Assembly: GCA_963751585.1 (NCBI GenBank) | Contig: CAVVVB010000003.1 | Location: forward strand, 8,667-72,666 | From: an uncultured Chloroflexia bacterium | GTDB lineage: Bacteria; Chloroflexota; Dehalococcoidia; GIF9; UBA5629 | Length of the DNA stretch: 64,000 bases | Direction: 5' to 3' | Shown here: piece by piece, positions 1 through 64,000 of the stretch | Numbering within the stretch: position 1 is the first letter of the stretch | How the letters are laid out: every line of letters begins with the position of its first letter | The notes under the pieces: generated by a model | What the model saw: only the letters and a program-made list of their open reading frames with translations | What the model was told of the DNA's origin: nothing | Databases searched by the model: none | Program-made: the position numbers and the translations under genes

Positions 1-615
1 CTTGCCCTGAATTTCCACGTTGTCCGGAGCGGTATAGATAGGCCGCATCTGTGTGTTGGCTGGCTCCAGACGAATCCGGTCGGTCTCCCTGAACAATCTT
101 TTAAGTGTGACTTCCTTCTCTGCTTTGAGCCAGGCGGCTACCATGTCGCCATTTTCAGCGTCGCTCACGTACTCCATCAATACGATATCGCCGTCTCTTA
201 TCAGGGCGTCGATCATGGAGTTCCCCTTTACTCTGAGTGCGTAAACTCCCTGCTTACCTCGCGTCAAATCCTTGGTGATCTCTAACTGCTCCGAGGCAAC
301 CGTATCCCAGGTTTCCGTGTAAGGAACGGGGATTGGCTCGCCCGCTGCTATCTGGCCTATAATGGGGACGGACACAGTATCTCGATGGCGTCGCCGACTG
401 GTCGTAAGTTCGATACCCCGCGATATATCAGCATGACGGCGGATATGTCCTGCGGTCTCTAATCTTGCCAGATTATAGGCCACTACTGATGTAGAGCTTA
501 TGTCGCAGCCGCTAACGATATCCCTGATGGTAGGTGGATATCCATTGGCGTCAACAAACTTTCGAATAAACTCGAGGATGCGTTTCTGTTTTGGCGACAG
601 TGCTTTAGGAGTCAT
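1..615 (-). CDS. lexA: LexA repressor, C-terminal end cut by the window edge. The reverse-strand translation starts MTPKALSPKQKRILEFI... and carries the S24 peptidase region.
   Basis: My own translation of the minus strand from the ATG at 615 to the window edge: an N-terminal winged-helix region (LSPKQKRILEFIRKFVDANGYPPTIRDI) and a C-terminal S24 autopeptidase region (VKGNSMIDALIRDGDIV). The ORF is absent from the track because it has no stop within the window. Confidence 0.85.
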   Translation of the reverse strand, partial: MTPKALSPKQKRILEFIRKFVDANGYPPTIRDIVSGCDISSTSVVAYNLARLETAGHIRRHADISRGIELTTSRRRHRDTVSVPIIGQIAAGEPIPVPYTETWDTVASEQLEITKDLTRGKQGVYALRVKGNSMIDALIRDGDIVLMEYVSDAENGDMVAAWLKAEKEVTLKRLFRETDRIRLEPANTQMRPIYTAPDNVEIQGK

Positions 616-647
616 GACAAGTTATGGCGCAGTGGGATAAATATCCT

Positions 648-959
648 TCAGGCTGCTTTAGCGCGGGTCGTCTTCTTTTGACCGGTGGCGCTTGATAGTT
701 TGGCTTTATTAAGCTTTTTCATCAAGCGTGACTTGCGCCTGGCAGCTGTATTGCGGTGGATGACGCCTTTTTTTGCGGCTTTGTCGAGGGCGCTTATGGC
801 TGTTGTAACTGCTTCCTGTGCCGGTTCAAGCTCGTTGTTTGAAATTAGTTTCTCCGCTCGCACCACACGGGTGGCGGTAGCGCTCTTAACCGACTTGTTT
901 CTTAGTCGTTTCTTTTCTGCTGATCGAGCCGTTGCTTCTACTGTTTTACTTTTGGGCAA
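648..959 (-). CDS. rpsT: 30S ribosomal protein S20
   Basis: A basic protein of about 100 aa, Lys/Arg/Ala-rich, with the S20-like core AISALDKAAKKGVIHRNTAARRKSRL. Confidence 0.85.
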   Translation of the reverse strand: MPKSKTVEATARSAEKKRLRNKSVKSATATRVVRAEKLISNNELEPAQEAVTTAISALDKAAKKGVIHRNTAARRKSRLMKKLNKAKLSSATGQKKTTRAKAA

Positions 960-972
960 TAGTACCTCCTTA

Positions 973-3129
973 TTAAGAACTGAGACTGGCTTTGGCCTGG
1001 CTAGTTCTCGTGGCGCTTATAATGCCACGCAGGCCCTGGATTTTGGCCAATAACTGAGTTAACTGTGCCATGCTGGTGATTTCAATGGTAGCGAATATTG
1101 AGGTGACCTCATGGTGATATGTGCTGCTCATACTGGATATATTCACCTTGTTCTCAGCGATAACAGTAGTGACATCGCGAAGCAGGCCCACTCTATCCCA
1201 GGCATCTACCTGGATATCCACCGGATAGACGTCCTGAATCTCTCCCCAGCTTACTTCGATGAGTCGCTTCTTGTCCTCGACATTTATGACGTTTATGCAT
1301 TCCTTGCGGTGTACCGTAATTCCGTGGCTCCGAGTAATATAACCTATGATGTGGTCGCCTGGCAAGGGATTGCAGCAACGGGCTAATTGGGTAAGCAAGT
1401 CACCTACGCCTAGGACCTGAATTCCTGCCGTAGTCGTCTTTTCTGCCTTTGCGGTTTTGGTTATGTCCTTGGTTTCTTCTGGTTCCACCGCCAGCTTGAG
1501 CGCTAACTGGTGCGGAGTGACGCCGCCGTAGCCAATGGCGGCCAAAAAATCGTCGGGGTTTTCGTAGTTGAATAGACGCGCCGTTTCTTCAATGTTGGTT
1601 ATGGTTATGCCCAGCCGTTTGAGGTCTCTATCCAGAATCTGCCTGCCGCGTTCGATATTCTGTGTCCGCTCTTGTTTCTTAAACCATTGCCTGACTTTTT
1701 CTCGGGCGTGCGAGGTCTTGATAAAGCCCAAGTCAGGATTGAGCCAGTCAAGGCTGGGTCCTCTGCTGACTTTGGTGGTCATAATCTCGATGATATCGCT
1801 GTTTTTCAGCTCGTAGTTTAGCGGGACTAGTCTGCCGTTGACTTTAGCGCCTATGCAGCGATGCCCCAGCTCGGTGTGGATACGATAGGCGAAATCAAGA
1901 GGTGTGGCGCCCTTGGGCAGCGCTTTTATTTCACCTTGGGGGGTATAGACAAAGACCTGGTCGATAAAAACCTCTGTTTTTAACGATTCGAGAAATTCCT
2001 CGCTCCCGAGCTCTCCCTGCCACTCGATTAGCTGGTGTAACCAGGCAATCTTGTCTTCAAATTTTGTGTCTTCGCTGGAACCCTCCTTATAACGCCAGTG
2101 CGCGGCTATACCGAAAGCAGCCGTCCGGTGCATATCATAGGTACGGATTTGAATCTCCAGCGGAGTTGTGCCCTGGCATAATACAGTGGTGTGCAATGAT
2201 TGATATCCGTTATCTTTAGGATTAGCGATAAAGTCGTTGAACTCTTCCGGAAGCGGATGCCATAGGTTGTGGATGGCACCCAGCGCTTTGTAGCAATCCG
2301 GAATTGTGTCTACCAGCACCCGAACAGCGAACAAGTCATGAATATCGCTGAAGTCTCTGCCTTGCTCTGCATAGCGGTTAAGTTTATTGTAAATACTGTA
2401 AAAATGTTTTGGTCTGCCTATGATTTCTGCCTTTATATCGGCTTTGTCTAACTCTTGCTTCAATGTTTTAGTGATCTCGGTTATGAATGTCTCTCGCTCG
2501 GCTCGGCGAGCCGCTATCAGCCGGGCCACTTTGTGATATTGCTGTGGCTCTAGATAGCGGAAGGCTAAATCTTCCAGCTGCCATTTTATTTGCCAGATAC
2601 CAAGGCGGTGGGCTAAAGGCGCATATATCTCCAGTGTCTCCTGCGCGATGCTCCGCCGTTTTTCGGGTGACAACGCTCCAAGGGTATGCATGTTGTGTAG
2701 TCGGTCGGCCAGCTTGATGAACACCACTCTCAAGTCCGCGGCCATAGCGATCAACATTTTTCGCAGGTTTTGAGCTTGGGATTCGCGTTTGCTGGCTTCA
2801 CCGCGATGCAAAGATAGTCTGCCCAGCTTGGTAGTGCCATCAACCAGTTTGCTCACTTCCGGGCCGAACTTAGCTTCGATTTTGGACAGGGGTATTCCGC
2901 AATCTTCGGGGACATCGTGCAGCAAAGCTGCGGCCAAGGTAGCAGCGTCAAGCTGGAGGTCAGCTAGCGTGATAGCCGTCTGTAATGGGTGTTCCATATA
3001 AGGATCGCCAGACTTTCGCAGCTGCCCCTTATGGGCATTCAGAGCAAAGTCGTAGGCTGACTCAATTAGAGCAATTTTGCCTGCAGGCATATATTCTTTG
3101 GCTTTTTCTATGAGGGCACCGGCGTCCAT
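973..3129 (-). CDS. rel: Bifunctional (p)ppGpp synthetase/hydrolase, RelA/SpoT family
   Basis: 718 aa. An N-terminal HD hydrolase region (HDVPEDCG), a RelA/SpoT synthetase domain, and TGS and C-terminal ACT-like regions are all recognisable in the translation. Confidence 0.95.
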   Translation of the reverse strand: MDAGALIEKAKEYMPAGKIALIESAYDFALNAHKGQLRKSGDPYMEHPLQTAITLADLQLDAATLAAALLHDVPEDCGIPLSKIEAKFGPEVSKLVDGTTKLGRLSLHRGEASKRESQAQNLRKMLIAMAADLRVVFIKLADRLHNMHTLGALSPEKRRSIAQETLEIYAPLAHRLGIWQIKWQLEDLAFRYLEPQQYHKVARLIAARRAERETFITEITKTLKQELDKADIKAEIIGRPKHFYSIYNKLNRYAEQGRDFSDIHDLFAVRVLVDTIPDCYKALGAIHNLWHPLPEEFNDFIANPKDNGYQSLHTTVLCQGTTPLEIQIRTYDMHRTAAFGIAAHWRYKEGSSEDTKFEDKIAWLHQLIEWQGELGSEEFLESLKTEVFIDQVFVYTPQGEIKALPKGATPLDFAYRIHTELGHRCIGAKVNGRLVPLNYELKNSDIIEIMTTKVSRGPSLDWLNPDLGFIKTSHAREKVRQWFKKQERTQNIERGRQILDRDLKRLGITITNIEETARLFNYENPDDFLAAIGYGGVTPHQLALKLAVEPEETKDITKTAKAEKTTTAGIQVLGVGDLLTQLARCCNPLPGDHIIGYITRSHGITVHRKECINVINVEDKKRLIEVSWGEIQDVYPVDIQVDAWDRVGLLRDVTTVIAENKVNISSMSSTYHHEVTSIFATIEITSMAQLTQLLAKIQGLRGIISATRTSQAKASLSS

Positions 3130-3246
3130 CTCAACCCCCGCTATGCTAGTTATGATAATGCAAACAAAGGAGCAGATGCAAATATGAATACATGGCGGTT
3201 AGCTTCACTTAGGAGCCTACTCTACCATCGCCCAACAGCCCGCTCT

Positions 3247-3296
3247 TGACAATATCAACTATTGGATTATATACTTTGTTGAGTATAATACTCAAC
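3247..3296 (+). promoter_or_regulatory. Promoter region of the rrf2-cysK-cysE operon overlapped by a perfect 11-bp-arm palindrome (candidate Rrf2/CymR operator)
   Basis: cTTGACAatatcaactattggattaTATACT, followed by TTGTTGAGTAT-A-ATACTCAACAA (3273-3295), lies 17 bp upstream of the regulator gene start. Confidence 0.55.
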
Positions 3297-3312
3297 AAGG
3301 CGAGGCATAGCT

Positions 3313-3756
3313 ATGAAGATTTCTACCAGGGGGCGGTATGGCACCAGGCTGCTTTTGGATCTGGCACTGCACAACGGCCAGGGGCCGATTCCATTGAAGG
3401 AGATTGCTGAGCGGCAGCAGATTTCACTTCTGTATTTGGAGCGTTTGGTTGCTCCGCTGATAGCTGCTGGACTGATAAGGAGCACCCGAGGCGCCCGTGG
3501 CGGAATCTGGCTCGCCAGATCTCCGGAAACGATAAGACTTAGCGAAATAGTTGGTCTACTTGAGGGCTCAGTTGGGCCGGTTGATTGCGTTAATGACCGC
3601 CAGGCTTGTCCTCGTTCTGATCTTTGTGTTACCCGTGATATATGGGTGGAACTAAAACAAGCAATGGATGGAGTCTTGGAATCGAGGACTTTGCGTGATC
3701 TGGTAGATATGCAAAAGAAGAGAGACCAGGTGGGCATGGTCATGTATGACATCTGA
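3313..3756 (+). CDS. Rrf2-family transcriptional regulator (CymR/IscR-like), probable repressor of the downstream cysteine/methionine genes
   Basis: 147 aa with an N-terminal Rrf2 HTH (MKISTRGRYGTRLLLDLALH...IAERQQISLLYLERL). It sits directly upstream of cysK and cysE. Confidence 0.85.
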   Translation: MKISTRGRYGTRLLLDLALHNGQGPIPLKEIAERQQISLLYLERLVAPLIAAGLIRSTRGARGGIWLARSPETIRLSEIVGLLEGSVGPVDCVNDRQACPRSDLCVTRDIWVELKQAMDGVLESRTLRDLVDMQKKRDQVGMVMYDI

Positions 3757-3809
3757 GCCAACAATAGGTTCGGTGTTTAACGTATCTATAAAAGTCGGGA
3801 GATGAGAGA

Positions 3810-4739
3810 ATGGCAAAAATAGCTAAAGACATTACAGGACTTATAGGCAATACTCCGCTGGTCAGATTAAATCGGATAACCAGAGGTGCTGAGGCTGAAG
3901 TTGTAGCCAAGCTTGAGTTCTTCAATCCTTGCAGCAGTGTCAAGGACCGCATTGCGGTAGCCATGATAATGGCTGCTGAAGAGCAGGGTCTGATAGAAAA
4001 GGATACGGTCATAATCGAACCCACCAGTGGCAACACTGGTATCGCTCTGGCATCTGTGTGTGCCTCGCGTGGCTACCGGTTGATATTGACTATGCCGGAA
4101 ACGATGTCAGCAGAACGGAGGCATATTCTGTCTATCTTCGGTGCTGAACTGATGCTAACACCTGGCAGTGAAGGTATGCCTGGAGCAATACGGAAAGCAG
4201 AGCTACTGGTAGCCGAAAACAAAAATTATTACATGCCGCAACAATTCAAAAACCCGGCAAATCCAAAAATTCACCGCGAGACCACGGCTGAGGAGATTTG
4301 GAAAAACACCGATGGCAAGGTGGATATTCTGGTGGCAGGTGTTGGAACCGGCGGTACCATTACCGGCGTGGCTGAGGCAATAAAACAAAAAAAGCCAGGA
4401 TTCAAAGCTATTGCTGTTGAGCCAGCTGACTCACCGGTTCTCTCCGGCGGCAAGCCTGGCTCGCATAAGATCCAGGGTATCGGGGCAGGTTTTATCCCTG
4501 AGGTAATGAGGCTGGACTTAGTTGATGAAATCATTAAGGTTACCAACGACGACGCCGGTGCCATGGCCAGAAGTTTAGCCAGAGAAGAGGGGATACTGGC
4601 TGGGATATCATCCGGCGCCGCGGCCTGGGCGGCTATTGAGGTTGCTGCAAGGGCCGAAAACAAGGGAAAGCTTATTGTGGTCATCTTGCCTGACACGGGC
4701 GAGCGTTACATATCCACCTGGCTTTTTCAGGGTCTGTGA
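3810..4739 (+). CDS. cysK: Cysteine synthase A (O-acetylserine sulfhydrylase)
   Basis: 309 aa PLP enzyme with PLP-lysine context SVKDRIA, the [10 protein letters not shown] loop and a GTGGTITG glycine-rich loop. Confidence 0.9.
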
Positions 4740-4780
4740 TCTGATTGGTTAAGAATTGAGATTGTGGAGAAACGGCTATC

Positions 4781-5497
4781 TTGTTTAAAGCATTGAGAGA
4801 GGACATTCGAACCGTATTTGCAAAGGATCCGGCGGCAAGAAACGCAGCGGAGGTTGTCCTGTTCTATCCCGGGCTGCATGCTGTGTGGTTTCATCGCCTG
4901 GCTCACTTTTTGTGGCGGCATAAGCTGCGCCTTCTAGCTCGTTTTGTTTCGCATCTCAGCCGTTTTCTAACCGGCATCGAAATTCACCCCGGAGCCAGGA
5001 TCGGCAGGAGGTTATTTATCGACCATGGTGCCGGCGTGGTAATCGGCGAGACGGCTGAAATAGGGGATGATGTGTTGATGTACCAGGGGGCTGTGTTGGG
5101 AGGGACCAGCCTAGAAAGGGAAAAACGCCATCCTACCGTCGGGGATAATGTGGTGATAGGTACTGGAGCCGTAGCTTTAGGTGCTATTACCATAGGCAAC
5201 GGTGCCAGAATCGGTTCTGGTTCGGTAGTGGTAAGGCCGGTACCGGCGGGAGCCACAGTAGTCGGAATCCCGGGAAGGGTGGTCGAAGATGGCCATGCTC
5301 CGCTGGGAAGTCTTGAGCATGGGAAGTTGCCCGATCCGGTGGCAGAAGCCATCAGGCTTGTCCTGAGAAAACAGGATTTGTTGGAGGCACGACTTAGAAA
5401 ACTGGAGGGCTCGGGCGACATAGAAGTTTTCGAAGATGAACTGGAAAAGGTAAAGGCTAGAATCGTGAGTGAATTCAGTGAAGGAGGTGGCATATGA
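4781..5497 (+). CDS. cysE: Serine O-acetyltransferase. The start is probably TTG at 4781.
   Basis: N-terminal SATase helical domain ([33 protein letters not shown]) followed by left-handed beta-helix hexapeptide repeats ([21 protein letters not shown]). Confidence 0.85.
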
Positions 5498-6636
5498 GGT
5501 TTGAAACTCTGGCCATTCATGCCGGGGAAAGACCGGACAAGGCATTCGGTGCCATGTCGGTGCCCATATATCAGACGTCGACATTCGCCTTTGAGGATGT
5601 GGGCAAGACGAGAGGCTATGACTACTCACGCACCTCCAATCCAACGAGAAAAGTTCTGGAGGATACCATCGCCGCATTGGAAGGTGGGAAGGCCGGATTT
5701 GCCTTCGCTACCGGCATGGCCGCTGAGACCACAGTGGCGCATCTTTTGAAGGCGGGCGACCATGTGATTTCGAGCGACGATGTCTATGGGGGAACGTACA
5801 GACTGTTTCAAAATGTGATGTGCGACCTGGGGTTGGAATTTACTTTTCTCAGGATGAACACCAGGCAGGCTGTGGAACGCGCCATAAAACCAAATACCAG
5901 GATGATATGGATAGAGACCCCTTCTAATCCGTTGCTCAATATTACCGACCTGGAGATGGTAGTTGACATTGCCAACAAGCATGGCATCTTGACGGTTATA
6001 GATAATACCTTCGCCACTCCTTATTTCCTTAGACCTATAGAATATGGGGTTGACCTGGTCGTGCATTCCACTACCAAGTATCTGAATGGACATTGTGATG
6101 TTGTCGGTGGTGCTGTAGTAACCACCACCGATGAATTGACCGAGAAGGTCCAGTTTCTGCTCAACGCTATGGGCACCTGTGCCTCGCCTTTCGATTGTTG
6201 GCTGGTGCTTCGTGGTATAGAGACGTTGCCTATAAGGATGGAAAGGCACGAGGAAAATGCTTCGGCTGTGGCGAACTACCTTCAGAAGCACAAAGCCGTC
6301 CGCAAGGTGTTTTATCCCGGAATCAAGTCTCATCCCGGACATGATATAGCCAGAAGGCAGATGAAAGGATTTGGAGGTGTGGTTTCCTTCGAATTAAAGG
6401 GCGGTTTGGAAGCAGCCAGTAGCTTTCTGCGAAAGTTAATGGTGTTCTCCATTGCGGAATCGCTGGGTGGGGCTACCTCCCTGGCTGAGCATCCGGCAAC
6501 GATGAGTCATGCCTCGATGCCATCTGAATACAAGGCCAAAATAGGTATAGGTGATGACCTGATACGATTATCAGTGGGCCTGGAGAATATTGAGGACTTG
6601 ATTGCTGATTTGGCAGAGGCTTTGAAGCCAGAATGA
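5494..6636 (+). CDS. Cys/Met-metabolism PLP-dependent enzyme (cystathionine gamma-synthase / beta-lyase / gamma-lyase family)
   Basis: 380 aa. The N-terminus [11 protein letters not shown] and a conserved PLP-lysine region (STTKYLNGH) match this family. Its start overlaps the cysE stop, so the two are in one operon. Confidence 0.85.
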
Positions 6637-6747
6637 ATACCCAGTTGAGTGAGCTTCACCAAATTTTCATAAAGGGTTCATAATGTTTTCATAATCACTT
6701 GCTAATATTCCAGAATTACGCAAAGACGGAAACGAAGGGAGTAGTGA

Positions 6748-7938
6748 ATGAAGTTATATCAAGTAGTTATAAAAGATGTTATGCGGAGAAAAAAGCGTGT
6801 GTTATACGCTACTCTGGGTGTTGTCATTGGAACGGCGACGGTTGTCGGCATACTAACTGTTGCCGTTGCCGGACAGGCTAGAATCTATAATCAGCTAGAG
6901 AAATATGGTCCCAATTTGACAGTCTTACCGGCAATAAGCAATCTGGATATGAAGCTGGGGGACATGAGTCTTGGGACATTGACCGTCGGCGATAACTACG
7001 TTTCGGAAGAGAAAATACCGGAAATTAGGCAGATAGCTGACAGTGAAATCAGAAGGGTGATGAAGATTGATGACCAGGGAGACATCGCTACCATTGCCCC
7101 AAACCTGTATATCGACACCAAGGTTGGTGACCTGTCGGTGATGGTAGTCGGGATAAAGCCAGAAGAGGAAGTCAAAATCAAGACATGGTGGAAGGTTCAC
7201 GAAGGTGAATTTCTTAAAGGCAAGGATCAGGCTCTGGTTGGCGCCGTCGCTGCTGAGATATTGAAGCTGAAAGTAGGCGACAGCGTCCCGCTCAACGGAA
7301 ACAATGTAACGGTTACCGGTATTCTTGAAGAAACAGGATCCAATGATGACTATCAAATATTTGTTCCCATAGAGACTCTGCAGAAGGCTTTCGGCAAGGA
7401 GGGGTTAGTTTCCTCAATCGATGTTCGGGCTCTTTGTAACTCATGCCCTGTGGAAACCATAGCTAGCGAAATAAATACGAATATCCCCGGCATTCGGGCA
7501 GTCGCGGTAAAACAGATAGCAGAGACCGAAATGGGAATGGTGGAAAAAATGAGCAAATTTCTGTTGGGTTTAGCCGGCATCACCCTTGCCGTGGGCTTGT
7601 TTGGGGTAGTCAATACGATGATGACTTCGGTCCATGAAAGGATCAAGGATATCGGCATAATGAGAGCTGTCGGGGCATCACGCGGTCAGATAGTCAAGGT
7701 CTTTATCTACGAAGCCATCATTATCGGAATAATTGGCGGCATTATCGGATATGTTGTAGGAACATTGTTGGCCCATGGCATTGGCCCTCTCCTCTTTGAG
7801 GGGACAACTGTTGCCTACGTTCCTCAGTACTTCCCCTTGGCACTGGCTCTGGCTGTCGTCGTCGCTGCTGTAGCAACTGTATATCCAGCACTTCGCGCAA
7901 CGAGGATCAAAGTTGCCGATTCCTTCAGGTCTTTATGA
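6748..7938 (+). CDS. ABC transporter permease, FtsX/MacB-like, with a large extracytoplasmic domain
   Basis: 396 aa. An N-terminal TM helix, a periplasmic domain of about 220 aa, then a C-terminal FtsX 3-TM bundle (GIMRAVGASRGQI...). Confidence 0.8.
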   Translation: MKLYQVVIKDVMRRKKRVLYATLGVVIGTATVVGILTVAVAGQARIYNQLEKYGPNLTVLPAISNLDMKLGDMSLGTLTVGDNYVSEEKIPEIRQIADSEIRRVMKIDDQGDIATIAPNLYIDTKVGDLSVMVVGIKPEEEVKIKTWWKVHEGEFLKGKDQALVGAVAAEILKLKVGDSVPLNGNNVTVTGILEETGSNDDYQIFVPIETLQKAFGKEGLVSSIDVRALCNSCPVETIASEINTNIPGIRAVAVKQIAETEMGMVEKMSKFLLGLAGITLAVGLFGVVNTMMTSVHERIKDIGIMRAVGASRGQIVKVFIYEAIIIGIIGGIIGYVVGTLLAHGIGPLLFEGTTVAYVPQYFPLALALAVVVAAVATVYPALRATRIKVADSFRSL

Positions 7939-7948
7939 GGTGACTGAA

Positions 7949-8641
7949 ATGTTAGAAATCAGAGAAATATCGAAAATTTACGGCGAGGACATTGGCCGAG
8001 TGGTTGCCCTCGATAAGGTTTCCCTTCAGGTAGACAAGGGTAATTTTATGGCTATCATGGGGCCTTCTGGCAGCGGTAAGAGCACCTTGTTGAATATCAT
8101 TGGTGGCCTTGATCGTCCCTCGAGCGGCGAGGTTATCTTGGAAGGTGAACGCATTGACGATCTGGATGAGAATGCGTTAGTCGACATCAGAAGGGGAAAA
8201 ATTGCTTATGTTTTTCAGCAGTATCATCTGCTCCCATCCCTCACTGCTCTGGAAAATGTGCTTCTGCCCCTGGTGTTTTGCGGAGCCAAGATTCAGGAAA
8301 ACAAGGCATTAGAAATATTGGAAAGGGTTGGTTTGGGGAAGAGGACAGGGCATAAGCCCAGCCAATTGAGCGGCGGAGAACAGCAGAGGGTGGCCATCGC
8401 CAGAGCTTTGGTCGGCTCACCGTCGCTTATCCTTGCAGATGAGCCGACAGGTAATATGGACCGGAGAACCGGAGGAGAAATTATGAGTTTGTTTACCCAA
8501 CTGCATGAGGAAGGCCACGGCATCATTATGGTTACTCACGATACTGAAGTAGCCGGCTTTGCCAACGCAATTATAGTCCTTCAAGACGGACAGATTGTCG
8601 ACGAAATCAGTAAAAAAACAAGGAGGCGACCAAGGAAATGA
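7949..8641 (+). CDS. ABC transporter ATP-binding protein (MacB/LolD type)
   Basis: Walker [10 protein letters not shown], the signature [15 protein letters not shown] and Walker B ILADEPTG. The RBS-supported ATG at 7949 is preferred over the track start at 7913. Confidence 0.9.
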
Positions 8642-9321
8642 GGAACAAAACCAAACAAATTGTAATCATCACCTTAGCCTGTCTGGCTGTTGCGGGACTG
8701 GCGCTGTCCTGCAGCAGCCAGAATAAGCTTGGTGTACGGCCGGGGACGGAAGAAGCCGTGCCGGCAACGTTCCAGTTATCCGGCCTATCGATTACTCCGA
8801 CAGAAGCTGCTGCCCACGAACAGATATTCATTACTGCTGACGCCACAAATGTGGGCACAGTTGATGATTTCTATGAGGCACGACTCAAGATAAATAATTC
8901 CATCGAGTTCTCGAATAAAGTGACGATACCTGCTGGACAGACACAGACTTTAACCTTCGCGGTATCCAAGGAGCAAGCCGGTACTTACCAAGTCAGTCTT
9001 GGCGACCTTGTTGGCCAGTTTGTGGTGGCTGAGCCGGTAGCGACACGGCCTTATAATCAGATATCTGCCATTTCTGGACTAGCCAGTGGTAGTTGCTGCG
9101 GTATCGGCAATCAGACATCTCCCGCGATTGGACAGGCCAGTGGAGGTTGCTGCGGTATCGGTAATCAGACATCTCCCGCGATTGGACAGGCCGGTGGAGG
9201 TTGCTGCGGTATCGGCAATCAGACATCTCCCGCGATTGGACAGGCCGGTGGAGGTTGTTGTGGAACAGGGGCTCAGAGTAATCCCGTAACCCCACGTCGT
9301 AGCTGTTGTGGTGGCGGATAG
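8638..9321 (+). CDS. Secreted protein with a signal peptide, a CARDB-like beta-sandwich domain and a C-terminal tandem Cys-rich repeat tail
   Basis: Hydrophobic signal (IVIITLACLAVAGLALSCSS). The CARDB-like segment reads ITPTEAAAHEQIFITADATNVGTVDDFYEARLKINN. The tail is three 20-aa repeats (GGCCGIGNQTSPAIGQAG) ending SCCGGG, encoded by a 60-bp x3 DNA tandem repeat. Confidence 0.6.
   Translation: MRNKTKQIVIITLACLAVAGLALSCSSQNKLGVRPGTEEAVPATFQLSGLSITPTEAAAHEQIFITADATNVGTVDDFYEARLKINNSIEFSNKVTIPAGQTQTLTFAVSKEQAGTYQVSLGDLVGQFVVAEPVATRPYNQISAISGLASGSCCGIGNQTSPAIGQASGGCCGIGNQTSPAIGQAGGGCCGIGNQTSPAIGQAGGGCCGTGAQSNPVTPRRSCCGGG
9086..9265 (+). repeat. Perfect or near-perfect 60-bp direct tandem repeat (x3) inside the 8638..9321 CDS
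   Basis: The unit ggttgctgcggtatcggcaatcagacatctcccgcgattggacaggccggtgga is seen three times head to tail. It also generates artefactual long ORFs in other frames and on the opposite strand. Confidence 0.85.
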
Positions 9322-9424
9322 AGATACATAATGCAGAAAAAGGAGTTTGCGCATGCACATTTGAAATGGCTCGCCGTTAGAATAAGTTAATATTTACTAT
9401 GAATAAACAAGGAGGGAATAACTC

Positions 9425-10006
9425 ATGTTAAAGAAAATCGTAATAGGGGTAGCGGCATTGATGCTGATGTTGGCAGCTGTCGCCTGCGCTAATTCAGCTT
9501 CGGCGCCGGCACCTGCGGCCACACCGCCATCAGTAACTTCACCTGTAGCTACATCCAGCCCCGCTCAGACACCCAATGCCGCAGCAACGCCTGTTCCTAA
9601 GCCATCGGGCCCCATAAAGGCTACATTGATCGAGCCTCAGGTTAACGGCGATTCTGTCTCTATTTCATTGAGTGATATCCAGAAAGACTGGAATACTCAG
9701 TTCGCCGTGAATACAAACAATGGCAAGATGAACTTCATGGCGTACGTATTGAATAATAAAGTCTACGTCAGGGCAGATCTTTGCCCGCCGTGCCGTTCGA
9801 TAGGCTATTCACTGGACGGAAACACGCTGGTGTGCGACAGATGTGCCACTACTTTCAAAGCCGATACGGGCAATGGCATTCAAGGAGCTTGTGTTAATTA
9901 CCCCAAAGCACTGGTACCGTATGAAATCGTCGACGGCAACGTCATCATGAAGCAGGCTGATCTTGCGCTTGCCTACGAGAACACCTTGACGCCCGGCTGG
10001 CCTTAA
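9425..10006 (+). CDS. Lipoprotein with a Pro/Ala/Thr-rich linker and a C-terminal Cys4 zinc-ribbon-like domain (possibly DUF2318-like)
   Basis: Lipobox LAAVACAN, a low-complexity PAPAATPPSVTSPVATSSPAQTP linker, then the C-terminal CPPCRS...CDRC motif plus further Cys residues. Confidence 0.5.
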   Translation: MLKKIVIGVAALMLMLAAVACANSASAPAPAATPPSVTSPVATSSPAQTPNAAATPVPKPSGPIKATLIEPQVNGDSVSISLSDIQKDWNTQFAVNTNNGKMNFMAYVLNNKVYVRADLCPPCRSIGYSLDGNTLVCDRCATTFKADTGNGIQGACVNYPKALVPYEIVDGNVIMKQADLALAYENTLTPGWP

Positions 10007-10115
10007 AAATAGAACTGGTAAGATTAGTGACGGGCTATCCGTATAGCCAGGAACGGGTAGCCCATCCGCTAATCTTAACTAGATAGGAATCTTGCGTATT
10101 TAGGAGGTTTGTGAT

Positions 10116-11342
10116 TTGTCATATGCCACAGGTTTGCGTTGTCGCAAATGTGGGCAAGAGTACCCCTTACAGCCTGTAAGGGTCTGTGATTTTTGTCTCA
10201 GCCCGGTAGAGGTCAACTACAACTATAAGGCGATGGCCGGTTCCATCAGCCGTGAGAAGATCTCCAAAGGGCCTTCAAGTGTGTGGCGCTACCGTGACTT
10301 GCTCCCTGTCGAGGGCGAAGAAGAGATCGACATAGGCGCCGGTTTCACGCCTCTGCTTAAAGCTCATAATCTCGGACGGGAGCTGGGATTAGACGACCTC
10401 TATGTTAAAAACGATTGCCTTAATCCCACATATTCTTTTAAAGACAGAGCTGTCTCGGTGGCAGTAACCAAAGCCCGCGAATTCGGTTTTGACACTGTTG
10501 CCTGTGCCTCAACGGGTAATCTGGCGGCCAGTGTGGCTGCCCATGCCGCCAAGGCAAACATGAAAGCCTATGTTTTTGTCCCGGCCAGTGTAGAGCCTGG
10601 CAAGTTGATAGGTGTGGCTATATATAAGCCGAACCTGGTTACCGTCGATGGCAGCTATGACGATGTCAACCGCCTCTGTGCGGAAGTGGCACAGCGATAT
10701 AACTGGGGGTTCATCAATATAAATCTCCGGCCATATTATGCCGAAGGTAGCAAGACGCTGGGTTTTGAAGTTGCGGAACAGCTGGGGTGGCGGGCGCCCG
10801 AATGCCTGGTGGCACCGGCGGCATCGGGTCTCCTGTTTACCCGGATTTGGAAAGGTTTACAAGAGCTGTCGATGCTTAAACTAATTGGACCGGTGGATAC
10901 CCACATGTATCTGACCCAGGCTGCGGGCAGCTCGCCTATTGTCAACGCATTTCAGGCCGGTAGCCTTCATGTTCATCCGGTGACACCCAATACGCTGGTC
11001 ACTTCCATAGCCATTGGCAATCCGGCCGATGGTTACTATGCTTTGACGGTGGCTCGACAATCGGGCGGCGGTGCCCAGGCCGTAACCGATGACGAGGCTA
11101 TCGAGGGGATGAAATTGCTGGCTCGAACCGAAGGCATTTTCGCCGAGGCTGCCGGCGGAGTGGTAATTGCTGGAGTTAAGAAGCTGGTCGCTGCCGGAGC
11201 CATTAAAAAAGACCAACTTACGGTCGCTTGTATCACTGGAGCCGGCCCGAGAACACAGGAGATTGTTTCCGATGTTGTCCACTCGTTTCATGTCCAGCCA
11301 AGTCTGGAATCGTTCAGAGAGGTCCTCGGTGTGGAGGTTTGA
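10116..11342 (+). CDS. Threonine-synthase-family PLP enzyme with an N-terminal Zn-ribbon (ThrC or a ThrC-like sulfur-incorporating paralog)
   Basis: 408 aa. N-terminal CRKCG...CDFC ribbon, PLP-lysine context SFKDRAV, and the fold-type II PLP core. It is the first gene of a tight 4-gene operon. Confidence 0.8.
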   Translation: MSYATGLRCRKCGQEYPLQPVRVCDFCLSPVEVNYNYKAMAGSISREKISKGPSSVWRYRDLLPVEGEEEIDIGAGFTPLLKAHNLGRELGLDDLYVKNDCLNPTYSFKDRAVSVAVTKAREFGFDTVACASTGNLAASVAAHAAKANMKAYVFVPASVEPGKLIGVAIYKPNLVTVDGSYDDVNRLCAEVAQRYNWGFININLRPYYAEGSKTLGFEVAEQLGWRAPECLVAPAASGLLFTRIWKGLQELSMLKLIGPVDTHMYLTQAAGSSPIVNAFQAGSLHVHPVTPNTLVTSIAIGNPADGYYALTVARQSGGGAQAVTDDEAIEGMKLLARTEGIFAEAAGGVVIAGVKKLVAAGAIKKDQLTVACITGAGPRTQEIVSDVVHSFHVQPSLESFREVLGVEV

Positions 11343-11389
11343 AATCAGCGCCTCAAATAGATTAATCTTACCTATTACAGGAGGACACC

Positions 11390-11632
11390 ATGGCTAGAAG
11401 GCAGGTAATGTTCACCTTCCCACGGGAGTTGATAAAAGAGCCTATTATTTATGATCTATCGCATAAATTTCAAGTGGTGACCAATATTCGCCGTGCCGAT
11501 GTGTCGGAGAACAGGGGCTGGGTAGTGCTGGAGCTGGAAGGTGACGACAAACAGATTGAGGCCGGCGTTGCCTGGGTTGTTGAGAAAGGCGTCAGAGTTG
11601 ATCCGGTGGTTGGTGATATAGTTGAAGGTTGA
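11390..11632 (+). CDS. Stand-alone NIL-domain protein (the domain found at the C-terminus of MetN ABC ATPases)
   Basis: 80 aa. The pattern II-YDLS-KF-V-TNIRRADV...GWVVLELEGDD-QIEAG-AW--EKGVRV resembles the MetN C-terminal NIL/ferredoxin-like fold. Confidence 0.6.
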   Translation: MARRQVMFTFPRELIKEPIIYDLSHKFQVVTNIRRADVSENRGWVVLELEGDDKQIEAGVAWVVEKGVRVDPVVGDIVEG

Positions 11633-11635
11633 CCT

Positions 11636-12802
11636 ATGAAAAGAATATATCTTGACTATGCTGCCACTACGCCGACACATCCAGAAGTATTGAAGGCGAT
11701 GTTACCCTATTTCACCGATTCCTTCGGTAATCCTTCCAGCATACATTCATATGGCCAGGAAGCCAGGGACGCTATTGAAAAGGCGCGAAATCAGATCGCA
11801 GCTCTTATCAGTGCCAGAAGTGAGGAGATTGTGTGCACTGGCAGTGGCACTGAAGCCGATAATTTCGCGCTGACTGGCGTCGCCTTGGCCCGGCAGGCCA
11901 AAGGAAATCATATTATCACCTGTGCCATCGAACATCACGCCGTGTTGGAAACCTGTAAGTTCTTGCAAAAACAGGGAGTCGCGGTTACCTATCTTCCCGT
12001 GGATGGTTATGGCAGAGTTGACCCGGATGATGTCAAAAAGGCAATCACCAATAAAACTGTCCTGCTATCAATAATGCATGCCAATAATGAATGCGGCACT
12101 ATTGAACCAGTTGCAGCCATCGCCAAGATTGCCCGTGAGGCTGGGGTTTATTTTCACACTGATGCCGTGCAGACAGTAGGTCATATTCCGGTGAATGTAA
12201 ATGAGTTAGGCGTTGATCTTCTGTCCAGTTCCGGGCATAAGCTTTATGGGCCCAAGGGCGTAGGTATACTCTATATCAGAAAAGGTACTAAGATAAGCCC
12301 GTTTATGCATGGTGGCGGCCAGGAGAAGGGAAGGCGGGCCAGTACTGAGAACGTGCCAGCTATTGTGGGCTTCGGCCAGGCCGCCGAAATAGCACGGCTA
12401 GAGATGCTCGAAGAAGCTCGGAGATTGACCGCTATGCGCGACAGGCTAGTCGACGGCATACTCCAGAGCATTGAAGGCACGCAGTTGAATGGCCATCCTA
12501 CGGCCAGGCTGCCCAACAATGTAAATGTCAGCGTTGACTATGTGGAAGGCGAATCGATGCTGTTGAATTTGGATTTAGCTGGAATCTGCGTCTCCACGGG
12601 CTCAGCCTGTAGCTCGGGAGACGCTGAACCATCGCACGTTTTGATGGCGATGGGGCTGCAGCCTTTACAGGCACACGGCTCTTTGCGATTTACCTTGGGT
12701 AAATGGACTACCGAGCAGGAAATAGACCACGTGCTGGAGGTGCTGCCCGGGATCATCTCCAAGCTCAGAGCTATGTCCCCTCTCATGAAGACCTCAAGCT
12801 AA
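11636..12802 (+). CDS. Cysteine desulfurase (NifS/IscS class V aminotransferase)
   Basis: 388 aa beginning MKRIYLDYAATTP. PLP-lysine region SSSGHKLYGPKGVG and the active-site loop SACSSG. Confidence 0.9.
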   Translation: MKRIYLDYAATTPTHPEVLKAMLPYFTDSFGNPSSIHSYGQEARDAIEKARNQIAALISARSEEIVCTGSGTEADNFALTGVALARQAKGNHIITCAIEHHAVLETCKFLQKQGVAVTYLPVDGYGRVDPDDVKKAITNKTVLLSIMHANNECGTIEPVAAIAKIAREAGVYFHTDAVQTVGHIPVNVNELGVDLLSSSGHKLYGPKGVGILYIRKGTKISPFMHGGGQEKGRRASTENVPAIVGFGQAAEIARLEMLEEARRLTAMRDRLVDGILQSIEGTQLNGHPTARLPNNVNVSVDYVEGESMLLNLDLAGICVSTGSACSSGDAEPSHVLMAMGLQPLQAHGSLRFTLGKWTTEQEIDHVLEVLPGIISKLRAMSPLMKTSS

Positions 12803-12833
12803 ACACGTAAACCTGCAAAAGGAGTTCAACTTT

Positions 12834-13898
12834 ATGAGCTCAATGCCGGAAATAGGCAAGATTTCACCCAAGGTCTTCGACGAGCTTATAGCTACACGCC
12901 TTGGTGCCAAGAGCGATAAGATTCTGGTCGGGCCTCAGAATGGCGTGGATGTGGGGATCGTGGAGATTGGAGGCCAGGCGGTTTCTTTCACCTGTGACCC
13001 CGTATTCATTGTGCCTGAATACGGCTGGGAGAGGTCGGCCTGGTTTGCCATTCATATCATTGCCTCCGACTCCGTGACCGGCGGACTCAAGCCCAAATTT
13101 TTGGCTATCGATTTGAATCTTCCCATGGAGATGACCGCCGAGCAACTTGAGATTATCTGGAAGACCATGCACCGGGAGTGTGTCAATCTGGGCATCTCGG
13201 TCATCACCGGCCATACTGGCCGATATGAGAACTGCCATTATCCTATGGTAGGTGGAGCCACGCTGGTAGGCATCGGCGCCAAAGACGGGTATGTCACTCC
13301 CAGGCTGGCGCGTGCCGGAGATAAGATAATCATTACCAAGGGGCCGGCTATTGAGGCGACGGGCATTTTCGCCACCATGTTTCCCAAACTTATTGAGCGC
13401 GAGTTCGGCAGAGATTTCAGCCTGAAAGCCCAGGACATTTTTTACAAAATGTCGGTGGTGGATGATGCTATGACTGCCGTGAGCATTGGGGTCCGGGATA
13501 AGGGCGTAACCGCCATGCATGATGCTACCGAATGTGGAATCTGGGGCGGACTGTACGAAATTGCACAGGCGGCCAATCTGGGTGTTAGAGTGGAAATGGA
13601 TAATATCGTAGTCGAGGATGGCGTGAAGGAAATATGCCATTATTTTAGCATCGACCCTTTCGCTTCTATCAGTGAAGGCACCCTGATTATGTCCTGCCGG
13701 GCGCACAAAGCCGATGAAATGCTGAAGGCACTACGACAGAAAGGCATCAAGTGTTCCATCGTCGGGGAGTTTACCCAGCCGAAATTTGGGATGGTGCTCG
13801 TACGAGGCGGCAAAGAAGGCAAGCTCGAACACCCCATTGTCGACCCCTTCTGGAGAGCCTTCTACGAGGCTATAGAAAAGTATAAAGATCAGGCCTGA
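12834..13898 (+). CDS. AIR-synthase-related (PurM-like) protein of unknown specific function
   Basis: 354 aa with a PurM-superfamily N-domain (GPQNGVDVGIV...DPVFI) and a C-domain. It lacks the characteristic C-terminal motifs of HypE, SelD and ThiL. Confidence 0.7.
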   Translation: MSSMPEIGKISPKVFDELIATRLGAKSDKILVGPQNGVDVGIVEIGGQAVSFTCDPVFIVPEYGWERSAWFAIHIIASDSVTGGLKPKFLAIDLNLPMEMTAEQLEIIWKTMHRECVNLGISVITGHTGRYENCHYPMVGGATLVGIGAKDGYVTPRLARAGDKIIITKGPAIEATGIFATMFPKLIEREFGRDFSLKAQDIFYKMSVVDDAMTAVSIGVRDKGVTAMHDATECGIWGGLYEIAQAANLGVRVEMDNIVVEDGVKEICHYFSIDPFASISEGTLIMSCRAHKADEMLKALRQKGIKCSIVGEFTQPKFGMVLVRGGKEGKLEHPIVDPFWRAFYEAIEKYKDQA

Positions 13899-14044
13899 CT
13901 TCCTCACTTCTGTAAAGACAGACCTCAGCATAGTCTCATTCGACCAACCGAGCCGAGAACGGTATAATATGAATATATTTTGTCTTTCCGCGCCATATGA
14001 AAGTTGGCTGCGTATCGAATGTTGAAATGGTTAGGAGTTGATCT

Positions 14045-14479
14045 ATGGCCAAGATAATTGCCGTCTGCAAGAGTGATAAAAAGGGGACTACGAAGGAAGA
14101 CGTGAAGGAAGGGATGTTGGAGAAGGACTTCGGACTCGTTGGCGATGCCCATGCTGATTGCTGTACTCACCGGCAGGTGAGTTTGCTGGCTGTAGAGAGC
14201 ATCGACAAGATGCGAGCACTGGGTCTGGATCTCAAACCCGGTGATTTTGCTGAAAATCTGACCGTCGAAGGTATGGATCTGGTGTCTTTGCCGGTGGGCA
14301 CACAGGTTTCGGTGGGGAAAGATGTTCTCCTTGAGATCAGTCAGATCGGCAAAGAATGTCATAGCGGCTGTGCTATCTTCAAGCAGGTGGGCAAGTGCAT
14401 AATGCCTAAAGAGGGGATATTCGCTCGGGTAATTAGAGGCGGTCCGGTTAAGACCGGGGACCGGATAAAGGTATCATAA
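14045..14479 (+). CDS. MOSC-domain protein (Mo-cofactor-sulfurase C-terminal-domain family)
   Basis: 144 aa. A beta-barrel MOSC-like pattern (GDAHADCCTHRQVSLLAVES...GENLTVEG...G) and a conserved Cys. Confidence 0.75.
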   Translation: MAKIIAVCKSDKKGTTKEDVKEGMLEKDFGLVGDAHADCCTHRQVSLLAVESIDKMRALGLDLKPGDFAENLTVEGMDLVSLPVGTQVSVGKDVLLEISQIGKECHSGCAIFKQVGKCIMPKEGIFARVIRGGPVKTGDRIKVS

Positions 14480-14500
14480 TCCACTGCATCCCGGCAGTAG

Positions 14501-15433
14501 ATGGGGCCAACCATGAATAGGGAGTCGGAGCTAACCGACAAAATCTCAAGCTTAAAGGTCAAAAGAAATGCCGTTATCCTTGCCCACAACTATCAGTTGG
14601 GTGAGATTCAGGATATAGCCGATTTCGTCGGCGATTCCTTGGACCTTAGCCAGAAAGCGGCTAAGACCGATGCCAGCGTCATAGTCTTCTGCGGAGTTCA
14701 TTTCATGGCGGAGACGGCTTCGATACTCTGCCCCGAAAAGACGGTCCTGCTTCCCGATGTGAATGCCGGCTGCCCGATGGCTAATATGATCACGGCCCCC
14801 CAGCTTCGCGCCAAGAAAAAAGAACACCCGGGGGCTGTCGTGGTCTGCTACATCAATTCCTCAGCAGCGGTGAAGGCGGAGTCCGATGTTTGCTGCACCT
14901 CCGCCAATGCGGTTAAGGTCGTGGAAAGTCTGGATGCGGAGGAGATAATTTTTGTTCCCGACCAGTACTTGGGCAATTATGTCTCGACCAAAACTGGCAA
15001 GAAACTGATTCTCTGGCCCGGTTTTTGTCCCACTCACGCGCGGATACTGCCCGAACATATTGCCAAACTCAAGCAGGAATATCCTGAGGCTAAGGTGGTG
15101 GTACACCCCGAATGTAAACCGGGAGTCATCGCTCTGGCTGACGCGGCTTTGAGCACCAGCGGCATCATTAAATTCGCCGCTCGGGAAGATGTCAAAGAAA
15201 TGATTGTGGGAACAGAGATGGGCATAATCCACCGCCTCAAGAAAGAGAATCCGGGCAAAAGGTTTATTCCCGTTTCCGAGCAGGCGGTATGCCCGAATAT
15301 GAAATTAATCACTCTGGAGAAGGTCTTGTGGTCCCTTGAAGAAATGGCACCACAGGTTAAAGTGCCGGAAAAGATCCGTCTCAGGGCAAAGGCTGCCGTT
15401 GATAAAATGCTGGAGATAGGCAGGAGCGATTGA
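14501..15433 (+). CDS. nadA: Quinolinate synthase A. The start is either ATG 14501 or ATG 14513.
   Basis: 310 aa. NadA motifs (ILAHNYQ, VFCGVHFMAETA and three conserved Cys for the 4Fe-4S cluster) are present. Confidence 0.85.
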   Translation: MGPTMNRESELTDKISSLKVKRNAVILAHNYQLGEIQDIADFVGDSLDLSQKAAKTDASVIVFCGVHFMAETASILCPEKTVLLPDVNAGCPMANMITAPQLRAKKKEHPGAVVVCYINSSAAVKAESDVCCTSANAVKVVESLDAEEIIFVPDQYLGNYVSTKTGKKLILWPGFCPTHARILPEHIAKLKQEYPEAKVVVHPECKPGVIALADAALSTSGIIKFAAREDVKEMIVGTEMGIIHRLKKENPGKRFIPVSEQAVCPNMKLITLEKVLWSLEEMAPQVKVPEKIRLRAKAAVDKMLEIGRSD

Positions 15434-15759
15434 GCGATACCGGGGAGGTAGTTGTTTTCGTTACCGCCAGCTCGGAGAAAGAAGCTCAAAAGATATCCGA
15501 GCTATTACTTGGACGGAGAAAGGCCGCCTGCGTAAACATAGTTCCCATGGTGGATTCGTCTTTTTGGTGGCAGGGCAAGCTGGATTCAGCCCGTGAAAGC
15601 CTGCTGATTATCAAGACCAAAGCCTCGTTGCTGCCTGAAATCATTGATATGGTCAAAGAGGCGCACGGCTACGAAGTCCCGGAGATAATCGCTCTGCCCA
15701 TAGTCGGCGGGAGCGAAGATTACCTGAACTGGATAGACAGCGAGGTTAGAGAGAGCTGA
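15430..15759 (+). CDS. cutA: Divalent-cation tolerance protein CutA
   Basis: 109 aa. Typical CutA1 fold sequence (VVVFVTASSEKEAQKISELLL...YEVPEIIALPIVGGSEDYLNWI). Its start overlaps the nadA stop. Confidence 0.85.
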   Translation: MSDTGEVVVFVTASSEKEAQKISELLLGRRKAACVNIVPMVDSSFWWQGKLDSARESLLIIKTKASLLPEIIDMVKEAHGYEVPEIIALPIVGGSEDYLNWIDSEVRES

Positions 15760-15765
15760 ACACTT
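15690..15765 (+). repeat. The cutA 3' end, which recurs as two degenerate direct copies at 19335..19420 and 19468..19512 (att-like island boundaries)
   Basis: gagataatcgctctgcccatagtcggcgggagcgaagattacctgaactggatagacagcgaggttagagagagctgaac is seen almost identically at 19335-19420 (gaaataatcgctcttcacataatcggtggaaatgaagactacctgaactggatcgacagcgaggttagaggagctgaac). A shorter copy lies at 19468-19512. Confidence 0.85.
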
Positions 15766-15908
15766 CGTCATAAAGTGCAATAGTGGTATTTACATTGACA
15801 AGTTTGATTACTCCAAAGGGCTTGTAGGCAAGGAAGCTATAACCAATAGATGTGGATAGATATATGTTAGAGATTACTTGAAGAATGAAGGTATTGTCAT
15901 GAGGCTAT

Positions 15909-16781
15909 TCATGTATATAACTTTACAAAACCCGCCTTAAAGTCGGTATGTTTCATGCCAAGCAAAACAAGAATAGAAGCACGTACAAGCGCTCTTCCGG
16001 CTGTGCGTGTCTCTTGGGCATTCGCCTCACTAAGTCGTGATAGTTGGCCGTCATGAAAGCCATCATTTCTTAACTTATAGAGATCATTAAGCCTAGGAAT
16101 CGCGGGAAACTGTTGATCCACGAGCAATGACTCCACTTTTTGAAACTTATTTCCGGGCTTGCCTAGAAAATTTGCCTGTGACTCAAGACATACCCAATTC
16201 AGAGCAGCTTCAACCAACGGTCTTCCGATCTCGAATTCTCGTAGGGCACTAAAAAACCACTGCATCGCCAAACGAAGTCGCGTTTCTTCAATTGTTGGAA
16301 TAATACTTAGTGCTTTCTCGAAGTTGTCTGTCGCTTTATCGGGCGGTGCAGCAAGTTCATGAAATCCCTCGCCACCTGTAACAAAGGCTAGAGATGAAGA
16401 CCAGTCTGCCACAGATTTTCTTGTTTCCCTCCACAAATATTGACAGCTCCCGCCAAAATAAATAGACGTGAATGCAAGTAAATCATCTATGATAGTCCTA
16501 TCGCTGGATGGTTCAAAAACGGAATCATTAGGAGGGATGCCGTAATATTCGATCACTATCGCTGCGTGTTTGAGACAATAGTCCACATCTGAAATTTGTG
16601 CTTTGGGAGTTAGAAGGGGATTAAATCCATAGGAAGATTCGTAAGAGAAATCACTTGGTTTTAGGATATACCAATTTCTCTTACTTAAAAATGGTGCAGC
16701 AAACTTTGTCCACCAGATTGTATGTGGCGCATTAACTATGTATCTAATGAATGGTTTGGGGGCCGTGACAATCTGTGTCAC
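15909..16781 (-). CDS. Hypothetical protein (island cargo)
   Basis: 290-aa ORF in the low-GC insert. No family recognised by eye. Confidence 0.5.
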   Translation of the reverse strand: MTQIVTAPKPFIRYIVNAPHTIWWTKFAAPFLSKRNWYILKPSDFSYESSYGFNPLLTPKAQISDVDYCLKHAAIVIEYYGIPPNDSVFEPSSDRTIIDDLLAFTSIYFGGSCQYLWRETRKSVADWSSSLAFVTGGEGFHELAAPPDKATDNFEKALSIIPTIEETRLRLAMQWFFSALREFEIGRPLVEAALNWVCLESQANFLGKPGNKFQKVESLLVDQQFPAIPRLNDLYKLRNDGFHDGQLSRLSEANAQETRTAGRALVRASILVLLGMKHTDFKAGFVKLYT

Positions 16782-16935
16782 AATGCACTCTCGTAATTAG
16801 GTCGGTCACTTATACAAGTTATACTGTTGGTCTTACACGTCAGTTTACCATGCTGTGATCGGCGCAACAACTGCTGCTGAGCAATAGAAGGCAACAAATA
16901 GCCAGAAGGTGACATTTGTAACCGTTGGAGAAAAC

Positions 16936-17832
16936 TTAATTATTTAATAGCATTCGCCTCATTTGTTTGACTTTTATGTTCCAGCCGTTCTTTTCAATTG
17001 CGCTGTGTAATTGCTCGATATTCTTCTTAGCTAATTGAGAATATCCTCCGGCAACAACAATGCCTTCTACACTACTTTCATCGCGGGCAATAAGAATGCT
17101 ATTAGGCATGGGGTCATCGGTATTATCAAATAATCCGAGTTGCTTTTTTTGCTCGTAATTTTTTTGGTAGCAGGTTGCGTAATCATTGATATGTTCTCTG
17201 ACGTGTTGAACGTAGTCGTTTACCTGTTTGCCTGCCTTCTCCCGAAGTTCTGGATTTCTTCCCAGCTTAATCTCAAGGACAACGAAATGATACTTTCCTG
17301 TCTCTCCACGTTTTAGTGCTAACAGGTCAACTCTAGCCCAATTGAGATGGTCCGCGACCTGGCGGTCAATGATAAAAAAATCAGGGTTAGGAGGGTTATC
17401 TGTAACGATGACTTGCTCCATCGTTATCTCTTCACCATTGTGCACCTTTCGTATCTGCCCACTGATGCGATCCAGATGATTCCTCTGAAAGAAGCGATGT
17501 AACTTGTCGCTTTGGATATTGAAACTAATGTATTCTCCACTAAATCGCCGGTTTAAAGAACAAGCTTCAAGCTTTTTATATATGTCATCAGAGATAAATT
17601 TCTTGTGTATCTTCGCTGTGTAGGTTCGACTCATCGTTTTTGGTGTTACCTGGGCAACTGAATTACCTTGGTAGTAAATATTGAAGCAATCCTGCCGGAT
17701 TTGAAGGTTGTATTCTTCATTCGAATTATTGATGAGTTTGACAACAGGTTTGAGGTCTTTCTTTATCATCTCCCAATCTTCATCCACGTGGCTAAAGAAA
17801 CGGTCAATAGTTCGTATGTAATTTGTGCTCAT
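16936..17832 (-). CDS. Hypothetical protein with a PD-(D/E)xK-nuclease-like motif (island cargo)
   Basis: 298 aa. The region FFIIDRQVADH...GKYHFVVLEIKLG fits a D...(E)xK restriction-endonuclease-fold active-site pattern. Confidence 0.45.
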   Translation of the reverse strand: MSTNYIRTIDRFFSHVDEDWEMIKKDLKPVVKLINNSNEEYNLQIRQDCFNIYYQGNSVAQVTPKTMSRTYTAKIHKKFISDDIYKKLEACSLNRRFSGEYISFNIQSDKLHRFFQRNHLDRISGQIRKVHNGEEITMEQVIVTDNPPNPDFFIIDRQVADHLNWARVDLLALKRGETGKYHFVVLEIKLGRNPELREKAGKQVNDYVQHVREHINDYATCYQKNYEQKKQLGLFDNTDDPMPNSILIARDESSVEGIVVAGGYSQLAKKNIEQLHSAIEKNGWNIKVKQMRRMLLNN

Positions 17833-17859
17833 TCTTTCCTCCTAAGAGTGGCGATAAGA

Positions 17860-19149
17860 TTACAGGATTAATTCCTGACCATCATCAACTAGGATAACAT
17901 TAGAGAACATCTCATTGAACCTTTCGGGATAGAAAGTGTGGATCGGGATAATGAATCTCGGTTTAAGAGCTTCACTGATATCTCTCAAATGCTGAAGAAC
18001 GGCATGACCACTTGTGTGTATCTCCGATAATTCAATACCACGTTCAGCTAAAAACTCAGGCAGATTATTTCTTTCAAGATACCCGTGCCACATCGAGTAG
18101 ACAGTTGTCGCTTCACCACACTTGGTTATCAAGCTACGGTAGAACCGATTATCCTTGGACAGGACGACTTTATTTTCAGGCTCGATGTAAATCTCCTTTG
18201 GTTTTATCCTATGCTTGGCATATTTATACAGGAGCTGTTCATCCAGTTTCGCCAGTTTTTGGGCATGGTGATGAAGAAAGAAGACCCGCACGTTGTCCCA
18301 ATTGAATTGGGGGATATTCGGTGACAAGTCACGGAGCTTTTCAAGAACGAATGCCGTATACAAGTCTATTATGAAAGTTCTATCGGACTTCTTTGCTGCT
18401 CGATATATAGATACGATGCGATCTAGGTTCTGCGACGATGTAAAGACAAAGCAGATTTTCTTATCGACTCGCATCTTGTGAACCAGTGCTTCTTCAACAG
18501 AGGTTTCGTCAGGATAAAGCCCCTCTTCTCTACCGATCATCGAGCCTTCCATGATCAGATAATCTATGTTCTCAGGAGGTTGCTTTATCAACCTTTCAAG
18601 TAAGATCTTTTTCCTTCCGTGACCGCGGAAATCACCCGTATAGAATATCCTCTTCTGGTCATGTTCTATGAGAAATGCAGCGGCGTCAGGAGCAGAGTGA
18701 TCCATGAGATATGGAGTGATGGTGAAACCGCTGATTTTAAAAGGTCTCCACATCATAAACGTTTTGATATTAACAACATTGATATTAGCTTCGATGAAGA
18801 GGTTTGACACTTCAGCTAATGACTTGGTTCCCCTGCTCATATATATGGGGATATCCGGTTGAACGAATTGCAGGAATCCATAGTGGTCTTGATGGGCATG
18901 AGATAATAGTACCGCTGAAACAGGTGATTGACTGGAATTATAAAGGCCTTCGATAGCAGGTAATATCTTAAGATCGATCAACTGTTGAGCACTTTTCCCT
19001 TTGTGTACGCTCCACTCGAACTGTGTCCTGTCCGATTTTACTAGGGGCATACCAAAGTCTAGAATCAGTCGCGCGCCAGTAGAGTCGGAAGATATTTGGA
19101 CACAGCTTCCCCCGATTTCATGGGTGCCACGATGAATCGTGAGTCTCAC
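17860..19149 (-). CDS. Metallo-beta-lactamase-fold hydrolase (island cargo), possibly a nuclease
   Basis: 429 aa. The HxHxDH motif (LLSHAHQDHYGFLQ) and a downstream FYTGDFRGHG (Asp motif) are typical of MBL/beta-CASP-type enzymes. Confidence 0.7.
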   Translation of the reverse strand: MRLTIHRGTHEIGGSCVQISSDSTGARLILDFGMPLVKSDRTQFEWSVHKGKSAQQLIDLKILPAIEGLYNSSQSPVSAVLLSHAHQDHYGFLQFVQPDIPIYMSRGTKSLAEVSNLFIEANINVVNIKTFMMWRPFKISGFTITPYLMDHSAPDAAAFLIEHDQKRIFYTGDFRGHGRKKILLERLIKQPPENIDYLIMEGSMIGREEGLYPDETSVEEALVHKMRVDKKICFVFTSSQNLDRIVSIYRAAKKSDRTFIIDLYTAFVLEKLRDLSPNIPQFNWDNVRVFFLHHHAQKLAKLDEQLLYKYAKHRIKPKEIYIEPENKVVLSKDNRFYRSLITKCGEATTVYSMWHGYLERNNLPEFLAERGIELSEIHTSGHAVLQHLRDISEALKPRFIIPIHTFYPERFNEMFSNVILVDDGQELIL

Positions 19150-19605
19150 GCACGTATTATAATGCTGGTTATCAACTTCTTACAAACGGTGTAATTACTG
19201 CAAAAGCTATAGGGTTAAATGTATGCAAGGAATAGTAAACAAATCATCGTTTTGTGCAGGGGATGGTGTCGCTCTGCCACGAGGGCTCTTGAAATTTTCT
19301 CTCTAGGCTGGTCTAAAGCTATGAAGTCCCTGAAATAATCGCTCTTCACATAATCGGTGGAAATGAAGACTACCTGAACTGGATCGACAGCGAGGTTAGA
19401 GGAGCTGAACGTCTGGCAACTCAGATTTACTTTCACGGTTAATGTTAGTACTTCAAAATGATACCCTCGTCACAACCGTCGGCAACGGAGATTACCTGAA
19501 GCGGATAGATAACGAAGCCAGGCAGAAGCCAGCTAACCATATAAGAATGCAGAGTTGGTTGTATAATGAGAAATATAGGCACTTAGGCAGTGAAGGAGGT
19601 CACCT

Positions 19606-20064
19606 ATGATTGCAGTAGGCAGCAAGGCACATGATTTTATGTTGAGCGACCACAACGGTAAGCAGGTGACATTATCAGGCATTAAAGGTAGAAAAGTGCT
19701 GCTCTCATTTCACCCGCTAGCTTGGACTAGCGTCTGTGCCGAGCAGATGAAATCACTGGAAGCTAACTATGCACAGTTAGAAAAGCTGAACACCATAGCT
19801 TTTGGTTTGAGCATCGATTCGGTGCCCTGCAAGAAGGCCTGGGCTAAGGAGCTGGCTATTGCCAAAACCAGTCTCCTCTGTGACTTCTGGCCTCACGGTG
19901 GCGTGGCCAAGTTGTACGATATATTCAGGGAGAAGGATGGATTTTCCGAGAGAGCCAACATTGTTGTCGACGAAAATCTAAAGGTCACATTTGCTCAGAC
20001 CTATCCCATCTCCCAGCTGCCCGATATCAACGAGATCATAAAACTTCTGGACGGAAAGCGTTGA
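19606..20064 (+). CDS. Peroxiredoxin (AhpC/TSA / Bcp-type thiol peroxidase)
   Basis: 152 aa. Thioredoxin fold with peroxidatic Cys in FHPLAWTSVCAEQ and a second Cys in VPCKKAWAKE. Confidence 0.85.
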   Translation: MIAVGSKAHDFMLSDHNGKQVTLSGIKGRKVLLSFHPLAWTSVCAEQMKSLEANYAQLEKLNTIAFGLSIDSVPCKKAWAKELAIAKTSLLCDFWPHGGVAKLYDIFREKDGFSERANIVVDENLKVTFAQTYPISQLPDINEIIKLLDGKR

Positions 20065-20068
20065 TGAG

Positions 20069-20575
20069 CTAGATGAAACGTTCGAACCGGTCTTTTTTAG
20101 CCCGGCATATCGGACATAATTCAGGCGGGCCGTCTCTGGCGCATAAATAGCCGCAGACCTTACACCTCCATACCGGGAGGGGGAGTTCCACCAGGCCTTT
20201 CTGAGGTTTGGTCGCTTTCTTTGCCAGCACGTTCGCTGGCCGTCGTTCGGGTATCGATCCTATGGTCTTTTCGCCGTTGACAACCGCCTGGGAGACGTAA
20301 AGGCCGCAATAACAGGTGTCGTATTCGCTAAGGTCGGGATCTCTGTAATCGCAGGGACATATGATGTCCAAGTCCTTCTCCTTAACTCCGGAAGCCAGCC
20401 GGCACGGGCAAGCCATGTACCCGTATCGCTTCTCATTTACCAGCAGGCCTTTTACCAGGTCTTTGGTAAGCTCAACGTCCGGGTTAAGGAAATAGCTGCC
20501 GTATTGAGCGTCTCTCTTTAGTTTCTCATACCTGCTATCGATCTCGCTCCCTGTTATTGGCGGCTGATTCGTCAT
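20069..20575 (-). CDS. Ferredoxin:thioredoxin reductase catalytic subunit fused to a C-terminal rubredoxin-like domain
   Basis: FTR-B signature Cys pattern (CPCRL...CPCD...CYCGLY) plus a C-terminal CKVCGY...CPIC rubredoxin-type knuckle pair. Confidence 0.8.
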   Translation of the reverse strand: MTNQPPITGSEIDSRYEKLKRDAQYGSYFLNPDVELTKDLVKGLLVNEKRYGYMACPCRLASGVKEKDLDIICPCDYRDPDLSEYDTCYCGLYVSQAVVNGEKTIGSIPERRPANVLAKKATKPQKGLVELPLPVWRCKVCGYLCARDGPPELCPICRAKKDRFERFI

Positions 20576-20871
20576 TTCTTCAAAAGCTCCAATATTCTGG
20601 GCTCGTCAAAGCCGACTACGCACTGATTGTTTATTACCAGAGTCGGGTACGTGCACTGCGGGTTCCATTTCTTTACCACTTTGACAGTGTCATCCCTTTC
20701 TTTGCCTTGCAGCAGATCTACGTATTCGTAGTCGTATTCGACGCCCAGATCGTCCAACAGTTTCCTTGTCTTTTTGCACCATCCACACGTGCTCAAGGCA
20801 TACAGCATAACTTGACCCGCATTCTTGCCGGGAACATGTTCCACGACCATATCCACATCTCCTTTCGTCAA
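20572..20871 (-). CDS. Glutaredoxin-like protein (NrdH/YruB-type)
   Basis: 99 aa with a CGWC active site in a thioredoxin fold (VMLYALSTCGWCKK...YPTLVINN). A 4-bp overlap with the FTR gene places them in one operon. Confidence 0.75.
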   Translation of the reverse strand: MTKGDVDMVVEHVPGKNAGQVMLYALSTCGWCKKTRKLLDDLGVEYDYEYVDLLQGKERDDTVKVVKKWNPQCTYPTLVINNQCVVGFDEPRILELLKK

Positions 20872-21146
20872 AATGCCCTATCACTATTATACATTTTTGG
20901 CTAGTTTGGTATTCATTACCTGTCACGCGCATACGTGGTGTACCATAAAATCCCTCTCTTTCTCCCTTTACAAAAGGGAGACATGATCTCCCCACTTGAA
21001 GAGGGCCTCCTCTCAATTTTCTCCCCCTTAGGAAAAGGGGGACATAGGGGGATTTGAGGCGCCAGCCCTGGATTTATTGGATTAATCGCCTTGTTACGTT
21101 GCTGGAATTGGGTAAGTTAGCTAAAATAGACGTCGCGGAGGTAAAC

Positions 21147-22187
21147 GTGGCTAAGTTTGACCCTAGTTTGAGAAATAGATATTCCAGGCAAACCGTTTTC
21201 CCCGGCATAGGTGAAGAGGGTCAAGCAAAGCTATTAAGCAGCAGCGCAGTTATCATAGGCTGCGGAGCACTGGGCTGCAATATTGCAAACCTACTGGTGC
21301 GTGCCGGCGTCGGCAAAGTGAAAATCGTGGACCGGGATTTCCCCGAGTACCATAATCTGCAGCGGCAGGTGCTCTTTGATGAGGATGATATTCGCGCCAA
21401 ATTGCCCAAGGCCGTGGCCGCCGAACGCCATTTGACTAAGGTGAACTCCACTATTGAGGTTAGGGGTATCGTGGCTGACGTGAACTATACCAATATCGAG
21501 GAATTATGCCGTGGTGCCGATATAATACTCGATGGCCTGGATAACGCCGAGACACGCTTTCTCATAAACGATGTGTCGCTTAAGCACAAGATACCGTGGG
21601 TCTACGGTGCGGCTCTGACTTCGGCCGGGATGAGCATGAACATAATTCCCGGTGAAACGCCGTGCCTCAGATGCATCTATCCCAGTCCGGCTCCGAGGTC
21701 TATCACACAAACCTGTGAGACGGCGGGAATAGTAGGTACGGTTCCGGCTATCGTGGGCGCTCTTCAGGCCACGGAGGCGATGAAGATCCTGATAGGGTCC
21801 AAGGAAATAAACCGTGACCTCATTTGCCTTGATGTCTGGTACGGAACCTTCCAGCATTTCCAGATAAAGCCTCGGAAAAACTGCCCCACCTGTACCGGAA
21901 AGTATGAGTTCTTAGACGAGAAATTTGACGTAAAAACTACGGTTTTGTGCGGGCAGAGCCGGTCTGTGCAGGTGGTGAGTACCAGTATAAAGTCGATTTC
22001 TTTGAGCAAGCTCGCATCGCGGCTCAAAGGCGCCAGCGATATAACGAAAACAGAGCACATGCTGGACTTTATGATCGGCGATCACGAGATTGCGGTATTT
22101 CCGGATGGCCGTGCCGTTATCAAAAACACGACCGATGAATCAACGGCCAGAGATCTCTATGATAAGTATGTCAGGCAGTTGATTTGA
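21147..22187 (+). CDS. ThiF/MoeB-family E1-like adenylyltransferase with a C-terminal extension of about 100 aa
   Basis: Rossmann GCGALGC motif, the YSRQ-type start of the E1 domain and CxxC pairs (CLRC...CPTC). The GTG start at 21147 has a GGAGG RBS. The track start at 21054 lies inside the upstream repeat region. Confidence 0.85.
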   Translation: MAKFDPSLRNRYSRQTVFPGIGEEGQAKLLSSSAVIIGCGALGCNIANLLVRAGVGKVKIVDRDFPEYHNLQRQVLFDEDDIRAKLPKAVAAERHLTKVNSTIEVRGIVADVNYTNIEELCRGADIILDGLDNAETRFLINDVSLKHKIPWVYGAALTSAGMSMNIIPGETPCLRCIYPSPAPRSITQTCETAGIVGTVPAIVGALQATEAMKILIGSKEINRDLICLDVWYGTFQHFQIKPRKNCPTCTGKYEFLDEKFDVKTTVLCGQSRSVQVVSTSIKSISLSKLASRLKGASDITKTEHMLDFMIGDHEIAVFPDGRAVIKNTTDESTARDLYDKYVRQLI

Positions 22188-22228
22188 GCCTGGCGTCACT
22201 GAACCTCAATGCGTTCCACCCACTTGAC

Positions 22229-22768
22229 TCAATTGCTGCCGTATTCGCCTTTTACCACCAGACGCAAAGGATAGCCGTGGTCTAAAGGTAGAACCTGGCC
22301 ATCGACTGTATGTGCCAGGTAAACCTCGTTTTTCATGACCTTGTCCCGGGGTAGCGTTTTTTGGTATCCGCCTATTGCGTAGAAGACTATCTTGGTTCCT
22401 TGCTGCTGTATGCCGGCCTCGTTCAATAACGTAGCCACCGGCACACCTGTCCACTCCGCATTGTCGATGAAGACTCCCGGGCACTCCATCAGCACCACGT
22501 CGGTCACTGTGGGGTACTTCAGGATTTCGTCATAAGTCAGGCTCAGTGGCTTGTCTACCAGTCCGTCGACGGTAAGGCGATATTTAGCCATATCCGGCTC
22601 TGCCGGGGGAAAGCCGGTCTTATGGAGTAGCTCGACGGGTGTTACGGGAAGATTCGAGTAAGCTCCAGCTTGTCCCGCTGTGGTCGCGGCGCAAGAGATG
22701 GCCGGCAATGCTATCGCCGCCACGACTATCAATGATATCCACAGGGGGGAATTACTAATTTTCAACAT
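22229..22768 (-). CDS. Secreted molybdopterin-binding oxidoreductase (sulfite-oxidase/MsrP-YedY fold), terminated by an in-frame TGA 11 codons before a conserved C-terminus
   Basis: Signal peptide, then an Oxidored_molyb-domain sequence (HGYPLRLVVKGEYGSN). The next codons after the TGA read VKWVERIEVQ and end at a second TGA at 22195. Confidence 0.65.
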   Translation of the reverse strand: MLKISNSPLWISLIVVAAIALPAISCAATTAGQAGAYSNLPVTPVELLHKTGFPPAEPDMAKYRLTVDGLVDKPLSLTYDEILKYPTVTDVVLMECPGVFIDNAEWTGVPVATLLNEAGIQQQGTKIVFYAIGGYQKTLPRDKVMKNEVYLAHTVDGQVLPLDHGYPLRLVVKGEYGSN

Positions 22769-22947
22769 TTAACCCCTTCGGTTTGGGCTTAAAATTTATT
22801 CTCCGGGAAAGTTGCGGGATTGTATGTGACTTCTATCTCGGTTTCATTCATTTCGAGGCAGATCAGGCTGAGCTGGCAGCGTGTGATTTCGTTTTGTGCT
22901 AAAATTGCTCGATTGTTACCCGGGGGACTCTCGGGAATTGATTCTTC

Positions 22948-24220
22948 ATGACTGATCAGAAAATCTCCGCCGCAGCCGACAAGAAGCAGAAGTTCTATTA
23001 TGGCTACATCATTGTGGCCGCTGCCCTGTTGATCATCATTCTGGATTACGGTGCTCGCCTTACCTTTGGCGTCTTCTTCAAGCCAACCATGAACGAGTTC
23101 GATTGGAGCCGGACCATAATTTCGGGCGCCTTCACCTTATCCACCTTACTGCAGGGCGTGTGCTCAATGTTCATGGGCAGGTGGAACGACAAGCTTGGCC
23201 CCAGGTTCGTGATGACGTTTTGCGGTGCCATTTTTGGTGTCGGCTATTTATTGATGGCGCTGGTCAATAATGTCTGGGAGCTATATGTCATCTATGGGGT
23301 GGTAATAGGAGTGGGGATGAGTGGTGCCTTCGTTGCCCTGTTGTCGACCGTGGCCAGGTGGTTTGTGAAGCGAAGAGGTATTATGACGGGAATTGTCATA
23401 TGCGGTGTGGGGCTGGGCACTTTCATCATACCGCCGCTGGCTAATTCGTTAATCGCCGCCTACGGCTGGCGCATGTCGTATCTACTGTTAGGCGGTGTGG
23501 TCCTGGTACTTGGCGTGCTGGCCGCTCAGGTATTGAGGCGCGACCCTTCTAAGAAAGGGCTGATGCCCTATGGCGAAGCAGTGATCGGCCCAAAACAGGT
23601 GGCTTCGGGCGACCAGGGCCTTTCTCTGAGTGAAGCCGCTAGGACCGGGCAATTCTGGATGGCGCTGCTGATCTTCTTCTGCCTGGGATACAGCGTATTC
23701 ACCATAAATATTCATCTGGTCCCCGCCATTACCGATATGGGAATTTCAGCCGCCACCGCCGCCGGTGTTCTGGGGATAACGGGGGCCAGCACGGCTGCCG
23801 GTTGCCTTATAATGGGTGCTGCGATTGACCGAATTGGCAGCAGGCGCGTGGCTATCATTTGCTTCACCCTGCTAGCGGCCAGCGCACTCTGGCTGGTGGT
23901 CATCAAAGACGTCTGGGTTATCTACCTCTATGCCATTGTCTTTGGTATAGGCTTCGGGCGGTAATGCGCCGGTGGAATCAACCATAACCGCCGAACTGTT
24001 CGGGATGAAGTCGCACGGGGCCATTTTCGGTGTCGTAAGCTTGTGCTTCACTATTGGAGGCGCTATAGGTCCGTTCATAAGCGGGTATCTGTTTGATATC
24101 ACCGGCAGTTATCATGTGGCTTTCTTCATTGCTGCCGCTGCTGCTGCCATTGGCATAGCGTTTTCTGCGCTGCTCAAACCGATCAGACGACCGGCCCTGC
24201 AGCCTCAAATTTCTCAATAA
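22948..24220 (+). CDS. MFS transporter (oxalate/formate-antiporter-like) carrying a single-base frameshift near 23955
   Basis: ORFs 22948..23964 and 23972..24220 are the two halves of one 12-TM MFS protein. Shifting one base at ggcttcgggcggtaat restores GFGGNAPVESTITAELFGM. Confidence 0.75.
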
Positions 24221-24241
24221 GGGCTTTGTCGACACAGACCA

Positions 24242-24270
24242 TTGACAATGTCTGAGTAAAAATTTAGAAT
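24242..24270 (+). promoter_or_regulatory. Consensus sigma70-type promoter (TTGACA-17-TAGAAT) driving the 24493 gene through a leader of about 220 nt
   Basis: The sequence ttgacaatgtctgagtaaaaatttagaat reads directly as -35, a 17-nt spacer and -10. Confidence 0.55.
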
Positions 24271-24492
24271 GCAATCCGGTCATGTAAGACGACCTTAACA
24301 ACAAAAACAGCGAGTTGGGCGGGCAGTGATGTGATATGAAGGGCACCGGAATCGTAAGATATTGGCGAGCGATGAACGGTGCCCTTTAAATTTAAGCAAG
24401 ACTTGATATAAGGAGGTGCGTAGGTGTGAGTGAGATTATGAAGGCTAATTAGTTAGGGAACCTGTAAATCTATTATCAAGGAGGAGTATCAA

Positions 24493-25008
24493 ATGGCAAA
24501 AAGGGACCTGACACCTGCCCCAACTGGAAACGAAGTCTTGATGAAGGCTTTTGAAGAGTCCAAAGGTAAAACGGTGGATGTCGTCGTTGAACAGGAAGTA
24601 GCTGGAGTTACACCTGAGATGTTTAACTGGTGGATGGGTAAGGCCATTATGCCCTTTTACCGGGCCTGGTGGCCGGAAATGCACTTCGCGGCTGAACTGG
24701 TGATGCCGCCAGGTGCGAAAGAGCCACGCGTAATAATAAAGGAAATGATTACGCCGTATTATACTGAGTTTCGCTGCGGTCTCATCCCAGGGGGCATCAG
24801 CTTCCTGACTCCTGATGACAAAAAGATGGGCCAGCTTATTCATACGCCTACGGCGTCAGCCAAAGGCATAAAAATGCGCTCGGTATTTACGTTTCCGGCA
24901 ACAACGCCCAAGTCCTTTCTTGACGCTATGTACAAGCATTGTAAAGGGGAAATGCAGGATTTTCCGAAATTCCTTCCCGAGCTTTACAAACAACAAGTCA
25001 AGAAGTGA
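24493..25008 (+). CDS. Hypothetical protein
   Basis: 171 aa with a good RBS (aaggaggagtatcaaATG). No family recognised. Confidence 0.5.
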   Translation: MAKRDLTPAPTGNEVLMKAFEESKGKTVDVVVEQEVAGVTPEMFNWWMGKAIMPFYRAWWPEMHFAAELVMPPGAKEPRVIIKEMITPYYTEFRCGLIPGGISFLTPDDKKMGQLIHTPTASAKGIKMRSVFTFPATTPKSFLDAMYKHCKGEMQDFPKFLPELYKQQVKK

Positions 25009-25126
25009 CCTTCGTGGATGCAGTCCACGGCTAGAATCTTTGTGGCAATACAAGTTGAGAGGCGATAATAGGGTTGAAGTAAGGATAATCTTACTTCAAC
25101 CCCGGTTGTTAGTCTTTCTGGTGCCG

Positions 25127-25683
25127 TTAATAGGGCAGGATATCTCTCTTGGCCACGCCGTTTACCAGTATTGCCATTGACAGGTACCAGGCGATAACGG
25201 CCACTACTATTCCCAGATAGCCACCGGCTGCCTTGAAAAATCCGGAGTACTCGCCGACAGCCAGCAAAAAGAAGGTGATGGTTAGTGCCACGAAGAGCAC
25301 TCTGATTCCTTTGTGAGTATGGAATGAAGCCACTGTTGCGTAGAGCGTGAACAGCCCCCAGGCGAAGAGAAATGCTGCCATGCCGGCCGGCGGCACCGCC
25401 GCGATGACTTTGGCTTGCTCCAGGACTACCATCAGCGCCAGCCCCATCCAGAATGCTCCGAAAGAGCTGAAACAAGTGGCACCGAAGATATTCCCCACCT
25501 TGAATTCCCACATGCCCGCCAGTATCTGGGCCAGCCCGCCGTAGAAAAATGCCATTCCCAGCACCATCCCCAGGCCTTCAGGTTTAAGTATCCCTGAGTT
25601 AACCAGGCTCAAAAGGAAAGTGGTGAGAGCGAATCCACCCAGTCCGAGTGCCCCGGGTTAGCTATAGTTTCCTGATCGGCCAT
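25127..25683 (-). CDS. GPR1/FUN34/YaaH (SatP) family acetate/succinate channel, with a 1-bp frameshift near the N-terminus (about 25652)
   Basis: Family motifs are present (YGGLAQILAGMWEFKVGNIFGATCFSSFGAFW). Upstream, the ATG at 25683 gives MADQETIANP in another frame. Inserting one base in the ccccggg run restores NPAALGLGGFALTTFLLSLVNSG. Confidence 0.75.
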
Positions 25684-25872
25684 ATAGTCTCCTCCTTCTT
25701 TGTTCATGAATTATTGGAACGGGATAGAACGGGCATAATAAATCGGGGCGACTGGAATTGAGCTTCTGTGCATTATCGTCCCGAAAGCTTTACGTCACCG
25801 ACCCCGCCGCACTGCAAGCGAAACATTATAAATCAAATTGTTAGTCGACATCAAGCTTAGCCCGTGCGTATT

Positions 25873-25895
25873 GACTGGCATGCTATAATCATGCT
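25873..25895 (+). promoter_or_regulatory. Extended -10 promoter candidate (TGcTATAAT) about 340 nt upstream of the OYE-family gene
   Basis: attgactggcatgctataatcatgc contains TGnTATAAT. A long untranslated leader follows. Confidence 0.35.
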
Positions 25896-26235
25896 TGGCT
25901 GCTTCAAATTCAATCAGGTCAGAGGGTCAGCGAGGCGGGTTTTCACATAAGCCATAAAAAGAGTGGTGGAATAGTATGGGTGCCACGTTTACGGTAACCA
26001 CAGGGTTGTCGATCCTTATTTCTTCAAACATTACGATTTCTATAGTCACGTGCAATGTGTTTATTCCTGAGTTTAGTATTCCAGAGCTTGAGCCGTAAGC
26101 ATCAATGGAGCGGATAAAATAGAACTCCGCACGACTAATCATCGCAATGAGGATGGAGGTGTCCGAGATGCGCAGTACTTGAGCTACTACATTATTTCAA
26201 CGGAATGACGATTGAATAAGAGGAGGAAGTATCTA

Positions 26236-28180
26236 ATGCAAAGCAAGTTCCCCAAATTGGCTGAGCCCGGGTTCATAGGTAATCTAGCGCTGAAAAACAG
26301 GATTATAAAAGCTCCACAATGCTCCGTACTGGCCAGCCCCGACGGCTCAGTAACCGAGAGGATGATACGCTATTATAAGGACGTTGCTCAGGGTGGCGTT
26401 AGCATGATAATTCTTGAATATGCCTGGATAGATAACGATGCCAGTAAAGCCGGTCCGTGCCAGCTGGGCATTGCCAGCCTGGAACACTTGCCCGGGCTGT
26501 CGCTGCTGGCAAATGCCATACAGGCGAATGGGGCCAAGGCGGCGATTCAGATATCACACGCCGGGCGACAGAAATTCAACTTCGCCCGGCCGATCAAGGC
26601 GCCTTCGACTGTGCCGTGGGAAGAGATGTACTACCAGGGCTGCCCGCCGCCGGATGAACTGACTTTCGACGAGATAAAGCAGATCGTTAAATCTTTTGGA
26701 GACGCGGCGCATAATGCACAAATGGCAGGCTTCGATATGGTCGAGGTGCACGCCTGTCATGGCTATCTTATTTCTAATTTCCTGTCACCCCGAACAAATA
26801 AGCGTACCGATTGGTATGGTGGTTCGTTAGACAACCGCCTGCGTTTTACACTGGAAGTGGTGAACCAGATTAAATCCCAGGTGGCGCCTGGTTTCCCGGT
26901 TTGCGTCAGGGTTAGCGGCACTGATTATGAACCGGATGGCACCACAATCGAGGAGACAATACAGCTCTGCAAGCGTCTCGAGGCCATGGGCGTGGCTGCG
27001 ATTCACGTTTCGGGAGGGAACCATCACCAGTCCATTCACGAAATCTGCCCTACCGGGATGTCATTAGCGCACAATGTGTGGGCAGCGGAGGCTGTAAAGA
27101 AGCAGGTGAAGATTCCCGTTATTGCCTCCGGTTCGATTACCAATCCCGAGCTGGCTGAGAGTATTCTGGCGGATGGAAAGGGCGACTTCATCAGTCTCGG
27201 TCGGCCTTTGTGGGCAGACCCGCAATGGCCCCTGAAGGCACTCAGCGGGAAGCCGCAAGACATAAGGCCCTGCATACGCTGTAACGATGGTTGTCTGGAC
27301 AGAGGGCTTCGTCAGGCTAGAGCCATCACATGCTCTGTTAATATTGCGGTCGGCAAGGAAGATGAATTCAGCATTACTAAGGCCGACAGGAGCCGAAACG
27401 TGGCGGTTATCGGTGGTGGTCCGGCCGGGATGGAGGCGGCGCGGGTCTGCGCCCTGAAAGGGCACAACGTCACTCTGTACGAGAAGCGCCAGCTAGGGGG
27501 TGCTCTTAACGAGGCCTCAATTCCCGACTTCAAAGCACCCGATCTGAAACCGCTTATCGACTATTTTGCTACGCAGATGAAAGAGCTGAAGATCAAGGTT
27601 TTGAAAAAGGAGGCCGAACCTCAGGATATCATAGACGGCAAATTTGACACGGTCATTGTGGCTACTGGAGCCACTTCCATAATTCCTGAGGACGTCCCCG
27701 GTATCACCAAGCCGCACGTAGCCACTGCGGTGGACGTGCTCCGGGGTAACGCCAAAGTTGGAGAGAAAATAGTGGTTGTCGGCAGCGGCATAGTGGGCAT
27801 AGAGGTCGGCGTGTTCTTAGCCGAGCAAGGCAAAGAGGTGACCTTCGTTGAAATGCTTGATATGTTCATGAATGGAGTTGGCTGGGACGAGCAGGCCGTA
27901 TACGGTGAACGCTTGAGGAAGCTTAAGATATCAGTCCAAAAAGGAAAACGGCTGGAGAGCGTATCGGATAAGGATATTCACGGTGGTCAACAGGTATGGC
28001 ATGCGGACCAAGATTCCGGCTGACACGGTGGTGCTGGCTGCCGGCCTTAAACCCAACAGGGACCTAATTGGAGCCTTAAGAAAGGCCGGCATTCAAGTTA
28101 TGGAGGCGGGAGATTGCGTGCGGCCGCGCAAAATCATGGATGCCATACACGAAGGACATCTGGCCGCCAAGCTGATGTAG
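26236..28180 (+). CDS. Old-yellow-enzyme (FMN) domain fused to an FAD/NAD(P)-binding domain oxidoreductase (2,4-dienoyl-CoA-reductase / NADH:flavin oxidoreductase family), frameshift near 27980
   Basis: OYE TIM-barrel N-domain, a Cys cluster (CIRCNDGC) and the GGGPAGMEAA dinucleotide motif. The C-terminal 65 aa lie in a second ORF (27983..28180). Removing one base near gatattcacgg restores DKDITVVNRYGMRTKIPADTVV. Confidence 0.8.
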
Positions 28181-28211
28181 CTTTTAAGAAAATAAATCAG
28201 GAGGAGGTAGC

Positions 28212-29453
28212 ATGAGGAAATTAGCCATATCGATATTAGCAGCCATAATACTGCTGGCTTTACTGGCCGGTGCCTGTGCTCAACCGGCATCGACGCCGGG
28301 TGCGGCACCGACCACTGCCGCGCCACCTAAGACATTGCCTATCGGCATCTCAACGCCGCTGACGGGCACCGCCGCGCACCACGGCACCATGATGCAAAAC
28401 GGCACGCTTCTGGCCATCGAAAATCAGAACGCTGAAGGCGGCGTCACTATTGGCGGCCAGAAGTATATGCTGGAGCCCATCGTCCGTGACAACAAGTGGG
28501 ACTTGATTGTGGCCAATTCCGTCGCCGAAGAGCTAGTATTCGACAAAGGAGTGAAGGCCATCGCCGGGCCCTTTGTCATGGACGCTATATCTACGCAGAT
28601 GGTCACCGAACCTAATAAAGTGCTAATGTTCGCCCTGACGGTGACCACACCGCAGATGACCGGCCCGAACAAACCCTATACTTTCTTCACCGGTTTCCCT
28701 TTCATTGAGTTGTACGATAGTCAGTGCGCCTACTTCCAAAAATTCTACCCCGAGGCGAAGAAGATGCTGACACTGGCGATTGACCTGCCTGACCAGCAAG
28801 TCTTCACCGGTTGCGCTCAAACTATATGCCCGCGCTATGGGCTGGAGTGGATCGGCGAGGAGAAGTTCCCGATTTCCATTACAGACTTTATGCCGGTGAT
28901 CACGCGGGTGCTGGCTAAGAATCCGGATATCATAGACACGGCCCAGTTCGGCTCACTCGGGGGATTGGGTGCCCTTGAAGTCAAGCAGTTACGGGAGGCC
29001 GGCTTCAAAGGCATTATCATGGTGCCGGGCAGTATTCTCCGGGAGATGTTGGAGGATGCCGTACCGAAAGATTATCTGTATAAGTTTACCTGCGGCGAAT
29101 TAGATGTTAACAGTCCCATAGATGGCGAAGCCTACAAGAGCTATGGCGCACAGTTTCAGAAACGGTTCAACATGCTGCCCAATAACCTGGCCTATTTGGA
29201 GTACAACGTTATGAAAGGCTTCTTTCAGTTCCTCAACGGCCAGAATACTATGGATACAACCGCCTGGATGGAGGGCTTCGCCAACTATTGCTGGGACGGG
29301 CTATGGGGATTTAAAAGTTGCTGGGTAGGCAAGCCGCTATTCGGCATCAACCGCTCCGTTTTAGGTCCCACGCTTATACAGGAGTATACGAACGGCAAAC
29401 TGGAAGCGAAGTGGAGTGCTCCTATTCCTTATGACTTGGTTGTAGAGAAATAG
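28212..29453 (+). CDS. Periplasmic solute-binding lipoprotein, LivK/Peripla_BP_6 family (paralog 1 of 3). No cognate permease or ATPase is adjacent.
   Basis: Lipobox LLAGACAQ and a family-typical N-domain (LPIGISTPLTGTAAHHG...AIENQNAEGGVTIGGQKY). About 45 percent identical by eye to the ORFs at 54704 and 57231. Confidence 0.8.
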   Translation: MRKLAISILAAIILLALLAGACAQPASTPGAAPTTAAPPKTLPIGISTPLTGTAAHHGTMMQNGTLLAIENQNAEGGVTIGGQKYMLEPIVRDNKWDLIVANSVAEELVFDKGVKAIAGPFVMDAISTQMVTEPNKVLMFALTVTTPQMTGPNKPYTFFTGFPFIELYDSQCAYFQKFYPEAKKMLTLAIDLPDQQVFTGCAQTICPRYGLEWIGEEKFPISITDFMPVITRVLAKNPDIIDTAQFGSLGGLGALEVKQLREAGFKGIIMVPGSILREMLEDAVPKDYLYKFTCGELDVNSPIDGEAYKSYGAQFQKRFNMLPNNLAYLEYNVMKGFFQFLNGQNTMDTTAWMEGFANYCWDGLWGFKSCWVGKPLFGINRSVLGPTLIQEYTNGKLEAKWSAPIPYDLVVEK

Positions 29454-29475
29454 CCGCCTGGCCGGCATTTTTTGA

Positions 29476-29504
29476 GAAACGGGGGTTTGCTATTTCCCCC
29501 GTTT
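29476..29504. terminator. Bidirectional stem-loop between the convergent SBP and recN genes
   Basis: Perfect 10-bp inverted repeat gaaacggggg / cccccgtttc with a 9-nt loop. A U-rich tract follows on the + strand (ttcttcttatt). Confidence 0.5.
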
Positions 29505-31253
29505 CTTCTTATTGGTTTGCTTCCAGGTTTCCGCACTCTGCATTACGCCGCGGGCGTCGCTGAGCGATATCTCGGTGTAATTCGGGCCGGCGATCATGAC
29601 CGCCATCTCCTTTGTCCGCGACTCGCCTTCGAGTGTCTGAAGGGTGCTGACCGTGCGGTCGCCCGCACCATGCTTGTGCACGTTATAATGCGCGTCGGCG
29701 AAGGCAGCGATCTGGGGAAGATGGGTTACGCAGATAACCTGGCGATTCTGTGCCAGCGCCCACAGCTTCTTGCCTATTATCTCGCCGCTTCTTCCGCCCA
29801 CGCCGATGTCTATCTCGTCGAAGATAAGTATCGGGATATTATCCACCTCGGATAGAGCGCCTTTAAGCGCCAGGGTGAAGCGGGAGATTTCGCCGGTGGA
29901 GGCAATTTTGGTTATGGACTTTAACGGTTCCCCGGGATTGGTGGAAGCCGTGAACTCAACGAGGTCGACCCCTTCAGGAGTGAAGGCGTAAGTCTTTCCA
30001 TTCGGCAGGGGAATTCCTGTTTCCGCCTCCTCGCGGGTCATGGACACGTCGAATTCAACCTGCGCCATGTTCAAATCCTGAAGCTCCTTCTTCACCTCTG
30101 TCACCAGTTTGGCCGCCGCTTTCGAGCGCGCTTCGGAAAGTTGGGCGGCTATCCGTCCCATCTCCCCTCTGAGCTGCGAGCACATATTCACCAGTTCGGC
30201 CCGCCTTTCCGAAGAAAATGAGATGCTTTCAAGCTCCTTTTCCGTCTTCTCGGCAAAGCCCAGTATGTCAGCGATGGTCTGTCCGTATTTTCGCTTGAGA
30301 TTTTTTATCAGCTCCAGGCGTGTCTCCACCTCTTCGAGCCTGGCCGGATTATTCTCCAGTTTATCGCTGTAAGAGCGGATATCACGCGCCGCCTCTTCGA
30401 TGCCAAGCGCCGCCTCCGACAGGTAATTCAGTTGCTGGCCGAGCGTCGGGTCTAGCTGGACCAGTTTCTTCATGACTTCGACGGCTTCATTCAACCTGTC
30501 CAGAGCCGGAGATGAAGCCCCCGAGGCATCTTCTCTGGATAGGGCCTGATAGGCTTCATAAGACATCGCTCTCAGCTGCTCGGCCGATGACAGGATATTC
30601 CGCTCCCGTTCCAGCTCCTCTTCTTCCTCAGGTTGTAGTTTTGCTCGCTTTATTTCATCGAGCTGAAAGCCTAAGAATTCCTGCCGGCGGGCCATATCTT
30701 CTTCCTGTTCCGCCAGCGCCTTAAGCTCCTGTTCCAGCTGGTTCAACTCCGTGACCCTGGCGCTGAAGCTTTGGCGTAAGTCAGTGGTATGCCCGTAGGC
30801 GTCGAGGAAATCCAGGTGATATTTTCTGTCCAGTAGAGATAGGTGCTCGCTCTGGCCGTGGATATCAACCAGCAGCCGCCCGATTTGGCGCAGGACTGCT
30901 TTGGTCACGGCATGCCCGTTTACCCGGAGGACACTGCGGCCGCCCCTCTTGGATTCGCAGCTGATTACCAGGTTATCCTCGTCGGACCGGAGGCCCTTTT
31001 CGGCCAGCAGCTCTTTGAGCGGTTGCAGGCTTTCATTATCGGGCAAGGCGAAAACGCCTTCGATCAGGGCTTCGTTGCTGCCGTGGCGGATGACTTCATC
31101 ATCCACCTTGCCTTCCAGCAGCGTCTCGACGGCGTCGATGACCAGTGATTTGCCGGCTCCCGTTTCGCCGGTAATGACGTTCAACCCGCCGCCCAGGTTC
31201 CAGTCCAGGCTTTCGATGATTCCCAGTCCTCTGACTCTTAGTTCCAGTAGCAA
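29490..31253 (-). CDS. recN: DNA repair protein RecN
   Basis: 587 aa. N-terminal Walker A (GETGAGKS), a long coiled-coil, and the C-terminal signature and Walker B (LIFDEIDIGVGG). Confidence 0.95.
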   Translation of the reverse strand: MLLELRVRGLGIIESLDWNLGGGLNVITGETGAGKSLVIDAVETLLEGKVDDEVIRHGSNEALIEGVFALPDNESLQPLKELLAEKGLRSDEDNLVISCESKRGGRSVLRVNGHAVTKAVLRQIGRLLVDIHGQSEHLSLLDRKYHLDFLDAYGHTTDLRQSFSARVTELNQLEQELKALAEQEEDMARRQEFLGFQLDEIKRAKLQPEEEEELERERNILSSAEQLRAMSYEAYQALSREDASGASSPALDRLNEAVEVMKKLVQLDPTLGQQLNYLSEAALGIEEAARDIRSYSDKLENNPARLEEVETRLELIKNLKRKYGQTIADILGFAEKTEKELESISFSSERRAELVNMCSQLRGEMGRIAAQLSEARSKAAAKLVTEVKKELQDLNMAQVEFDVSMTREEAETGIPLPNGKTYAFTPEGVDLVEFTASTNPGEPLKSITKIASTGEISRFTLALKGALSEVDNIPILIFDEIDIGVGGRSGEIIGKKLWALAQNRQVICVTHLPQIAAFADAHYNVHKHGAGDRTVSTLQTLEGESRTKEMAVMIAGPNYTEISLSDARGVMQSAETWKQTNKKKRGK

Positions 31254-31299
31254 ACCCTGTCTCCTGCAACTGGTAATGTGGATAGCTTGAAATGCCGTT

Positions 31300-31316
31300 C
31301 ATATTTTACCACTTAT
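31300..31316 (-). promoter_or_regulatory. Possible LexA (Cheo-type) box upstream of recN
   Basis: On the recN strand the sequence reads TGAACGGCATTTCA, a single mismatch from GAAC-N4-GTTC. It lies about 50 bp upstream of the recN start. Confidence 0.3.
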
Positions 31317-31319
31317 GGC

Positions 31320-31800
31320 CGGGCAATGTAGGGGCCCCGATTTTGTCGGGGCCCGCAAACGCCGACGGACGGACATGAAGGTCCATCCCTACATCGTGTC
31401 ATTCAGAGGTCCCCCCCGATTCTATCGAGGCAATCGGGGGACCGAAGAATCTCGGTTGTGGGAGGGGATGCAGAGATTGCCACGTCCAGATTTCATCAGG
31501 ACTCGCAATGACGGGGAAATAGCAATCAATGTAGGGGCCCCGATAACAAATCGGGGTCCCTACAGCTGTAGGTTGTCTTCCCCTTAGGAAAAGGGGGCTC
31601 TAAAATCCCTCTCCATCTCCCTTTATGAAAGGGAGAAATCAGATGGTCTACAATGTAGGGGCCGACCTTTAGGTCGGCCCGTCCTCTCACCACCTCGGGC
31701 GGGCCTAAAGGCGCGCCCCTACGTCTCTATGTCCCCGATTGCATCGGGGCGAGGCAATCTCTAAATTGAGATCGCCACGGCGCTGCGCCCCTCGCGATGA
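31320..31800. repeat. Dense array of small palindromic and MITE-like repeat units (families TGTAGGGG...CCCTACA and GTCATTGCGAG...CTCGCAATGAC) in the recN-typA intergenic region
   Basis: Units at about 31347-31393, 31397-31515, 31549-31575, 31588-31640, 31651-31720 and 31738-31810. Close copies recur at 20940-21060, 33740-34085 and 45195-45595. Confidence 0.8.
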
Positions 31801-31901
31801 CGGAAAATTAATGATCGCCGTAATCTCTCCTCTATTTTTGCTTTTTGATCTTCTTTCGATTGGCTATTCGTACATGAAATCACTTAAAATATCTATTCGG
31901 A

Positions 31902-33737
31902 ATGAATTACAGAGACGACCTAAGAAACATTGTCATAATCGCGCACGTAGACCACGGCAAGACGAGCCTGATTGATATGATGCTGAAACAGAGCAAAGTC
32001 TTCCGTGATAACCAGCAGATGGGCAACCTAATACTCGACAGGAACGCCCTGGAACGGGAAAAGGGCATTACCATCCTGGCCAAGAACACAGCAGTCATGT
32101 ACCGCGGCGTAAAGATAAACATCATAGACACTCCCGGCCATGCCGATTTCAGCGGCGAAGTGGAGCGGGTCATGAACATGGCCGACGGCTGCCTGTTGCT
32201 GGTTGATTCCATCGATGGGCCCATGCCTCAGACCAGGTTTGTGCTGAAGCAGGCGTTGAGCAAGGGGCTGAAGCCGATCGTGGTCATCAACAAGATAGAC
32301 AGGGAAAACTCCAGGATAGCCGAGGTAGTCAATCTGACTCAGGACCTGTTTCTGGAACTGGCTACTGATGCCGAGCAGCTTGACTTTCCCATTCTATACG
32401 CCAGCGCCAGAGACGGTACGGCTACCACTGACCCGGAGAAAGAGGGCGAAGACCTTATCCCCCTGTTCGAAGCCATACTCGAAAAAGTCCCGCCACCCGG
32501 CATCGAGGCCGGCCCTTTCCAGATGCTGGTATCCAACCTCGACTACAGCAGCTATAAGGGCAAAATCGCCATTGGCAAAATCTACCGCGGCAGCGTCAAG
32601 CCGCATGATAAGGTCAGCGTAATCGCTGGAGATGGCAGCACGCAGAACTACGAGGTGGGCCAGGTGTTCACCTTTATTGGCCTGGAGCAACCGGAGGTGG
32701 AGGAGGCAACCGCGGGTGATATCGTGGCCATAACCGGCATTGAAACGGTAAGCATAGGAGATACGGTAACCAGCCCCGAACAGCCGGATGCTTTACCTCG
32801 CATAGAGATAGGCGAACCCACGTTGAAGATGATGTTCGGCGTGAATACTTCGCCGTTCGGCGGCAGAGAGGGGAAATACTGTACGTCACGGCAGCTCCGT
32901 GAACGGCTTTACCGGGAGCTGGAGACGAATCTGAGCCTTAAGGTCGAAGACACCGAAACCCCTGAAATTTTTTTGGTGTCCGGCCGGGGCGAGCTACATC
33001 TGGCCATACTTATCGAGACCATGCGTCGCCAGGACTACGAATTTGAAATCTCTAAGCCGGAAGTCATAACCAAAGAAATAGACGGCAAGCTTATGGAACC
33101 TGTGGAAGAGCTAACCATCGATACGCGTGAAGAACACGTGGGCGCTCTCATGGAAATCTTAAGCCCGCGCCAGGCCAAATTGGCCAATATGCGTAACGAT
33201 GGACAGGGCAATGTGCGGCTGGTGTTTCACATTCCCACGCGTGGTCTAATCGGCTTCCGCAGCATGTTTTTAACGGCTACCCGTGGTGAGGGCATTATGA
33301 GCACGCTGTTCCTGGGATATGAACCGTGGTACGGAGATATCATTTCCACTCGTAGCGGCATGCTGGTAGCCTCTGAAAATGGTACTGCTGTCACCTACGG
33401 ATTAAACAATGCCCAGGGAAGAGGCATAACCTTCATTGAGCCGGGCACGGCCGTATACGAAGGTATGATAGTCGGGATGAATTCCCGTGGGACCGACCTG
33501 GCAGTCAACGTGGCCAAAGAGAAGAAACAGACCAACATCCGTGCCTCCACAGCCGACATTGCTATTAAGCTGACGCCGCCGCTGAAATTCAGCCTGGAAG
33601 AAGCTCTGAGCATGATCGGCGACGACGAGCTCGTTGAGGTCACGCCCAGCAACATCAGATTGCGCAAGCGGCTGCTGACACAAAATCAACGTGCCAGAGC
33701 CCGCCATGCCGCCGGCAGGGAATCACAGTCAATGTAA
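31902..33737 (+). CDS. typA: Translational GTPase TypA/BipA
   Basis: 611 aa. G1 motif AHVDHGKTS, G3 motif DTPGH, G4 motif NKID, plus EF-G-like domains. Confidence 0.95.
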   Translation: MNYRDDLRNIVIIAHVDHGKTSLIDMMLKQSKVFRDNQQMGNLILDRNALEREKGITILAKNTAVMYRGVKINIIDTPGHADFSGEVERVMNMADGCLLLVDSIDGPMPQTRFVLKQALSKGLKPIVVINKIDRENSRIAEVVNLTQDLFLELATDAEQLDFPILYASARDGTATTDPEKEGEDLIPLFEAILEKVPPPGIEAGPFQMLVSNLDYSSYKGKIAIGKIYRGSVKPHDKVSVIAGDGSTQNYEVGQVFTFIGLEQPEVEEATAGDIVAITGIETVSIGDTVTSPEQPDALPRIEIGEPTLKMMFGVNTSPFGGREGKYCTSRQLRERLYRELETNLSLKVEDTETPEIFLVSGRGELHLAILIETMRRQDYEFEISKPEVITKEIDGKLMEPVEELTIDTREEHVGALMEILSPRQAKLANMRNDGQGNVRLVFHIPTRGLIGFRSMFLTATRGEGIMSTLFLGYEPWYGDIISTRSGMLVASENGTAVTYGLNNAQGRGITFIEPGTAVYEGMIVGMNSRGTDLAVNVAKEKKQTNIRASTADIAIKLTPPLKFSLEEALSMIGDDELVEVTPSNIRLRKRLLTQNQRARARHAAGRESQSM

Positions 33738-33739
33738 GT

Positions 33740-34085
33740 GTAGGGGCGTGTCTTCAGACCCGCCCGAAAACGCTAGCGGACGGACTTAAAGGTCCATCCC
33801 TACACCCGCCCGCAAATGCTCGCGGCCCCTTTTCTTGGTCATTGCGAGCCCCCCGATTTATCGGGGTAATCGGGACAGCCAACGTAGGGGTGTGCCCCAA
33901 TTGTCATTCCGAGGAGCCCCGACAAGTCGGGCGACGAAGGAATCTCGGTGGTGGGGGAATTCAGAGATCGCCACGTCCCCCGATTGTATCGGCGTCCTTC
34001 GCGATGACAAATAGAAATGTACGGCGGGTCTTCAGACCCGCCCGCCCGAGCCTTTTGCCGATTTATGCTAATATCTAAGCAACCA
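33740..34085. repeat. Second cluster of the same palindromic/MITE-like repeat families
   Basis: gtgtaggggcgtgtcttcagacccgcccg...ggacggacttaaaggtccatccctaca, and two units with GTCATTGCGAG / CTTCGCGATGAC termini. Confidence 0.8.
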
Positions 34086-34089
34086 AGAA

Positions 34090-34848
34090 ATGCCAGATAC
34101 TATCGAGGGCAGAAATCCCGTTATCGAGGCGCTGAAGAGCGGCCGCCCCATAAATAAGCTGTTGCTGGCCCGCTATGCCGTGCCGGGCTCGGCACTTTCT
34201 GAAATATTGGACCTGTCCCGGTCCAGAAAAATTCCCGTAGAGTTCGTGGAAAAGCGCTTCATTGAAAAGTTAGCCACGACTTCTGCTCACCAGGGCGTTA
34301 TTGCCTATACTGCGGTCAAGGAATACGTTACGTGGGAAGATCTACTGGCTATCTCCGGAGACAAAAATGAGCCACCCCTTTATTGTATCCTGGATGGCAT
34401 TGAAGATCCTTATAATCTCGGAGCCATCATCAGGACTGCAGAAGCCAGCGGCATTCACGGCGTGATCACCCGCTCCAGGAGAGCGGTGGGACTCACGGCG
34501 ACGGTGGCCAAGGCCTCGGCCGGTGCCGTGGAGTACGTGCCGGTGGCCAGGGTAGCCAACATCTCCCAGACGATGCTTGAGCTGGGGAAGAATGGTGTCT
34601 GGACCGTCGGCGTAGACCAGGCCGGCACGATTCCCTATAACCAGGTGGATTTCAAATTGCCCACGGCCATCGTGATTGGCAGCGAAGGTAAGGGACTATC
34701 GGAGCTGGTCAGAAAGAGGTGCGACTCTCTGGCGTTTATCCCTATGCAGGGCAGCATTACCTCGCTCAATGCCTCTATCGCTGCCGCCCTGGTGATGTAT
34801 GAAGCCTACAGGCAGAGGGGATGGCAGTCTTCGCAGTCCTCTAAATAG
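34090..34848 (+). CDS. rlmB: 23S rRNA (guanosine-2'-O)-methyltransferase RlmB (SpoU/TrmH family)
   Basis: 252 aa. An N-terminal L30e-like substrate-binding region and C-terminal SPOUT knot motifs (ILDGIEDPYNLGAIIRTAEASG, VIGSEGKGLS). Confidence 0.85.
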   Translation: MPDTIEGRNPVIEALKSGRPINKLLLARYAVPGSALSEILDLSRSRKIPVEFVEKRFIEKLATTSAHQGVIAYTAVKEYVTWEDLLAISGDKNEPPLYCILDGIEDPYNLGAIIRTAEASGIHGVITRSRRAVGLTATVAKASAGAVEYVPVARVANISQTMLELGKNGVWTVGVDQAGTIPYNQVDFKLPTAIVIGSEGKGLSELVRKRCDSLAFIPMQGSITSLNASIAAALVMYEAYRQRGWQSSQSSK

Positions 34849-34960
34849 CCATACGCCTGCCCGGATTGACATAACGAACACGAAGAATTTGGGATGCTCA
34901 GGTCCCGTAATCACCTAAACTTGCTTTCTGTATAATGAAGCAAAGAGAAAGGAGATAATA

Positions 34961-35356
34961 ATGTTATCAGGATCTTTACTCATGCTAGTTTTGGGCTTAA
35001 ATCTAATAGTGATGAAGTACGTGCTAAAGGTATCGGGTGCAGTTCCAGACGCAGCACGATGTGGGTTAGCCAAAAATGGGGCGATTCTCGCGTTCCTTGG
35101 AATAGTTGTATGGGGTCTGGGCATAGCTATGTGGGGATATAACTGGCAACTGCATCTTAACGATTGGAGTGATATAACAAAAGTGGGGGCCGCCATATTA
35201 GGCATCGGAGCTTCTTTGATAGTACGAACATATGGGCGTCGGCATGAAAGAATAGTGAACAGTGGTGCGTGGGCTGCAGTTGGGATTGGAATCCTGCTTT
35301 TCTTAGCTAATTTCGTTATACCATACGTAGTAAAGTCGCCCGGGACGTCTGGGTGA
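34961..35356 (+). CDS. Small integral membrane protein (4 predicted TM segments), hypothetical
   Basis: 131-aa ORF composed largely of hydrophobic stretches. RBS-like aggagataataATG upstream. Confidence 0.4.
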   Translation: MLSGSLLMLVLGLNLIVMKYVLKVSGAVPDAARCGLAKNGAILAFLGIVVWGLGIAMWGYNWQLHLNDWSDITKVGAAILGIGASLIVRTYGRRHERIVNSGAWAAVGIGILLFLANFVIPYVVKSPGTSG

Positions 35357-35409
35357 GCCAGCACTTCCGGCCTGTATTTACAGGCGTATCTTGGTCTTTA
35401 GACAATAGT

Positions 35410-36060
35410 TTACTCCAGCGGCATACGTAGTACCATCTTGGCCAGGTCCCAGCAGTGCTCGTACAGGTGAAGCCCCTTGCTGAAGGCTATAAGATTGCCG
35501 TCGTCCACCCCGATCTCTTTCGCCATATATTCTTTCAGCAGCTGCAGGCCGCCCAGGTTGGTGGGGAAACCGCCCCATAAGTCCCAGCTCCTGAAGTAGA
35601 GAATGAAGCTCAGTCGTCCGTCCTGCACCCTGGTATCCACTACCCTGAGACATGGCGGGTCTTTCAGGTAAATGCTGTTCCGGCTGCCGACGGTCATGCA
35701 CATCTGGTTGGTATCGAAGCCCAGCTTATAGCGCTTGATGACCTCGTCTATTTGCTCGGCCAGGTCTTCGCCGTAGGTGTACTCCTCGTTCTCCTGCTTG
35801 GCGGCCGTCATCAAATAAGACATATATTCCTCGATGACCTCATCCGTAGTCGGCGCCGGCACGCCGGAGGGCACGTCCGGCCGTAACGGTCTCACCCCGG
35901 GATTGCGGATGGTGATGGAAACAAGAGGTATCTCTTTGCGGTGCGTGCCCTCGAAACTCCCTTGCTGTATCAGATATGTCCTGCCCTCCAGCAAGGCCTT
36001 GTTGAGACATTGGAACCAGGCGTCTCCGATGGTGAGTGCCTGAATTGCTGTCAGCTCCAT
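35410..36060 (-). CDS. Thymidylate-synthase-family protein (short archaeal-type ThyA-like)
   Basis: Catalytic PPC motif and C-terminal half (PPCLRVVDTRVQDGRLSFILYFRSWDLWGGFPTNLGGL...GLHLYEHC). The ATG at 36060 (GGAGG RBS), internal to track ORF 35410..36192, gives about 216 aa. Confidence 0.7.
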   Translation of the reverse strand: MELTAIQALTIGDAWFQCLNKALLEGRTYLIQQGSFEGTHRKEIPLVSITIRNPGVRPLRPDVPSGVPAPTTDEVIEEYMSYLMTAAKQENEEYTYGEDLAEQIDEVIKRYKLGFDTNQMCMTVGSRNSIYLKDPPCLRVVDTRVQDGRLSFILYFRSWDLWGGFPTNLGGLQLLKEYMAKEIGVDDGNLIAFSKGLHLYEHCWDLAKMVLRMPLE

Positions 36061-36916
36061 GTGCAACCTCCGGTCGGGGGTTTTCTGGTAGCCATAAGTA
36101 TACCAAAAACCTTCTGCTGGCAGTACCCCGATGGCGGCACGCCAATCGGGGTCGGGGCCTACGGCCTTTCGCCCGGCATTTCGACAAGTCATAGATGCCT
36201 GGCAATAGCTATAGCTGGTTATCTGGTTTCTCGATTGTGCAATGAGTTGATTGCCGGTTGTAGATGGCGTTCAAAACTTCCAGTGTTTCACGGTTGGTAA
36301 TCTCTTTGGCAAGGTCCGGTGTTGATTGCACGGCATTGCCCCAAAGCCCTTTACAAATTTGACGGCAAATGCTATCGTTAATATAGAATCACGATGAGAG
36401 GCCAACCAAAGGGTTCCGTCCCGCGGTAATGCCTCTCTTTTTAGTTTAGCCTCTCTTATTGACTTCCCTACCATCGCTCACAATAATGAGCATGTACTCC
36501 ATGATTGGAGCATTAAGCAATAATTGCCTCTGCTGAGAGATTCATTGAGAAGTAGTGGTAATTCTGGGGATTAAGGAGAAATATCCTGAATATTGCAGTG
36601 TTATTTACTGCTTTCGCAGTATTTTGTACTGCATCACTTCCAGAAGTGAACAATGTCTTTGGGTACTCAACTGTGCTTGCGCCAGCCCGAAGCTCGTAAT
36701 ACCCTTTCAGAACCATCTTGTTATGGCTCACCTCCTGTGGCCCTAAAGTTTACTTAGAGAAATATCACATAAGCGGACCAATAGCCACGATTATCATGCA
36801 ATTTTCACCACCACGCCAATTGTCATACGTCTTGTCGGCGAGCTTTCGACGTTGTAGAATAGGGCAATCTGAAAAGAGTTGAAAACCGACACCGCAGCTT
36901 TGTCGAAGAGAGACAA

Positions 36917-38224
36917 TTGGCAGCTCTTGGGAGATTGATCTTGAGTCAAACAGTTTTAAGGAGAGAATTACCAGTATCAACTGACGAAAAGGCATTAATA
37001 CGAGGTTTTATCTTTGCCTGCACCCAAAACAGCGAGCGCGAATGCCTAAGTAGACTTCTCTTCGCGACGGAGAAATTGTATGGACCAGTGGTTATCAGAA
37101 TAAGGGAAGGCGATCTACTTTTTTTGCATAACCTAGATACAGGAATTTTGCATGGGGTATTCAAGGCAGTATCGAATGGCAGTTTCAACATCCAGGCTAA
37201 CGCATTCGGGGGAAGGTATCCTTACCAAGTTAGAGTTGAACCTATTGGAGAAACGATAAAGATTGCCGGCGCAGAAAAAATACTAAAATACTTTGGTGTG
37301 AATAGGAACAACCCTCTATTCAGAAAGAAACTGTCAGATTTGTTGGCTGCTTTTATTCAGCCTGGCCAACCCGCTCTTGAGACTATGTCAAATATGAATT
37401 CCACGAGGGATCTAATAGCACGTGAGATAGAGAATATACGCAGTAGCGGGGCCAAAATAGACATTGATGATGAAATATCCCTAATCGAGGCTACAACCTT
37501 TTGGGATTTTCCTAGACAAAGCTACGGCCTAACCTCAAAAGGTGATAATAGATATGCTGGTGTCACTCCTGCCTTAATAATATACAATCTCGTGTGGAGA
37601 TATACTGCGCCCGACGATCTCGTTGTTGATCCTATGTGTGGGAGCGGTACAACGATCGACGTTTGCAAAGAAGAAAAAAGAAGGGTAATCGGATATGACA
37701 TAAAGTCGACAAGGCCGGACATTATCAAGAATGACGCGAGGCATATACCTCTTGATGATAATTCCGTGGATATGGTTTTTATAGATAGCCCTTATGGCGA
37801 TAATATCAAATATAACGAGGAGTCAGCTAACATAGGTAATATTTCAAGCGAGTCAGATGAATTCTACGACGAGTTAGAACAGGTAATGAGGGAATCACGT
37901 AGAATTTTAAAGGAAGGCAAGGTATTGGGTTGGTTGATCGGCGACCAATGGGTTAAGAAAAAGTTCACCCCTGTTGGTTTTAAGATATACGAGAGGTTGT
38001 GCAAGCACTTTGAACCTGTTGACATGATTTGTGTTTCAAGAAGAGGCCAATCCTCCAATACAGGAGTGTGGCAGAACAGGGCAAGAAGGTTTAATTTCTA
38101 CCTGAGGGGATTCAAGTATTTGATCATAGTACGAAAGATAACCGCTACGAATATTTCAGAGAAGCCCCGAAAGATTACATGGGGGAGATATGCTAGAGGT
38201 GGGGAGACGAACAATGAATATTGA
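36917..38224 (+). CDS. DNA methyltransferase (N6-adenine/N4-cytosine class) with an N-terminal DCD/PUA-like domain. The start codon is uncertain.
   Basis: C-terminal MTase motif I (VVDPMCGSGTT) and motif IV (FIDSPYGD). The N-terminal 200 aa (GFIFACTQNSERECL...LFLHNLDTGILHGVFKAVSNG-FNIQANAFGGRYPYQVRV) match the DCD-domain consensus. Confidence 0.85.
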   Translation: MAALGRLILSQTVLRRELPVSTDEKALIRGFIFACTQNSERECLSRLLFATEKLYGPVVIRIREGDLLFLHNLDTGILHGVFKAVSNGSFNIQANAFGGRYPYQVRVEPIGETIKIAGAEKILKYFGVNRNNPLFRKKLSDLLAAFIQPGQPALETMSNMNSTRDLIAREIENIRSSGAKIDIDDEISLIEATTFWDFPRQSYGLTSKGDNRYAGVTPALIIYNLVWRYTAPDDLVVDPMCGSGTTIDVCKEEKRRVIGYDIKSTRPDIIKNDARHIPLDDNSVDMVFIDSPYGDNIKYNEESANIGNISSESDEFYDELEQVMRESRRILKEGKVLGWLIGDQWVKKKFTPVGFKIYERLCKHFEPVDMICVSRRGQSSNTGVWQNRARRFNFYLRGFKYLIIVRKITATNISEKPRKITWGRYARGGETNNEY

Positions 38225-38885
38225 AGATCTGTTTAAAATATATCAGACCAAGAAGGCCCAATATGGCGCTGAAGCGTACAGACACATATCAAGCGTTCTG
38301 AAGGAAGCCAAGAAGCAGCACGAAAAGGAGTTTACGGGTGTTGATCACGAGCAATCTTGGAAAGGGTTCAAAGGTAATGCATTAGAGGGTTTAATCTTAC
38401 ACATAATAAATGATGAAATAACGAGCTTGGGACTGAAAATAGTGAAGGGCAAGAAATTTGAAAGAACTAAGCCTGAAAACTTATCAACCGAACTTAAACA
38501 CGTTAAGAAGAACTTGTCGATAGATTTTGGCAAGTTCGGATTTCATACCCCCGATGTGGACTTAGTTATTTTTGATCCGAAGACATATAAAGTAATAGCC
38601 GTTCTCTCGAGCAAAGTGACCCTGCGCGAAAGAATCACGCAAACGGCTTACTGGAACTTGAAGATGAAGAATTACGAGTTAACGAATCACATAAAGGTTT
38701 ATTTCGTTACTCCTGACGAAGATGGGACGCTTACGATTGCGAATCCGGCTAAGAAGGGAAGAGTAATTGTTGAAGTCGACACCGACGGAAGCTATGTACT
38801 GAGTGAGAATGAGGTGGAAGAAAGCGACAAGGTGAAGATGTTTGATAGGTTTATTGATGATCTGAAACGTGTCTCAAGGAAGTAG
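38214..38885 (+). CDS. Putative restriction-endonuclease-like protein (PD-(D/E)xK candidate) partnered with the MTase
   Basis: About 224 aa. The ATG at 38214 overlaps the MTase stop. A candidate active-site region is HTPDVDLVIFD...VLSSKVTLRER. No recognisable family otherwise. Confidence 0.4.
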   Translation: MNIEDLFKIYQTKKAQYGAEAYRHISSVLKEAKKQHEKEFTGVDHEQSWKGFKGNALEGLILHIINDEITSLGLKIVKGKKFERTKPENLSTELKHVKKNLSIDFGKFGFHTPDVDLVIFDPKTYKVIAVLSSKVTLRERITQTAYWNLKMKNYELTNHIKVYFVTPDEDGTLTIANPAKKGRVIVEVDTDGSYVLSENEVEESDKVKMFDRFIDDLKRVSRK

Positions 38886-38907
38886 ATGACCCTGTAGGGC
38901 GGCGACT

Positions 38908-40758
38908 ATGTTTGATATAAACAAATTCAGGAATATCCAAACTGCAAATAATAGGTACGATAGGCGTATTAAGGCGCTTAAGTCCGAGGGCAAAGATGTG
39001 AAATGTATTGAGAAATCGGTTGCAGATGTGCTAAGTAATATAAGCGCCGGCATAACTTCATTTGTTATATACGGCGACCCCCAAAGTGGAAAAACAGAGA
39101 TGATGGTAGCCTTGACTGCAAAATTACTTGATTCAGGATACAAAATAGTTGTTATTCTGATAAAAGATGATGTCGAGCTGCTACAACAAAATCTTGGGCG
39201 CTTTGCTCGATCAGGTATTGATCCCACACCAAGAAGTTACGTTGAGATTATTGAACCTAGTGTGAACATTGAGAATAAGGAATGGATTATCTTCTGCAAA
39301 AAGAATCTCTACGATCTAGAGAAACTAGTATCTAAAATCGGCGGTGCGCCTGGTAAAGTTATTATTGATGACGAAGCGGATTATGCAACTCCAAACTCGA
39401 AAATAAATACGGATGAAAAGACGAAAATAAACGAACTTGTAGGGAAGTTGCTGGGCCAAAAATGGATTTATATAGGTGTCACTGCGACACCAGCAAGATT
39501 AGACCTAAACAATACATTTGAGAACGCTAACGACCATTGGGTCAATTTTCCAAACCATGAATTGTACACAGGACAGGAAGTTTTTTTCCCAATCAATCTC
39601 GGTTCCACCCTAAAATATATGCTTAATATATTACCCGACAAGTATGATGATCCTTCGTATCTAAGGCAGGCGCTATTCAGTTACCTAGTCAACGTAGCGT
39701 ACTTAAATGTGAAGGTTAATGATAAAGAGACGAACTATTGCATGTTAATCCACACTAGCGGCAAGAGGGTAGACCACACGGAAGATTACAAACAGGTTAT
39801 GAATGTGTTTAACGTTTTGGGTAATCCAGATAATGAGAAATATGGAAAATATATAAAAAAGATTTGGGAAATGGCAAAGAAACGTTACGGAACACAGGAT
39901 ATTGCGGATAGAATTACCCGTTATATAATCTCGAATATTTCGAGGAATAAGATCGTGGTGATGAACACCGATACAGACAGAAAAAATATCGATTTCTCCA
40001 CAGCTACCAGTCCAGTGAGCATTTTTACTATTGCAATTGGGGGGAACATAGTATCTAGGGGAGTAACCTTTAACAATTTATTAGCCATGTTTTTTACTAG
40101 AGATGTTAAGCACAAAATCCAGCAAGATACCTACATACAAAGAGCACGAATGTTTGGAGAGCGTGGAGCTTATCTGAAATATTTCGAGTTAACCATACCC
40201 CAAACATTGTATTTGGATTGGCAACGTTGCTTTGTGTTTCATAGACTGGCACTCGAGTCAATAAAAAGTGGAAATGTGCCGGTGTGGCTAGAAGATAAAC
40301 GGGTGAGCGCAGTTTCTGCATCGAGCATTGATAAAACAACGGTAGCTATGGATAGCGGCGAGATGAGCTTTGAGATTTTCAATTATGGAAATGACATTGA
40401 AAGAATTATCAAGGATCAGTCTAAGAAGTCCTTAGAGAAGCTAAAGATCCTTCAAGGAAGACTAACTAGCGCAAAGATTCCAACATACTTGGTTAGTTTT
40501 ATTGAGCGGTTTAGTCCGGATGGGAATAATTCTCTTGCCATTCATCCGTCTATAGATATATCAAATAGAGGCGCTGATGTGGATAAAAAGAACATTTCAA
40601 GGCCTAGAGGCCTCATAGGCAATAGCGAACTGGAAGAAGCAAAATATCCGCACGCGGTTCATCATATAAAGATATTTTACAACAACGAAAAGAAAGCCCG
40701 GATTTTTTATAGGTATGTCGGGAGCATTAGATTTCTAAAGAATCTAAAGGGATCGTGA
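38908..40758 (+). CDS. Z1-domain-like / SF2-related P-loop ATPase (restriction-system-associated)
   Basis: 616 aa. Walker A YGDPQSGKTE, Walker B/DEAD-like IIDDEADYA and a motif III-like VTATPARL. There is a long C-terminal region without obvious motifs. Confidence 0.55.
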   Translation: MFDINKFRNIQTANNRYDRRIKALKSEGKDVKCIEKSVADVLSNISAGITSFVIYGDPQSGKTEMMVALTAKLLDSGYKIVVILIKDDVELLQQNLGRFARSGIDPTPRSYVEIIEPSVNIENKEWIIFCKKNLYDLEKLVSKIGGAPGKVIIDDEADYATPNSKINTDEKTKINELVGKLLGQKWIYIGVTATPARLDLNNTFENANDHWVNFPNHELYTGQEVFFPINLGSTLKYMLNILPDKYDDPSYLRQALFSYLVNVAYLNVKVNDKETNYCMLIHTSGKRVDHTEDYKQVMNVFNVLGNPDNEKYGKYIKKIWEMAKKRYGTQDIADRITRYIISNISRNKIVVMNTDTDRKNIDFSTATSPVSIFTIAIGGNIVSRGVTFNNLLAMFFTRDVKHKIQQDTYIQRARMFGERGAYLKYFELTIPQTLYLDWQRCFVFHRLALESIKSGNVPVWLEDKRVSAVSASSIDKTTVAMDSGEMSFEIFNYGNDIERIIKDQSKKSLEKLKILQGRLTSAKIPTYLVSFIERFSPDGNNSLAIHPSIDISNRGADVDKKNISRPRGLIGNSELEEAKYPHAVHHIKIFYNNEKKARIFYRYVGSIRFLKNLKGS

Positions 40759-40761
40759 CCG

Positions 40762-41202
40762 ATGAGTACGGCGTCTTTCTTTCATGGTGCAGCGCTGATA
40801 AGAGTCATTCGCCACGAATTATTCAGTTCAATAAGAGTATATACAAATAATGATTGCTCCTATTTAGTAAATGATTCTTCAGGTATTTACATAAAGTATT
40901 CACAAAAAGCACTTACTCCATGGAGTTTTACCTTTTCTCAAGATCATGTTCATGAGATAGGCGAGATGAACCAGCGATTAGGACAAGTGTATGTCGTCTT
41001 AATATGCAACGAAGACGGTATTTGTTGTCTCAATTGGCAAGAATTTGCCACAGTGATTTCAACGGAAAGCAAGACGTATCCTAAATGGATTTCAGTCTCG
41101 AGAATGAAGGGCGAGAAATATTCTGTGTGGGGCAGAGACGGCGAGTTAAGGCATAAAGTAGGAAACATCGATTTCCCACGGAAAATATTTGAGACGGTGT
41201 AG
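40762..41202 (+). CDS. Hypothetical protein (island cargo)
   Basis: 146-aa ORF 3 bp after the ATPase gene, with the same low GC. No family recognised. Confidence 0.4.
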   Translation: MSTASFFHGAALIRVIRHELFSSIRVYTNNDCSYLVNDSSGIYIKYSQKALTPWSFTFSQDHVHEIGEMNQRLGQVYVVLICNEDGICCLNWQEFATVISTESKTYPKWISVSRMKGEKYSVWGRDGELRHKVGNIDFPRKIFETV

Positions 41203-41279
41203 AAGCCGTCACGACTTGCCGAAAATCGAGTAGTGCCTTTTGTTCTCCCCTAGTAACGGCACGTTGTTAGCAACAGCGG

Positions 41280-41308
41280 TTGACATCCCTAATTCGCGTA
41301 ACTACAAT
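41280..41308 (+). promoter_or_regulatory. Consensus promoter TTGACA-17-TACAAT at the right island boundary
   Basis: ttgacatccctaattcgcgtaactacaat reads as -35 and -10 with 17-nt spacing. Confidence 0.45.
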
Positions 41309-41753
41309 ATCCCTCATACGTAGGCTCAAGGAAAGGGGGAGATTCGTAGCTGTTTTCGGGTCCGATGATTGGTTACAAGCTTTTCACCAGGTCATAAATA
41401 ACAGTAAGGCCTATGAGGATGCGGCTAAGACGTGGGAGGGCGATTTCTATTTCATTAGCGAGCCTGAGGGTTCACAAACCAAGCCCATCTATATGTACGT
41501 AGACCTGTGGCACGGCAAGAGCCGGAAGGTGTTCATTGCCAAAGATGAATCCGAAATGAAACCCGAGTTCGTTATCTCGGCTACACCTACCGTCTGGAAA
41601 AAGGTCATCGAGAAGAAACTCGATCCTATACAGGGATTGATAACGCGGCAACTTAAGCTCAAGGGCAACCTGGCCAAGATCATGCGCGCGGTTAAGGCGG
41701 CTCAGGAGCTGGTGAACTGCACCACTATGGTGCAGACGGAGTTTCCCGCATAG
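41280..41753 (+). CDS. SCP2 (sterol-carrier-like) domain protein. The true start is uncertain and probably lies downstream of the track start.
   Basis: The C-terminal LKLKGNLAKIMRAVKAAQEL is a typical SCP2 signature. The track start (TTG 41280) coincides with the promoter -35 hexamer, so the real start is likely later. Confidence 0.55.
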   Translation: MTSLIRVTTISLIRRLKERGRFVAVFGSDDWLQAFHQVINNSKAYEDAAKTWEGDFYFISEPEGSQTKPIYMYVDLWHGKSRKVFIAKDESEMKPEFVISATPTVWKKVIEKKLDPIQGLITRQLKLKGNLAKIMRAVKAAQELVNCTTMVQTEFPA

Positions 41754-41767
41754 AGAGGAGGCAGAAG

Positions 41768-42034
41768 ATGGCACGATTCATTCTTATTCATAAGGGGCAA
41801 CCGGAGGCTTCGCAGGACGCCGTGGTGAACGCCGCGAAGGCAGTAAGGTCTTCAGTTCCCAAAGGTGCTAAGTGGCTGAATAGCTGGTATGTTCCCAGAG
41901 AAAACCGGTTGATCTGCGAGTGGGAGGCTCCGGATGAGGCGACCATACGTAAGGCCCTCAAGGAAGCCACGGACCTGTGGCCCATAGAGATTGTGCACAC
42001 GGTAGTCCACGTTGAGCCGGACTGGTATAAGTAG
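41768..42034 (+). CDS. DUF4242-like small protein
   Basis: 88 aa. The pattern MARFILIHKG...NSWYVPRENRLICEWEAPDEATIRKALKE is reminiscent of the DUF4242 family. Confidence 0.5.
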   Translation: MARFILIHKGQPEASQDAVVNAAKAVRSSVPKGAKWLNSWYVPRENRLICEWEAPDEATIRKALKEATDLWPIEIVHTVVHVEPDWYK

Positions 42035-42124
42035 CCAGGCTGAGAACCTCAAGCATTACAGCGACCTGTGTCCCCGTGAACTCTCGGGTTTCTGCATATC
42101 TAGCCTGTCTGGGAGGATGTGACT

Positions 42125-43291
42125 ATGTGGTATTTTGCTAATCCGTTGATCGTATATGGCGACGACGCGCTGGAGCACCTTAACGGAATCGAGGGCAAGC
42201 GCGCCCTTATTATCACCGACCGCAATGTGGTGAAGTTAGGTTTTGTAGAACGCGTGGGCAAGGAGCTGAAAAAAGCCGGCCTCGGCTATCGCGTTTTCGA
42301 TGAGGTGGAGCCCGACCCGTCGGTGCAGACCATCAAGCGCGGTGCCCAGGTGGCGCTGGAATATCAGCCGGACTGGTTGATCGGCATCGGTGGCGGCTCG
42401 GCCATGGATGCCGCCAAGGCTATACGGGTACTGTACGCCCGGCCGGACGTGGAACCGAATGCCATCAACCCCACTGAAATTCTTCATTTGCGGGAGAAGG
42501 CGCAGCTGGTGGCTATTCCTACTACCAGCGGCACCGGCGCCGAAGTGACCTGGATGATCGTAATCACCGACACGGAAAACCAGCGGAAGACGGGAGTGGC
42601 CTCGCGGGAGACCATGCCTGACGTAGCCATTCTGGATACGTCACTGGTGATGGGCTTACCGCCGCAGATCACCGCCGATACGGGCATGGATGCCCTGACG
42701 CATGCCATCGAGGGCTACGCGTCTAACTGGCGGAGCGATTTCACCGATGCCCCGGCGCTGGTGGCGGCTAAGCGCATCTTCGAGTATTTACCGCGCGCTT
42801 ATAATAACGGCTCCGATATGGAGGCGCGCCGGCACATGATGTATGCGGCCACACTGGCCAGTATGTCATTCGGCAATGCTATGGCCGGCCTGGCCCACAG
42901 CCTGGGCCATTCCCTGGGTGGCCTTTTCCATACTCCGCACGGCCGCGCCGTGGGCCTGTTTTTGCCTTATACCATGGAATTTCTTTTAGAAACGACGGGC
43001 GAGCTGTATGCGGAGATTGAGAGGTTCGTCGGCCCCGATCCCGATTTGCATCGGGACCTATCGGCGCGTGCATTGGTGACCAGAGTCCGTGATCTAGCCA
43101 AGAGCATTAACCAGCCGCTGTCATTGCGCCAGGCGGGTATAGAGAAAGCAGCCTTTGATGAGGCACTGCCGGGCCTGGTGGAACGGGCTGAGAGCGAGGC
43201 GACTACCATCACCGTGTCTCGCATACCGGACAGTGCTGAAGTGGAGCGGATTTTCCGCTATGCTTATGAGGGTAAGCCAATAGATTTCTAG
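42125..43291 (+). CDS. Iron-containing (class III) alcohol dehydrogenase
   Basis: The GGGS motif (LIGIGGGSAMDAAKAI) and metal-binding His cluster (DALTHAIEGY...HSLGH) are present. Confidence 0.9.
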   Translation: MWYFANPLIVYGDDALEHLNGIEGKRALIITDRNVVKLGFVERVGKELKKAGLGYRVFDEVEPDPSVQTIKRGAQVALEYQPDWLIGIGGGSAMDAAKAIRVLYARPDVEPNAINPTEILHLREKAQLVAIPTTSGTGAEVTWMIVITDTENQRKTGVASRETMPDVAILDTSLVMGLPPQITADTGMDALTHAIEGYASNWRSDFTDAPALVAAKRIFEYLPRAYNNGSDMEARRHMMYAATLASMSFGNAMAGLAHSLGHSLGGLFHTPHGRAVGLFLPYTMEFLLETTGELYAEIERFVGPDPDLHRDLSARALVTRVRDLAKSINQPLSLRQAGIEKAAFDEALPGLVERAESEATTITVSRIPDSAEVERIFRYAYEGKPIDF

Positions 43292-43305
43292 GGAATTTAA
43301 TTAGC

Positions 43306-45152
43306 ATGGATGGTTATACGGGCAAAGTGCTGGTTGTCGACCTGTCCGCTAAGGACATACACGACGAGCCGCTCAACGAGGGGCATGTCCGGCAGTTCAT
43401 AGGCGGCGCCGGGCTGGCCTGCCGCTATCTCTACGACCTGGTGGATGCCGCCACCGACCCTCTGGGGCCGGGTAACCCGCTGGTGTTCATGTGCGGTCTG
43501 CTGAACGGCACCACTGCGCCGAGCTCCGCTCGCTGGGTGGTGGCAGCGCGTTCGCCACTGACGGGTATATACGGGGAAGCGAACTGCGGCGGTTTCTTCG
43601 GCTCGGAGCTGCGCTTCGCCGGCTACGATGGCCTAATAGTGAAGGGCAGCTCGGCATCTCCTGTCTATCTTTATATCACAGACGTAAAAGCGGAACTCCG
43701 CGACGCCGCGCATCTGTGGGGACAGGATACGTATGCGACTGTGGCCGCATTGAAGAGTGAATGCGGCGACCCGTTGACGCGTGTGGAGTGCATAGGCCAG
43801 GCCGGCGAGAAGCTGGCACCTTGTGCCGCTATTATGACTGAGCGGGGACGCGCCGCCGGGCGACCGGCATGGGCGCGGTAATGGGATCGAAGAAGCTCAA
43901 GGCAATCGCCGTCCGCGGCAAGTCCAGATGGCCCATGGCTGAAGCTCAGCGCTTTAAGACGGTGACCCGGCAGTCGGCAGAAGGTTTGAAGGATGCTCTG
44001 GTCAGCCAGGTCTACCGTGATTTCGGCACCTCGAGCTGGGTGGACGCGGGCATCGCCTTTGGCAGCATGCCCAATAAGTATTTCACTCTGGGCGCCTTTC
44101 CCGAGTCCACGGCCCTGAGTGGGATGACCATGGCGGAGACGATTTTGACCGGCAAGAGCACTTGCTTCGGCTGTCCTATTCGCTGCGGGCGGGTGGTCCA
44201 TGTGAAAGAGGGCAAGTACGCTCTGCCCGATGGCGGCGGGCCGGAATATGAGACCGTGGCCGCCTGGGGCAGTATGTTGTTGATCAATGACCTGGCCGCC
44301 ATCAACTACATTAACCACCTGGTCAATGCCTACGGGCTGGACTCTATCAGCGCTGGAGTGTCCGTTGCCTTTGCTGTTTGTCTCTATGACCTGGGAGTCA
44401 TTACTAAAAAAGATACCGATGGACTGGAGTTGAGGTGGGGTAACGTCGATGCTGTCATTGAGCTGGTGCACCAGATGGGACAGAGGAAAGGCTTCGGCGC
44501 AAAAGTGTCTGAAGGTGTGCGGCGGATGGGTGAGCGGTATGGACGGGCCGGTGACGCAGCGCATGTGAAGGGGCTGGAAATTCCTATGCACGACCCGCGT
44601 GCCTTTGCCTCTATGGCGCTGGTATACGCTACGGGGCCACGTGGCGCCTGTCATAACAAAGGCGATTGTTGGGAGGTGGAGTTCGGTATGGGCAATCCCG
44701 ACCTGGGGCTGGTGCCCAGTGACCGTTTCAGTGACGAGGGCAAGGCGGTCTGGGTCATCAAGACGCAGAACTGGAGAGCCTTCACCGATTCCATAGGGCT
44801 ATGTCACTTCGCTGTGATGCCAGTACAGGAAACGATCGATATGATAAAGGCGTCAACGGGACGCACCTTCGATGTGGATGGCATCCTGAATACGGGTGAG
44901 CGAGTCTACCAGCTGCAACGGTCATTGGCCTGCCGCCTGGGCACCACCGCCAAAGATGACAGGCTGCCTGATATGTTGATGCGGCCGCTGGCCGAGGGAG
45001 AGACCCAGGGGCACGTGCCCAATTTAGAAAAAATGCTCCCGGAGTACTACGCGCTGCGCGGCTGGGACCCGGCCACGGGGAAGCCGTCCCGCGAGCGACT
45101 GGAGAGCCTGGGCCTGGCAGGCGTGGCTAACGACCTGTGGGGCAAAGCTTGA
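43306..45152 (+). CDS. Aldehyde:ferredoxin oxidoreductase (tungsten AOR family), split by a 1-bp deletion near 43858
   Basis: AOR N-domain (MDGYTGKVLVVDLS...) in ORF 43306..43881 and AOR domains 2-3 in ORF 43869..45152 (GAVMGSKKLKAIAVRG...). Restoring one base in cgaccggc gives the canonical RGRAAGRTGMGAVMGSK junction. Confidence 0.9.
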
Positions 45153-45194
45153 AGCTGCGAAGGACAATCAAAGATTAAATATCAAAAATCAAAA

Positions 45195-45595
45195 GTGCAA
45201 TCTAAATACCGTGTCATTGCGAGGCCCGATTTTATCGGGACGTGGCAATCTCGACGTGTATTCCCCAGTAGAGATCCCTTCGTCGCCCGACTTGTCGGGG
45301 CTCCTCGGGATGACAGAAATTGATGGCTGCAATAACCCTCACCGCGGAACCGGCCGCGGCTTACGAACCGGACGCTTAAGCTGCGAAGACGTAGCCATGT
45401 CTCACCTTAGAAAAGGCCCACCCTGATCTCCCCCTTAGAAAAAAGGCCCCGATGCAATCGGGGAGACTCGCAATTACATTGTAGGGGCCGACCTTTAGGT
45501 CGGCCCGTATTACTCAAGCACCAGCGGACGGACATAAAGGTCCATCCCTACATTACCGGGGAACCGGTCGCGGCTTACGAACCGGACGCTTAAGC
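45195..45595. repeat. Third cluster of palindromic/MITE-like repeat units, in the AOR-downstream intergenic region
   Basis: One unit with GTCATTGCGAG...CCTCGGGATGACA termini whose interior is the reverse complement of part of the 33905 unit. A TGTAGGGGCCGACCTTTAGGTCGGCCC...GGTCCATCCCTACA unit and a TCCCCCTTAGAAAAAAGG hairpin also sit here. Confidence 0.8.
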
Positions 45596-45596
45596 T

Positions 45597-48275
45597 TTAT
45601 TGGTCCCCGGCCAGGACTCGATCCAAACATAAACCGTAGCCCTTGTTATAAGGCCTCTGGAACGCCTCGGGGTGCTGCTTCATCAGCTCGTCAAGATTGG
45701 CCTTCTCCACTTCGACCAGGAAGCCGCTGACCACCATCCCGGTGGCGTTTGGCGAAGTCACCTTGTGCGGCGTTATAGTGTTGATAGCGCCGCCTCTATC
45801 GAGTTCTCCGGGGACTATCGGGTCATATCTGGCGCCGTGATCCATGGAGACGGCACCCGGCATCATTCTCTCAGTCACATAGGCGCCGCCCAGGACGGCA
45901 CCCCTCTCGTTGTATATCTTGACCACGTCGCCATTCTTTATGCCCCTGGCGGCGGCATCCGCTGGATTAATCCAGAGCGGCTCGTAAATGTAGCCATCCG
46001 GCCCTCTGACTTTGCAGGTCGGGACTTCTTTGAACCAGGAGATATCATCGAGATTGGCATGTACTCTCCACCTCGGCGTGGTTGGAGACTGATCAGCAGG
46101 GGATATTTCTTAGCCCTTTCGACTGGAGAGCCTTTCATCGTGGATCTCTCCCTTAGATCCAGTGCGGGTACGGGCGGCCTTTCATTATCATCCGGGAAGT
46201 ACTTGGCCAGCTTCTGGGAGTAGAACTCTATCTTGCCGGATGGGGTCTTCACCGGATATTTCTCGGGGTTCTCGTAGAACTCCAGCATATATGACCTGGG
46301 GTTGACTTTCGATTCCATTAACCCGGGATCTGTCGGGATGACGAAATATCCCTGTTTTTTCAATTCTTCCCAGCTGATGAATCGGTGCCGCACCGGAATT
46401 ATCGAAGCCAAACTTAATCCAGTCCTCAACGCTTCTGCCTTCCGTGTATTCTTTCAGCAAGCCCAGTTTCTCGGCAATCAGGCAGACTATCTCGTAGTCG
46501 CTCCTGGATTCGCCGATAGGTTCGATGCATTTTCCCTCGTGGTAAATAAGGTCGCACCTCTCGCTCATGATATCCATATCTATGTCCTGCTCCTCGAATT
46601 TGGTGTTGACCGGCAGGATGATATCGGCAAACAGGCAATCGTTTTCCAGCCAGGGGTGCTGGGCTAGGATGAACTCTATCTTCGGGCTTCTCAGCGCCTT
46701 GATATAGCTGTTGCTGTCATTCCAGCAGGTTATCCAGCAGGGCGAATCGGTCCATATCATGTGTACTTCCGGAGCAGCCCTTCGCCGGATAGGTGTATTT
46801 CACGAACTGGTCTTCAACGGGTTCACGCCAGAGACGTGGTGCCATACCAGCTGATGGGCGGGTTGAGAATGGCATCGTGGATGAGGTCTTGGGGATAAAT
46901 TGCTTGGTCTTATCTGCCGTTAGCGTATTATCTGTCAGCCTCGCCACCGGAATGGGACCACCCAGCCGGTCGTATTCCTGAACTTGTCGATCGATATCCC
47001 GTGGAACGCCACGGCCTGATAGGCACTTGCCTGTCCTCGTGGAAGCATACATGCGCATGGGCATAGAACGCGCTCTTAGGCCATGTCCAGAATACCCATT
47101 CACATCTGTGCCTGGTGAACTCCCGGTTTTCCCAGTCCCTGCATCGCCAGCAGCAGCACCTCCAGCCTGGCAGGTTCGGTCGAGTATGGCCCCCTGATGC
47201 CGGGCCCGCCATTGCCGTGCGACTATCGACGTCCTCTTGGTGGCCCACTCCCTGGCCAGCGCTTTGATTGTCCTCGACCGGGACACCGCATTTCTCCGCG
47301 GCCCATTCCGGCGTCTTGGCGATCCCGTCTTCTTTCCCCAGGACATATTCCTCGAACTTGTCGAAGCCGAAGGTGTGAGTGGCCACATATTCCTTATCGT
47401 AGGTGCCTTCGGTAATCCAGACATAGGCTATGGCCAGCTGCAGGGCGGCATCGGTGTTGGGCATTATCGGAATCCACTTATCGGCATGGACGGCCGCCCC
47501 GTAGTTCAGGTCAGGGCAGATATATATAGATTTTATGCCCAGTTCGGTGAACCAGTAGCACAGCCGGCTGGCCATCTGCCCCTCGAATCCCCAGGGTGTG
47601 GTTTCCGGGTCGCATCCCCAGAACAGAGAAGCTCGGTGTTCTCGGACGATATCAGGCATCACATTGAGTTGCGGCTCCATCGCCCTACGGGTTCCATCCC
47701 CCAGACATGTTTGGCTCCCCAGTACCATCCTTCCCAGCTGTCCGGATTTCTGGTCTGCAGCGTGTAACCTCCCAGTAAGCTGAGAAGCATGGCGTTTACA
47801 CCCGTGGGCCGTATGCACCACTTTTGTCTCCCCGTGTCCATCCGCCTGGCAAAGTATGGCATGTGGCCCGTATTTTTTCTTTACCTCTTTATCTCGCTGG
47901 CTATTATTTCCAGAGCCTCATCCCAGGAGATTCTGACGTATTTGCTCTTCGCCTCTGTTCTGTGGATTTCTGTCGCCACTGGGGTCCCAATCGACTCTCT
48001 TTAACGGGTAGAGAATCCTGTTGGGGGAATAAAACGCGCTTTTTGTAACCCAGGCTGAACGGAGGCAGTAACGTCTTCATTGCGTGCCTGGTAGACCTTG
48101 CCGCGCGCCTCTATGTCCAGGGGCCGAGCTCCTCGGGCTTGTACTTCCAATCATAGTGGAATGGCCTGATCCTGATTATTTTGCCGTCCTTAACATCGAC
48201 AGCCACGACGTTGCTGGCCAGGCCACCTTCCCCCACCATCCCCAGGCCCTTTATAAACGTTTTCTCTTCTTTCAT
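45597..48275 (-). pseudogene. Pyrogallol-hydroxytransferase-like molybdopterin oxidoreductase large subunit, copy A, disrupted by at least 6 frameshifts or stops
   Basis: Seven collinear ORF fragments (48111-48275 N-terminus MKEEKTFIKGLGMVGEGG...KIIRIRPFHYDWKY; 47659-47862; 46928-47821; 46717-47424; 46188-46760; 45938-46429; 45597-45926 C-terminal Molydop-binding domain) align in order to copy B. No N-terminal Fe-S Cys motif or twin-arginine signal. Confidence 0.75.
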
Positions 48276-48336
48276 GTTTACTCCCTGTCTTACGCGTTTT
48301 CTTTCTTGGATAACTCTATGTCTTCTAGGCTGTCTC

Positions 48337-50891
48337 TTAAGTGATTTTGTCTCCGGCAATCCAGGAATCGAGTATGGGGCCGGCGTTGGCGTCGTACGGC
48401 CTGTCAAATGCCTCGGGGTAAGCCTTCTTCAATTCTCCTAAGTCTACCGGCTCGACCTCAACCAGAAAGCCGCTGGTAACCTCTCCGGCGGCATTCCTGG
48501 AGACTACGTTGTGCGGACATATGGTGTTATTGGATCCACCCCGATCGAGCTTTCCCGGAACTATGGGGTCGTATCGTGCGCCGTGGTCCTGGTAGACTAC
48601 CCCGGGCATTATCCTCTCCGTCACGTAGGCGCCACCGAGTACGCCACCCCTTTCGTTAAATACGTTAACGATATCACCAGGCTTTATGCCTCTGGCGGCG
48701 GCGTCAGTTGGATTAATCCAGACGGGTTCATACATGTAACCATCCGGGCCTTTGATTTTGCAGGTGGGGATTTCCCTTAGCCAGCTGACATCATCGAGTT
48801 GAGCGTGCAGCCTCCATCGCGGATGGTTCGACACAATAAGCAGGGGATATTTTTCGGCTCTGGGATGCAGCAGGCTTTCCTGATGTGTCTCGCCGTATGG
48901 TATCCAGTGCGGCACCGGTGGCCGCTCGTCATCATCGGGGAAATGTTTGGCTAAATTCTGGGAGTAAAACTCTATTTTGCCGGATGGTGTGGTGAGGGGA
49001 TTTGCCTCCGGATCCTTATAGAAGCCCAGCATACCGGCCGGACGTTTCTTCCAGTTCGGGTCGGTGGGGACAACGTAATATCCCTTTTCGTTGAACTCGG
49101 CGAAACTGATATCTTTTTGAGCACCCGAGTTTTCAAAACCGTGTCTTATCCATTCCTCGACGGTCTTGCCTTCTGTATACTCCTTAAGTAAACCAAACTT
49201 CTCGGCTATGAGGCAGACAATTTCGTAGTCGCTCTTCGATTCTCCCAGCGGTTCGATGCACTTTTTCTCCGGGTAGATGGAATAACGTTCCTCGGCCAGC
49301 ATATCCGACCCGATGTCTTCCTCCTCCAGTTTAGTATTGACGGGCAGGATTACGTCGGCAAATAGACAATCGTTTTCCAGCCACGGATGCTGGGCCAATA
49401 CGAATTCAATCTTCGGGCTCCTGATGGCCTCTATTATACTGGTTGCCGCCATTCCAGCAGGCTATCCAGCAAGGCGTGTCCGTCCATATCATGTGTATTT
49501 CCGGGCAGCCTTCGGCCGGGTAAGTATATTTGACGAATTGGTTTTCCACCGGCTCCCAGGCTATCGTGGTGCCGTACCAGCTGATGGGCGGATTGAGAAT
49601 AGCCTCCGGGACCAGGGTCTTGGGGATGATCTGTCTGGGTACGTTTGTCCGGACATCTGATCCACGGTACGCTGCTCTCAGATGTGGCCTGAACTTGGCG
49701 CCGGTGAGCTCGAAGCTGGACATGTGAAGCTGGTGAGCTCCCGGTTTCCCCAGTCCCTGCATCGCCAGAAGCAGGACCTCTAGTCTGGCGGGCTCGGTTG
49801 AGTAGGCTGACCTGATATAGCTGCCTCCGGCAAGGTGGGCTATAGATGTTGTCTTAGCTGCCCACTCTCGTGCCAGGGCTTTGATTATCCTTGACGGCAC
49901 GCCGCACAGCGGCTCGGCCCACTTCGGTGTCTTGATAATGCCATCCTCCTGCCCCATCACATATTTCTCGAATTTGTCGAAACCGAAGGTATGCGTGGCC
50001 ACATAGTCCTTATCGTAAGTTCCTTCGCTCATCCAGACGTAGGCTATGGCCAGTTGCATGGCCGCATCTGTGTTTGGTCTTATGGGGATCCATTTATCAG
50101 CGTGGATGGCGGCGCCGTAGTTTAAGTCGGGACAGATATAGATGCTCTTTATTCCCAGTTCGGTGAACCAGTAGCAAACGCGGCTCGGGCATTTGCTGGC
50201 TGAAGCCGAACGGCGTAGTTTCCGGGTCACACCCCCAGAACAGGATCGTGTCGGTATTATCGGCAACGTCGTTGACGCAATTTGTCTGGGGCCACATCAT
50301 GCCTACCCAGGGTTCCATCCCCCAGGCATGTTTGGCGCCCCAGTACCACCCTTCCCAGCTATCGGGATTTCTGGCCTGCAGCGTGTAGCCTCCGAGGAGC
50401 TCGAGAAGCCGGTGCATGCACCCGTGGGTGCCGTGGACTACTTTTGTCTCGCCATGCCCGTCTGCCTGGCTGAATACGGCATACGGCCCGTATTTCCGGT
50501 GGACTCGCTTAATCTCATTAACGACTATGTCCAGCGCTTCATCCCACGAGATGCGGACAAATTTGCTCTTACCTCGATTTTGCGGGTTTCTTTCGCCCTT
50601 GGGGTTCCAGTCAACCCTCTTCAGGGGATAAAGGATCCTGTTGGGAGAGTATACGCGCTTCTTGTAGACCAGACTGAAAGGCGGCGGCAACGACTTCATG
50701 GACTGCTTGAACACTTTGCCGCGCGCTTCTATAGTCCAGGGCTGCAATTCCTTTACGCTGTACTTCGAGTCATAGTGTAACGGCCGGATCCTGATTATCT
50801 TGCCGTTACTGACATCGACAACACCGGGGCTACCCCCGTTGCCTACAGCGCACAGGCCGAAGCCTTTAACGATAGATTTATCGTCTTTCAT
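48337..50891 (-). pseudogene. Pyrogallol-hydroxytransferase-like molybdopterin oxidoreductase large subunit, copy B, about 850 aa with 2 frameshifts
   Basis: Three collinear ORFs: 50097-50891 (MKDDKSIVKGFGL...ISWDEALDIVVNEIKRV), 49406-50266 and 48337-49452 (C-terminal ...GDIVNVFNERGGVLGGAYVTERIMPGVVYQDHGARYDP...). This is the most intact of the three copies. Confidence 0.75.
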
Positions 50892-50956
50892 GATTTAAAG
50901 CCAGTTCCTGACGCCCAGCATGCCGGAATCTAATTGGCGTCCGGGCAATCGTGGCA

Positions 50957-51766
50957 CTAAGATAGCGGTATATCTCCCATGTTGACATCTTTCTCCGTGC
51001 TTATCGAGTCTATCGCCTTGGACTTTCCGCCGGATTCGATCTTAAGTGAAAAGGTAGCTACCGGCAGGCCTTCGAACCAGAAGTCGCCGAAGTCATCTGT
51101 GGTCGCTGTCAGCTTCTTGCCGTTCTTCGAATCGGTAAGCGTGCAGGTGGCTCCAATGATGACTTCTTTGGCTACCGGGTCGTAGAGGGTGCCGCCGATG
51201 AATTTTCTGGGTATGTTCAAATAATGTACCCTAGGCTTGGTCTTAAACTCGGGATTGAGCACCTCCGCCCTGTTTATTAGCTCTTTGAGCTTGGACTCAT
51301 CGGCAAATTTGATGGCTTCGGTGGGGCAGGCATCAGCACATCTGGGTACTTTCCAGCCGTTGTCCAGCAAATGAGCGCAGCCGGTGCATTTCTGAGCTAT
51401 GTTGAGATCTTCGTTGAAGTAAATGGCGTGGTAGGGGCAAGCGTCAACGCAGCTCCGGCAACCCGTGCATTTTTCCGGGTCTATGATAACCAGCCCATCT
51501 TCTCTCTTGTATATGGCGCCCTTTATCGGGCATGCCGGGATACAGGGCGCATTATCGCAGTGCATGCACAGGGTGGGGACATAGTGCATCTTAACCTTGG
51601 GCACGCTGCCTCTGACGTATTCATTCATTTTCAGCCAGAACTGGCCGGTGTCAGGCTGGGGTTTGGCTATGGGAGTCCAGTCGTTGCCGACATGTTCGTC
51701 CTTGCAGGCAATCTGGCAGCCGTAGCAGCCATTGCAGATCGACACATCTATAACAAAGGCTTTCAT
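50957..51766 (-). CDS. Fe-S (multi-[4Fe-4S]) electron-transfer beta subunit with a C-terminal Ig/transthyretin-like beta-sandwich (BthL-like)
   Basis: 269 aa. Ferredoxin-type Cys clusters (CNGCYGCQIAC, CMHCDNAPCIPACP, CTGCRSCVDACP, CTGCAHLLD...CADACP), then a C-terminal beta-rich region of about 80 aa. Confidence 0.85.
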   Translation of the reverse strand: MKAFVIDVSICNGCYGCQIACKDEHVGNDWTPIAKPQPDTGQFWLKMNEYVRGSVPKVKMHYVPTLCMHCDNAPCIPACPIKGAIYKREDGLVIIDPEKCTGCRSCVDACPYHAIYFNEDLNIAQKCTGCAHLLDNGWKVPRCADACPTEAIKFADESKLKELINRAEVLNPEFKTKPRVHYLNIPRKFIGGTLYDPVAKEVIIGATCTLTDSKNGKKLTATTDDFGDFWFEGLPVATFSLKIESGGKSKAIDSISTEKDVNMGDIPLS

Positions 51767-51769
51767 TGT

Positions 51770-54393
51770 TATATACCCCCTTCAATCCAGGCATTGAAGC
51801 GCAGTCCGGAAGCCGGGTTGTAATCTCTTTCAAAGGCTTCCGGATATTTCTTTCGCCATTCTCCATCTCTTCCATGGTGACCTTTTCCACCTCAACCAGG
51901 AAACCGCTGGTAGCCATGCCCCAGCAGTTCTTTGAAGTCCCGTTGGCCGGGGAGATGAGGTTATTGGCGCCGCCTCTATCGATGTATTCTTCAGGGCCGG
52001 CGGCGATCATATCGATCCTGGCTCCATGGTCCTGGTATACCACCCCGGGCATGATTCTCTCCCATACGATGGCCCCGCCCAGGACAATACCCCTCTCGTT
52101 GAACATCTTAACGATGTCGCCGTTCTTAATGCCTCTCTTGGTGGCGTCTGTCGGGTTAATCCAGACAGGCTCGTACATATAGCCATCGAAGCCCTTTGAC
52201 TTTGCAGGTCGGGATTTCCCTGAGCCAGGTGATATCATCATTCTGGGCATGTGTTCTCCACCTCGGTGATTGGACACCAGCAGCAGAGGATATTTCTTGG
52301 CCCTGTCGCTGGATAGCCTCTCATCATGGCTCGGACCTTTCTCAATCCATTTGGGAATCGGCGGCCTCTCCTTGTCATCAGGGAAGTGCTCGGCCAGTCT
52401 CTGCGAGTAGAACTCCAGCTTGCCGGAAGGAGTCTCCAGAGGGTTTTTCACCGGGTCTTCATAGAAAAGTCTCAAGCCGGCCGGGTCTTTCTCCCAATCT
52501 GGGGCCGTCGGGATAATATAGTATCCCTTTTCCTTAAACTTCTCCCAGCTAATCAGTTCTTGCATAGCCTGAGATCTCGTAACCATACTTAATTTTCTCC
52601 TTGACGGTCATACCCTCTGTATATTCCTCATATAGACCCAGCTTCTTGGCTACCTCACCGACTGCCTCATAATCGCTCATGGACTCTCCCAGCGGCTCTA
52701 TAGCTTGCTCTTCAATAGATCACTGCCTTTCAATGGCGTTACCATGTCGACTTCAGCTATGTCCTCTTCTTCGAGCTTGGTATTGATCGGCAGGATAATA
52801 TCGGCAAAGACAGTATCGTTTTCCAGCCAGGGATGCTGGACGACAAAACATTCTATCTTCGGGACTTCGGAAGGCTTCAATCGAAAGGTACCGTCATTCC
52901 AGCAGGTGGTCCGGCAGGGATTATCCATCCAGATCATGTGAATCTCGGTGCCGCCCTTCTTCTTTGGGTATGGGATAGGTATATTTTATAAACTGGTCTT
53001 CGACCGGCGCCATGAAAATGCAGTGCTACCCCAGGAATGTAACCGGCGGATTGAGGATAGCCTGATGGACGAGGGTCTTGGGAATAATCTGCGGCGTGTA
53101 GTGTCAGCATCAAACGTGCCCGGTCCAGACTATATCCATGACAGGCCGTATGGTCTTGAATGTTTACCGGGCGAGGCGTATCTATCGTCCGGGTATGCCG
53201 CCGCCCATTTTGCATACTGGTGGACTCCCGGTTTACCCAGTCCCTGCATACCCAGCAAGCAGCACTCCAGCCTGGCTGGCTCATGCGAATACGGCCCCCT
53301 GATATAGGAACCTCCGTAGAAATGTATCATCGAGGTTATCTTGGAGGCCCATTCTCTGGCCAGGCCTTTATGGTCCATTCCGGGACACCGCATTTACCGG
53401 AAGCCCACTCCGGTGTCTTGGGCACTCCCGTCTTCTTTTCCCATGACATAATCCGAGAATTTATCAAAGCCCACCACGTGTGTAGCTACATAATCCTTAT
53501 CATAGGTTCCTTCGGTAATCCAGATATAAGCGATAGCCAGCTGCAGGGCGGCATCGGTATTGGGCAGTATGGGAATCCATTTATCGGCATGAACGGCCGC
53601 GGCATAGTTAGGTCCGGGCAGATGAAGACCTGTTTTATTGCCGATTTCGGTCCAGAAATAGCAGCACCCGGCTGGGGAACTGGCCGGCAAAACCCCAGGG
53701 CGTGGTCTCCAGGTCAGCCCCGATATGCACCAGCATTTCAGTGTGCTGGGTAACATCATTGAGCAAATTATCGGCCGGGCTCATCATGGCCCATCTGTCC
53801 GCTTCCCCACACATGCTTGGCTCCCCAGATACCATCCCTCCCAGCTATCCGCATTTCTGACGGCTAGGGTATAGCCTCCCAGCTTTCTCCATAAGCAACA
53901 TCTGGCAGCCATGCGGGCCATGAATAGTCTTGGTTTCCCCATGTCCATCGCCGTGGCAGAGCACGGCATAGGGCCCGTATTTTTTCTGTACCCGCTTAAT
54001 CTCATTGGCGATAATGGTGGTGGCTTCATCCCAGGAAATCCTCTTATATTTGCTCTTGCCCCGGTTCTGCGGATTTCTCTCGCCGTTGGGGTCCCAGTCC
54101 ACCCTCTTCAGGGGATATAGTATCCGGTTGGGAGAATAAACACGCTTTTTGTAGGCAAGCTGATAGGGAGCTAGTCAGTCCTTTAAGAGCGGCTCGAAGA
54201 CCTTCCCATTCTTCTCAATCTTCCAGGGATTAATCTCTTTCTTGGTGTATTTCTCATCGTAGTGATAGGGCCTGATCCTGACTATTCTGCCATCTTTAAC
54301 ATCTACGGCCGACATGTCGCTATTCAAGGTGAAGGAACACTGTCCCAGTGATTTCCGCACCGTCTTGTCTGGCTTAGTGTTGATAGGCTTCAC
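51770..54393 (-). pseudogene. Pyrogallol-hydroxytransferase-like large subunit, copy C, disrupted by at least 8 frameshifts (3' boundary approximate)
   Basis: Fragments 54175-54393 (GTG start, GGAGG RBS; MKPINTKPDKT...VDVKDGRIVRIRPYHYDEKY), 53845-54102, 53635-53835, 53394-53759, 53130-53393, 52698-52937 and 51651-52586 align in order with copy B. Confidence 0.7.
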
Positions 54394-54703
54394 GACTCGT
54401 TACCTCCTTCTTCGCTGTTTTTGTCTGTTATTCCGGTACGCATCAAAAAGCTAAATGATACCAGGCGGGCTAACTATCCGGCTGGAACTGTGGCCAAGAG
54501 GATCAACGTCATGTTTCCGGATAGTCCTTTTTGAGCGCCTAAATATTAAGTGGGAAGAATTAGAATGTCAAGTAGAGACATGTGTACGCCTGCGGTTGTT
54601 GACAAACTCCAAATCTTGGCCTACAATTCACCTCGTTCTAACGCCATTTGAGATCAGTAGTAATTTAACATATAAGAAATCGTATAGGAGGGAGTAATCG
54701 ACA

Positions 54704-55957
54704 ATGAAGAAGGTGATTCTAGCGGCAATATTGGCTGTACTCGTTAGTGGCTTGATTCTCGTTGGCTGCGCGGCGCCAGCACAAGCGCCAACAACGCAAA
54801 CGCCGGGACCTACGGCAAAACAACTTGACGTAGGCGTTTGTAGCCCGCTAACCGGGACCATGGCATTCCTGGGCAACCAGACAGTCAATGCGATCTTGCT
54901 GGCCATTGAGGATCAGAATGCAAAGGGTGGTGTGACTATTGGCGGGCAAAAGTATTTGATAAATCCCATCCAGCGTGACACCAAAGCGGATCTCGTTGTT
55001 GCCAAGTCTGTCGCCGAGGAACTGGTATTTGACAAGAAGGTTAAAGTTATCTCCGGGCCTTTTCAAGCCGATGCCGTCGGTATTCAGGCAGTTAGCGAGC
55101 CGAACAAAGTTCTGGCATTCTTCATCCAAGTCCTTTTACCGTCAATGACTGGACCAAATAAGCCATACAGTTTCTTTGTTTCTTTCCCTATACCGCAGAT
55201 GACTTATAAGCTGCTAGATTATACGGATAAGAAACAGTTAGCGGCAGGGAAAAATGTGCTTTCTGTAGAGGCCGATACACCCGATAACCCGTCCTTTGTG
55301 AATGCGGAGGAGTCGGCTTGCAAACTCCTCGGCTATAACTATCTTGGTTACGAGAAATTCTCGATTGATACGAGGGACTTTGGGCCATTCGTTGCGCGGG
55401 TGCTACCGCACAAGGCGGATATCATAGATACCGGCAACTCAGGGGGTGTAATGGGAGGGGTGCAATGCGTTATGCTCAAGCAGTTGAGGGATGCCGGCTT
55501 TACTGGCCCGATACTTATACCGGCAGCCCCTCCAGAAGCCGTCCTGGAGCAGACCGTGTCTGCGCAATCTCTTAACAAGGTGGTAAGTCAGTATATCAAC
55601 GTGAATGATCCCGTAGTGAACCCGAAATACGCCGATGTGGCCAAGCGGTATCAGGCGAAGTACAATGAGGAGGCCGTCGACATTGTTCCGGGCTACTACA
55701 ATGTTATGGCGGCTTTGTTCGATTTTCTAAATACCCAAAATACCATGGACTCGACTGCCTGGATGGACGGGTTTTCCAAATACTGCTGGGATGGCACCAT
55801 GGATGCAAAATCTTGCTGGATTGAGCAAGTTGGGGATGGAATCAATCGGCGGGTAGCTCAAAATAACTGGGTGACCCACTATGAGAACGGCAAGCCGGTA
55901 ACCGACTTTACCGCCCCGTTTCCCTGGGATTTGTTTGTAAAACCACCGTCCCAGTAA
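54704..55957 (+). CDS. Periplasmic solute-binding lipoprotein, LivK/Peripla_BP_6 family (paralog 2)
   Basis: Lipobox LILVGCAAP. Collinear similarity to 28212 and 57231 (GVCSPLTGTMAFLGNQ...EDQNAKGGVTIGGQKY). Confidence 0.8.
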   Translation: MKKVILAAILAVLVSGLILVGCAAPAQAPTTQTPGPTAKQLDVGVCSPLTGTMAFLGNQTVNAILLAIEDQNAKGGVTIGGQKYLINPIQRDTKADLVVAKSVAEELVFDKKVKVISGPFQADAVGIQAVSEPNKVLAFFIQVLLPSMTGPNKPYSFFVSFPIPQMTYKLLDYTDKKQLAAGKNVLSVEADTPDNPSFVNAEESACKLLGYNYLGYEKFSIDTRDFGPFVARVLPHKADIIDTGNSGGVMGGVQCVMLKQLRDAGFTGPILIPAAPPEAVLEQTVSAQSLNKVVSQYINVNDPVVNPKYADVAKRYQAKYNEEAVDIVPGYYNVMAALFDFLNTQNTMDSTAWMDGFSKYCWDGTMDAKSCWIEQVGDGINRRVAQNNWVTHYENGKPVTDFTAPFPWDLFVKPPSQ

Positions 55958-56065
55958 ACAATAAAACGAAGAAATCCGCCAACTAGTGGTGCAATAGGGC
56001 AGGGATCTCCGATGTCGTAGATCTGGATCGGAAGATCTCTGCCCTCTCTTGTTGTTACCTAACTG

Positions 56066-57133
56066 CTACAACCCGAGAAGGTTTGCGGCATTCGAATGAA
56101 ACAGTTTCTCTTTGTCGCCGCTGCTTATCGGCAGGTTCTCCATGAATTCCACTGCCTCCTTGCCCGGCTCGAAGGGATAGTCGGCGGCAAACATTATCCT
56201 GTCCATGCCTATGGACATTTGTGTGCACAGCAACGCCGGGTACCACAGCATGCCGCTGGTGGTGACGTAGAAATTATCTTTGAAATACTGGCTGGGGAGT
56301 TTCTTGAGTCGCTTGGTGAGCGGACTGGCATCGGCCCCGGTTTCCTTCTCCACATTTGTCGTCAGGTTTCTATCCGCTGAGCTTTGTACGCGGTCGTCGA
56401 TTCGCGCCATCCAGAACGGCAACGCTTCGCCCAAATGGCCAAGGATAATCTTCAGGTTGGGGTAGGCGTCAAATACGCCGCTGCAAATGAGGCGTATGGC
56501 CGTTAGTCCCCCCTCTACGGCAAATCCCCACATAGAGCCCGTTAGTTGTGGGTAGCCTGAATACTGTTTGAGCCTGTCGGGCGACGGGTGTATGGGGTGT
56601 ATATATATGGGCACTCCTAGCTGGGCTGCCCTTTCATAGACGGGCCAGTATTTCTTGGCATCAATGAACTCGCCCTGGACATGGGACAATACCATGGTCC
56701 CCTTGAAGCCAAGCTGCTTTACCGCCCTTTCCAGCTCATTGGCCGCCGCCTGCGGGTCGTTAAGGGCGATGGCGGCAAAGCTGGCGAACCTATCGGGATG
56801 CTTCTTAACGGCGTCATGCAGAAGGTCGTTAACCTTTCTGGTTAGAGCCGTGGCTTCGTCAACATCGAGCAGGTTTACCTCCGGATTAAACGACAGCACC
56901 TGCATGTCGATACCGGCCTTATCCATTTCTTTTAGTCTGCCTTCTCCGATGTCACATAGCTTGCTAAGGATCATATCCGGCAAGTATCCGTTGTATACCT
57001 TCGGCGAGTCCCACCAGCGCCAGACCTTCTGGCCGTTTTCTATGACGCTGTCCAGCTTCGGATATTTCTTCCTCGCTTGCATATGATCCATGAAGACCTG
57101 GGTAAAACAATGCTCCTCGATGGCTATTTTCAT
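56066..57133 (-). CDS. Amidohydrolase-2 family metal-dependent decarboxylase/hydrolase (LigW / ACMSD / gamma-resorcylate-decarboxylase-like)
   Basis: 355 aa with the N-terminal metal motif KIAIEEHCF (compare the LigW IALEEHF). TIM-barrel His/Asp positions fit (HPIHP, LGHLGE, AADYPFE). Confidence 0.8.
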   Translation of the reverse strand: MKIAIEEHCFTQVFMDHMQARKKYPKLDSVIENGQKVWRWWDSPKVYNGYLPDMILSKLCDIGEGRLKEMDKAGIDMQVLSFNPEVNLLDVDEATALTRKVNDLLHDAVKKHPDRFASFAAIALNDPQAAANELERAVKQLGFKGTMVLSHVQGEFIDAKKYWPVYERAAQLGVPIYIHPIHPSPDRLKQYSGYPQLTGSMWGFAVEGGLTAIRLICSGVFDAYPNLKIILGHLGEALPFWMARIDDRVQSSADRNLTTNVEKETGADASPLTKRLKKLPSQYFKDNFYVTTSGMLWYPALLCTQMSIGMDRIMFAADYPFEPGKEAVEFMENLPISSGDKEKLFHSNAANLLGL

Positions 57134-57230
57134 AAGACACCTTCCTTAAAATCGATTATTACCAGTTTAGAGAAGCCGGGCGCATCGACTTGTTCGGTGC
57201 GTTCGGCTTACTCGGATTCCGTTGGCTGAA

Positions 57231-58475
57231 TTATTTTGTGACAAACATATCGTCGGGAACTTGAGCTGAGAACTCGGTCACGGGCTTACCCTTCTTGTAT
57301 TCAGAGACCCAGGTACCAACTATCACGCGTCGGTTGATTCCGTCGGCAGGTTCTCCAACCCAACGAGACTCGACCCCGAACAGGTTCTGCCATTGGTATT
57401 GGGCAAAGCCTTGCATCCAGGCGACGGTGTCCATGCTGTTCTGTGTATTCAGAAATTCAAAGAAAGCCTTCATGACGTTGTAGTAGTAAGCCACAATGTC
57501 GACGGGCGCGGCGTTGTACTTAGTATTGAACCGGGTCATCACGTCGCGATATTTCGGGTCAACTATCGGATAATCTATGTTCGCGTAGTAAGTAACCACC
57601 TTGTCAAGAGATGCCGGAGGTACGAGTTCCTCTACGATATCTTCGGGGGGAGCCGCCGGTATCGAAACAAGGCCGGTGAAGCCCTCTTCTCTTAGCTGTT
57701 TTACCAGAAGGGCGCCCAATCCTCCCATCGAACCTCCCACGCCGCCGGTGTCTATGATATCGGCGTTATGGGTTAGAACACGGGAGATTATGGGCGTAAA
57801 GTCCTTTGTGGTAGTCGGGACTTTTTCGAAGCCCAGGTAATTCATACCCAGTCGCTTGCAGGCAGCTTCTGTATCCGCAGCAAACGTCGGACCGGTGGGT
57901 ATATCAGCTTCGATGCAGAAGACCGTTTCAGCTTGAGGGTAGAACTGGTGAATGTAAGCTAGAGGGCTCCAGGTCATCTGTGATACGGTGGGAGCGCAAA
58001 AGAAACTGTACGGCTTGTTGGGGCCAGTCATGCCGGCTAATGCCGGATTTGTGCCAAACAATAGGACCTTATTAGGCTCACTGACTGTCTGCACGCCTGC
58101 GCCGTCAGCAATGAATACCCCTGCAATTACCTTAACTTTTTTGTCGAAAATCAGTTCCTCGGCGATGTTCTTGGCATCCACGATGTTGTGCTTGGTGTCA
58201 CGGACAATGGGGTTCAGCGTGTACTTTTGCCCGCCAATGGTGACGCCGCCCTGGGCATTCCGGTCCTCCATTGCCATCAGAATTGAGTTGCTGATTTGGC
58301 CACCAAGGAATGCCGATGGACCGGTCAATGGGCTGGCGATGCCGATGTCCAGCGTCTGAACTGCCGCTGGAGCTGGTGTTGGTGTTGAGGATGGCGTCTG
58401 CCCGGCACAACCACCAAGAATCAACATGCTGACCAGCGCGGCCATTACTGAGATTAGAAACAATTTGTTCCTCAT
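57231..58475 (-). CDS. Periplasmic solute-binding lipoprotein, LivK/Peripla_BP_6 family (paralog 3)
   Basis: Lipobox LILGGCAGQ with the same family architecture (GIASPLTGPSAFLGGQ...EDRNAQGGVTIGGQKY). Confidence 0.8.
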   Translation of the reverse strand: MRNKLFLISVMAALVSMLILGGCAGQTPSSTPTPAPAAVQTLDIGIASPLTGPSAFLGGQISNSILMAMEDRNAQGGVTIGGQKYTLNPIVRDTKHNIVDAKNIAEELIFDKKVKVIAGVFIADGAGVQTVSEPNKVLLFGTNPALAGMTGPNKPYSFFCAPTVSQMTWSPLAYIHQFYPQAETVFCIEADIPTGPTFAADTEAACKRLGMNYLGFEKVPTTTKDFTPIISRVLTHNADIIDTGGVGGSMGGLGALLVKQLREEGFTGLVSIPAAPPEDIVEELVPPASLDKVVTYYANIDYPIVDPKYRDVMTRFNTKYNAAPVDIVAYYYNVMKAFFEFLNTQNSMDTVAWMQGFAQYQWQNLFGVESRWVGEPADGINRRVIVGTWVSEYKKGKPVTEFSAQVPDDMFVTK

Positions 58476-58943
58476 TGCTCGCTCCTTTCTGCTAAATGGT
58501 CATAACGTACCGAGTTCAGTTGATATGGGTCTGCGCTCATATTCTGAGATTTGCGCAATGATATAATAACTTAGCCTCTGGGGCCAAAAACGGTAAGCAG
58601 CTTAACTCGCTGCCGTATCAGCGGGCTTCAGTTTAGTACCTTTGTTGGAAATTTGTCAACATGGAATTATCGTCTAGGGATGTGCGAAACTCTATAAAGG
58701 CAGCCGCACAGGTTCTGTAGCTATGTTCTTGGCGAGTCCGAGAAGCTCCAGCTAGATCAAGCCCGGCCGGGGTATTTCCTGGTCCTCTACGTAGGACGAA
58801 TTCTATGTCAAGCGAAACTTAAGACCATTAGGATTTTAACCAAAGAGACAATTTGCTTTCTTAAAGACGTGAGTTGACCCTTCTGATTTCACCAGCTATG
58901 ATTGATTAAGAGATACTATAGCAAGCCTCGGGTGATTTAGAGA

Positions 58944-59534
58944 ATGGCACAGATTTTGCCGCGGACAGAGGTTAGAACGACAATCGCAGTAGACCTGGAT
59001 GGGGTTCTAGTAGAGCATATAGCACCTGTGCTTGATAAACTTAAGCGGGAATTGAATGTTAATCTCTGCAAATACGACATAAGTGATTCACAATTTCCCA
59101 TTGGAGGCACTTACATAAAAATCGAAATAGCAAAAGCCGAAAGAGATGAACAATTTGCTAAGACAATGCCATCAATAAGAGGCGCTGTCGAAGGGGTTCA
59201 AAAATTATACGCTAAGTTTAATATAGTTATCGCTACCAGCCGCGAGTCTTGTACAGACTCTTGGAGTCGTGGATGGTTAGATGATCATAGTGTTCCCTAT
59301 GGGAGGTTCATCAACACGAGCTCTAAAGGGAAGACGCTTAGCGGAGCGGATATCTTAATTGACGATCACATTGAGAACATACGAAGTTTCATGAGTAATG
59401 GACACAGGATCAGACAAGCAATTCTGTTCTCGCAGCCTTGGAACTCGGATGTTAACCCAATTCGCGACCTCATAAGATCAGGCGGGGTTAAAATTGCCCA
59501 TAACTGGGAAGCCGTGCTAGCTATCTTAGGTTGA
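58944..59534 (+). CDS. HAD-superfamily 5'(3')-deoxyribonucleotidase-like protein (NT5C family)
   Basis: HAD motif I IAVDLDGVL and a C-terminal Asp motif ILIDDHIEN. Length and layout fit the NT5C-type. The local GC is lower than in flanking core genes. Confidence 0.6.
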   Translation: MAQILPRTEVRTTIAVDLDGVLVEHIAPVLDKLKRELNVNLCKYDISDSQFPIGGTYIKIEIAKAERDEQFAKTMPSIRGAVEGVQKLYAKFNIVIATSRESCTDSWSRGWLDDHSVPYGRFINTSSKGKTLSGADILIDDHIENIRSFMSNGHRIRQAILFSQPWNSDVNPIRDLIRSGGVKIAHNWEAVLAILG

Positions 59535-59577
59535 GGTTCACTTGCCTGAGCTCTTGCCAGCTTCGGTACAGAACCAC

Positions 59578-60051
59578 TCATTCTTTAACCGGATATTTTG
59601 ACCTCTCACTGGCATTTGGATACCAGCCATCTTTAACATGCTCTTTAATATCAAATTGAGGTACATAGGGTTTAATATCCAATAACGGAGTCTCATCCAG
59701 CATATCCACTTCACCAATCTCCAGAATATTGTCCTTGACTTTCAAGAGTTTTACCATTGAGAGTCCGATCGGATTCGGCCGGGCAAAATAACGGATAGCG
59801 AAGATACCTTTCTTTTCCTTATCCAGAAAAGGTTTAGTCAGCAGTTGAAAACCTTCCGCCTTATGGAAGTGGTAAAGCAAGATCAAGTGAGAAAAGCCTT
59901 CGATATCTTTAAGCCCTGCCGCATATTCCGGAAATAATTCAATATAGCCCTGATTGTCAGGGGAGAAACAACCCTGAATAGGAGTATCTTCTTTCCTGGT
60001 GTAAGGGGTGTGAATAACTCCGATGGGTTTATAGATAATTGCGTCCGGCAT
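59578..60051 (-). CDS. TsaA/YaeB (TrmO) family tRNA-methyltransferase-like protein
   Basis: The C-terminal 153 aa of track ORF 59578..60453 (IIYKPIGVIHTPY...GIFAIRYFARPNPIGLSMVKLL). An internal ATG at 60051 with a GGAGGG RBS marks the start. Upstream, the same ORF encodes the ModC TOBE domain. Confidence 0.75.
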   Translation of the reverse strand: MPDAIIYKPIGVIHTPYTRKEDTPIQGCFSPDNQGYIELFPEYAAGLKDIEGFSHLILLYHFHKAEGFQLLTKPFLDKEKKGIFAIRYFARPNPIGLSMVKLLKVKDNILEIGEVDMLDETPLLDIKPYVPQFDIKEHVKDGWYPNASERSKYPVKE

Positions 60052-60054
60052 AAT

Positions 60055-61205
60055 TCCCTCCACAAGTTCTAAAAGACTGTTGTAACAAAAAGAGAAATTA
60101 CAGATAGTCTCTATGAAAAAATCTAATTCTGTAATAACTACCACATGTTCCGCCGGCAGATATAAGTAGCTTGATTGGCCTTCACGGATTACATCTGAAT
60201 CCGGCCTGGATAATATCACCATGATATAATGCCGGGTCGTCCCGACGGTATTCACATGGAAATAGTAATTAGTGGCAGTAACCCCTTCGACTACCCGGTC
60301 TACCGTACTTAAAAATGTATTTTCACCCGGTTGATCCCTCAATTGAATATATTCCGGCCGGATACCACAGTGACATGCTGATTGGTCGCCAGATTCATGG
60401 TTTTTTGGAATAATGGCTCTGACGGAACCACCTAATTCAGGGACTTTTATCAAGGCGCTCGATTCCTTCGATTTCGGTGACAGAGCCTTCCATCAAATTC
60501 TTAAATCCTACCAGCCTGGCGACGGTATGATTCGAGGGGCAGGTAATTACTTTCTCCTTGTGATCATGCTGGACGATACGTCCCGACTCAAATACGGCGA
60601 TTCTTGAACTGAGCTTATAACCCTCGGTTAAATCATGAGTGACAAACAGCATATTGCCTTTGTAAAAGCGCTGCAAAGCCTGAAGCTCAAGCTGCAAGCG
60701 TTCTTTCACCAGGGAATCCAGGGCAGAAAAGGGTTCATCCAGCAATAAGACTTCAGGTTCGGGCGCCAGAGCCCGGGCCACAGCCACCCGCTGCTGCTGC
60801 CCCGCCGATAGCTGTCTGGGATATCTGTCTCCCAGCCTCTGGATATTCATTTTCTCCAGCAACTCGGAGACTCTGTCTTTTATCTCCTTCGCAGTGAGAT
60901 GGCGGATACCATAGCCGATATTCTGATTTACGGTAAGATGGGGGAAAAGAGCATAGTTCTGGAAGACGAATCCTACCTTGCGCATCTGGGCCGGCAGGCT
61001 GAATTCCGCTGGCTGAATCCAACAGCACTTTATCATTAAGCTTGATGTAGCCTTCATCCGGCCGGATCAGCCCGGCAATACATTGCAGGGTCATCGTTTT
61101 TCCGGAGCCGGAGGGCCCCAGGATCGCCAGGATTTCCTGGTTTACCGAGAAAGCCACATCCAGGGTAAATCCCGGCAGTTTCCTTTTTACCCGGACTTCC
61201 AGCAT
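60055..61205 (-). pseudogene. modC: Molybdate/tungstate ABC transporter ATP-binding protein ModC-like (ATPase plus TOBE domain) with at least 2 frameshifts
   Basis: Walker A (GPSGSGKT) in ORF 60753..61205, and signature/Walker B (LSAGQQQRVAVARAL, LLLDEPFSALD) in ORF 60437..61057, in a different frame. The TOBE-like region continues into ORF 59578..60453. Confidence 0.7.
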
Positions 61206-61268
61206 CAGTCTACCTCCGAGTTGGAGATAGACCGGCGTATCTTCATTTTAAAAATTGAGAACTTCACT

Positions 61269-61969
61269 TTACTCCACACTTTCCCGGTTCACCACCTGTG
61301 TTCTGGCTTTGTAGGTCTTTCCTTTCCAGTAAGCAATCGCTGCCAGAGCGGCGAAGGCAATCACCAGCACTATCCCCACCAGGACCAAAGCTTGATTCAT
61401 ATCCCCGGCCTGAATGGAAAAATAAATCGCTACAGGAATGGTGGCGGTTTTACCCGGAATATTACCGGCTAGCATCAAGGTAGCCCCGAACTCTCCCAGG
61501 GCAACGGGCCAGGGACAGCACGGTCGCCGCGGCTACTCCCGGCCAGGCCAGAGGCAGAGTAACCGACCAGAAGACTCGCCATTCGGAGGCTCCCAGTGTC
61601 CGGGCGGCATCTTCAATATGGCTATCCACCTGTTCAAATGCCCCGCGGGAGGTCATATACATCAGGGGAAAGGACATCACCGCCGCCGAAATCACGGTGG
61701 CCGGCCAGGAAAAAACAACAGTGGTATCAAAAAGGGAAAGGAATTCTCCGATGGGACCGTGTTTGCCGAATAGTCAACAATAATCCCAGTCCTACTACGG
61801 TAGGCGGCAGGACCAGAGGCAAAATAAAGAGGCCGTCGATCAAGTTTTTGAATTTCCCCGAGTAGCGCGCCATCCAGCGAGCGGCGGCAATCCCCAGAAA
61901 AAAGGTGATTGCCGTCGCTACTAGGACCGTCCTCAGGGAAATCCATAATGGCGACAGATACGTTTCTGT
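61269..61969 (-). pseudogene. modB: Molybdate ABC transporter permease ModB-like with at least 2 frameshifts
   Basis: Three collinear fragments (61727-62005 N-terminal TM region; 61462-61695 with the ABC-permease EAA-like loop ...DAARTLGASEWRVFWSVTLP; 61269-61478 C-terminal TMs). Confidence 0.7.
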
Positions 61970-62004
61970 CATAAGACTTGCCTCATGGATTTCTGACAAG
62001 AGCA

Positions 62005-62850
62005 TTATTTGCTGACCATTGTGAAACCATATTTTTCAAACACTGCTTTAGCTTGAGCGCTGAACAGGAAATTAAGGTAATCTTTGGCCGCATCCGGATT
62101 TTTACTGGCTTTGATAACGGCTACCGGATACACAATTTTAGCATTAATATCCGCCGGGGCGCTGGCCACTACTTTGACCTTATTGGAGGTTAAGGCATCG
62201 GTTGAATAGACAATACCGGCATCCACATTGCCGCTTTCAACATAGGTCAAGACCTGGCGCACATCAGCTGCCCAGGACTTCCTTGGGTTGTACTTGGGCG
62301 GTAATGCCGAGTTCGTCAAAAGCTTGATGGGCATAAGTTCCGGCGGGGACGGATTTCGGATCGCCAATGGCCACTTTTTTCACTTTATCGGAGGCCAGGT
62401 CGTTGAAACTGGTAAGGCCAAGAGTGCTGTCAGATGGGAACAATCATGACAACTTTGTTATTAAGAAGGTTCTTGCGGGTGTCATTTAAAATAATTCTTC
62501 CTTTTGCAGATTATCCATTTGAGTGGCGGCTGCCGAAATGAAAACATCTGCCGGGGCGCCGTTCTCAATCTGTGTTTGCAGTGTGCCGGATGAGGCGAAG
62601 TTCGGGGTGATGGTCACATTGGGTTTCCCCTGGGTATAAAGATTATTAATTTCTTTCAATACATCGGTCAGAGCTGGCGGCGGCAGACACGTTCAATTCC
62701 ACGAGCTTGGCCGCTGAGGCAGGTGTAGTTTCCGGGCGCCCGCGTTGGTGTAGATGTGCTGGCGCAGCCGCCCATGACCACTAGGAATAAGAGTAAGAAT
62801 ATCAGACCAAATGCAAAAAAGTTTGTCCTTTTAGAGACCTTTAAACTACC
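62005..62850 (-). pseudogene. modA: Molybdate-binding periplasmic lipoprotein ModA-like, frameshifted (5' boundary approximate)
   Basis: C-terminal ModA domain in ORF 62005..62367 (DAGIVYSTDA...AKIVYPVAVIKASKN). N-terminal parts, in other frames, include a lipoprotein signal (LIFLLLFLVVMGGCASTS) near 62830. A T10 homopolymer lies at 62862-62872. Confidence 0.65.
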
Positions 62851-63389
62851 TGATATCATAATATTTTTTTTTGAAGTTGCTGTCACAATAATCCCCTTTC
62901 TATTTTTGTTATTAGTTATGATGGGAACTTCGATCCCAGACCTTTTGCTGTCCCGCCCAAATGGCAATATGGAAAGTAGAAAGGTGATTATAGAAAAAGA
63001 ATAGCGCTTCCGCGGGGAAAGCGCCATATTCGCAATGATACCATCGAGTCCTCCTTTCCTATGACGGGAAGCATTGTTGTTTCCGACAATGCCGTCGAGG
63101 CCTTCGGCCTACCGGCTGCACACCATGGAATATCTCTTTAGATGTGTCAGCTTAGAAGATAGTTAGCATTTTATCATGCCACCCGATGGTCGTCAATCCG
63201 CTTTTAGCCAAACGTATTCGATATCAGTAGGCTCGTGCAAAATTTAGGAGACTCGGTCTTGAGCACGGTTTGTAGCGACTGGTTTATAGCCAGATCACGT
63301 TTGACAGTGCGAAGCACAAAATGGTAGCATTCGACGTCTTTCACAAACACATCGTCACGGCGTAAACAATCTATTCGGAGGTAAACACA

Positions 63390-64000
63390 ATGGGTAAAGC
63401 TCTAATTATCAATGTTAACCTGTGCAACGGCTGCTACAACTGCCAGATCTCCTGTAAGGACGAACATGTCGGTAATGACTGGACGCCCATCGCTAAGCCC
63501 CAACCGGACACAGGGCAGTTCTGGACAAAAGTTGAGGAGAAGATCAGAGGTACCGTTCCCAAGGTTAAGATGGCCTATATGCACCATATATGCCAGCATT
63601 GTGATGAGGCTCCCTGCATTACCGCCTGCCCGGTAAAGGCAATATACAAGAGAGATGACGGCATAGTCATCATAGACCCCGAGAAATGTACCGGCAGCCG
63701 GCTGTGCATGGACGCCTGTCCCTATAAAGTCATCTACTTCAACTGGGACTTAAACATCGCCCAGAAATGCACCTTCTGTGCCCACCTCCTGGACAAAGGC
63801 TGGAAGGAACCAAGGTGTGTCGATTCCTGTCCCACGGGAGCCTTCACCTTCGGTGAGGAAGAAGACCTCAAAGAACAAATCGCCAAGGCTGACATATTAT
63901 ACCGGAAAAGAAGACCAAGCCCAGGGTATATTACATCGGCATACCCAAGAGGTTTATCGCCGGGGCTGTTTATGACCCTGAAGAAGACGAATGTTTGCAA
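63390..64000 (+). CDS. Second Fe-S beta-subunit paralog (BthL-like), partial at the window edge, frameshift near 63915
   Basis: My own translation from the ATG at 63390 (RBS ggaggtaaacacaATG): MGKALIINVNLCNGCYNCQISCKDEHVGNDWTPIAKPQPDTGQFW..., about 70 percent identical to the 50957..51766 product. After ADIL the frame shifts (missing c in a ccc run) into ...PEKKTKPRVYYIGIPKRFIAGAVYDPEED. Confidence 0.8.
   Translation, partial: MGKALIINVNLCNGCYNCQISCKDEHVGNDWTPIAKPQPDTGQFWTKVEEKIRGTVPKVKMAYMHHICQHCDEAPCITACPVKAIYKRDDGIVIIDPEKCTGSRLCMDACPYKVIYFNWDLNIAQKCTFCAHLLDKGWKEPRCVDSCPTGAFTFGEEEDLKEQIAKADILYRKRRPSPGYITSAYPRGLSPGLFMTLKKTNVC

Follow-up and report, generated by a model that had tools for sequence, protein, structure and literature searches.

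The closest described system to the locus studied here is the MetM/MetO thiocarboxylate pathway of Streptomyces (Hasebe et al. 2024), which is included in GapMind 2026. The published description of metM and metO (PMC12172450; GapMind 2026 preprint) fits the layout of a Nonomuraea locus, in which the metM-locus gene has a SAM riboswitch 5' (68.7 bits) and a 91-aa ThiS-like ORF, ending in AVAGG, 3'. A further point of reference is L-ASST, an unrelated homocysteine enzyme, for whose NIL domain methionine binding and regulation of activity have been proposed (PMC12068725).

We analyzed a 64,000-nt stretch of a Dehalococcoidia contig (the window); all coordinates are positions of this window. The ORF list contained four plus-strand ORFs at 10116–13898 with spacers of 47, 3, and 31 bp, exactly the tight arrangement described in the original prediction. 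Its domain calls (PALP with a CxxC...CxxC ribbon, NIL, NifS, and AIRS/AIRS_C) were reproduced by profile search, and the second sulfur locus it had placed nearby is real. The features are as follows.

3313–6636, plus strand: rrf2 - cysK - cysE - cystathionine gamma-synthase/lyase-like cluster (ORFs and profile matches)
9425–10006, plus strand: FtrD-like Cys-rich lipoprotein (Pfam FtrD-like, 53.8 bits)
10103–10108, plus strand: ribosome-binding site AGGAGG, 7 nt 5' of a TTG start (read from the sequence)
10116–11342, plus strand: ThrC-fold PLP enzyme of the MetM-like clade, candidate O-phosphohomoserine-dependent homocysteine synthase (408 aa, PALP 238 bits)
10140–10196, plus strand: N-terminal zinc-ribbon motif CxxC(x11)CxxC (C9, C12, C24, C27; read from the translation)
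10431–10448, plus strand: PLP-lysine motif YSFKDR (K109), with Tyr where all solved ThrCs have Gly
10722–10757, plus strand: clade signature NLRPYYAEGSKT; canonical ThrC counterpart SVNP(Y/H)R(L/I)EGQKT
11390–11632, plus strand: stand-alone NIL-domain protein (80 aa, Pfam NIL 53.5 bits, cut-off 24)
11636–12802, plus strand: NifS-type cysteine desulfurase (388 aa, TIGR03402 581 bits, cut-off 530)
12834–13898, plus strand: PurM-superfamily protein of an unnamed thiamine-regulon family (354 aa, AIRS and AIRS_C)
12855–12875, plus strand: N-terminal loop GKISPKV, aligning with the E. coli SelD K20 loop (CGCKISPKV), catalytic Cys absent

Genes of the cluster were found together again in at least nine further related loci, so the arrangement is not due to chance. 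Among the related loci compared, conservation of the four-gene unit was not seen outside Dehalococcoidia. The TTG start at 10116 is shared with an ortholog in one of these loci. With a probability of about 0.58, we read the cluster as a Dehalococcoidia-specific juxtaposition of three functions and not as one pathway: a MetM-like enzyme that would form one functional unit with the NIL protein, a cysteine desulfurase, and a PurM-like protein with a separate role in thiamine metabolism.

Among annotated records, the 408-aa protein was most similar to the Nonomuraea MetM-locus protein (48% identity, 347 bits), while the best solved ThrC in a PDB search scored 203 bits. The MetM-locus protein also led in core identity, with 52–56%; four solved bacterial ThrCs reached 37–41%, and the plant enzyme 27%. 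Four residues that do not vary among five solved bacterial and plant ThrCs (Thermus T88, S155, R160, and N188) carry the same replacements in the 408-aa protein and MetM (T88L, S155N, R160Y, and N188S), and L88 was present in all 97 clade members compared. In the Thermus ThrC structures, these four positions presumably bind the substrate phosphate. The N-terminal zinc-ribbon motif also occurs in the MetM-locus protein and in archaeal-type ThrC models. Judged by its sequence, the 408-aa protein is not a canonical threonine synthase and groups with the MetM homocysteine-synthase clade. The comparison with ThrC and MetM called for in the original prediction thus fell on the side of MetM.

A role as cysteate synthase, or as another ThrC-derived enzyme in coenzyme M-type cofactor metabolism, had also been considered. 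An entry in the reference list of PMC12068725 presents cysteate synthase as derived from ThrC, and the protein weakly matched TIGR03844, N-terminal ribbon included. However, this match scored 78 bits (cut-off 325), the MetM clade is far closer, and the window ORFs scanned included no coenzyme M genes. We regard this identity as extremely improbable.

To sample the clade more widely, a degenerate DNA pattern for its signature motif was used to retrieve 120 metagenomic loci, nearly all of which were MetM–MetO or MetM-like–NIL loci. Sufficient 3' sequence (at least 330 bp) was available for 86 of the 120. A MetO-like (ThiS-like) gene adjoined the enzyme gene in about 77 of these 86 (55 by BLAST and 22 by HMM). 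The NIL gene occupied MetO's place in all seven loci that had this room and encoded an enzyme at least 69% identical to the window protein (the Dehalococcoidia type). A SAM riboswitch lay 5' of the enzyme gene in 14 of 16 MetO-type loci tested, which supports SAM-riboswitch control of the MetO-type MetM clade; none was detected at four NIL-type loci tested or at the window locus. As MetO-like ORFs were absent from the 64-kb window and from about 20 related loci, the enzyme is without MetM's defining partner. In the tree, the NIL-type clade branched as the sister group of the MetO-type clade instead of within it (moderate support), which counts against the MetM reading.

These differences lend some weight to a second reading, in which the 408-aa protein would be a true threonine synthase of zinc-ribbon type, NIL a methionine-responsive regulator at the O-phosphohomoserine branch point, and NifS and the PurM-like protein unrelated neighbors. 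Plant threonine synthase is activated by SAM, an analogy for such a regulator. The protein passes the TIGR00260 thrC model (282 bits, cut-off 167) and falls just under the cut-off of NF006050 (287.5 vs 303), every PDB match was a threonine synthase, and MetO and the SAM riboswitch are both missing locally. Dehalococcoides itself reportedly possesses thrC and forms homocysteine through the DUF39 route (PMC5764234), a point against a MetM-type function. However, TIGR00260 does not discriminate between ThrC and MetM, because the MetM-locus protein also exceeds its cut-off. The four ThrC-invariant positions carry the exact residues of the SAM-riboswitch-controlled MetM clade, and identity to MetM is 11–19 points above that to solved bacterial ThrCs. 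The neighbors of the MetM-like gene are cysK, cysE, the metB/C-like gene, and NifS; hom, thrB, and homK were never among them in the loci compared. Members of the same NIL family also occur inside MetM–MetO operons. On balance, we consider a threonine synthase unlikely.

The upstream genes recur as well. In the window, cysK matched TIGR01139 with 470 bits, and the metB/C-like gene scored 509 bits with the cystathionine gamma-synthase model NF005871 (cut-off 513). A metB/C-like gene is directly 5' of the MetM-like gene in three related loci and about 3 kb 5' in a fourth. An FtrD-like gene directly precedes the MetM-like ortholog in four loci, as two copies in one of them, with short gaps to the MetM-like gene in three.

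The 80-aa NIL protein contains no Cys and has the C-terminal end GDIVEG, that is, -EG rather than -GG; this C-terminus is conserved across 120 homologs. With neither Cys nor a GG end, NIL is not a sulfur carrier and cannot act as a protein-bound sulfur donor. Orthologs occur inside three MetM–MetO operons. Two of these (L111 and L150) have the order MetO then NIL, and the third (L158) has one NIL gene just 5' of the SAM riboswitch and a second between the riboswitch and MetM. These data support NIL as a recurrent partner of MetM-type genes. By analogy with L-ASST, NIL is probably a methionine-sensing accessory subunit, which would stand in for the SAM riboswitch of other MetM operons.

NifS is a genuine cysteine desulfurase, with the PLP lysine in GHK (aa 200–202) and the catalytic cysteine in GSACSS (aa 322–327). 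The NIL-to-NifS gap was 0–4 bp in at least five loci, including the window, and NifS was the next gene after NIL in two others. At other loci, including those of relatives, NifS orthologs are followed by NifU, and this pairing suggests that the enzyme probably also serves Fe-S assembly. NifS may be the sulfur donor for the MetM-like enzyme or simply a housekeeping desulfurase.

In our model, the MetM-like enzyme would make homocysteine from O-phosphohomoserine in a gamma-replacement reaction that uses a sulfur nucleophile. Dehalococcoides makes this substrate via HomK, so it should be available. Because MetO, the usual thiocarboxylate carrier, is not encoded nearby, we infer that the adjacent NifS supplies a persulfide or that free sulfide is used.

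The PurM-like protein scored far below the cut-offs of all named NCBIfam models (HypE, 82 vs 252; ThiL, 60 vs 184; SelD, 52 vs 125), and it is none of these three. Its family, in which G8 and K9 show little or no variation, occurs near ThiE, ThiD, ThiC, and TenA genes across many phyla and includes ThiN fusions. A TPP riboswitch preceded the family gene in 10 of 20 loci by Rfam and in 24 of 76 by pattern. In two close relatives, the riboswitch lies between NifS/NifU and the PurM-like gene, and a third locus (L006) also has one. On this sequence context, the protein is assigned to thiamine (vitamin B1) metabolism. Its family is distinct, widespread, and regulated by TPP riboswitches. Because genuine ThiL adjoins the gene in two loci, the protein does not stand in for ThiL. 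Among the thiazole-branch genes tested, ThiM, ThiG, ThiS, and ThiH were present in none of 79 loci (Thi4 was outside this test). By analogy, the protein is most likely an ATP-dependent phosphotransferase of the thiazole branch, similar to hydroxyethylthiazole kinase.

Could all four proteins nevertheless form one persulfide pathway, with a SelD-like PurM protein and ATP activating NifS sulfur (e.g. as thiophosphate) for the ThrC-like enzyme? SelD receives selenium from NifS-like lyases, and the GKISPKV loop aligns with the SelD catalytic loop. Besides the tight spacing, the PurM-like gene lies 0–3 genes from the MetM-like–NIL pair in at least nine related loci. In two of these (L112 and L007) it directly follows NIL, with no riboswitch found before it. 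True NifS orthologs adjoin it in MAGs labeled Dehalococcoidia/Chloroflexi, Omnitrophota, and Planctomycetales. There may thus be a functional link to the pair in the Dehalococcoidia lineage. Outside Dehalococcoidia, however, about 65 of the 79 loci had no ThrC-like or NIL gene near the PurM-like gene, and the gene was not seen in MetM–MetO operons among the 120 metagenomic loci, the Dehalococcoidia type excepted. The protein also lacks the Cys/Sec of SelD, and the riboswitches, neighbors, and fusions described above point to thiamine. We therefore judge a single pathway improbable. Of the sulfur-incorporation pathway originally predicted, the MetM-clade enzyme, its NIL partner, and the NifS gene directly after NIL stand, while the PurM-like protein falls outside the sulfur amino-acid route.

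Compared with the MetM/MetO system of Streptomyces, the window has the same kind of zinc-ribbon ThrC-fold PLP enzyme, with the shared core and all four replacements, a small-protein gene immediately 3', and a sulfur amino-acid gene neighborhood. It differs in that a Cys-free NIL protein without a GG end takes the place of the ThiS/MoaD-like MetO, the SAM riboswitch is absent, a NifS gene follows, a rhodanese-type MoeZ was not found, and the enzyme's clade and the MetO-associated one are sister groups. With canonical ThrC (B. subtilis 6CGQ, T. thermophilus 1UIM, M. tuberculosis 2D1F, and A. aeolicus 2ZSJ), the enzyme shares the fold, the SFKDR context, a TIGR00260 match, and probably O-phosphohomoserine as substrate. 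Unlike these ThrCs, to which its identity is limited to 37–41%, it has L, N, Y, and S for T88, S155, R160, and N188, Tyr for Gly before SFK, an extra N-terminal zinc ribbon, and no adjacent hom or thrB.

The NIL protein belongs to the same Pfam domain as MetN and the L-ASST ferredoxin subunit of the DUF39 pathway and keeps the conserved Asn of the N-I-(L/R) motif. Those domains are tied to methionine transport or homocysteine synthesis, with a methionine-sensing role proposed. Unlike them, the window NIL stands alone, with neither an ABC ATPase nor a ferredoxin domain, and it is paired with a PLP enzyme whose fold differs from that of DUF39. As a candidate small ligand-binding protein beside a biosynthetic enzyme, it resembles by analogy the ACT-type subunits of acetolactate synthase (IlvN/IlvH), which provide end-product feedback, although NIL is a different domain family.

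With ThiL, SelD, and HypE, the PurM-like protein has in common the AIRS and AIRS_C domains and the conserved Asp/His motifs of the ATP site, and its N-terminal Lys loop resembles that of SelD; its family, like ThiL, sits in a thiamine context. It differs from HypE in lacking the C-terminal Cys, from SelD in lacking the Cys/Sec, and from ThiL in that its gene coexists with genuine ThiL in one operon. Although it shares no homology with ThiM, a protein of ribokinase-like fold, it may by analogy fill a ThiM-like role: its gene takes the slot of thiM in tenA-thiM-thiD-thiE-type operons and is likewise under TPP-riboswitch control.

The four genes that the original prediction placed in one cluster were recovered in the ORF list at exactly the same coordinates, separated by gaps of 47, 3, and 31 bp, and they are probably co-transcribed. 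Profile matches bore out the predicted domains: PALP with a CxxC...CxxC ribbon, NIL, NifS, and AIRS with AIRS_C. The source is a MAG from Chloroflexota, of Dehalococcoidia type.

10116-11342, + strand: ThrC-like PLP enzyme, 408 aa (ORF list)
11390-11632, + strand: stand-alone NIL protein, 80 aa (ORF list, Pfam)
11636-12802, + strand: NifS, 388 aa (ORF list, TIGR03402)
12834-13898, + strand: PurM-like protein, 354 aa (ORF list, AIRS + AIRS_C)

The first gene, here termed MetM-like, starts at a TTG located 7 nt 3' of an AGGAGG, and the same start was found in an ortholog. Neither a SAM nor a TPP riboswitch was detected within or ahead of the cluster at the Rfam gathering threshold, or at E ≤ 5 over 9300-14100. 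A second sulfur locus (rrf2-cysK-cysE-metB/C-like, 3.3-6.6 kb) proved real. In three relatives (L002, L007, and L193; L-numbers denote database loci compared with the window), the cysK-cysE-metB/C-like genes directly abut the MetM-like gene.

Directly 5' of the MetM-like gene, the window encodes an FtrD-like Cys-rich lipoprotein (9425-10006, + strand). The same neighbor was observed in several relatives (L112, 722-1297; L129, 4366-5553; L178, 1-498), with two tandem copies in L129. Gaps to the MetM-like gene there are 11-33 nt, such that the two genes may form a single transcription unit in those relatives. The window contains a long, near-perfect hairpin between them (10015-10081, + strand). 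Its match to mir-129 was spurious. The surrounding region (10004-10118) has an MFE of -40.9 kcal/mol and a z-score of -4.8. The hairpin is stable, yet it is not kept across the short gap of the relatives, and for this lack of conservation we did not treat it as a regulatory element of the operon.

The ThrC-like enzyme had been suspected of making homocysteine rather than threonine. By curated family it resembles a threonine synthase, scoring 282 bits against the thrC model TIGR00260 (cut-off 167), and its PDB matches were all ThrCs (best 203 bits). A translated search of annotated records gave a clearly higher-scoring match in the Nonomuraea gerenzanensis chromosome (48% identity, 347 bits). 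There a SAM riboswitch lies ahead of the homologous gene, and a 91-aa ThiS/MoaD-like ORF ending in AVAGG comes after it. The same arrangement has been published for metM/metO, a route from O-phosphohomoserine and a thiocarboxylate to homocysteine (PMC12172450; GapMind 2026 preprint). The product of this Nonomuraea gene, our reference for the MetM clade, also exceeded the TIGR00260 cut-off (270 bits). As both proteins pass, curated family models cannot tell ThrC from MetM and were set aside for this purpose. Cysteate synthase was rejected (TIGR03844, 78 bits against a cut-off of 325).

Residue-level comparison was more informative. Across the catalytic core, identity of the window protein and five orthologs to the MetM-locus protein is 52-56%, compared with 37-41% to four solved bacterial ThrCs (B. 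subtilis, T. thermophilus, M. tuberculosis, and A. aeolicus) and 27% to the solved plant enzyme. Positions 88, 155, 160, and 188 in Thermus numbering, which we take to be the ThrC phosphate site, are T, S, R, and N in all five solved ThrCs. In the window protein, its orthologs, and MetM, the corresponding residues are L, N, Y, and S. Gly58, which lies ahead of the PLP-lysine motif SFK, is Tyr in the window protein and Tyr or His in its orthologs and MetM. The residues invariant in solved ThrCs (G58, T88, S155, R160, and N188) are therefore not conserved in the window protein, which has Y, L, N, Y, and S. A neighbor-joining tree placed the window protein in one clade with MetO-associated enzymes. 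Within it, loci with an adjoining NIL gene (NIL-type) formed a sister group to those with an adjoining MetO gene (MetO-type), with moderate support, and both stood apart from the solved ThrCs and from haloarchaeal zinc-ribbon paralogs. Clade membership and MetM signature residues thus support the original suspicion that this ThrC homolog is a predicted homocysteine-forming enzyme. The scanned ORFs of the 64-kb window and the ±10-kb loci showed no sign of hom, thrB, or homK; in Dehalococcoidia, O-phosphohomoserine is supplied via HomK.

To sample the clade, we used a degenerate DNA pattern for its shared motif NLRPYYAEGSKT, which retrieved 120 metagenomic loci spanning GC contents of 0.46 to 0.75. 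Neighbors were counted at the 86 loci with at least 330 bp 3' of the enzyme gene. A MetO-like gene directly adjoined the enzyme gene at about 77 of these (55 by BLAST and 22 by HMM), encoding a protein with a C-terminal GG, in some cases extended by 1-6 residues. NIL took the place of MetO at seven loci, these being all the loci with room whose enzyme shares 69% identity or more with the window protein. An Rfam SAM riboswitch lay 5' of 14 out of 16 MetO-type loci, compared with none of four NIL-type loci. Given the MetO neighbors and SAM riboswitches found across it, the clade overall is a methionine-regulated gene family, of which the window protein is a member. GG-ending ORFs of 55-120 aa within the window were chance matches only, and neither the window nor any of 19 related loci gave a significant match to the MetO HMM.

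The 80-aa protein is a clear NIL domain (PF09383, 53.5 bits against a gathering score of 24) and is strongly conserved, its best 120 matches being at least 80% identical. The C-terminus reads GD(I/V)(I/V)EG, with GDIVEG in nearly all of these 120 homologs. The protein contains no cysteine and ends in -EG, which rules it out as a persulfide carrier and makes thiocarboxylation unlikely. Nor did it match the MetO HMM. The sulfur-incorporation role originally proposed for NIL thus found no support, and we rejected NIL as a sulfur carrier replacing MetO on the same grounds (no Cys, no GG end) and because the two coexist. The order is MetM-like, MetO, NIL in L111 and L150, and NIL1, SAM riboswitch, NIL2, MetM-like, MetO in L158, where NIL1 is 45% identical to the window protein across all 80 residues. 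Since NIL orthologs share operons with MetO, NIL is not merely its stand-in. In L-ASST, an unrelated homocysteine-forming enzyme, the NIL domain is described as methionine-binding and regulatory (PMC12068725). The best-supported reading is that the window NIL would serve the MetM-like enzyme as an accessory subunit that senses methionine.

The five-element string in L158 closes a complete sulfur amino-acid super-operon (1514-8302) from an unrelated high-GC organism. Ahead of it lie genes for Rrf2, CysK, a ThiS-like carrier fused to an E1, a CysM-like fragment, and a JAMM protease.

The desulfurase scored 581 bits against TIGR03402 (cut-off 530) and retains both the PLP lysine (GHK, aa 200-202) and the catalytic Cys loop (GSACSS, aa 322-327). 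In the window, L002, L129, L137, and L193, its gene begins 0-4 bp after NIL; L003 and L063 show the same gene order. A supply of persulfide by NifS would be consistent with this position. Elsewhere among the relatives, NifU follows the orthologous NifS (NifS-NifU-PurM-like in L004, L005, L010, and L012), a pairing which suggests that NifS probably also acts as the housekeeping desulfurase. The MetM-like enzyme could equally plausibly use free sulfide as its nucleophile.

The window also encodes a ThiF/MoeB-family E1 (21054-22187, + strand; NF009123, 337 bits, below cut-off). No rhodanese domain was detected in it, and it has no neighboring gene for a ThiS/MoaD-like carrier. Facing it on the - strand (20069-20871) are a glutaredoxin-like ORF and a Cys-rich ORF whose C-terminus resembles rubredoxin. 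Because many Mo/W enzymes are encoded in the window, this E1 is probably related to Moco synthesis.

The PurM-like protein had been proposed as part of the same sulfur-incorporation pathway, a role which the data do not support. HypE was excluded (TIGR02124, 82 bits against 252; C-terminus ...EKYKDQA, without the thiocyanate-carrying Cys), as was SelD (TIGR00476, 52 bits against 125; no Cys/Sec three residues before the loop lysine). Within the N-terminal loop PEIGKISPKV, the segment GKISPKV aligns with the SelD K20 loop and keeps its lysine, and the SelD-type catalytic Cys is absent from 13 of 13 aligned family members. The family comprises 355 clusters at E ≤ 1e-30, three representatives of which are fused at either end to the thiamine-phosphate synthase ThiN. 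We scanned species-representative genomes to obtain 79 neighborhoods (±7 to 10 kb) from many phyla. Clustering revealed ThiE at 16 of the 79, mostly as the direct neighbor, along with ThiD (10-11 loci), TenA (4), and ThiC (3); ThiM, ThiG, ThiS, and ThiH occurred at none. Rfam placed a TPP riboswitch just 5' of the PurM-like gene at 10 of 20 loci, and a strict pattern did so at 24 of 76. Close relatives carrying one include L006, L010 (NifS-NifU-[TPP]-PurM-like), and L011 (NifS-[TPP]-PurM-like-ThiE). Together, these riboswitches, the ThiE, ThiD, TenA, and ThiC neighbors, and the ThiN fusions define the family as part of the TPP-riboswitch (THI) regulon and argue against the proposed sulfur-pathway role. 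The window copy, unlike the family, has no TPP riboswitch by Rfam or pattern.

ThiN fusions and ThiE adjacency had raised the possibility that the PurM-like protein substitutes for ThiL. It scored 60 bits against the ThiL model TIGR01379 (cut-off 184), and genuine ThiLs (317 and 279 bits) immediately adjoin family members in L024 and L074; with ThiL next door, a replacement role was rejected. The literature yielded nothing relevant on an alternative ThiL or on ThiN fused to an AIR-synthase-like protein. The operons [TPP]-X-thiE-thiD-tenA (L031) and thiC-X-thiD-thiE (L041), where X is the PurM-like gene, place it in the slot usual for thiM. Our best guess for its function is accordingly a thiazole-branch phosphotransferase. 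Two sets of suspected neighbors were discarded: putative ThiS/ThiG proteins of 73 and 268-272 aa were NifU, a PP-loop ATPase, FdhD, and others, and actinobacterial "NifS" proteins (cluster C1) were class-V enzymes merely 21-28% identical.

Several neighborhoods of the PurM-like family were unusual. L049, L052, and L059, from MAGs labelled Omnitrophota/Planctomycetales, share the string NifU, 270-aa PP-loop ATPase, NifS, PurM-like, BirA (~7800-12000). Here the neighbors of the PurM-like gene serve sulfur mobilisation, with neither a TPP riboswitch nor thi genes present, and no explanation proposed so far fits this arrangement. L003 (7761-12427) carries two tandem copies of the NifS-PurM-like pair whose PurM-like proteins do not differ in sequence, reflecting either a recent duplication or an assembly artefact. 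In L022 (370-3684) a TPP riboswitch precedes genes for a class-I methyltransferase, PurM-like, TenA, and ThiE; a methyltransferase is unusual within a thi operon.

Among the 79 loci, the ThrC-like and NIL genes accompany the PurM-like gene only in Dehalococcoidia. We favor a composite explanation, with a probability of roughly 0.6, in which the cluster is a lineage-specific mosaic of three parts. The MetM-like enzyme and NIL would serve methionine synthesis, NifS would mobilise sulfur and possibly feed the MetM-like enzyme, and the PurM-like protein would be a thiamine-regulon enzyme. A bolder joint proposal, which we regard as rather unlikely, couples a Dehalococcoidia MetO-independent route from O-phosphohomoserine to homocysteine with a separate, unrecognised PurM/SelD-like family of thiamine enzymes. 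The MetM-like enzyme would then draw sulfur from NifS persulfide or free sulfide, and the stand-alone NIL would provide methionine feedback in place of the SAM riboswitch. The TPP-riboswitch-controlled family would fill the thiazole branch, as an analog of thiazole kinase or, with lower probability, by catalysing a step in thiazole formation that NifS feeds.

Other features of the window are recorded here in brief. Between a MacB-type ABC permease/ATPase (5') and the FtrD-like gene (3') lies a gene for a 227-aa predicted lipoprotein (8638-9321, + strand). Tandem repeats containing Cys-Cys make up its C-terminal half (CCGIGNQTSPAIGQA(S/G)GG three times, then CCGTG... and SCCGGG). A surface protein that binds metal or sulfide is one possibility. 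At the gathering threshold, Rfam matched the window only once, at a Moco/Tuco riboswitch (RF01055, 63035-63169, - strand, 61.4 bits). An aldehyde:ferredoxin oxidoreductase (43306-45152, + strand) is split into two ORFs with a 13-nt overlap (AFOR_N, 191 aa; AFOR_C, 427 aa), which could reflect a frameshift, sequencing error, or recoding. Molybdopterin-oxidoreductase and 4Fe-4S genes (~46200-52600, - strand) likewise appear as several overlapping or truncated ORFs (e.g. 48337-49452, 49406-50266, and 51651-52586), possibly owing to in-frame TGA (selenocysteine) or frameshifts. Two low-GC stretches (16000-20000 and 36000-42000; 0.40-0.44 versus ~0.51 elsewhere) are probably acquired islands. One holds two unassigned ORFs together with a gene for a metallo-beta-lactamase-fold protein; a DNA methylase that includes a DCD-like domain is encoded in the other.

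Across Chloroflexota MAGs, genes of this type are labelled "threonine synthase". Should these enzymes in fact make homocysteine, metabolic reconstructions would systematically misjudge whether Dehalococcoidia are prototrophic for methionine and threonine. A MetO-less, NIL-coupled variant, if true, would mean that the MetM pathway can operate without a thiocarboxylate carrier. It would also provide a second, independent link between the NIL domain and homocysteine synthesis, making the long-assumed methionine-sensing role directly testable. The PurM-like family, which numbers thousands of members in many phyla and occurs behind TPP riboswitches, is a candidate for a missing step of the thiamine pathway. 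The literature searched held no description of a NIL accessory gene in MetM operons or of a TPP-riboswitch-controlled PurM-like family.

The MetM pathway was reportedly described only in 2024, by Hasebe et al., and MetM/MetO itself is thus known; the MetO-less, NIL-coupled, NifS-linked form in Dehalococcoidia is new. In L-ASST, NIL is fused to a 4Fe-4S ferredoxin domain and has a DUF39 partner, whereas the window NIL is an unfused 80-aa protein without Cys; no DUF39 gene was seen among the scanned window ORFs. Compared with MetM, the window enzyme lacks an adjacent MetO and a SAM riboswitch, but shares the ThrC fold, the clade, and the L88/N155/Y160/S188 signature.

Follow-up and report, generated by a model that had tools for sequence, protein, structure and literature searches.

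A putative array of small recombinase-less cassettes at the cutA stop codon of a Dehalococcoidia bacterium

Three described kinds of mobile gene assembly resemble the locus analysed here. The plasmid dif (pdif) modules of Acinetobacter, which are XerC/XerD-dependent, consist of one to a few genes without a recombinase of their own, bordered by short imperfect palindromes (arm, 6-7-nt centre, arm), and are shuffled among contexts, often carrying toxin-antitoxin or adaptive genes, with a recombinase thought to act in trans (PMC6449649, PMC13141974, PMC7399989). Integron cassette arrays and the integrase-less attC clusters known as CALINs (PMC4889954) gather small cassettes at one primary site, with a palindromic site after each cassette and all sites co-oriented; unknown, toxin-antitoxin and defence genes abound among their cargo, and the integrase may be absent nearby. 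The tandem ssrA islands of Dehalococcoides, found in the same bacterial class as the DNA studied here, and the SCC elements at rlmH accrete in tandem as low-GC units at the 3' end of a single-copy gene, with direct repeats of the target site between units, some of which lack integration genes, as cis-mobilisable elements do (PMC3146451). We analysed a 64-kb stretch of a Dehalococcoidia metagenome-assembled genome (the window) and read the DNA following cutA, with moderate confidence, as the beginning of an array of small cassettes that is anchored at the cutA stop codon, here with two recombinase-less modules and their probable defence cargo.

Organisation of the insert and its palindromic sites

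The cutA gene adjoins nadA, in a neighbourhood that is kept in related Dehalococcoidia, and is followed at its very end by an AT-rich segment (GC content of 0.419 in 15763-19317 versus 0.503 and 0.514 in the 10-kb flanks). The 3.5 kb between the cutA copies hold three genes, all on the minus strand (Table 1). Domain searches found no recombinase domain in any of the three proteins, tblastn detected no recombinase across the window, and there is no tRNA in the 64 kb. Because of the low GC content and the lack of a recombinase inside it, the insert looks like foreign DNA. A previous sequence-only reading had reported these features and was right about them, but it had described one three-gene island. 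In fact, the 290-aa gene shows 92% nucleotide identity to contigs without cutA, MBL or 298-aa gene, and the block formed by the MBL and 298-aa genes shows 83% nucleotide identity to contigs without the 290-aa gene. Since the two parts match separate sets of contigs, the insert is composed of two independent cassettes (A and B) joined at an internal site.

Table 1. Features of the cutA locus (positions in the window).
Feature	Position	Strand	Basis
cutA, anchor gene, 109 aa	15430-15759	+	Pfam CutA1 E=1.4e-34, NCBIfam CutA
Copy 1, cutA 3' end	15668-15762	+	repeat search, blastn
S1, TGAACACTTCGTCATAAAGTGCAATA, begins with the cutA stop codon; left native, right cassette A	15757-15782	+	PWM, flank homology
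Cassette A, one gene (P290, 290-aa HEPN-domain protein, 15909-16781)	15783-16890	-	ORF, HEPN assignment, nucleotide homology
S2, GCAACAAATAGCCAGAAGGTGACATT, internal hybrid, partly degenerate, between cassettes A and B	16891-16916	+	refined PWM, flank homology
Cassette B, two-gene operon	16917-19235	-	ORFs, nucleotide homology
P298, 298 aa, N-terminal alpha/beta domain and C-terminal PD-(D/E)xK nuclease domain	16936-17832	-	
MBL429, 429-aa beta-CASP MBL-fold nuclease	17860-19149	-	motif H84-A-H86-Q-D88-H89
Promoter-like site ahead of the MBL gene	19156-19185		
S3, TAAACAAATCATCGTTTTGTGCAGGG, terminal; left cassette B, centre and right probably native	19236-19261	+	PWM, flank homology
Spacer beyond the right end of the array, most of it probably native	19262-19317	.	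L051 homology
Copy 2, displaced cutA 3' fragment, codons 80-109	19318-19411	+	86% over 94 nt
Copy 3, cutA 3' fragment, older, more diverged	19468-19526	+	repeat search, blastn
ahpC/peroxiredoxin, first conserved downstream gene	19606-20064	+	Pfam AhpC-TSA E=2.8e-28

The borders of the insert carry three co-oriented copies (S1, S2 and S3) of an imperfect palindrome of about 26 nt, TGAACAnTTCGTCAgAAaGTGCAat, in which inverted arms of 8-9 nt (TGMACAAT / ATTGTGCA) flank a 7-nt centre, e.g. TCGTCAG. A position weight matrix (PWM) for which the cutA flanks of 8 relatives were the sole training material ranks S1 first in the window (30.5 bits) and S3 second (17.5 bits; the next scores 10.3). A score of 17.5 bits was reached in 4 of 200 simulated 64-kb sequences, which gives S3 alone a p of about 0.02 for the whole window. 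S2 scores 8.0 bits with this matrix, alone not significant, as 17.5 positions of at least 8 bits are expected; it ranks third among 127,950 positions with a refined matrix, whose training set included S1 and S3 and not S2. Since the statistical support of single sites is modest, the case for them rests on their co-location with independently defined homology breakpoints. The left side of S1 shares 82% identity with native flanks in L011 and L051, and its right side runs on into cassette A as in L090 and L175 (L numbers designate the comparison sequences). The left half and flank of S2 match L090/L175, its right half and flank match strong sites of L097 and L096, and its position coincides exactly with the junction of the two homology blocks. 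S3, whose left flank is homologous to L096, sits where the L096 nucleotide homology ends; compared with the terminal site of L051 (at 17320), its centre shows 100% and its right side 82% identity. All three sites are hybrids, each with one change of homology partner at or near its centre.

The homology to L051 extends further: over 82 nt including S3 (19226-19307), the window matches the DNA that follows the L051 terminal site at 80% identity. Beyond S3 this match covers 46 nt (19262-19307) and leaves out 19308-19317 (about 10 nt), copy 2 beginning about 10 nt past its end. Because of this homology, the DNA between S3 and copy 2 is probably native rather than element DNA. Hybrid sites and probably native DNA beyond S3 together indicate site-specific recombination, which is the best explanation for the insertion. 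The sequence-only reading had also proposed such an insertion; the cutA 3' copies that it took as flanks do not seem to be attL and attR of this insert, whose right border is S3.

We propose that the palindrome starting at the cutA stop codon would function as a docking site, which small and presumably circular DNA modules, each bearing a single copy of the site and no recombinase gene, would enter by conservative site-specific recombination, catalysed by a recombinase acting in trans. In its architecture, the site resembles the core sites of tyrosine recombinases or Xer-type core sites. In another genome (L095/L096), the same cassette adjoins the gene of a large serine recombinase, a further likeness to the ssrA and SCC islands. 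The window would then contain two such modules, A and B, between the co-oriented S1, S2 and S3.

The site in related genomes and the displaced cutA ends

About 22 nt past the cutA stop codon are conserved in L003, L004, L006, L008, L009, L011, L039, L051 and L063, while the downstream genes differ; the site thus follows the cutA stop in at least nine related genomes, some of them with arrays of other cassettes. It is native to cutA and, across this Dehalococcoidia clade, acts like a docking site. Co-oriented sites downstream of cutA number five in L006 (10328, 12130, 14798, 16821 and 18154), three in L009/L058, two in L008 and two, around kdp, in L051, where the ahpC-FTR-Grx block is also found downstream of the array. 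Elsewhere, sites are located around the MBL-P298 pair (2073 and 4427) and after metF (5794) in L096, adjoin the P298 or P290 gene in L097, L093, L090, L175 and L113, and, in L089 and L098, lie at a distance of 100-790 nt from the gene block. The comparison genomes, the closest of them with 81% CutA identity, showed no empty site and no circular form. The cassettes of relatives are partly of conflict type (SIR2-like protein, MazE, PIN, C39-like peptidase), and some carry ordinary genes (kdp operon, rpoD, metF).

Given these ordinary genes, the palindrome could be a clade-specific intergenic element, either regulatory or a terminator, or a regulator binding site, in which case the mosaic would have arisen by homologous or illegitimate recombination and the border match would reflect genes as units of conservation. 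The location of the site at gene ends, the housekeeping genes or operons in some of the flanked segments, the weak hairpin that it can form and the modest support of individual sites would fit this explanation. Nevertheless, we consider it unlikely: it is the sequence of the site, not structure alone, that is conserved across unrelated flanking genes and contigs; the hairpins are weak, without a T-run, and were not detected as terminators; the homology partner switches three times at or near the site centre; and matches of at least 17 bits cluster, in the sequence available, downstream of cutA and around these mobile modules, with none in the other ~60 kb of the window or, in relatives, within 10 kb upstream of cutA.

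The repeats of the cutA terminus, previously noticed in the sequence alone with coordinates off by about 10-20 nt, are real and comprise only the 3' part of the gene. Copy 2 is 86% identical to the last 94 nt of cutA (15668-15762; blastn, E=1.7e-22) and copy 3 is 74% identical to cutA over 50 nt (19477-19526; blastn, E=1.9e-4). A degenerate 37-nt core of the repeat, with up to 3 mismatches allowed, occurs in the 64 kb at these two places and nowhere else, both with 0 mismatches, and none of 100 shuffles gave two matches. Copy 2 still codes for the CutA C-terminus: 11 of 27 codons differ, 8 of these 11 synonymously, and 9 of the 12 base differences are at third codon positions, which speaks for descent from another cutA allele and against a recent duplication at the locus. 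It has a 1-nt deletion ahead of the former stop and retains only the left half-site, TGAAC; the centre and right arm, which the site has behind cutA in relatives, are missing. The translation of copy 3, VGNGDYLKRIDNEARQ, is CutA C-terminus-like; the fragment falls in a 55-aa ORF (19442-19609) that we judged spurious.

It may be argued that a single 3.6-kb islet entered the cutA 3' end through an attP bearing the cutA terminus, with copies 1 and 2 as attL and attR, copy 3 as a relic of an older second event and the integrase later lost. The repeats are indeed direct, and the CutA C-termini that they encode come from a diverged allele; in L006, a 1.74-kb low-GC insert is bracketed by a repeat (63 nt, 98% identical) that comprises the end of cutA and the site; and the ssrA islands of Dehalococcoides show tandem direct repeats of the target 3' end (PMC3146451). 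Such an islet is improbable in our view, since the 46 nt between cargo and copy 2 are probably native, the cargo consists of two blocks with separate histories, and copy 2 lacks most of the site. In our reading, copies 2 and 3 are remnants left by earlier, separate events at the cutA locus and not borders of the present insert. Simple site-by-site recombination does not account for these two fragments or for R2 in L006, which counts against our reading. An assembly or binning artefact, i.e., a chimeric contig, might be suspected in a metagenome-assembled genome, the arrangement being found in one genome only; it is highly improbable, since the same 5.9-kb arrangement, from nadA to FTR, is present in a Logan assembly (L001/L002) that was made independently, probably from the same sample, and the junctions coincide with specific conserved sites, whereas repeats of a length that could misguide assembly are not found there.

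Genes of the two cassettes

P290, described as an unknown protein in the sequence-only reading, is a stand-alone HEPN protein and a predicted RNase; its gene adjoins a type ISP restriction-modification gene in L093, and it has no match in PHROGs. In cassette B, MBL429 is an RNase J-like beta-CASP protein with all catalytic residues intact and invariant, including the HAHQDH motif, and a histidine at motif C. P298 contains the invariant residues E135, D169 and E187-x-K189, in line with the D...ExK motif noticed before, and joins a NucS/HamA/Shedu-like PD-(D/E)xK nuclease to a putative DNA-binding domain (MotA C-terminal domain / YjbR-like); it has no Pfam match and no PDB sequence match.

The MBL and P298 genes are adjacent, in either order, in 52 of 65 assessable loci: the MBL gene is immediately upstream of the P298 gene in 41 loci, all with at least 42% P298 identity, and the order is inverted in 11 (36-44% P298 identity). 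In one case (P0182) the two form a single fusion protein. Neighbours of the pair include Septu PtuA/PtuB, a type III restriction-modification-like methylase/helicase pair with an AAA_5 ATPase, large serine recombinases (three loci) and many housekeeping genes. Adjacency, fusion, invariant catalytic residues and defence or recombinase neighbours indicate that the two proteins are functionally linked. The proposal that this pair is a defence or toxin module stands insofar as the pair is real, conserved, mobile and uncharacterised, with a defence-like profile; a defence role itself is probable, and PADLOC, suggested as a check, gave no match for the insert proteins. We hypothesize that P298 would recognise and cut target DNA, the beta-CASP enzyme then degrading nucleic acid. 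Cassettes A and B probably both serve in defence against, or conflict with, mobile genetic elements.

The pair and the HEPN protein could instead be selfish addiction or toxin modules, or mobile repair or processing enzymes, which is possible, if doubtful. Besides the PADLOC result and the housekeeping neighbours, PHROGs gave no match for P298 and, for MBL429, just one family of generic metal-dependent hydrolases; NucS and RNase J, which are closest in structure and sequence, are repair and RNA-turnover enzymes; and the arrays of relatives contain toxin-antitoxin genes. Searches of phage, plasmid and IMG/VR collections did not recover P298. Against such roles, the pair is patchily distributed, of low GC content and mobile, adjoining Septu, restriction-modification genes and recombinases in several loci; distant P298 homologues are found in other conflict-type contexts, with ADP-ribosylglycohydrolase and ARPP-1; and no immunity-like small partner gene accompanies the cassette genes.

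Comparison with described systems

Unlike pdif modules, the cutA arrays are chromosomal, located at the stop codon of one conserved gene in Chloroflexota, and their sites are co-oriented, not alternating, with a sequence not recognisable as dif. In comparison with integrons and CALINs, the cutA site is short (~26 nt versus the 55-141 nt of attC with its R''/L''/L'/R' boxes), there is no intI or attI platform at cutA, and the cassettes occur in either orientation, may carry their own promoter, as the promoter-like site before the MBL gene suggests, and can hold operons. The ssrA and SCC islands differ in their target, in the size of their units (10-30 kb versus 1-3 kb) and in their DsiB/CcrB-type integration module, which is absent from the cutA locus, where the repeat is a palindrome with a 7-nt centre.

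As for the cargo, sensor-plus-nuclease defence proteins are built on NucS/HamA/Shedu-type PD-(D/E)xK domains (Shedu; Hachiman HamA; END nucleases, PMC12191111). P298 differs from them in having no Pfam, PADLOC or PDB sequence match and in being usually paired with a beta-CASP nuclease, which none of those systems has. MBL-fold nuclease genes directly upstream of a defence-type partner, with an effector role, are known from MBL nuclease and protease pairs (HamM in HamMAB, Avs and Lamassu; PMC12799240) and from Cas14 (PMC13069675). The MBL proteins of the HamM type resemble ComEC and are proenzymes, for whose activation a trypsin-like protease is fused to them (PMC12799240), whereas MBL429 is RNase J-like, with its motif C histidine, and no protease is present; its match to the beta-CASP Cas14 of type VII CRISPR (PMC13069675) is weak (E about 1e-6 over 50 residues).

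Composition of the insert and the displaced cutA pieces

The DNA lying between the copies of the cutA 3' end has a GC content of 0.419, against 0.503 and 0.514 in its flanks, and carries three minus-strand genes with products of 290, 298 and 429 amino acid residues (P290, P298 and MBL429, respectively); the arrangement of cutA and insert was found again in a second assembly. Judging by its nearest cutA loci, the host belongs to the uncultured Dehalococcoidia. Profile searches identified no recombinase domain in the three proteins, tblastn with tyrosine and serine recombinase queries retrieved nothing in the 64-kb window, the window contains no tRNA gene, and the ten neighboring ORFs examined are all housekeeping genes. 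These data agree with the sequence-only reading of the region as foreign DNA with three genes on the opposite strand and neither integrase nor tRNA. The same reading had taken the genes for a single island, which we no longer uphold, since the insert falls into two blocks, with different relatives, when its nucleotide sequence is compared with contigs coding for proteins related to these three. The first block is 92% identical to L090, L091 and L092 and near L175 and L176, loci in which the 290-aa gene stands beside a hydrolase gene, not cutA, and the MBL and 298-aa genes are missing. The second is 83% identical to L095 and L096, where it is located between tRNA-Ser genes and metF, with two divergent genes immediately upstream, one of 81 aa and one for a large serine recombinase of 528 aa. 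The comparison argues for two units with separate relatives, here called cassettes A and B.

Coordinates of the features at the cutA locus (window positions)
Feature	Positions	Strand	Description
cutA	15430-15759	+	gene call and profile match
cutA copy 1	15668-15762		last 94 nt of cutA
cutA copy 2	19318-19411
cutA copy 3	19477-19526		50-nt cutA piece
Weak cutA 3'-end resemblance	15823-15880		inside cassette A
Site S1	15757-15782		at the cutA stop codon
Site S2	16891-16916		junction of the two blocks
Site S3	19236-19261		right end of homology to L096
Cassette A	15783-16890	-	P290 gene
Cassette B	16917-19235	-	MBL429 and P298 genes
First block	15755-16904		290-aa gene and flanks
Second block	16920-19258		298-aa and MBL genes and 108 nt upstream
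Homology to L051	19226-19307		82 nt, 80% identity
Insert, probable extent	~15766 to ~19248
ORF over relic cutA fragment	19442-19609	+	55 aa
ORF over relic cutA fragment	19215-19436	-	73 aa

Some features of the related loci were noted in passing. A gene for a 331-aa protein, missing from the window, precedes the HEPN (290-aa) gene in L175 (2084-3079) and L090 (2119-3114); the only match of its product is a weak helix-turn-helix at the N-terminus, of the terminase-small-like or HTH_23 kind. Terminal inverted repeats of cassette A in L175 were considered and rejected, as chance alone would give their 12-nt exact core in 9 kb of sequence. In L095, left of the serine recombinase gene, positions 66-993 form a dense patch of mobile-element scars: a C-terminal tyrosine recombinase fragment, two tRNA-Ser genes (676-766 and 806-892) with a common 27-nt 3' end, and a 19-nt unit in four tandem copies (899-993).

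The cutA repeats noticed from the sequence are real: copy 2 is 86% identical to the end of the gene over 94 nt (blastn E=1.7e-22) and copy 3 is 74% identical over 50 nt (blastn E=1.9e-4), the repeated portion being the 3' part only. A 37-nt degenerate core pattern matches the window in two places and nowhere else, and two matches occurred in 0 of 100 shuffles. Between copy 2 and cutA, 11 of 27 codons differ, 8 of them synonymously, and 9 of the 12 base changes fall in third codon positions; two of the three amino acid changes (V to I and S to N) give residues found there in relatives. Because the changes are mostly synonymous and the residues are those of relatives, copy 2 appears to come from another functional cutA allele, and not from a local duplication of recent date followed by decay. 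The two ORFs that overlie the relic fragments are unlikely to be genes; the 73-aa one is annotated as such in the public assembly, at L001/L002. The weak cutA resemblance inside cassette A (…GGATAGATATATGTTAGAGA…), present also in L090, was rejected as a fourth fragment, as its score of 12.5 was equaled by 43 of 1750 background windows and is not significant.

A palindromic site at the cutA stop codon and at the borders of the cassettes

The ~22 nt past the cutA stop codon (TGAACAnTTCGTCAnAnnGTGc) are conserved among relatives with quite different downstream genes. The site has the consensus TgAACAatTCGTCAgAatGTGCAat, with inverted arms of 8-9 nt (TGMACAAT/ATTGTGCA) and a 7-nt center, and the conserved unit spans ~26 nt, the flanks outside it not being conserved from site to site. 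A position weight matrix built from eight cutA flanks of relatives, window excluded, was used to scan all 127,950 window positions: S1 ranked first (30.5 bits), S3 ranked second (17.5 bits, with the next match at 10.3), and S2 scored 8.0 bits. Since 17.5 bits was reached by the maximum in 4 of 200 Markov-simulated windows, and 8.0 bits is frequent by chance, S3 alone is modestly significant and S2 alone is not; with a refined matrix of 27 sites, S2 not among them, S2 ranks third in the window. The case for the sites rests mainly on their co-location and on other loci. The three best matches in L096 are located directly upstream of the MBL gene, directly past the 298-aa gene and directly past metF, strong sites directly follow the 298-aa or 290-aa gene in L097, L093, L090, L175 and L113, and in L089 and L098 sites lie 100-790 nt outside the gene block. 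Between positions 14000 and 21000 no Rfam RNA family was identified and terminator-like matches did not exceed chance level; a LexA (Cheo) box was also considered and dismissed, since the half-site spacing is wrong.

Each of the three sites is a hybrid. On its left side S1 shares 82% identity with the cutA flanks, there native, of L011 and L051, and right of its center the sequence runs into cassette A as in L090 and L175, which are unrelated to it on the left. S2 matches L090 and L175 in its left arm and flank, and the L097 and L096 sites in its right arm and flank. The left flank of S3 matches L096, and its center (100%) and right side (82%) match the terminal site of L051 (17320), the only one of the relatives that shares the downstream genes ahpC-FTR-Grx. 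A switch of partner at or near the center of a palindromic site is a signature of conservative site-specific recombination. What the sequence shows is two recombinase-less modules with three co-oriented hybrid sites at their borders, all of them copies of a conserved site whose native place is the cutA stop codon. Site-specific insertion at cutA, as previously suggested, is the favored reading of these hybrid sites, and the borders appear to be S1 and S3 rather than the cutA copies. As judged from these alignments, S3 is probably followed on its right by native DNA; the insert would then have the extent indicated in the table, with cutA copies 2 and 3 outside it, probably as bystander relics.

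Other relatives also carry site arrays downstream of cutA, with different cargo in L006, L008, L009 and L051. Co-oriented sites were observed in L006 (at 10328, 12130, 14798, 16821 and 18154), in L009/L058 (three) and in L008 (two), and L051 has two sites around its kdp operon; in the 10 kb upstream of cutA in the relatives no site reached 17 bits. The first ORFs downstream of cutA in nine loci of relatives are ordinary genes, with no integrase found among them. The array cargo includes conflict-type genes (a SIR2-like 624-aa protein, a C39-like peptidase, a MazE antitoxin with its partner and a PIN protein), a 387-aa protein of unassigned family with a RxxxxH motif, kdpABCD, rpoD and a zinc-ribbon/RRM pair. 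The kdpABC-kdpD operon (~6.6 kb) directly follows cutA in L051 (10328-17345; also L004, 10330-17200), and in L051 it is enclosed, as a cassette would be, by the cutA-stop site and the terminal site at 17320. The first cassette of L006 (10419-10907) encodes a 162-aa protein with three near-identical charged 40-aa repeats (…AREQARRKTDLAREQAIQKEQAARGAKREEKRIAE…). Overall, we read the locus as two cassettes arrayed at a docking site shared across the clade. The empty cutA site that the sequence-only reading had proposed to look for in a close relative was not encountered, as exact-protein look-ups with CutA, NadA, AhpC and P298 returned the same genome or sample only, and the nearest other genome has 81% CutA identity.

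Simple site-by-site recombination is insufficient to account for copies 2 and 3 and for a 63-nt repeat of L006 (R2), in each of which part of the cutA coding sequence is linked to a whole or incomplete site. These displaced pieces may have arrived with integrated circles whose site region had captured a cutA end, or the region downstream of cutA may have been acquired additively from a related strain, anchored by homology. Acquisition of this second kind would fit the L006 insert, which contains a diverged copy of the neighboring zinc-ribbon gene: zf_Tbcl genes are found at 11071-11262 and 12433-12639 with 84% nucleotide identity, one a diverged second gene in the insert and the other the native gene just downstream, beside that of an RRM RNA-binding protein. 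Simple tandem duplication does not explain the L006 repeat, as identity is 98% for the cutA/site repeat and only 84% for the zinc-ribbon gene, and the remaining insert is unrelated.

The cassette proteins

The prediction of nuclease cargo is supported by the motifs of both proteins of cassette B. The C-terminal domain of P298 has the E...D...(D/E)xK motif on a restriction-endonuclease-like fold that defines the PD-(D/E)xK superfamily, and E135, D169 and E187-x-K189 are invariant. Its family numbers 613 clusters at 50% identity (E<=1e-3). P298 lacks the N-terminal half-barrel DNA-binding domain and the sequence-level similarity that would place it in NucS/EndoMS. The protein has no match in Pfam, PADLOC, PHROGs or PDB sequences, nor in the viral, phage and plasmid collections IMG/VR, INPHARED and PLSDB, and for the extra domains of longer homologues Pfam was uninformative, save for one PDDEXK_1 extension.

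MBL429 has the MBL motifs 1-4 (D, HxHxDH, H and D) and the motifs A (D/E), B (H) and C (H or V) of beta-CASP proteins, which we take to correspond to residues D31, H84/H86/D88/H89, H151, D173, E201/D243, H378/H382 and H404, at least 97% conserved in 34 sequences. Its best PDB match is 2az4 (E=4e-19), the uncharacterized EF2904 structure, followed by RNase J. It is not a true RNase J orthologue: it has 429 residues versus ~555, has no RNase J C-terminal domain and scores 82.9 bits with TIGR00649 (cut-off 400) over residues 8-261 only. A histidine at beta-CASP motif C is typical of RNA-acting members, and that of MBL429 hints at an RNA-acting enzyme. P290, previously regarded as an unknown protein, has the Rx4-6H motif on a four-helix up-and-down bundle characteristic of HEPN proteins.

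The co-occurrence suggested for the 298-aa and 429-aa families was confirmed, the two genes being adjacent in 52 of the 65 loci with enough flanking sequence. The MBL gene is immediately upstream in 41 of these 52, all with at least 42% P298 identity, and the order is inverted in 11, more distant relatives with 36-44% P298 identity. A 469-aa database protein, P0182 (50% representative library), combines the C-terminal 147 residues of a MBL429 homologue with a full P298 homologue and may reflect a natural fusion of the two genes, or else an artefact of read-through or gene calling. Within 3 kb of the pair we identified Septu PtuA/PtuB (L089), a type III RM-like methylase/helicase pair with an AAA_5 ATPase (L084), large serine recombinases (three loci), a HamB-like helicase and many housekeeping genes; besides the 528-aa enzyme of L095 and L096, large serine recombinases occur near homologous cassettes in L139 and L130. 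In L089, ~95-nt inverted repeats, roughly 80% alike by eye (~2121-2260, plus strand; 5620-5755, minus strand), flank the pair, with the 26-nt site central in each, the sole observed case of oppositely oriented sites. P298 homologues without MBL (36-43% identity; L149, L155, L159, L163, L168 and L170) stand beside ADP-ribosylglycohydrolase, ARPP-1, HD and DUF429 genes, so that a P298-like nuclease may have been reused in other conflict systems. P290 was rejected as a third component, as it co-occurs with the pair in none of ~60 other loci. Recognition as a known defense system, the other check suggested earlier, failed for all three proteins, HMM searches against PADLOC-DB v2.0.0 returning nothing at E<=0.1. 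The beta-CASP and PD-(D/E)xK pair is a compact candidate two-nuclease system missing from PADLOC.

Proposed mechanism and comparison with known systems

A module would enter when the site copy that it carries recombines with one in the array, the enzyme being supplied in trans. The arm-center-arm layout with a 7-nt center resembles the core sites of tyrosine recombinases or Xer; the only physically linked recombinase candidate is the serine recombinase beside the same cassette in L095 and L096, whose tie to the 26-nt site is putative. An empty site would be expected to join the left half of S1 to the right half of S3, approximately ...GAGAGCTGAACACTT-C[GA]TC[AG]TT-TTGTGCAGGGGATGG. For the cassettes, the reading that we favor from domain content is defense against mobile genetic elements: P298 is predicted to bind and cut target DNA, the beta-CASP protein might digest nucleic acid starting at the break, or digest RNA as part of an abortive response, and the HEPN protein could be a separate RNase effector.

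We tentatively put forward, with somewhat less than even confidence, that a clade of Dehalococcoidia has an undescribed chromosomal cassette system, in which the ~26-nt palindrome that overlaps the cutA stop codon would serve as the primary docking site and recombinase-less 1-7-kb modules, many encoding defense, toxin or nuclease functions, would be inserted, stacked and exchanged by a trans-acting recombinase, possibly the host Xer. This would be an analogue, in another phylum, of integrons and of Acinetobacter dif modules, with a new two-nuclease (beta-CASP and PD-(D/E)xK) defense system among its cargo. If the recombination site is real, it would show how streamlined uncultured Dehalococcoidia acquire and exchange accessory genes while the mobile units themselves encode no integrase. 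The site is also a sequence handle, as searching past cutA could yield cassettes, and hence candidate defense genes, from metagenomes.

The dif modules have short sites with inverted arms and a 6-nt center and are recombinase-less; the layout here is similar, with a 7-nt center. The site is not known to match any dif consensus, from which the clade's own dif may differ. Sites alternate in orientation in dif modules, whereas S1-S3 and the arrays of L006 and L009 are co-oriented and only L089 has an inverted pair; several sites come close to a perfect palindrome and give matches on either strand. Integron and CALIN attC sites (~55-141 nt, with paired R''/L'' and L'/R' boxes) differ from the ~26-nt unit, as judged from its length and the extent of its conservation, and neither IntI nor attI, optional for CALINs, accompanies the array. 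The att-type repeats, the absence of integration or transfer genes and the reuse of the site are those of cis-mobilizable elements and tandem accretion. SCC and ssrA islands have a CcrB/DsiB-like large serine recombinase at their edge, and none is present in the window. HamM-type pairs combine a trypsin-like protease partner with a ComEC-like MBL bearing gating insertions; P298 has no protease domain and MBL429 belongs with the beta-CASP/RNase J enzymes.

Similar to the gene pair are sensor-plus-PD-(D/E)xK defense nucleases (PMC12191111) and effector arrangements whose MBL gene is upstream (PMC12799240), but the pair is a member of neither. For the array, the closest analogues are Acinetobacter dif modules (PMC6449649, PMC13141974) and integron arrays and CALINs (PMC4889954), together with the tandem ssrA islands of Dehalococcoides, some units of which are without integration genes (PMC3146451). 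Because it has no attC/IntI, no alternating orientation and no resident serine-recombinase module, the array falls outside all three kinds and is regarded here as a case of short-site-bounded cassettes moved in trans, which, if the recombination site is real, would extend such cassettes to another phylum and add a chromosomal stop-codon anchor.

Follow-up and report, generated by a model that had tools for sequence, protein, structure and literature searches.

A DCD domain fused to a minimal permuted methyltransferase core, encoded next to a BsaWI-family nuclease in a putative Type II cassette

Prokaryotic fusions of a DCD domain with a methyltransferase, followed by a PD-(D/E)XK nuclease, were described by Bell, Wolf and Koonin (2020, BMC Biol 18:159, PMC7641849), and DCD domains fused to McrB-like and PD-(D/E)XK domains were reported in the same work (PMC7641849). 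In the literature, no experimental work on the prokaryotic DCD-methyltransferase fusions was found, nor were biochemical data for any DCD domain or direct ligand evidence for a prokaryotic one. Among related Type II systems, the restriction endonuclease BsaWI (PDB 4ZSF) cleaves plain W/CCGGW and reads CCGG through R169-D170-R171 (PMC4652773), and DpnA and M.BcnIA are known as small second methyltransferases (PMC5974420).

The window analyzed here is a 64,000-nucleotide stretch of DNA from an uncultured Chloroflexia bacterium, and the DCD-methyltransferase encoded in it belongs to the group described in 2020 from genome comparisons; the fusion itself is not new. As in that group, an N-terminal DCD domain is joined to a Rossmann-fold methyltransferase, a PD-(D/E)XK nuclease gene stands directly after it, and the spread is weighted to archaea and to thermophilic or anaerobic bacteria. 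The present analysis adds to that description that the nuclease is of the BsaWI, or CCGG, family, that the core is a TRD-less, permuted PF01555 enzyme, and that the group is much more widespread than 'rare' (247 species and over 2,000 clusters), with orphan copies dominated by Nitrososphaera. A DCD-less sister system, which uses a second methyltransferase instead, lies beyond the 2020 description.

The DCD-methyltransferase ORF occupies 36917..38224 on the + strand and encodes 435 aa from the first TTG, in an uninterrupted frame with one terminal stop. In the NCBI gene call, which starts at the TTG at 36941, the protein has 427 aa; conservation among the homologues starts only at residue 27, and therefore the TTGs at 36917, 36935 and 36941 all remain candidate starts. 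Both Pfam domains score above their cut-offs within this single ORF, and the protein shares 63–71% identity with more than 100 full-length homologues. The fusion was matched 2,103 times at the level of protein clusters and in the genomes of 247 species, both archaeal and bacterial. Among the isolates with the gene is Thermodesulfovibrio sp. N1 (NZ_MAVV01000054). Both Pfam domains are present in all 120 listed homologues of the 2,103 matches, with lengths of 402–488 aa, and the counts for genome loci rest on 80 loci fetched from the 247 matching species, where both domains are kept in 80 of 80 and lie in a single tblastn segment in 68. The full-length occurrence of the fusion across 247 species of archaea and bacteria indicates that it is not an ORF-calling artefact, and the split reading frame that the initial annotation had allowed for was not encountered. 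The same annotation had called the activity suggested by such a fusion rare in prokaryotes; the fusion is uncommon, but it is neither obscure nor unpublished (PMC7641849). The full-length fusion is absent from the plasmid and phage collections, which contained distant matches to the core only.

The DCD domain spans residues 27–150 (36995..37366, + strand), as delimited by Pfam, AF2, Foldseek and conservation. PF10539 (Dev_Cell_Death) matches residues 30–109 with an E-value of 1.3e-18 and 67.5 bits against a cut-off of 27.8, and the AF2 model of the N-domain has a pLDDT of 92.9 and a pTM of 0.86. Foldseek searches with this model matched YTH domains, two EVE-like proteins of archaea (MJECL36 and PH1033) and the VcaM4I reader domain, with TM-scores of 0.60–0.70 (0.60 for VcaM4I) and a probability of 1.00. 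At the sequence level, the DCD profile matches MJECL36 (2p5d) with an E-value of 0.003. On the basis of the Pfam score and the model, the N-terminal region is a genuine DCD domain, predicted to form a PUA-like beta-barrel of the YTH/EVE type; this is what had been proposed for it from the letters, and the alternative of an unrelated fold is countered by the agreement of the model with the YTH and EVE structures.

The signature motifs of the domain are RGFIFAC (29–35), ERECL (40–44), GDLLFLHN (65–72), LHGVFKAVSNG (78–88) and YPYQVRV (101–107). The DCD consensus had been said to be followed motif for motif; the motifs are all there, but small differences occur, such as FAC-T in place of FMC-N. 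Over the 80 loci and the window sequence, conservation reaches at least 95% at C35, C43, F69, L70, N72, G80, F82, A84, G99, Y101, P102, Y103, Q104 and V105. This retention of the signature residues, and of the domain itself, in 80 of 80 loci, including those without an adjoining nuclease gene, suggests that the DCD domain is functional.

A variable linker at residues 151–185 (37367..37471, + strand), poorly conserved in alignment A1 and with one predicted helix at 160–175, leads into the amino-methyltransferase core at residues 186–410 (37472..38146, + strand). PF01555 (N6_N4_Mtase) covers the core with an E-value of 3.9e-23 and 83 bits against a cut-off of 26.7, in two stretches of swapped order. 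The core contains, all on the + strand, a motif X-like FWDFPRQSYG (37499-37528), motif I DPMCGSGTT at residues 238–246 (37628-37654), motif IV DSPY at residues 290–293 (37784-37795), and a conserved basic C-terminal segment with NFYLRGFKY (38093-38119). Motif I precedes motif IV, as had been read from the sequence before, with a spacing of 52 residues. In DSPY, Ser replaces the first Pro of (D/N/S)PP(Y/F); D290, P292 and Y293 are invariant and S291 is nearly so in alignment A1 (35 sequences), and 106 of 250 positions are at least 95% conserved over the 80 loci and the window sequence.

From this motif order, the initial annotation had assigned the core to the gamma class. The linear order fits that class; however, the homology is with PF01555 and not with gamma-type families, and there is no distinct C-terminal TRD, just the conserved basic segment of about 60 aa. 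The core does not follow the beta-class order, with motif IV before motif I, since its two aligned segments stand in the opposite order to those of 2zie, a beta-class enzyme: residues 279–348 align with 36–104 of 2zie, and residues 214–272 with 217–275. Its homology makes the core a circularly permuted PF01555 enzyme without a TRD insertion. In the published 'topology E' (M1.BcnI, M4.BstF5I), the SAM motif stands before the catalytic motif at a distance of less than 100 aa and the TRD is lacking, and such enzymes are picked up by beta/alpha-type profiles (bioRxiv 10.1101/2023.12.13.571470). Judged by these criteria only, the core agrees with topology E in its 52-residue spacing, its lack of a TRD and its detection by PF01555.

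The full-length AF2 model was mediocre (pLDDT 67, pTM 0.50), with low confidence at 153–156 and at 182–216, the linker into the core, so that the packing of the two domains cannot be read from it. The fold search with this model returned generic Rossmann methyltransferases alone, with Trm11 as the best match and TM-scores of 0.3–0.4, and because of the quality of the model it says little about a DNA or an RNA substrate.

The gene directly after the ORF (38214..38885, + strand) encodes a 223-aa Type II restriction endonuclease of the BsaWI family (PF18643, E-value 2.3e-32), which is co-oriented with the methyltransferase gene and overlaps it by 11 nt. As in BsaWI, a C-terminal RE_BsaWI catalytic domain carries PD..SxK and a continuous R-(D/E)R at the aligned position; in the window nuclease these are PDVD (38550-38561), S-x-K (38607-38615) and R-E-R (38625-38633, + strand), aligned with SK..RDR of BsaWI. 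Neither subgroup of the nuclease shows any variation at D114, D116, S132, K134, R138, E139 or R140. Compared directly, the nuclease and BsaWI are only very weakly similar (phmmer E-value 0.45), and for this reason the outer target bases cannot be deduced from BsaWI. We infer a target with a CCGG core, with m4C as a more likely methylated base than m6A.

The CCGG-core hexamers were not depleted in the window and 890 kb of related loci, as judged by Markov observed/expected ratios, which were 0.70–0.81 for ACCGGT and 0.85–1.03 for the other hexamers. Autoregulation through the system's own sites was considered and rejected: CCGG occurs 0.48 times per locus at −300 to +60, against a background of 0.68, and in the window there are no CCGG sites upstream of the gene. 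As the CCGG-core sites are neither avoided nor enriched upstream, the target site is without independent support.

Among the 80 genome loci, a BsaWI-family nuclease gene is directly downstream of the fusion in 50, and there is no other conserved neighbor. The other 30 copies are orphans without an adjoining nuclease, mostly from Nitrososphaera, which are soil ammonia-oxidising archaea. These orphans are among the points that favor RNA methylation, such as that of the m2G type, as the activity of the protein or at least of its orphan copies, with the DCD domain binding RNA; weak matches to the UPF0020, Trm11 and Trm14 models and the predicted RNA binding of eukaryotic DCD domains (PMC7641849) point the same way. 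However, PF01555 scores 83 bits against 29 bits for UPF0020, the PADLOC models of Type II DNA methyltransferases reach up to 78.7 bits on the core, the methyltransferase gene in the window overlaps the nuclease gene, and there is no fixed DCD difference between the orphan and the nuclease-linked copies in the 80 loci and the window. An RNA substrate is given a very small probability.

The sister system carries the same nuclease together with M2, a 225-aa DCD-less copy of the core that is about 65% identical to it. M2 starts at a position corresponding to about residue 186 of the window protein, where conservation resumes, and retains the conserved basic C-terminal segment; like the window core, it fits the TRD-less topology E as it was defined on M1.BcnI. 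A second, larger, TRD-bearing methyltransferase, M1, with TSPPY as its motif IV and cytosine-N4 enzymes among its PDB sequence matches, was found in 68 of the 71 DCD-less loci that could be evaluated and in none of the 54 nuclease-bearing DCD loci. The sampling of these two sets of loci differed, one being collected via the methyltransferase and the other via the nuclease. The DCD domain and M1 are mutually exclusive in their occurrence, and no M1 homologue is found in the window island. In the DCD-less loci, M2 is never the sole methyltransferase, and M1 > R without M2 occurs in five loci. Both M1 and M2 come from the same PF01555 stock. The tree of the cores has one DCD clade and one DCD-less clade, and either a gain or a loss of the DCD domain may separate the fused cores from the DCD-less ones. 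The three DCD-less exceptions without M1 resemble truncated or frameshifted loci of the DCD type.

The sister arrangement, M1 > R > M2, is like that of DpnII (DpnM and DpnA) and BcnI (M.BcnIB and M.BcnIA), where a TRD-bearing enzyme is combined with a small one; bcnIA is reportedly dispensable. The window system is unlike DpnII and BcnI in that it has one methyltransferase, which carries a DCD domain, whereas DpnA and M.BcnIA are without it.

Taken over the whole locus, the reading we prefer, to which about an even chance of being correct is given, is that the window protein serves as the sole methyltransferase of a horizontally acquired Type II cassette with a BsaWI/CCGG-family partner, where the DCD domain replaces the partner enzyme and anchors the core. 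The protein consists of two modules, the N-terminal DCD domain and a minimal permuted core of about 225 aa without an inserted TRD. The DCD domain would stand in for M1 and hold the minimal core on the chromosomal DNA, and the core would protect the genome alone. After replication, the DCD domain would most likely bind the methylated base of a hemimethylated site; the single polypeptide could thereby keep all sites methylated, and unmethylated incoming DNA would stay a poor substrate. Both the ligand of the DCD domain and the maintenance-like kinetics are what we infer. Hemimethylation-directed or modification-coupled activity had been suggested in the initial annotation; it is plausible and in accord with the comparison of the two systems. 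A strict dependence on hemimethylated sites would hinder the establishment of the system after transfer, yet the family has spread widely between archaea and bacteria, which would count against the preferred reading.

A narrower form of this reading, where the DCD domain is a dedicated reader of its own enzyme's product, probably m4C in the CCGG-core site, and its covalent union with the writer makes a self-sufficient maintenance-type enzyme of an accessory methyltransferase without a TRD, is considered rather unlikely. We know of no reader domain for m4C. If the own-product reading is true, the protein would do in a prokaryote, as one polypeptide, what UHRF1 and DNMT1 do together.

PUA and THUMP domains supply binding in RNA methyltransferases, and the DCD domain could likewise act independently of any modification: it would anchor the protein to DNA or RNA in general, or stand in for a target-recognition domain, and so give the core the affinity or specificity that it lacks. 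The core without a TRD insertion, with 52 residues between motifs I and IV, the mutual exclusion of the DCD domain and the TRD-bearing M1, and the best full-length structural match to Trm11, a Rossmann methyltransferase with an RNA-binding THUMP domain, are consistent with such a role. On the other hand, M2, at about 65% identity, keeps the basic C-terminal segment, which places sequence recognition probably in the core; the folds closest to the DCD domain belong to dedicated readers of modified bases and not to classical PUA domains, and the signature residues conserved across DCD domains would fit a defined ligand pocket. This role is possible but doubtful.

A different division of labor was proposed by Bell, Wolf and Koonin after their survey of DCD neighborhoods (PMC7641849), in which the DCD domain recognizes a different, pre-existing DNA modification and the methyltransferase adds a supplementary methyl group that prevents cutting by the nuclease. 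The same fold binds m6A, 5mC or 5hmC elsewhere, and YTH domains and VcaM4I are among the structural matches found here. However, no gene for a first modifier is conserved near the DCD loci, where the nuclease is the only conserved neighbor, and M1 is missing from 54 of 54 DCD loci with a nuclease. Moreover, BsaWI, the nuclease that defines the family, cleaves unmodified W/CCGGW, and the core, at about 65% identity, works without a DCD domain in the sister system. A pre-existing modification is regarded as decidedly improbable.

The DCD domain might also sense free methylated nucleotides, or the methylation state of the cell, and switch the methyltransferase or the whole cassette on or off allosterically. 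Two preprints of 2025–2026 on m6-dAMP-sensing defence systems, with PUA as the sensor in PUA-Cal-HAD, give this idea a precedent. It is nevertheless highly unlikely here, as no effector or abortive-infection partner is conserved, the promoter region shows no enrichment of putative target sites, and the anticorrelation with M1 speaks for a catalytic role and not for a signaling one.

The preferred reading, a sole methyltransferase anchored by its DCD domain, can be set beside known couplings of a reader with a writer. In UHRF1, which acts through its SRA domain with DNMT1, and in Type I methyltransferases that prefer hemimethylated DNA, EcoKI among them, the mark on the parental strand directs methylation of the daughter strand, and the SRA domain also has a PUA-like fold. 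Compared with UHRF1 and DNMT1, the reader and the writer of the window protein would be one Type II polypeptide, and the mark would be m4C or m6A and not 5mC. The EVE-HNH protein VcaM4I and the YTH-McrB protein of Thermococcus gammatolerans have a reader fold in common with the DCD domain; in these Type IV systems, the reader directs the cleavage of modified DNA, whereas the window reader is fused to a protective methyltransferase and the family of its partner nuclease cuts unmodified DNA.

Reader-writer coupling explains the inheritance of methylation marks in eukaryotes and, to our knowledge, has not been demonstrated for methyltransferases of bacterial or archaeal restriction-modification systems. 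The DCD-methyltransferase family lends itself to testing it, being compact and widespread, with at least 247 species and with natural controls, namely the core with a DCD domain as the sole methyltransferase and the core without a DCD domain only beside a second methyltransferase. Proof that the DCD domain reads m4C or m6A in DNA would, in addition, open a first biochemical route to its plant counterpart. For annotation, the DCD-methyltransferase genes are better named as Type II modification enzymes of CCGG-family systems than as generic 'DNA methylases'.

In the window, the methyltransferase and nuclease genes lie in an island of about 5 kb (36300..41300), seen in the GC profile, which holds a four-gene cassette. 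The small upstream ORFs have no Pfam matches, and there is no tRNA within 30–46 kb of it. The island is flanked by a thymidylate-synthase-like gene on one side and an SCP2 gene on the other; the former was considered as a source of a modified base and set aside, as it is of the methanogen-type ThyA-like kind and is not kept beside the fusion elsewhere. The GC content of the island is 0.40–0.44, against 0.53–0.59 in the flanks.

The gene at window 36917–38224 on the (+) strand is a single unbroken open reading frame; taken from the first TTG, it has 435 codons. Three in-frame TTG codons (36917, 36935 and 36941) are candidates for the start, and the public gene call, starting at 36941, gives 427 aa; the choice is immaterial to both domains because conservation among homologues begins only at residue 27. 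The protein matches the Pfam models Dev_Cell_Death (PF10539; residues 30–109; E = 1.3e-18, 67.5 bits against a cut-off of 27.8) and N6_N4_Mtase (PF01555; E = 3.9e-23, 83 bits against a cut-off of 26.7). All the motifs from which the initial annotation had proposed a DCD domain (RGFIFAC, ERECL, GDLLFLHN, LHGVFKAVSNG and YPYQVRV) joined to a methyltransferase (motif I, DPMCGSGTT, residues 238–246; motif IV, DSPY, residues 290–293) were found in the protein, and with both models above their cut-offs the two assignments are correct.

A search of 5.8 billion proteins gave 2,103 matches to the fusion protein, and both domains were present in all 120 of the matches listed (402–488 aa, 63–71% identity). 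The fusion is encoded in 247 species in a scan of species-representative genomes, and both domains were kept in all of the 80 loci fetched from these, 68 of them aligning as a single segment; no copy was found in sequenced plasmid and phage collections. The unbroken frame and the full-length homologues carrying both domains indicate that the fusion is genuine and no artefact of a split reading frame. The architecture is already published: in 2020, Bell, Wolf and Koonin (BMC Biol, PMC7641849) described the prokaryotic DCD as an EVE-like domain of the PUA superfamily. No experimental study of prokaryotic DCD-methyltransferase fusions was found in the literature, where later papers only cite Bell et al.; the window gene thus adds one more member to a kind that has been described but not characterised.

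Residues 24–160 were modelled from an alignment of diverse DCD sequences (pLDDT 92.9, pTM 0.86), and the fold was compared with the PDB using Foldseek. The top matches, each with a probability of 1.00, were the archaeal PUA-like proteins MJECL36 (2p5d) and PH1033, many YTH domains (Mmi1, MRB1, Pho92 and YTHDF2; TM 0.64–0.70) and VcaM4I, a modification-dependent nuclease, through its reader domain (TM 0.60). MJECL36 was also reached by the DCD profile from sequence alone (E = 0.003). These matches rule out an unrelated N-terminal fold. Across the 80 loci and the window, 14 signature residues reach a conservation of 95% or more (C35, C43, F69, L70, N72, G80, F82, A84, G99, Y101, P102, Y103, Q104 and V105), and the DCD domain evolves faster, with a mean identity of about 50% compared to about 75% for the catalytic core. 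Related DCD domains are found in 1,143 representative clusters, with further architectures including tandem DCD, DCD-AAA ATPase, DCD-DUF4357 and more divergent DCD-methyltransferases.

In the core, motif I lies 52 residues before motif IV, which gives the gamma-like linear order on which an earlier class label had been based. Whereas that order stands, the label does not describe the homology: compared with the beta-class enzyme 2zie, residues 279–348 correspond to chain residues 36–104 and residues 214–272 to 217–275, the inserted target-recognition domain (TRD) is absent, and the core is, as judged by homology, a circularly permuted, TRD-less PF01555 enzyme. By description it fits 'topology E' (M1.BcnI, M4.BstF5I; bioRxiv 10.1101/2023.12.13.571470) in motif order, spacing and lack of a TRD; in that topology the SAM motif precedes the catalytic motif by less than 100 aa, and beta/alpha-type profiles detect it. 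PADLOC models of Type II methyltransferases scored up to 78.7 bits.

The methyltransferase gene is the first of a four-gene, same-strand cassette in an island that spans about 5 kb and is low in GC (0.40–0.44, compared to 0.53–0.59 in the flanks), around which no tRNA genes were found. It overlaps by 11 nt a BsaWI-family nuclease gene (38214–38885, (+); PF18643, E = 2e-32). Both subgroups of its relatives keep the nuclease motifs PD..D, S-x-K and an uninterrupted R-E-R without exception. These motifs line up with the SK..RDR stretch of BsaWI; in that enzyme, R169-D170-R171 reads the CCGG tetranucleotide (PMC4652773), from which we infer a target with a CCGG core. Such putative targets showed no avoidance in host DNA and no enrichment in the promoter region of the fusion gene. 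We regard the identity of the window protein and its restriction-modification role as very nearly certain.

The nuclease lies directly 3′ of the methyltransferase in 50 of the 80 genome loci; in the other 30, mostly Nitrososphaera, an orphan methyltransferase stands amid ordinary host genes. An RNA substrate is suggested by these orphan copies and by a weak Trm11/UPF0020 similarity, but the DNA-methyltransferase scores and the overlap of the two genes count against it. The orphans (about 30 within the fetched loci L041–L079, e.g. L065 and L068–L075) have PhoU-like and other host genes downstream, and their DCD signature residues are fully conserved despite the lack of an adjacent nuclease. No conserved neighbour other than the nuclease was found across the 80 loci. 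The model of Bell et al., in which the DCD reads a different modification, would be at odds with the lack of a conserved gene for a first modification near these loci. For a DCD that senses free methylated nucleotides there is a recent parallel, but the gene context lends it no support.

A DCD-less sister system encodes a TRD-bearing methyltransferase (M1), a nuclease (R) and a core-only methyltransferase (M2), in the order M1, R, M2 at metagenome locus L088 (581–1882, 1879–2547 and 2601–3278, respectively) and at 55 metagenome loci like it. R and the window nuclease share about 69% identity. M2 (225 aa) has no DCD domain and is 63–67% identical to window residues 191–407; its start coincides exactly with the point at which conservation picks up again beyond the linker of the window protein. 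M1 is a PF01555 enzyme of 423–433 aa whose motif I lies close to the N-terminus; it contains an insertion of about 170 aa, and its motif IV reads TSPPY. At L088, a 353-aa RelA/SpoT-domain protein (3332–4393) immediately follows M2.

Of the 71 DCD-less loci that could be evaluated, 68 encode M1, and the 54 DCD loci with a nuclease all lack it; the three exceptions resemble truncated or frameshifted DCD-type loci. M1 and R were followed further on by M2 in 56 loci and lacked M2 in five, and in no evaluable DCD-less locus was M2 the sole methyltransferase. The DCD domain and M1 are thus mutually exclusive across about 125 loci, which is the most useful point beyond the 2020 description, as it reduces DCD function to a simple experimental question. 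In a neighbour-joining tree of the cores, the DCD-less clade (49 tips) is apart from the DCD clade, and the DCD-less-system nucleases nest in one subclade of the more diverse DCD-linked nucleases, an arrangement in which sampling bias masks the direction of change.

The occurrence pattern suggests that the bare core would not suffice if it were the only protective enzyme, and that the DCD domain supplies what is missing. In DpnII (DpnA) and BcnI (M.BcnIA), a small second methyltransferase is paired with a main enzyme that shares its specificity, and it is able to use single-stranded DNA as a substrate (PMC5974420). The simplest route for a YTH/EVE-type domain would be to bind the methylated base left on the parental strand after replication and so hold the core on hemimethylated sites, while unmethylated invading DNA would stay a poor substrate. 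This agrees with the 'maintenance-like' activity first proposed from the sequence, which appears reasonable; every step of the reader-tether mechanism is one we infer, and we give it somewhat less than an even chance. A DCD serving as a modification-independent anchor or surrogate TRD would explain the anticorrelation with M1 equally well; only the kinship of the fold and the conservation of the signature residues speak against it. As judged from the TSPPY motif of M1 and the cytosine-N4 enzymes among its PDB sequence matches, m4C is the more likely product, with m6A on an outer base a less likely alternative.

Adjoining the island, window 35410–36192 (−) encodes a thymidylate-synthase-like protein (methanogen-type ThyA TIGR03283, 99 bits, under the cut-off of 174.55), which is not conserved beside the fusion in other loci. 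Between it and the methyltransferase, about 700 bp of AT-rich DNA (36200–36916) holds as its only frames two short minus-strand ones (67 and 72 aa) without a Pfam match, one of which is also gene-called on a 2.3-kb Logan contig (L081). A second low-GC stretch (15909–19149 (−); 0.41–0.44), possibly a further acquired island, encodes proteins of 290 and 298 aa without a Pfam match, together with a metallo-beta-lactamase-fold protein of 429 aa.

Follow-up and report, generated by a model that had tools for sequence, protein, structure and literature searches.

Which chemistry is encoded by three tandem molybdenum-enzyme genes of an uncultured Chloroflexia bacterium, and are these genes intact? 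We analysed them within a 64,000-nt stretch of contig CAVVVB010000003.1, hereafter the window. Our reading, to which we assign a probability of about 0.6, is that the locus is a Dehalococcoidia-type island of AthL/BthL-family cytoplasmic Mo enzymes, most likely devoted to phenolic hydroxyl chemistry, and that the indels interrupting the genes are technical. All of the genes that the original prediction had placed on the minus strand were located, namely three tandem large-subunit genes and, between copies C and B, that of a 269-aa Fe-S subunit. The genes run in the order C-beta-B-A at intergenic distances of 2–65 nt, the TAA stop of copy C lying 2 nt ahead of the beta ATG. The large subunits had been described as 850-aa proteins; no such ORF exists, as A, B and C are all interrupted, with longest unbroken pieces of 297, 371 and 311 aa, respectively. 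Doubt over intactness had been limited to A and C; both are indeed broken, but B also carries two frameshifts. The features considered below are as follows.

28212–29453 (+), third paralogous Peripla_BP_6 lipoprotein, 45–46% identical to the other two
42119–43291 (+), Fe-type alcohol dehydrogenase by Pfam, a possible accessory gene
43306–45152 (+), aldehyde:ferredoxin oxidoreductase (AFOR) by Pfam, one frameshift near 43870, a possible accessory gene
45597–48275 (-), copy A, AthL-like large subunit, ~880 aa when stitched, ~24 frameshifts
48337–50891 (-), copy B, AthL-like large subunit, 850 aa when stitched, two +1 frameshifts
50957–51766 (-), beta subunit, 269 aa, intact, between C and B
51769–54393 (-), copy C, AthL-like Mo-bisPGD large subunit, ~870 aa when stitched, first gene of the array
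54704–55957 (+), Peripla_BP_6 (LivK-family) lipoprotein, 417 aa, intact, convergent with the decarboxylase gene
56066–57133 (-), Amidohydro_2 decarboxylase of the non-oxidative hydroxybenzoate type, 355 aa, intact, of the LigW / gamma-resorcylate decarboxylase group by Pfam and PDB matches
57231–58475 (-), second Peripla_BP_6 lipoprotein, 414 aa, intact, 56% identical to the one at 54704
60437–63169 (-), Moco riboswitch followed by modA/B/C-like genes (Rfam RF01055, ORFs and a SBP_bac_11 match)
63390–64000 (+), second beta paralog, cut by the window end, 65% identical to beta, one frameshift near 63900

The assignment of the large subunits to the AthL/BthL branch was upheld. The PF21423 domain ('AhtL-like_1st') scores 35.1 bits in B and 36.5 bits in the N-terminal piece of C against a cut-off of 27 and is carried by homologues of copy A, while PF00384 (Molybdopterin) and PF01568 (Molydop_binding) were found on fragments of A, B and C and both on all homologues. 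The best PDB match of copy B is 4v4c_A (482 bits, E 2.4e-143), and that of the beta subunit is 4v4c_B (E 5e-56). Dehalococcoidales and Chloroflexota MAGs supply the nearest relatives of these genes; copy B is 80% identical to an intact protein (P0001), and the best intact homologue of copy A (P0121) is 75% identical. The translated N-termini of the large subunits (MKDDKSIVKGFG..., MKEEKTFIKGLG... and MKPINTKPDK...), read directly, contain neither an RR (Tat) motif nor a CxxCxxxC motif, in agreement with the earlier claim that the Tat signal and the N-terminal Cys cluster are absent. The AthL/BthL enzyme of Pelobacter acidigallici (PDB 4V4C/D/E) is likewise cytoplasmic and free of a Tat signal and a large-subunit Fe-S cluster. 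Further likenesses to it are the PF21423 domain, a Ser Mo-ligand with adjacent Asp, His and Trp, and a ferredoxin-like beta subunit with a C-terminal beta-sandwich domain.

These homologies also bear on another candidate function, the cytoplasmic reduction of S- or N-oxides as by BisC, DorA or TorA. It is suggested by the names 'S/N-oxide reductase-like' and 'TMAO reductase' that automatic annotation at JGI gave to homologues. The Ser-ligated type III core is indeed common to these reductases and the window enzymes, as are the Mo-bisPGD fold and the lack of an FS0 cluster, and the PDB matches ranked next are DorA and TorA. However, DMSO reductase (DorA) reaches 298 versus 482 bits, and all NCBIfam models for S/N-oxide reductases stay far under their cut-offs (bisC_fam, for example, 401 versus 1017 bits). 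Moreover, the AthL-specific N-terminal domain and the BthL-type beta partner, the latter present in 45 of 83 related loci (80 genome loci that were searched plus three further contigs, clustered together), are absent from the solved DorA/TorA chains. We therefore consider this function very improbable.

Kinship with AthL does not mean identity with it. An NJ tree rooted on DorA, drawn without support values, resolves A, B and C as three sub-branches of a large clade that is sister to AthL-proper; the three are paralogs of old standing, and each has orthologues of its own. They are 36–38% identical to AthL, compared with 46–62% for AthL-proper members. The equivalents of AthL His144, Asp174, Ser175 and Trp176 are kept in A, B and C and in 66–67 of the 67 clade members, and the Mo-ligand Ser (Ser175) lies within a conserved D-S-W motif in all three copies. 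Tyr404, Tyr560 and Tyr152, which are said to have been given active-site roles by Messerschmidt et al. in 2004, are Tyr in 13 of 13 AthL-proper sequences. In contrast, the loops bearing Tyr404 and Tyr560 are missing from the window copies, which show gaps at both positions, and Tyr152/Arg153 is replaced (T/G/G at Tyr152 in A, B and C). The two comparisons with AthL that had been proposed thus give divided answers: the copies fall beside AthL-proper but not within its clade, and the Ser ligand, Asp and His persist, but the three Tyr residues do not. Ser as a Mo ligand has been reviewed (PMC10100899). Orthology of A, B and C to AthL itself is ruled out by the sister-clade placement, the 36–38% identity and the missing Tyr residues.

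The beta subunit had been predicted to combine ferredoxin-type Cys clusters with a C-terminal domain, and it does so along its whole length. Specifically, residues 4–267 align with BthL 6–273, Pfam detects Fer4_11 and a C-terminal CarboxypepD_reg (a beta-sandwich domain), and 16 Cys fall into four ferredoxin-type motifs, from which four [4Fe-4S] clusters are predicted. BthL has three complete motifs versus these four; its third motif is degenerate, with EKAKGKKELLDTCPY against EKCTGCRSCVDACPY in the window beta. Two CxxCxxCxxxC motifs occur in 17 of 29 betas located within 200 nt of an alpha from the clade of the window copies, and in none of the 11 betas adjoining AthL-proper alphas. The second beta paralog, correctly anticipated from 63390, has CTGSRLC in place of CTGCRSC. 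Unlike AthL/BthL, the array has three alpha genes with one beta. Tandem arrays of several alphas with fewer betas recur among related loci, for example alpha-alpha-beta-alpha-alpha in L001, and several of the closest homologues of copy B are solitary genes without a beta. A single beta may plausibly be common to the three alphas.

Could the enzymes be genuine pyrogallol-phloroglucinol transhydroxylases, acting after gallate or similar acids are decarboxylated to pyrogallol, which they would isomerise to phloroglucinol? 4V4C is the best solved relative of both subunits, a LigW-like decarboxylase adjoins, and genome papers annotate such genes in this way (PMC3971608, PMC4959651). However, the likely true orthologues are held by the separate AthL-proper clade, whose genes neighbour cyclase (PF04199), thiolase and SDR genes, while no phloroglucinol-pathway genes were found near the array. 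With the three Tyr residues missing and a fourth cluster motif in beta, we consider transhydroxylases of this kind quite unlikely, and the substrate is probably not pyrogallol. For the same reasons of clade, Tyr residues and cluster motifs, the pyrogallol-type transhydroxylation put forward in the original prediction is an analogy and not an assignment; as the sister clade has no characterised member, any chemistry proposed for it is analogical. The four cluster motifs of the beta point to a redox reaction, as of a hydroxylase or dehydroxylase, over redox-neutral transhydroxylation.

Redox-active relatives of this kind do exist. DbhLS, the 3,5-dihydroxybenzoate hydroxylase of Thauera aromatica AR-1, belongs to the RhL/PgtL family. 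So does RhLS, the resorcinol hydroxylase of Azoarcus anaerobius, which is Ser-ligated and hydroxylates phenolics (PMC10100899). Compared by description, their redox activity fits the four-cluster beta of the window and the NrfD-type membrane anchors that occur in five related loci; their hosts are denitrifying Betaproteobacteria. Closer in taxonomy, multi-copy 'AthLS / pyrogallol hydroxytransferase' genes have been reported from Chloroflexi RBG-2 and RBG-1351 and from the Dehalococcoidia single cell DEH-C11 (PMC3971608, PMC4959651), so that loci of this kind in Dehalococcoidia are already published. Those genomes share with the window the phylum, several copies per genome and an annotation-based inference of polyphenol use; the reports do not separate AthL-proper from its sister clade, and they characterise no enzyme. 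What the window contributes beyond them is a conserved association with a LigW-like decarboxylase and orphan binding proteins.

The decarboxylase was predicted to be an Amidohydro_2 protein with a LigW-like N-terminal motif, and both points hold. PF04909 scores 134 bits, and the best PDB matches are LigW/LigW2 5-carboxyvanillate and gamma-resorcylate decarboxylases (4inf, 4e-64; 3s4t, 1e-61; 2dvt, 7e-56; with 4qs5 and 4icm in that range), LigW being closest; ACMSD follows behind these structures at only 3e-26, and none of the NCBIfam models matches. The protein begins with MKIAIEEH, whose IEEH (residues 5–8) gives the Glu-x-His motif expected, along with a His and an Asp further on, among the metal ligands of such decarboxylases; the PDB alignment (HMMER) spans residues 53–353. 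Its setting is an anaerobe, unlike that of LigW systems.

The three Peripla_BP_6 lipoproteins are, as claimed, paralogous members of the LivK family lacking transporter partners: they are 45–56% identical to each other, all have lipoboxes, and the annotated window ORFs include no Liv-type permease or ATPase. Their description as aromatic-acid-type binding proteins finds no specific backing in sequence, which does not separate them from amino-acid or urea binders. Matches to 4evs, 4f06 and 4ey3, which we take to be aromatic-acid binders, have E values of 1e-8 to 6e-6 and score no better than those to amino-acid or urea binders; the amino-acid binder 3ip5 reaches 6e-10. The proteins do not qualify as curated LivK/LivJ branched-chain amino-acid binders, with scores of 42.8 and 25.9 bits for NF011933, whose cut-off is 477; what they match is just the general fold of Peripla_BP_6. 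The gene at 28212 lies directly downstream of an OYE-like flavoenzyme gene.

The claimed linkage of the binding proteins and decarboxylase to the array is clear in one related genome and weak across the wider family. In that genome, at locus L164, the set of binding protein, decarboxylase, alpha/beta and AFOR is found together again: four binding proteins, two Amidohydro_2 genes (75% and 83% identical to the window decarboxylase), an orthologue of copy A (74.6% identical) with its beta, an AthL-proper alpha/beta pair and an AFOR gene lie within 20 kb. The AthL-proper pair is directly downstream of the decarboxylase, and the convergent pair of decarboxylase and binding protein (54704) is kept, the binding protein being 72.5% identical. 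In the wider family, an Amidohydro_2 gene is present in 4 of 80 searched genome loci, and among the 83 clustered loci AFOR occurs in 7, Liv-type ABC parts in 12, and relatives of the window binding proteins, 25–28% identical only, in 4. Additionally, the Moco riboswitch (63035–63169; RF01055, 61 bits) is followed by the modA/B/C-like molybdate transporter genes, which probably supply the cofactor metal.

Taken as a pathway whose substrates and order we infer, the lipoproteins would capture the substrate, and the LigW-type decarboxylase would convert the imported hydroxybenzoate to a phenol. The array would provide three alternative catalytic subunits, each with Mo-bisPGD, a Ser ligand and neighbouring Asp/His, and one electron-transfer subunit with four [4Fe-4S] motifs to serve them. 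By analogy with characterised relatives, the Mo enzymes most likely add, remove or shift hydroxyls on phenolic rings, and the gene cluster probably acts on plant phenolics.

Frameshift-aware alignment places ~24 frameshifts in A, 23–25 in C and two in B, together roughly 50. In B both are +1 events: near 50192 a CCC or AAA run is one base too long, and near 49438 there is an extra A. The breaks of A are mostly single-base insertions. Aligned to its intact orthologue at L088 (83.9% nucleotide identity), copy C has 25 internal indels, all of 1–2 nt, of which 18 are insertions and about half do not adjoin an identical base. Copy A mismatches 3 of 220 family-invariant columns (median of intact homologues, 2), copy C mismatches 13 of 426 columns invariant within its own subclade (control range 4–36), and the mismatch rates at first, second and third codon positions are 7.9/5.9/33.9% for C versus L088 and 14.8/8.4/39.3% for A versus L164. 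Apart from the frame disruptions, signs of a pseudogene (lost invariant residues, raised first- and second-position change, larger deletions) are absent from these comparisons, and there is at most one nonsense codon. Because invariant residues are kept, mismatches concentrate at third positions and the indels are short, insertion-biased and often outside repeats, we infer that the frameshifts are most likely sequencing or assembly errors and that the organism probably has three intact genes.

The distribution of the damage invites a different interpretation, in which a Mo-/W-dependent catabolic island is being lost and A, C, modABC and AFOR, perhaps with B, are genuine pseudogenes. Indel-rich stretches match gene limits (A, 45641–48120; C, 51861–54398; modABC, 60475–62733), every heavily affected gene has a Mo/W connection (A, C, modABC, AFOR and Oxidored_molyb), the three mod genes being fragmented by at least 11 net +1 frameshifts, and one possible nonsense codon occurs in C. 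The first beta, the binding proteins, the decarboxylase and all housekeeping genes are free of indels, the latter over ~35 kb. Nevertheless, non-Mo genes (MFS, OYE) are affected too, substitutional decay is absent, with invariant residues kept as well as in intact homologues, and third codon positions dominate the divergence. No deletion exceeds 5 nt, events are of 1–2 nt with insertions and deletions at ~3:1, and many insertions are not in homopolymers, where natural slippage would put them. The usual bacterial substitution-to-indel ratio is 5 or more; at such a ratio the ~24 indels of A should be accompanied by the loss of ~20 or more invariant residues, and 3 are observed. Pseudogenization is thus unlikely.

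Still less credible is that the single-base insertions are real in genes (A, C and modABC) that remain under strong purifying selection. At least 20 non-slippage 1-nt insertions would, on that reading, be confined within the borders of A, C and modABC, implying a gene-targeted insertional process or expression that needs RNA- or ribosome-level correction. We know of no comparable gene-targeted insertion or correction-dependent expression in bacteria. Technical error remains our reading of the frameshifts. Against it, indel blocks that end at gene borders are not what plain random errors would be expected to give. The possible in-frame TGA of copy C, at 54177, falls where a Leu is conserved and may be a genuine nonsense codon.

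The ORF map of the 45.4–54.4 kb interval contains no long minus-strand ORF, and the interval consists of overlapping fragments of 50–371 aa whose translations are all parts of a molybdopterin oxidoreductase. By using a purpose-written, frameshift-aware protein-to-DNA alignment guided by intact homologues (tblastn was dropped for frameshift mapping because it merged frames), we stitched these fragments into three full-length large-subunit (alpha) genes. The original prediction of three such genes is therefore borne out, but it overstated their intactness, since each needs frameshifts to be read through. The features are as follows.

51769–54393, minus strand: alpha copy C, about 23–25 frameshifts, TAA stop 2 nt ahead of the beta ATG
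50957–51766, between C and B: beta, Fe-S protein of 269 aa, intact
48337–50891, minus strand: alpha copy B, two frameshifts
45597–48275, minus strand: alpha copy A, about 24 frameshifts
63390–64000, plus strand: beta2, second beta paralog, running to the window end, one frameshift near 63900
56066–57133: Amidohydro_2 protein (LigW-like decarboxylase), intact, N-terminus MKIAIEEH
Starts at 54704, 57231 and 28212: three Peripla_BP_6 lipoproteins (SBPs), intact, with lipoboxes, mutually 45–56% identical

The intergenic gaps in C-beta-B-A are 2–65 nt, so that the four genes look like a single transcription unit. Judged by their mutual identity of 57–65%, A, B, and C are old paralogs. The second beta expected from 63390 is present and 65% identical to beta; it reads CTGSRLC where beta reads CTGCRSC, replacing a cluster-ligand Cys by Ser. 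Its beta-first order is the beta-then-alpha order of the copy A orthologue in L164 (a contig of GCA_041643135.1), and a further alpha gene may therefore lie beyond the window end.

Stitched B matches the large subunit of pyrogallol hydroxytransferase (4v4c_A) with an E value of 2.4e-143 and 482 bits, the runner-up PDB matches being DMSO and TMAO reductases at ≤298 bits, while beta matches 4v4c_B at 5e-56 along its whole length, C-terminal domain included. Pfam places the AthL-specific N-terminal domain PF21423 in the N-terminal fragments of both B and C, and a CarboxypepD_reg domain at the C-terminus of beta; none of the curated NCBIfam models attains its threshold. The large-subunit N-termini lack both a twin-arginine motif and a Cys cluster. 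All these findings show that the locus was correctly assigned to the AthL/BthL branch.

To place the copies within this branch, we reconstructed AthL residues 1–870 from HMMER alignments. The window copies are 36–38% identical to AthL, and a separate group of genes from the retrieved loci reaches 46–62%. In a neighbour-joining tree rooted with DorA, the latter genes group with AthL of Pelobacter acidigallici as a clade (AthL-proper). A large sister clade contains A, B, and C in three separate sub-branches, where each copy is accompanied by orthologues from MAGs of other Dehalococcoidia or Chloroflexota. On sequence grounds, A, B, and C are not AthL orthologues. The proposed check of Mo-ligand and active-site residues found His144, Asp174, Ser175, and Trp176 conserved throughout. 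Tyr152, Tyr404, and Tyr560 are tyrosine in 13/13 AthL-proper sequences; the window copies have another residue at position 152 and gaps at positions 404 and 560, and the sister clade resembles them nearly throughout (gap at 404 in 50/67 and at 560 in 67/67). Arg153 is K or R in AthL-proper and P, A, or T in the sister clade. Window beta carries four complete Cys motifs versus three in BthL; among betas within 200 nt of an alpha, the extra motif occurs in 17/29 beside sister-clade alphas versus 0/11 beside AthL-proper alphas. Thus, the invariant tyrosines of AthL-proper are missing in the sister clade, where a four-cluster beta is often present. Additionally, an NrfD-type membrane subunit occurs in five Desulfobacterota loci. 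The four-motif beta and the NrfD subunits suggest an enzyme that transfers electrons (a hydroxylase or a dehydroxylase) more than a redox-neutral transhydroxylase. The family and the pathway theme proposed originally hold, but the specific reaction, pyrogallol–phloroglucinol transhydroxylation, is unsupported in view of the absence of Tyr152, Tyr404, and Tyr560, the four-motif beta, and the sister-clade placement. The sister clade is very large, with thousands of proteins at E <1e-20, and the genes of Dehalococcoidia, Actinomycetota, Desulfobacterota, and Bathyarchaeia named 'pyrogallol hydroxytransferase' in common annotation belong mostly to it; pyrogallol use should not be inferred from such genes.

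The frameshifts are unevenly distributed. About 35 kb of housekeeping genes (RelA/SpoT, CysK, IscS, NadA, RecN, BipA, and others) are open, as are beta, both nearby SBPs, and the decarboxylase, whereas a frameshift falls about every 110–250 nt in A, C, and the modABC-like genes. At first sight, this spread resembles gene-specific decay of Mo/W-related functions. B has two frameshifts, and single ones occur in beta2, the aldehyde:ferredoxin oxidoreductase (AFOR) gene, the MFS gene, and the OYE-like gene, the last two of which rule out a restriction to Mo/W genes. The damage in affected genes consists almost solely of indels. At 220 columns at least 97% conserved across 199 intact homologues, A shows 3 mismatches, B 1, and C 10 (homologue median 2, maximum 8), and the excess of C vanishes upon comparison with its own subclade, in which 13/426 invariant columns are mismatched (leave-one-out controls 4–36); for A, the corresponding count is 14/347 (controls 14–34). 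The divergent HIGADLETTP motif of C was also considered as a sign of decay and ruled out, being common to intact members of its subclade. Between C and its intact orthologue on metagenome contig L088 (83.9% DNA identity), mismatches at codon positions 1, 2, and 3 are 7.9%, 5.9%, and 33.9%, and between A and its L164 orthologue (79% identical) they are 14.8%, 8.4%, and 39.3%; this pattern marks purifying selection.

Relative to L088, C has 25 internal indels, all of 1–2 nt, including 18 insertions, and about half of its inserted bases have no identical neighbouring base, which rules out errors limited to homopolymers. A shows 18 single-base insertions versus 5 single-base deletions, and modABC 11 net +1 events versus one net +2. 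For the latter count, the transporter genes of the Chloroflexota MAG contig L166 served for frame counting only, and were rejected as orthologues at 32–35% identity. In-frame stops were likewise rejected as decay, since under a stricter stop penalty all but one became nearby indel pairs; the one left is a TGA at 54177 in C, opposite a conserved Leu. In bacterial mutation spectra, substitutions exceed indels several-fold, and a gene drifting to 24 frameshifts is expected to lose many invariant residues, gain stops, and suffer larger deletions. A and C show neither heavy loss of invariant residues nor larger deletions, and no stops beyond the TGA at 54177. On these grounds, we regard the indels as technical artefacts, such as those left by poor correction of long reads, in which case A, B, and C would be intact in the organism. 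The indel-rich blocks coincide with gene borders, possible causes being gaps patched with long reads where gene families are multi-copy, low-coverage segments that vary between strains, or a reference-guided correction of frames that passed over some genes. The collections searched contained no same-species copy for checking the indels: exact-protein look-ups with beta, BipA, and one SBP gave no match, the best match in the GTDB-representative scan was 68% identical, protein searches reached 80% for B and 75% for A, and the metagenome scan with beta reached 86%. Localised indel errors of the kind judged to be present in this assembly would be mis-annotated as pseudogenes.

The decarboxylase anticipated at 56066 is LigW-like by its PDB matches, being closest to LigW/LigW2 (4e-64), gamma-resorcylate decarboxylases (1e-61 and 7e-56), and 2,3-dihydroxybenzoate decarboxylase, with far weaker matches to ACMSD and IDCase. 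The three paralogous LivK-family lipoproteins were also found as described; their matches to solved binders of amino acids, urea, and, putatively, aromatic acids are all similarly weak, and they score tenfold below the LivJ/K threshold. The conserved presence of this decarboxylase and these lipoproteins beside the alpha genes makes hydroxybenzoates a concrete candidate substrate class.

L164 is the closest decarboxylase relative having a long contig. Within 20 kb, it has four Peripla_BP_6 genes (the copy that is convergent with an Amidohydro_2 gene, as in the window, is 72.5% identical), Amidohydro_2 copies 75% and 83% identical to the window decarboxylase, an AFOR, a copy A orthologue (74.6%) paired with its own beta, and, immediately downstream of the SBP and decarboxylase, an alpha and a beta gene of the AthL-proper type (47% identity to AthL). 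By this gene content, at least one further genome keeps the window families together, which supports a functional link among them. At L164:8595-14593, one strand carries, head to tail, the SBP, the decarboxylase (75%), the AthL-proper alpha (FPGYAD motif present, 47% identical to AthL), and a beta with three motifs, an order that fits decarboxylation followed by a true AthL-type step.

We clustered ORFs from 83 related loci, comprising 80 genome loci and three contigs from exact protein look-up. Beta is the dominant neighbour (45/83 loci), usually 0–7 nt downstream of alpha, and tandem arrays in which alphas outnumber betas are frequent, as in alpha-alpha-beta-alpha-alpha of locus L001. Liv-type ABC ATPases occur in 12/83 loci and permeases in 9 and 5; other neighbours are SDRs (12 loci), MFS (9), CCG and FAD_binding_4 proteins (8–9), AFOR (7), and DctP and NrfD (5 each). 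A search with the window protein found Amidohydro_2 in 4/80 genome loci, and relatives of the window SBPs, only 25–28% identical, occur in four loci. Cyclase (PF04199) and thiolase genes mainly adjoin AthL-proper genes of Firmicutes. The intact homologues nearest to B have no beta at their side: the one at L081:7092-9986 lies beside a URO-D / B12-binding / URO-D methyltransferase set that looks like an O-demethylase system, and the one at L083:9173-9937 directly downstream of a short-chain dehydrogenase.

Two AthLS-type operons each are described in Chloroflexi RBG-2 and RBG-1351 (Hug et al. 2013, PMC3971608), and three pyrogallol hydroxytransferase genes in the Dehalococcoidia cell DEH-C11 (Wasmund et al. 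2016, PMC4959651), polyphenol use being inferred from annotation alone in both; in a superfamily review (PMC10100899), RhL and PgtL make up one family of Ser-ligated enzymes that are cytoplasmic and hydroxylating. Loci of this kind are thus already known from subsurface Chloroflexi, while the enzyme clade itself is uncharacterised, and the window adds one more multi-copy AthL-like example, from a lineage absent from the collections searched. The most likely reading is that an intact three-alpha, one-beta Mo enzyme array, which would transform phenolics beside a hydroxybenzoate decarboxylase and orphan SBPs, is seen here through a locally error-rich assembly.

Several other features were observed. 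A full-length Moco riboswitch (RF01055, 61 bits; 63035–63169) precedes the modA/B/C-like genes (60437–63169, minus strand), which are all broken up, with 11 or more net +1 frameshifts; the TOBE domain of ModC reads in frame into the TrmO gene (ORF 59578–60453). At 42119–45152 (plus strand), an Fe-type alcohol dehydrogenase is followed by the AFOR, which a single-base deletion near 43870 divides into separate AFOR_N and AFOR_C ORFs. Another small stretch that looks catabolic (22229–28180) has four features: an Oxidored_molyb protein with its C-terminus cut short, an MFS transporter (22948–24220, one frameshift near 23968), a DAPG-hydrolase-like fragment (24493–25008), and an OYE-like flavoenzyme (26212–28180, one frameshift near 28000), directly followed by the third SBP paralog. 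Two stretches are low in GC (0.40–0.44 versus about 0.50–0.55 elsewhere). The one at 36000–42000, encoding an N6/N4 DNA methylase fused to a DCD-like domain (36917–38224) and a Z1/ResIII helicase-like protein (38908–40758), is probably a foreign restriction-modification or defence island; the other, at 16000–20000, encodes proteins without a Pfam match (15909–17832) and a metallo-beta-lactamase-fold protein. Finally, 6748–10006 is syntenic with L166:12697-16043, both comprising a MacB-like permease, an ABC ATPase (these two 70% identical to their L166 counterparts), an unknown protein, and an FtrD-like protein, which gives the best hint at the phylogenetic neighbourhood of the window.
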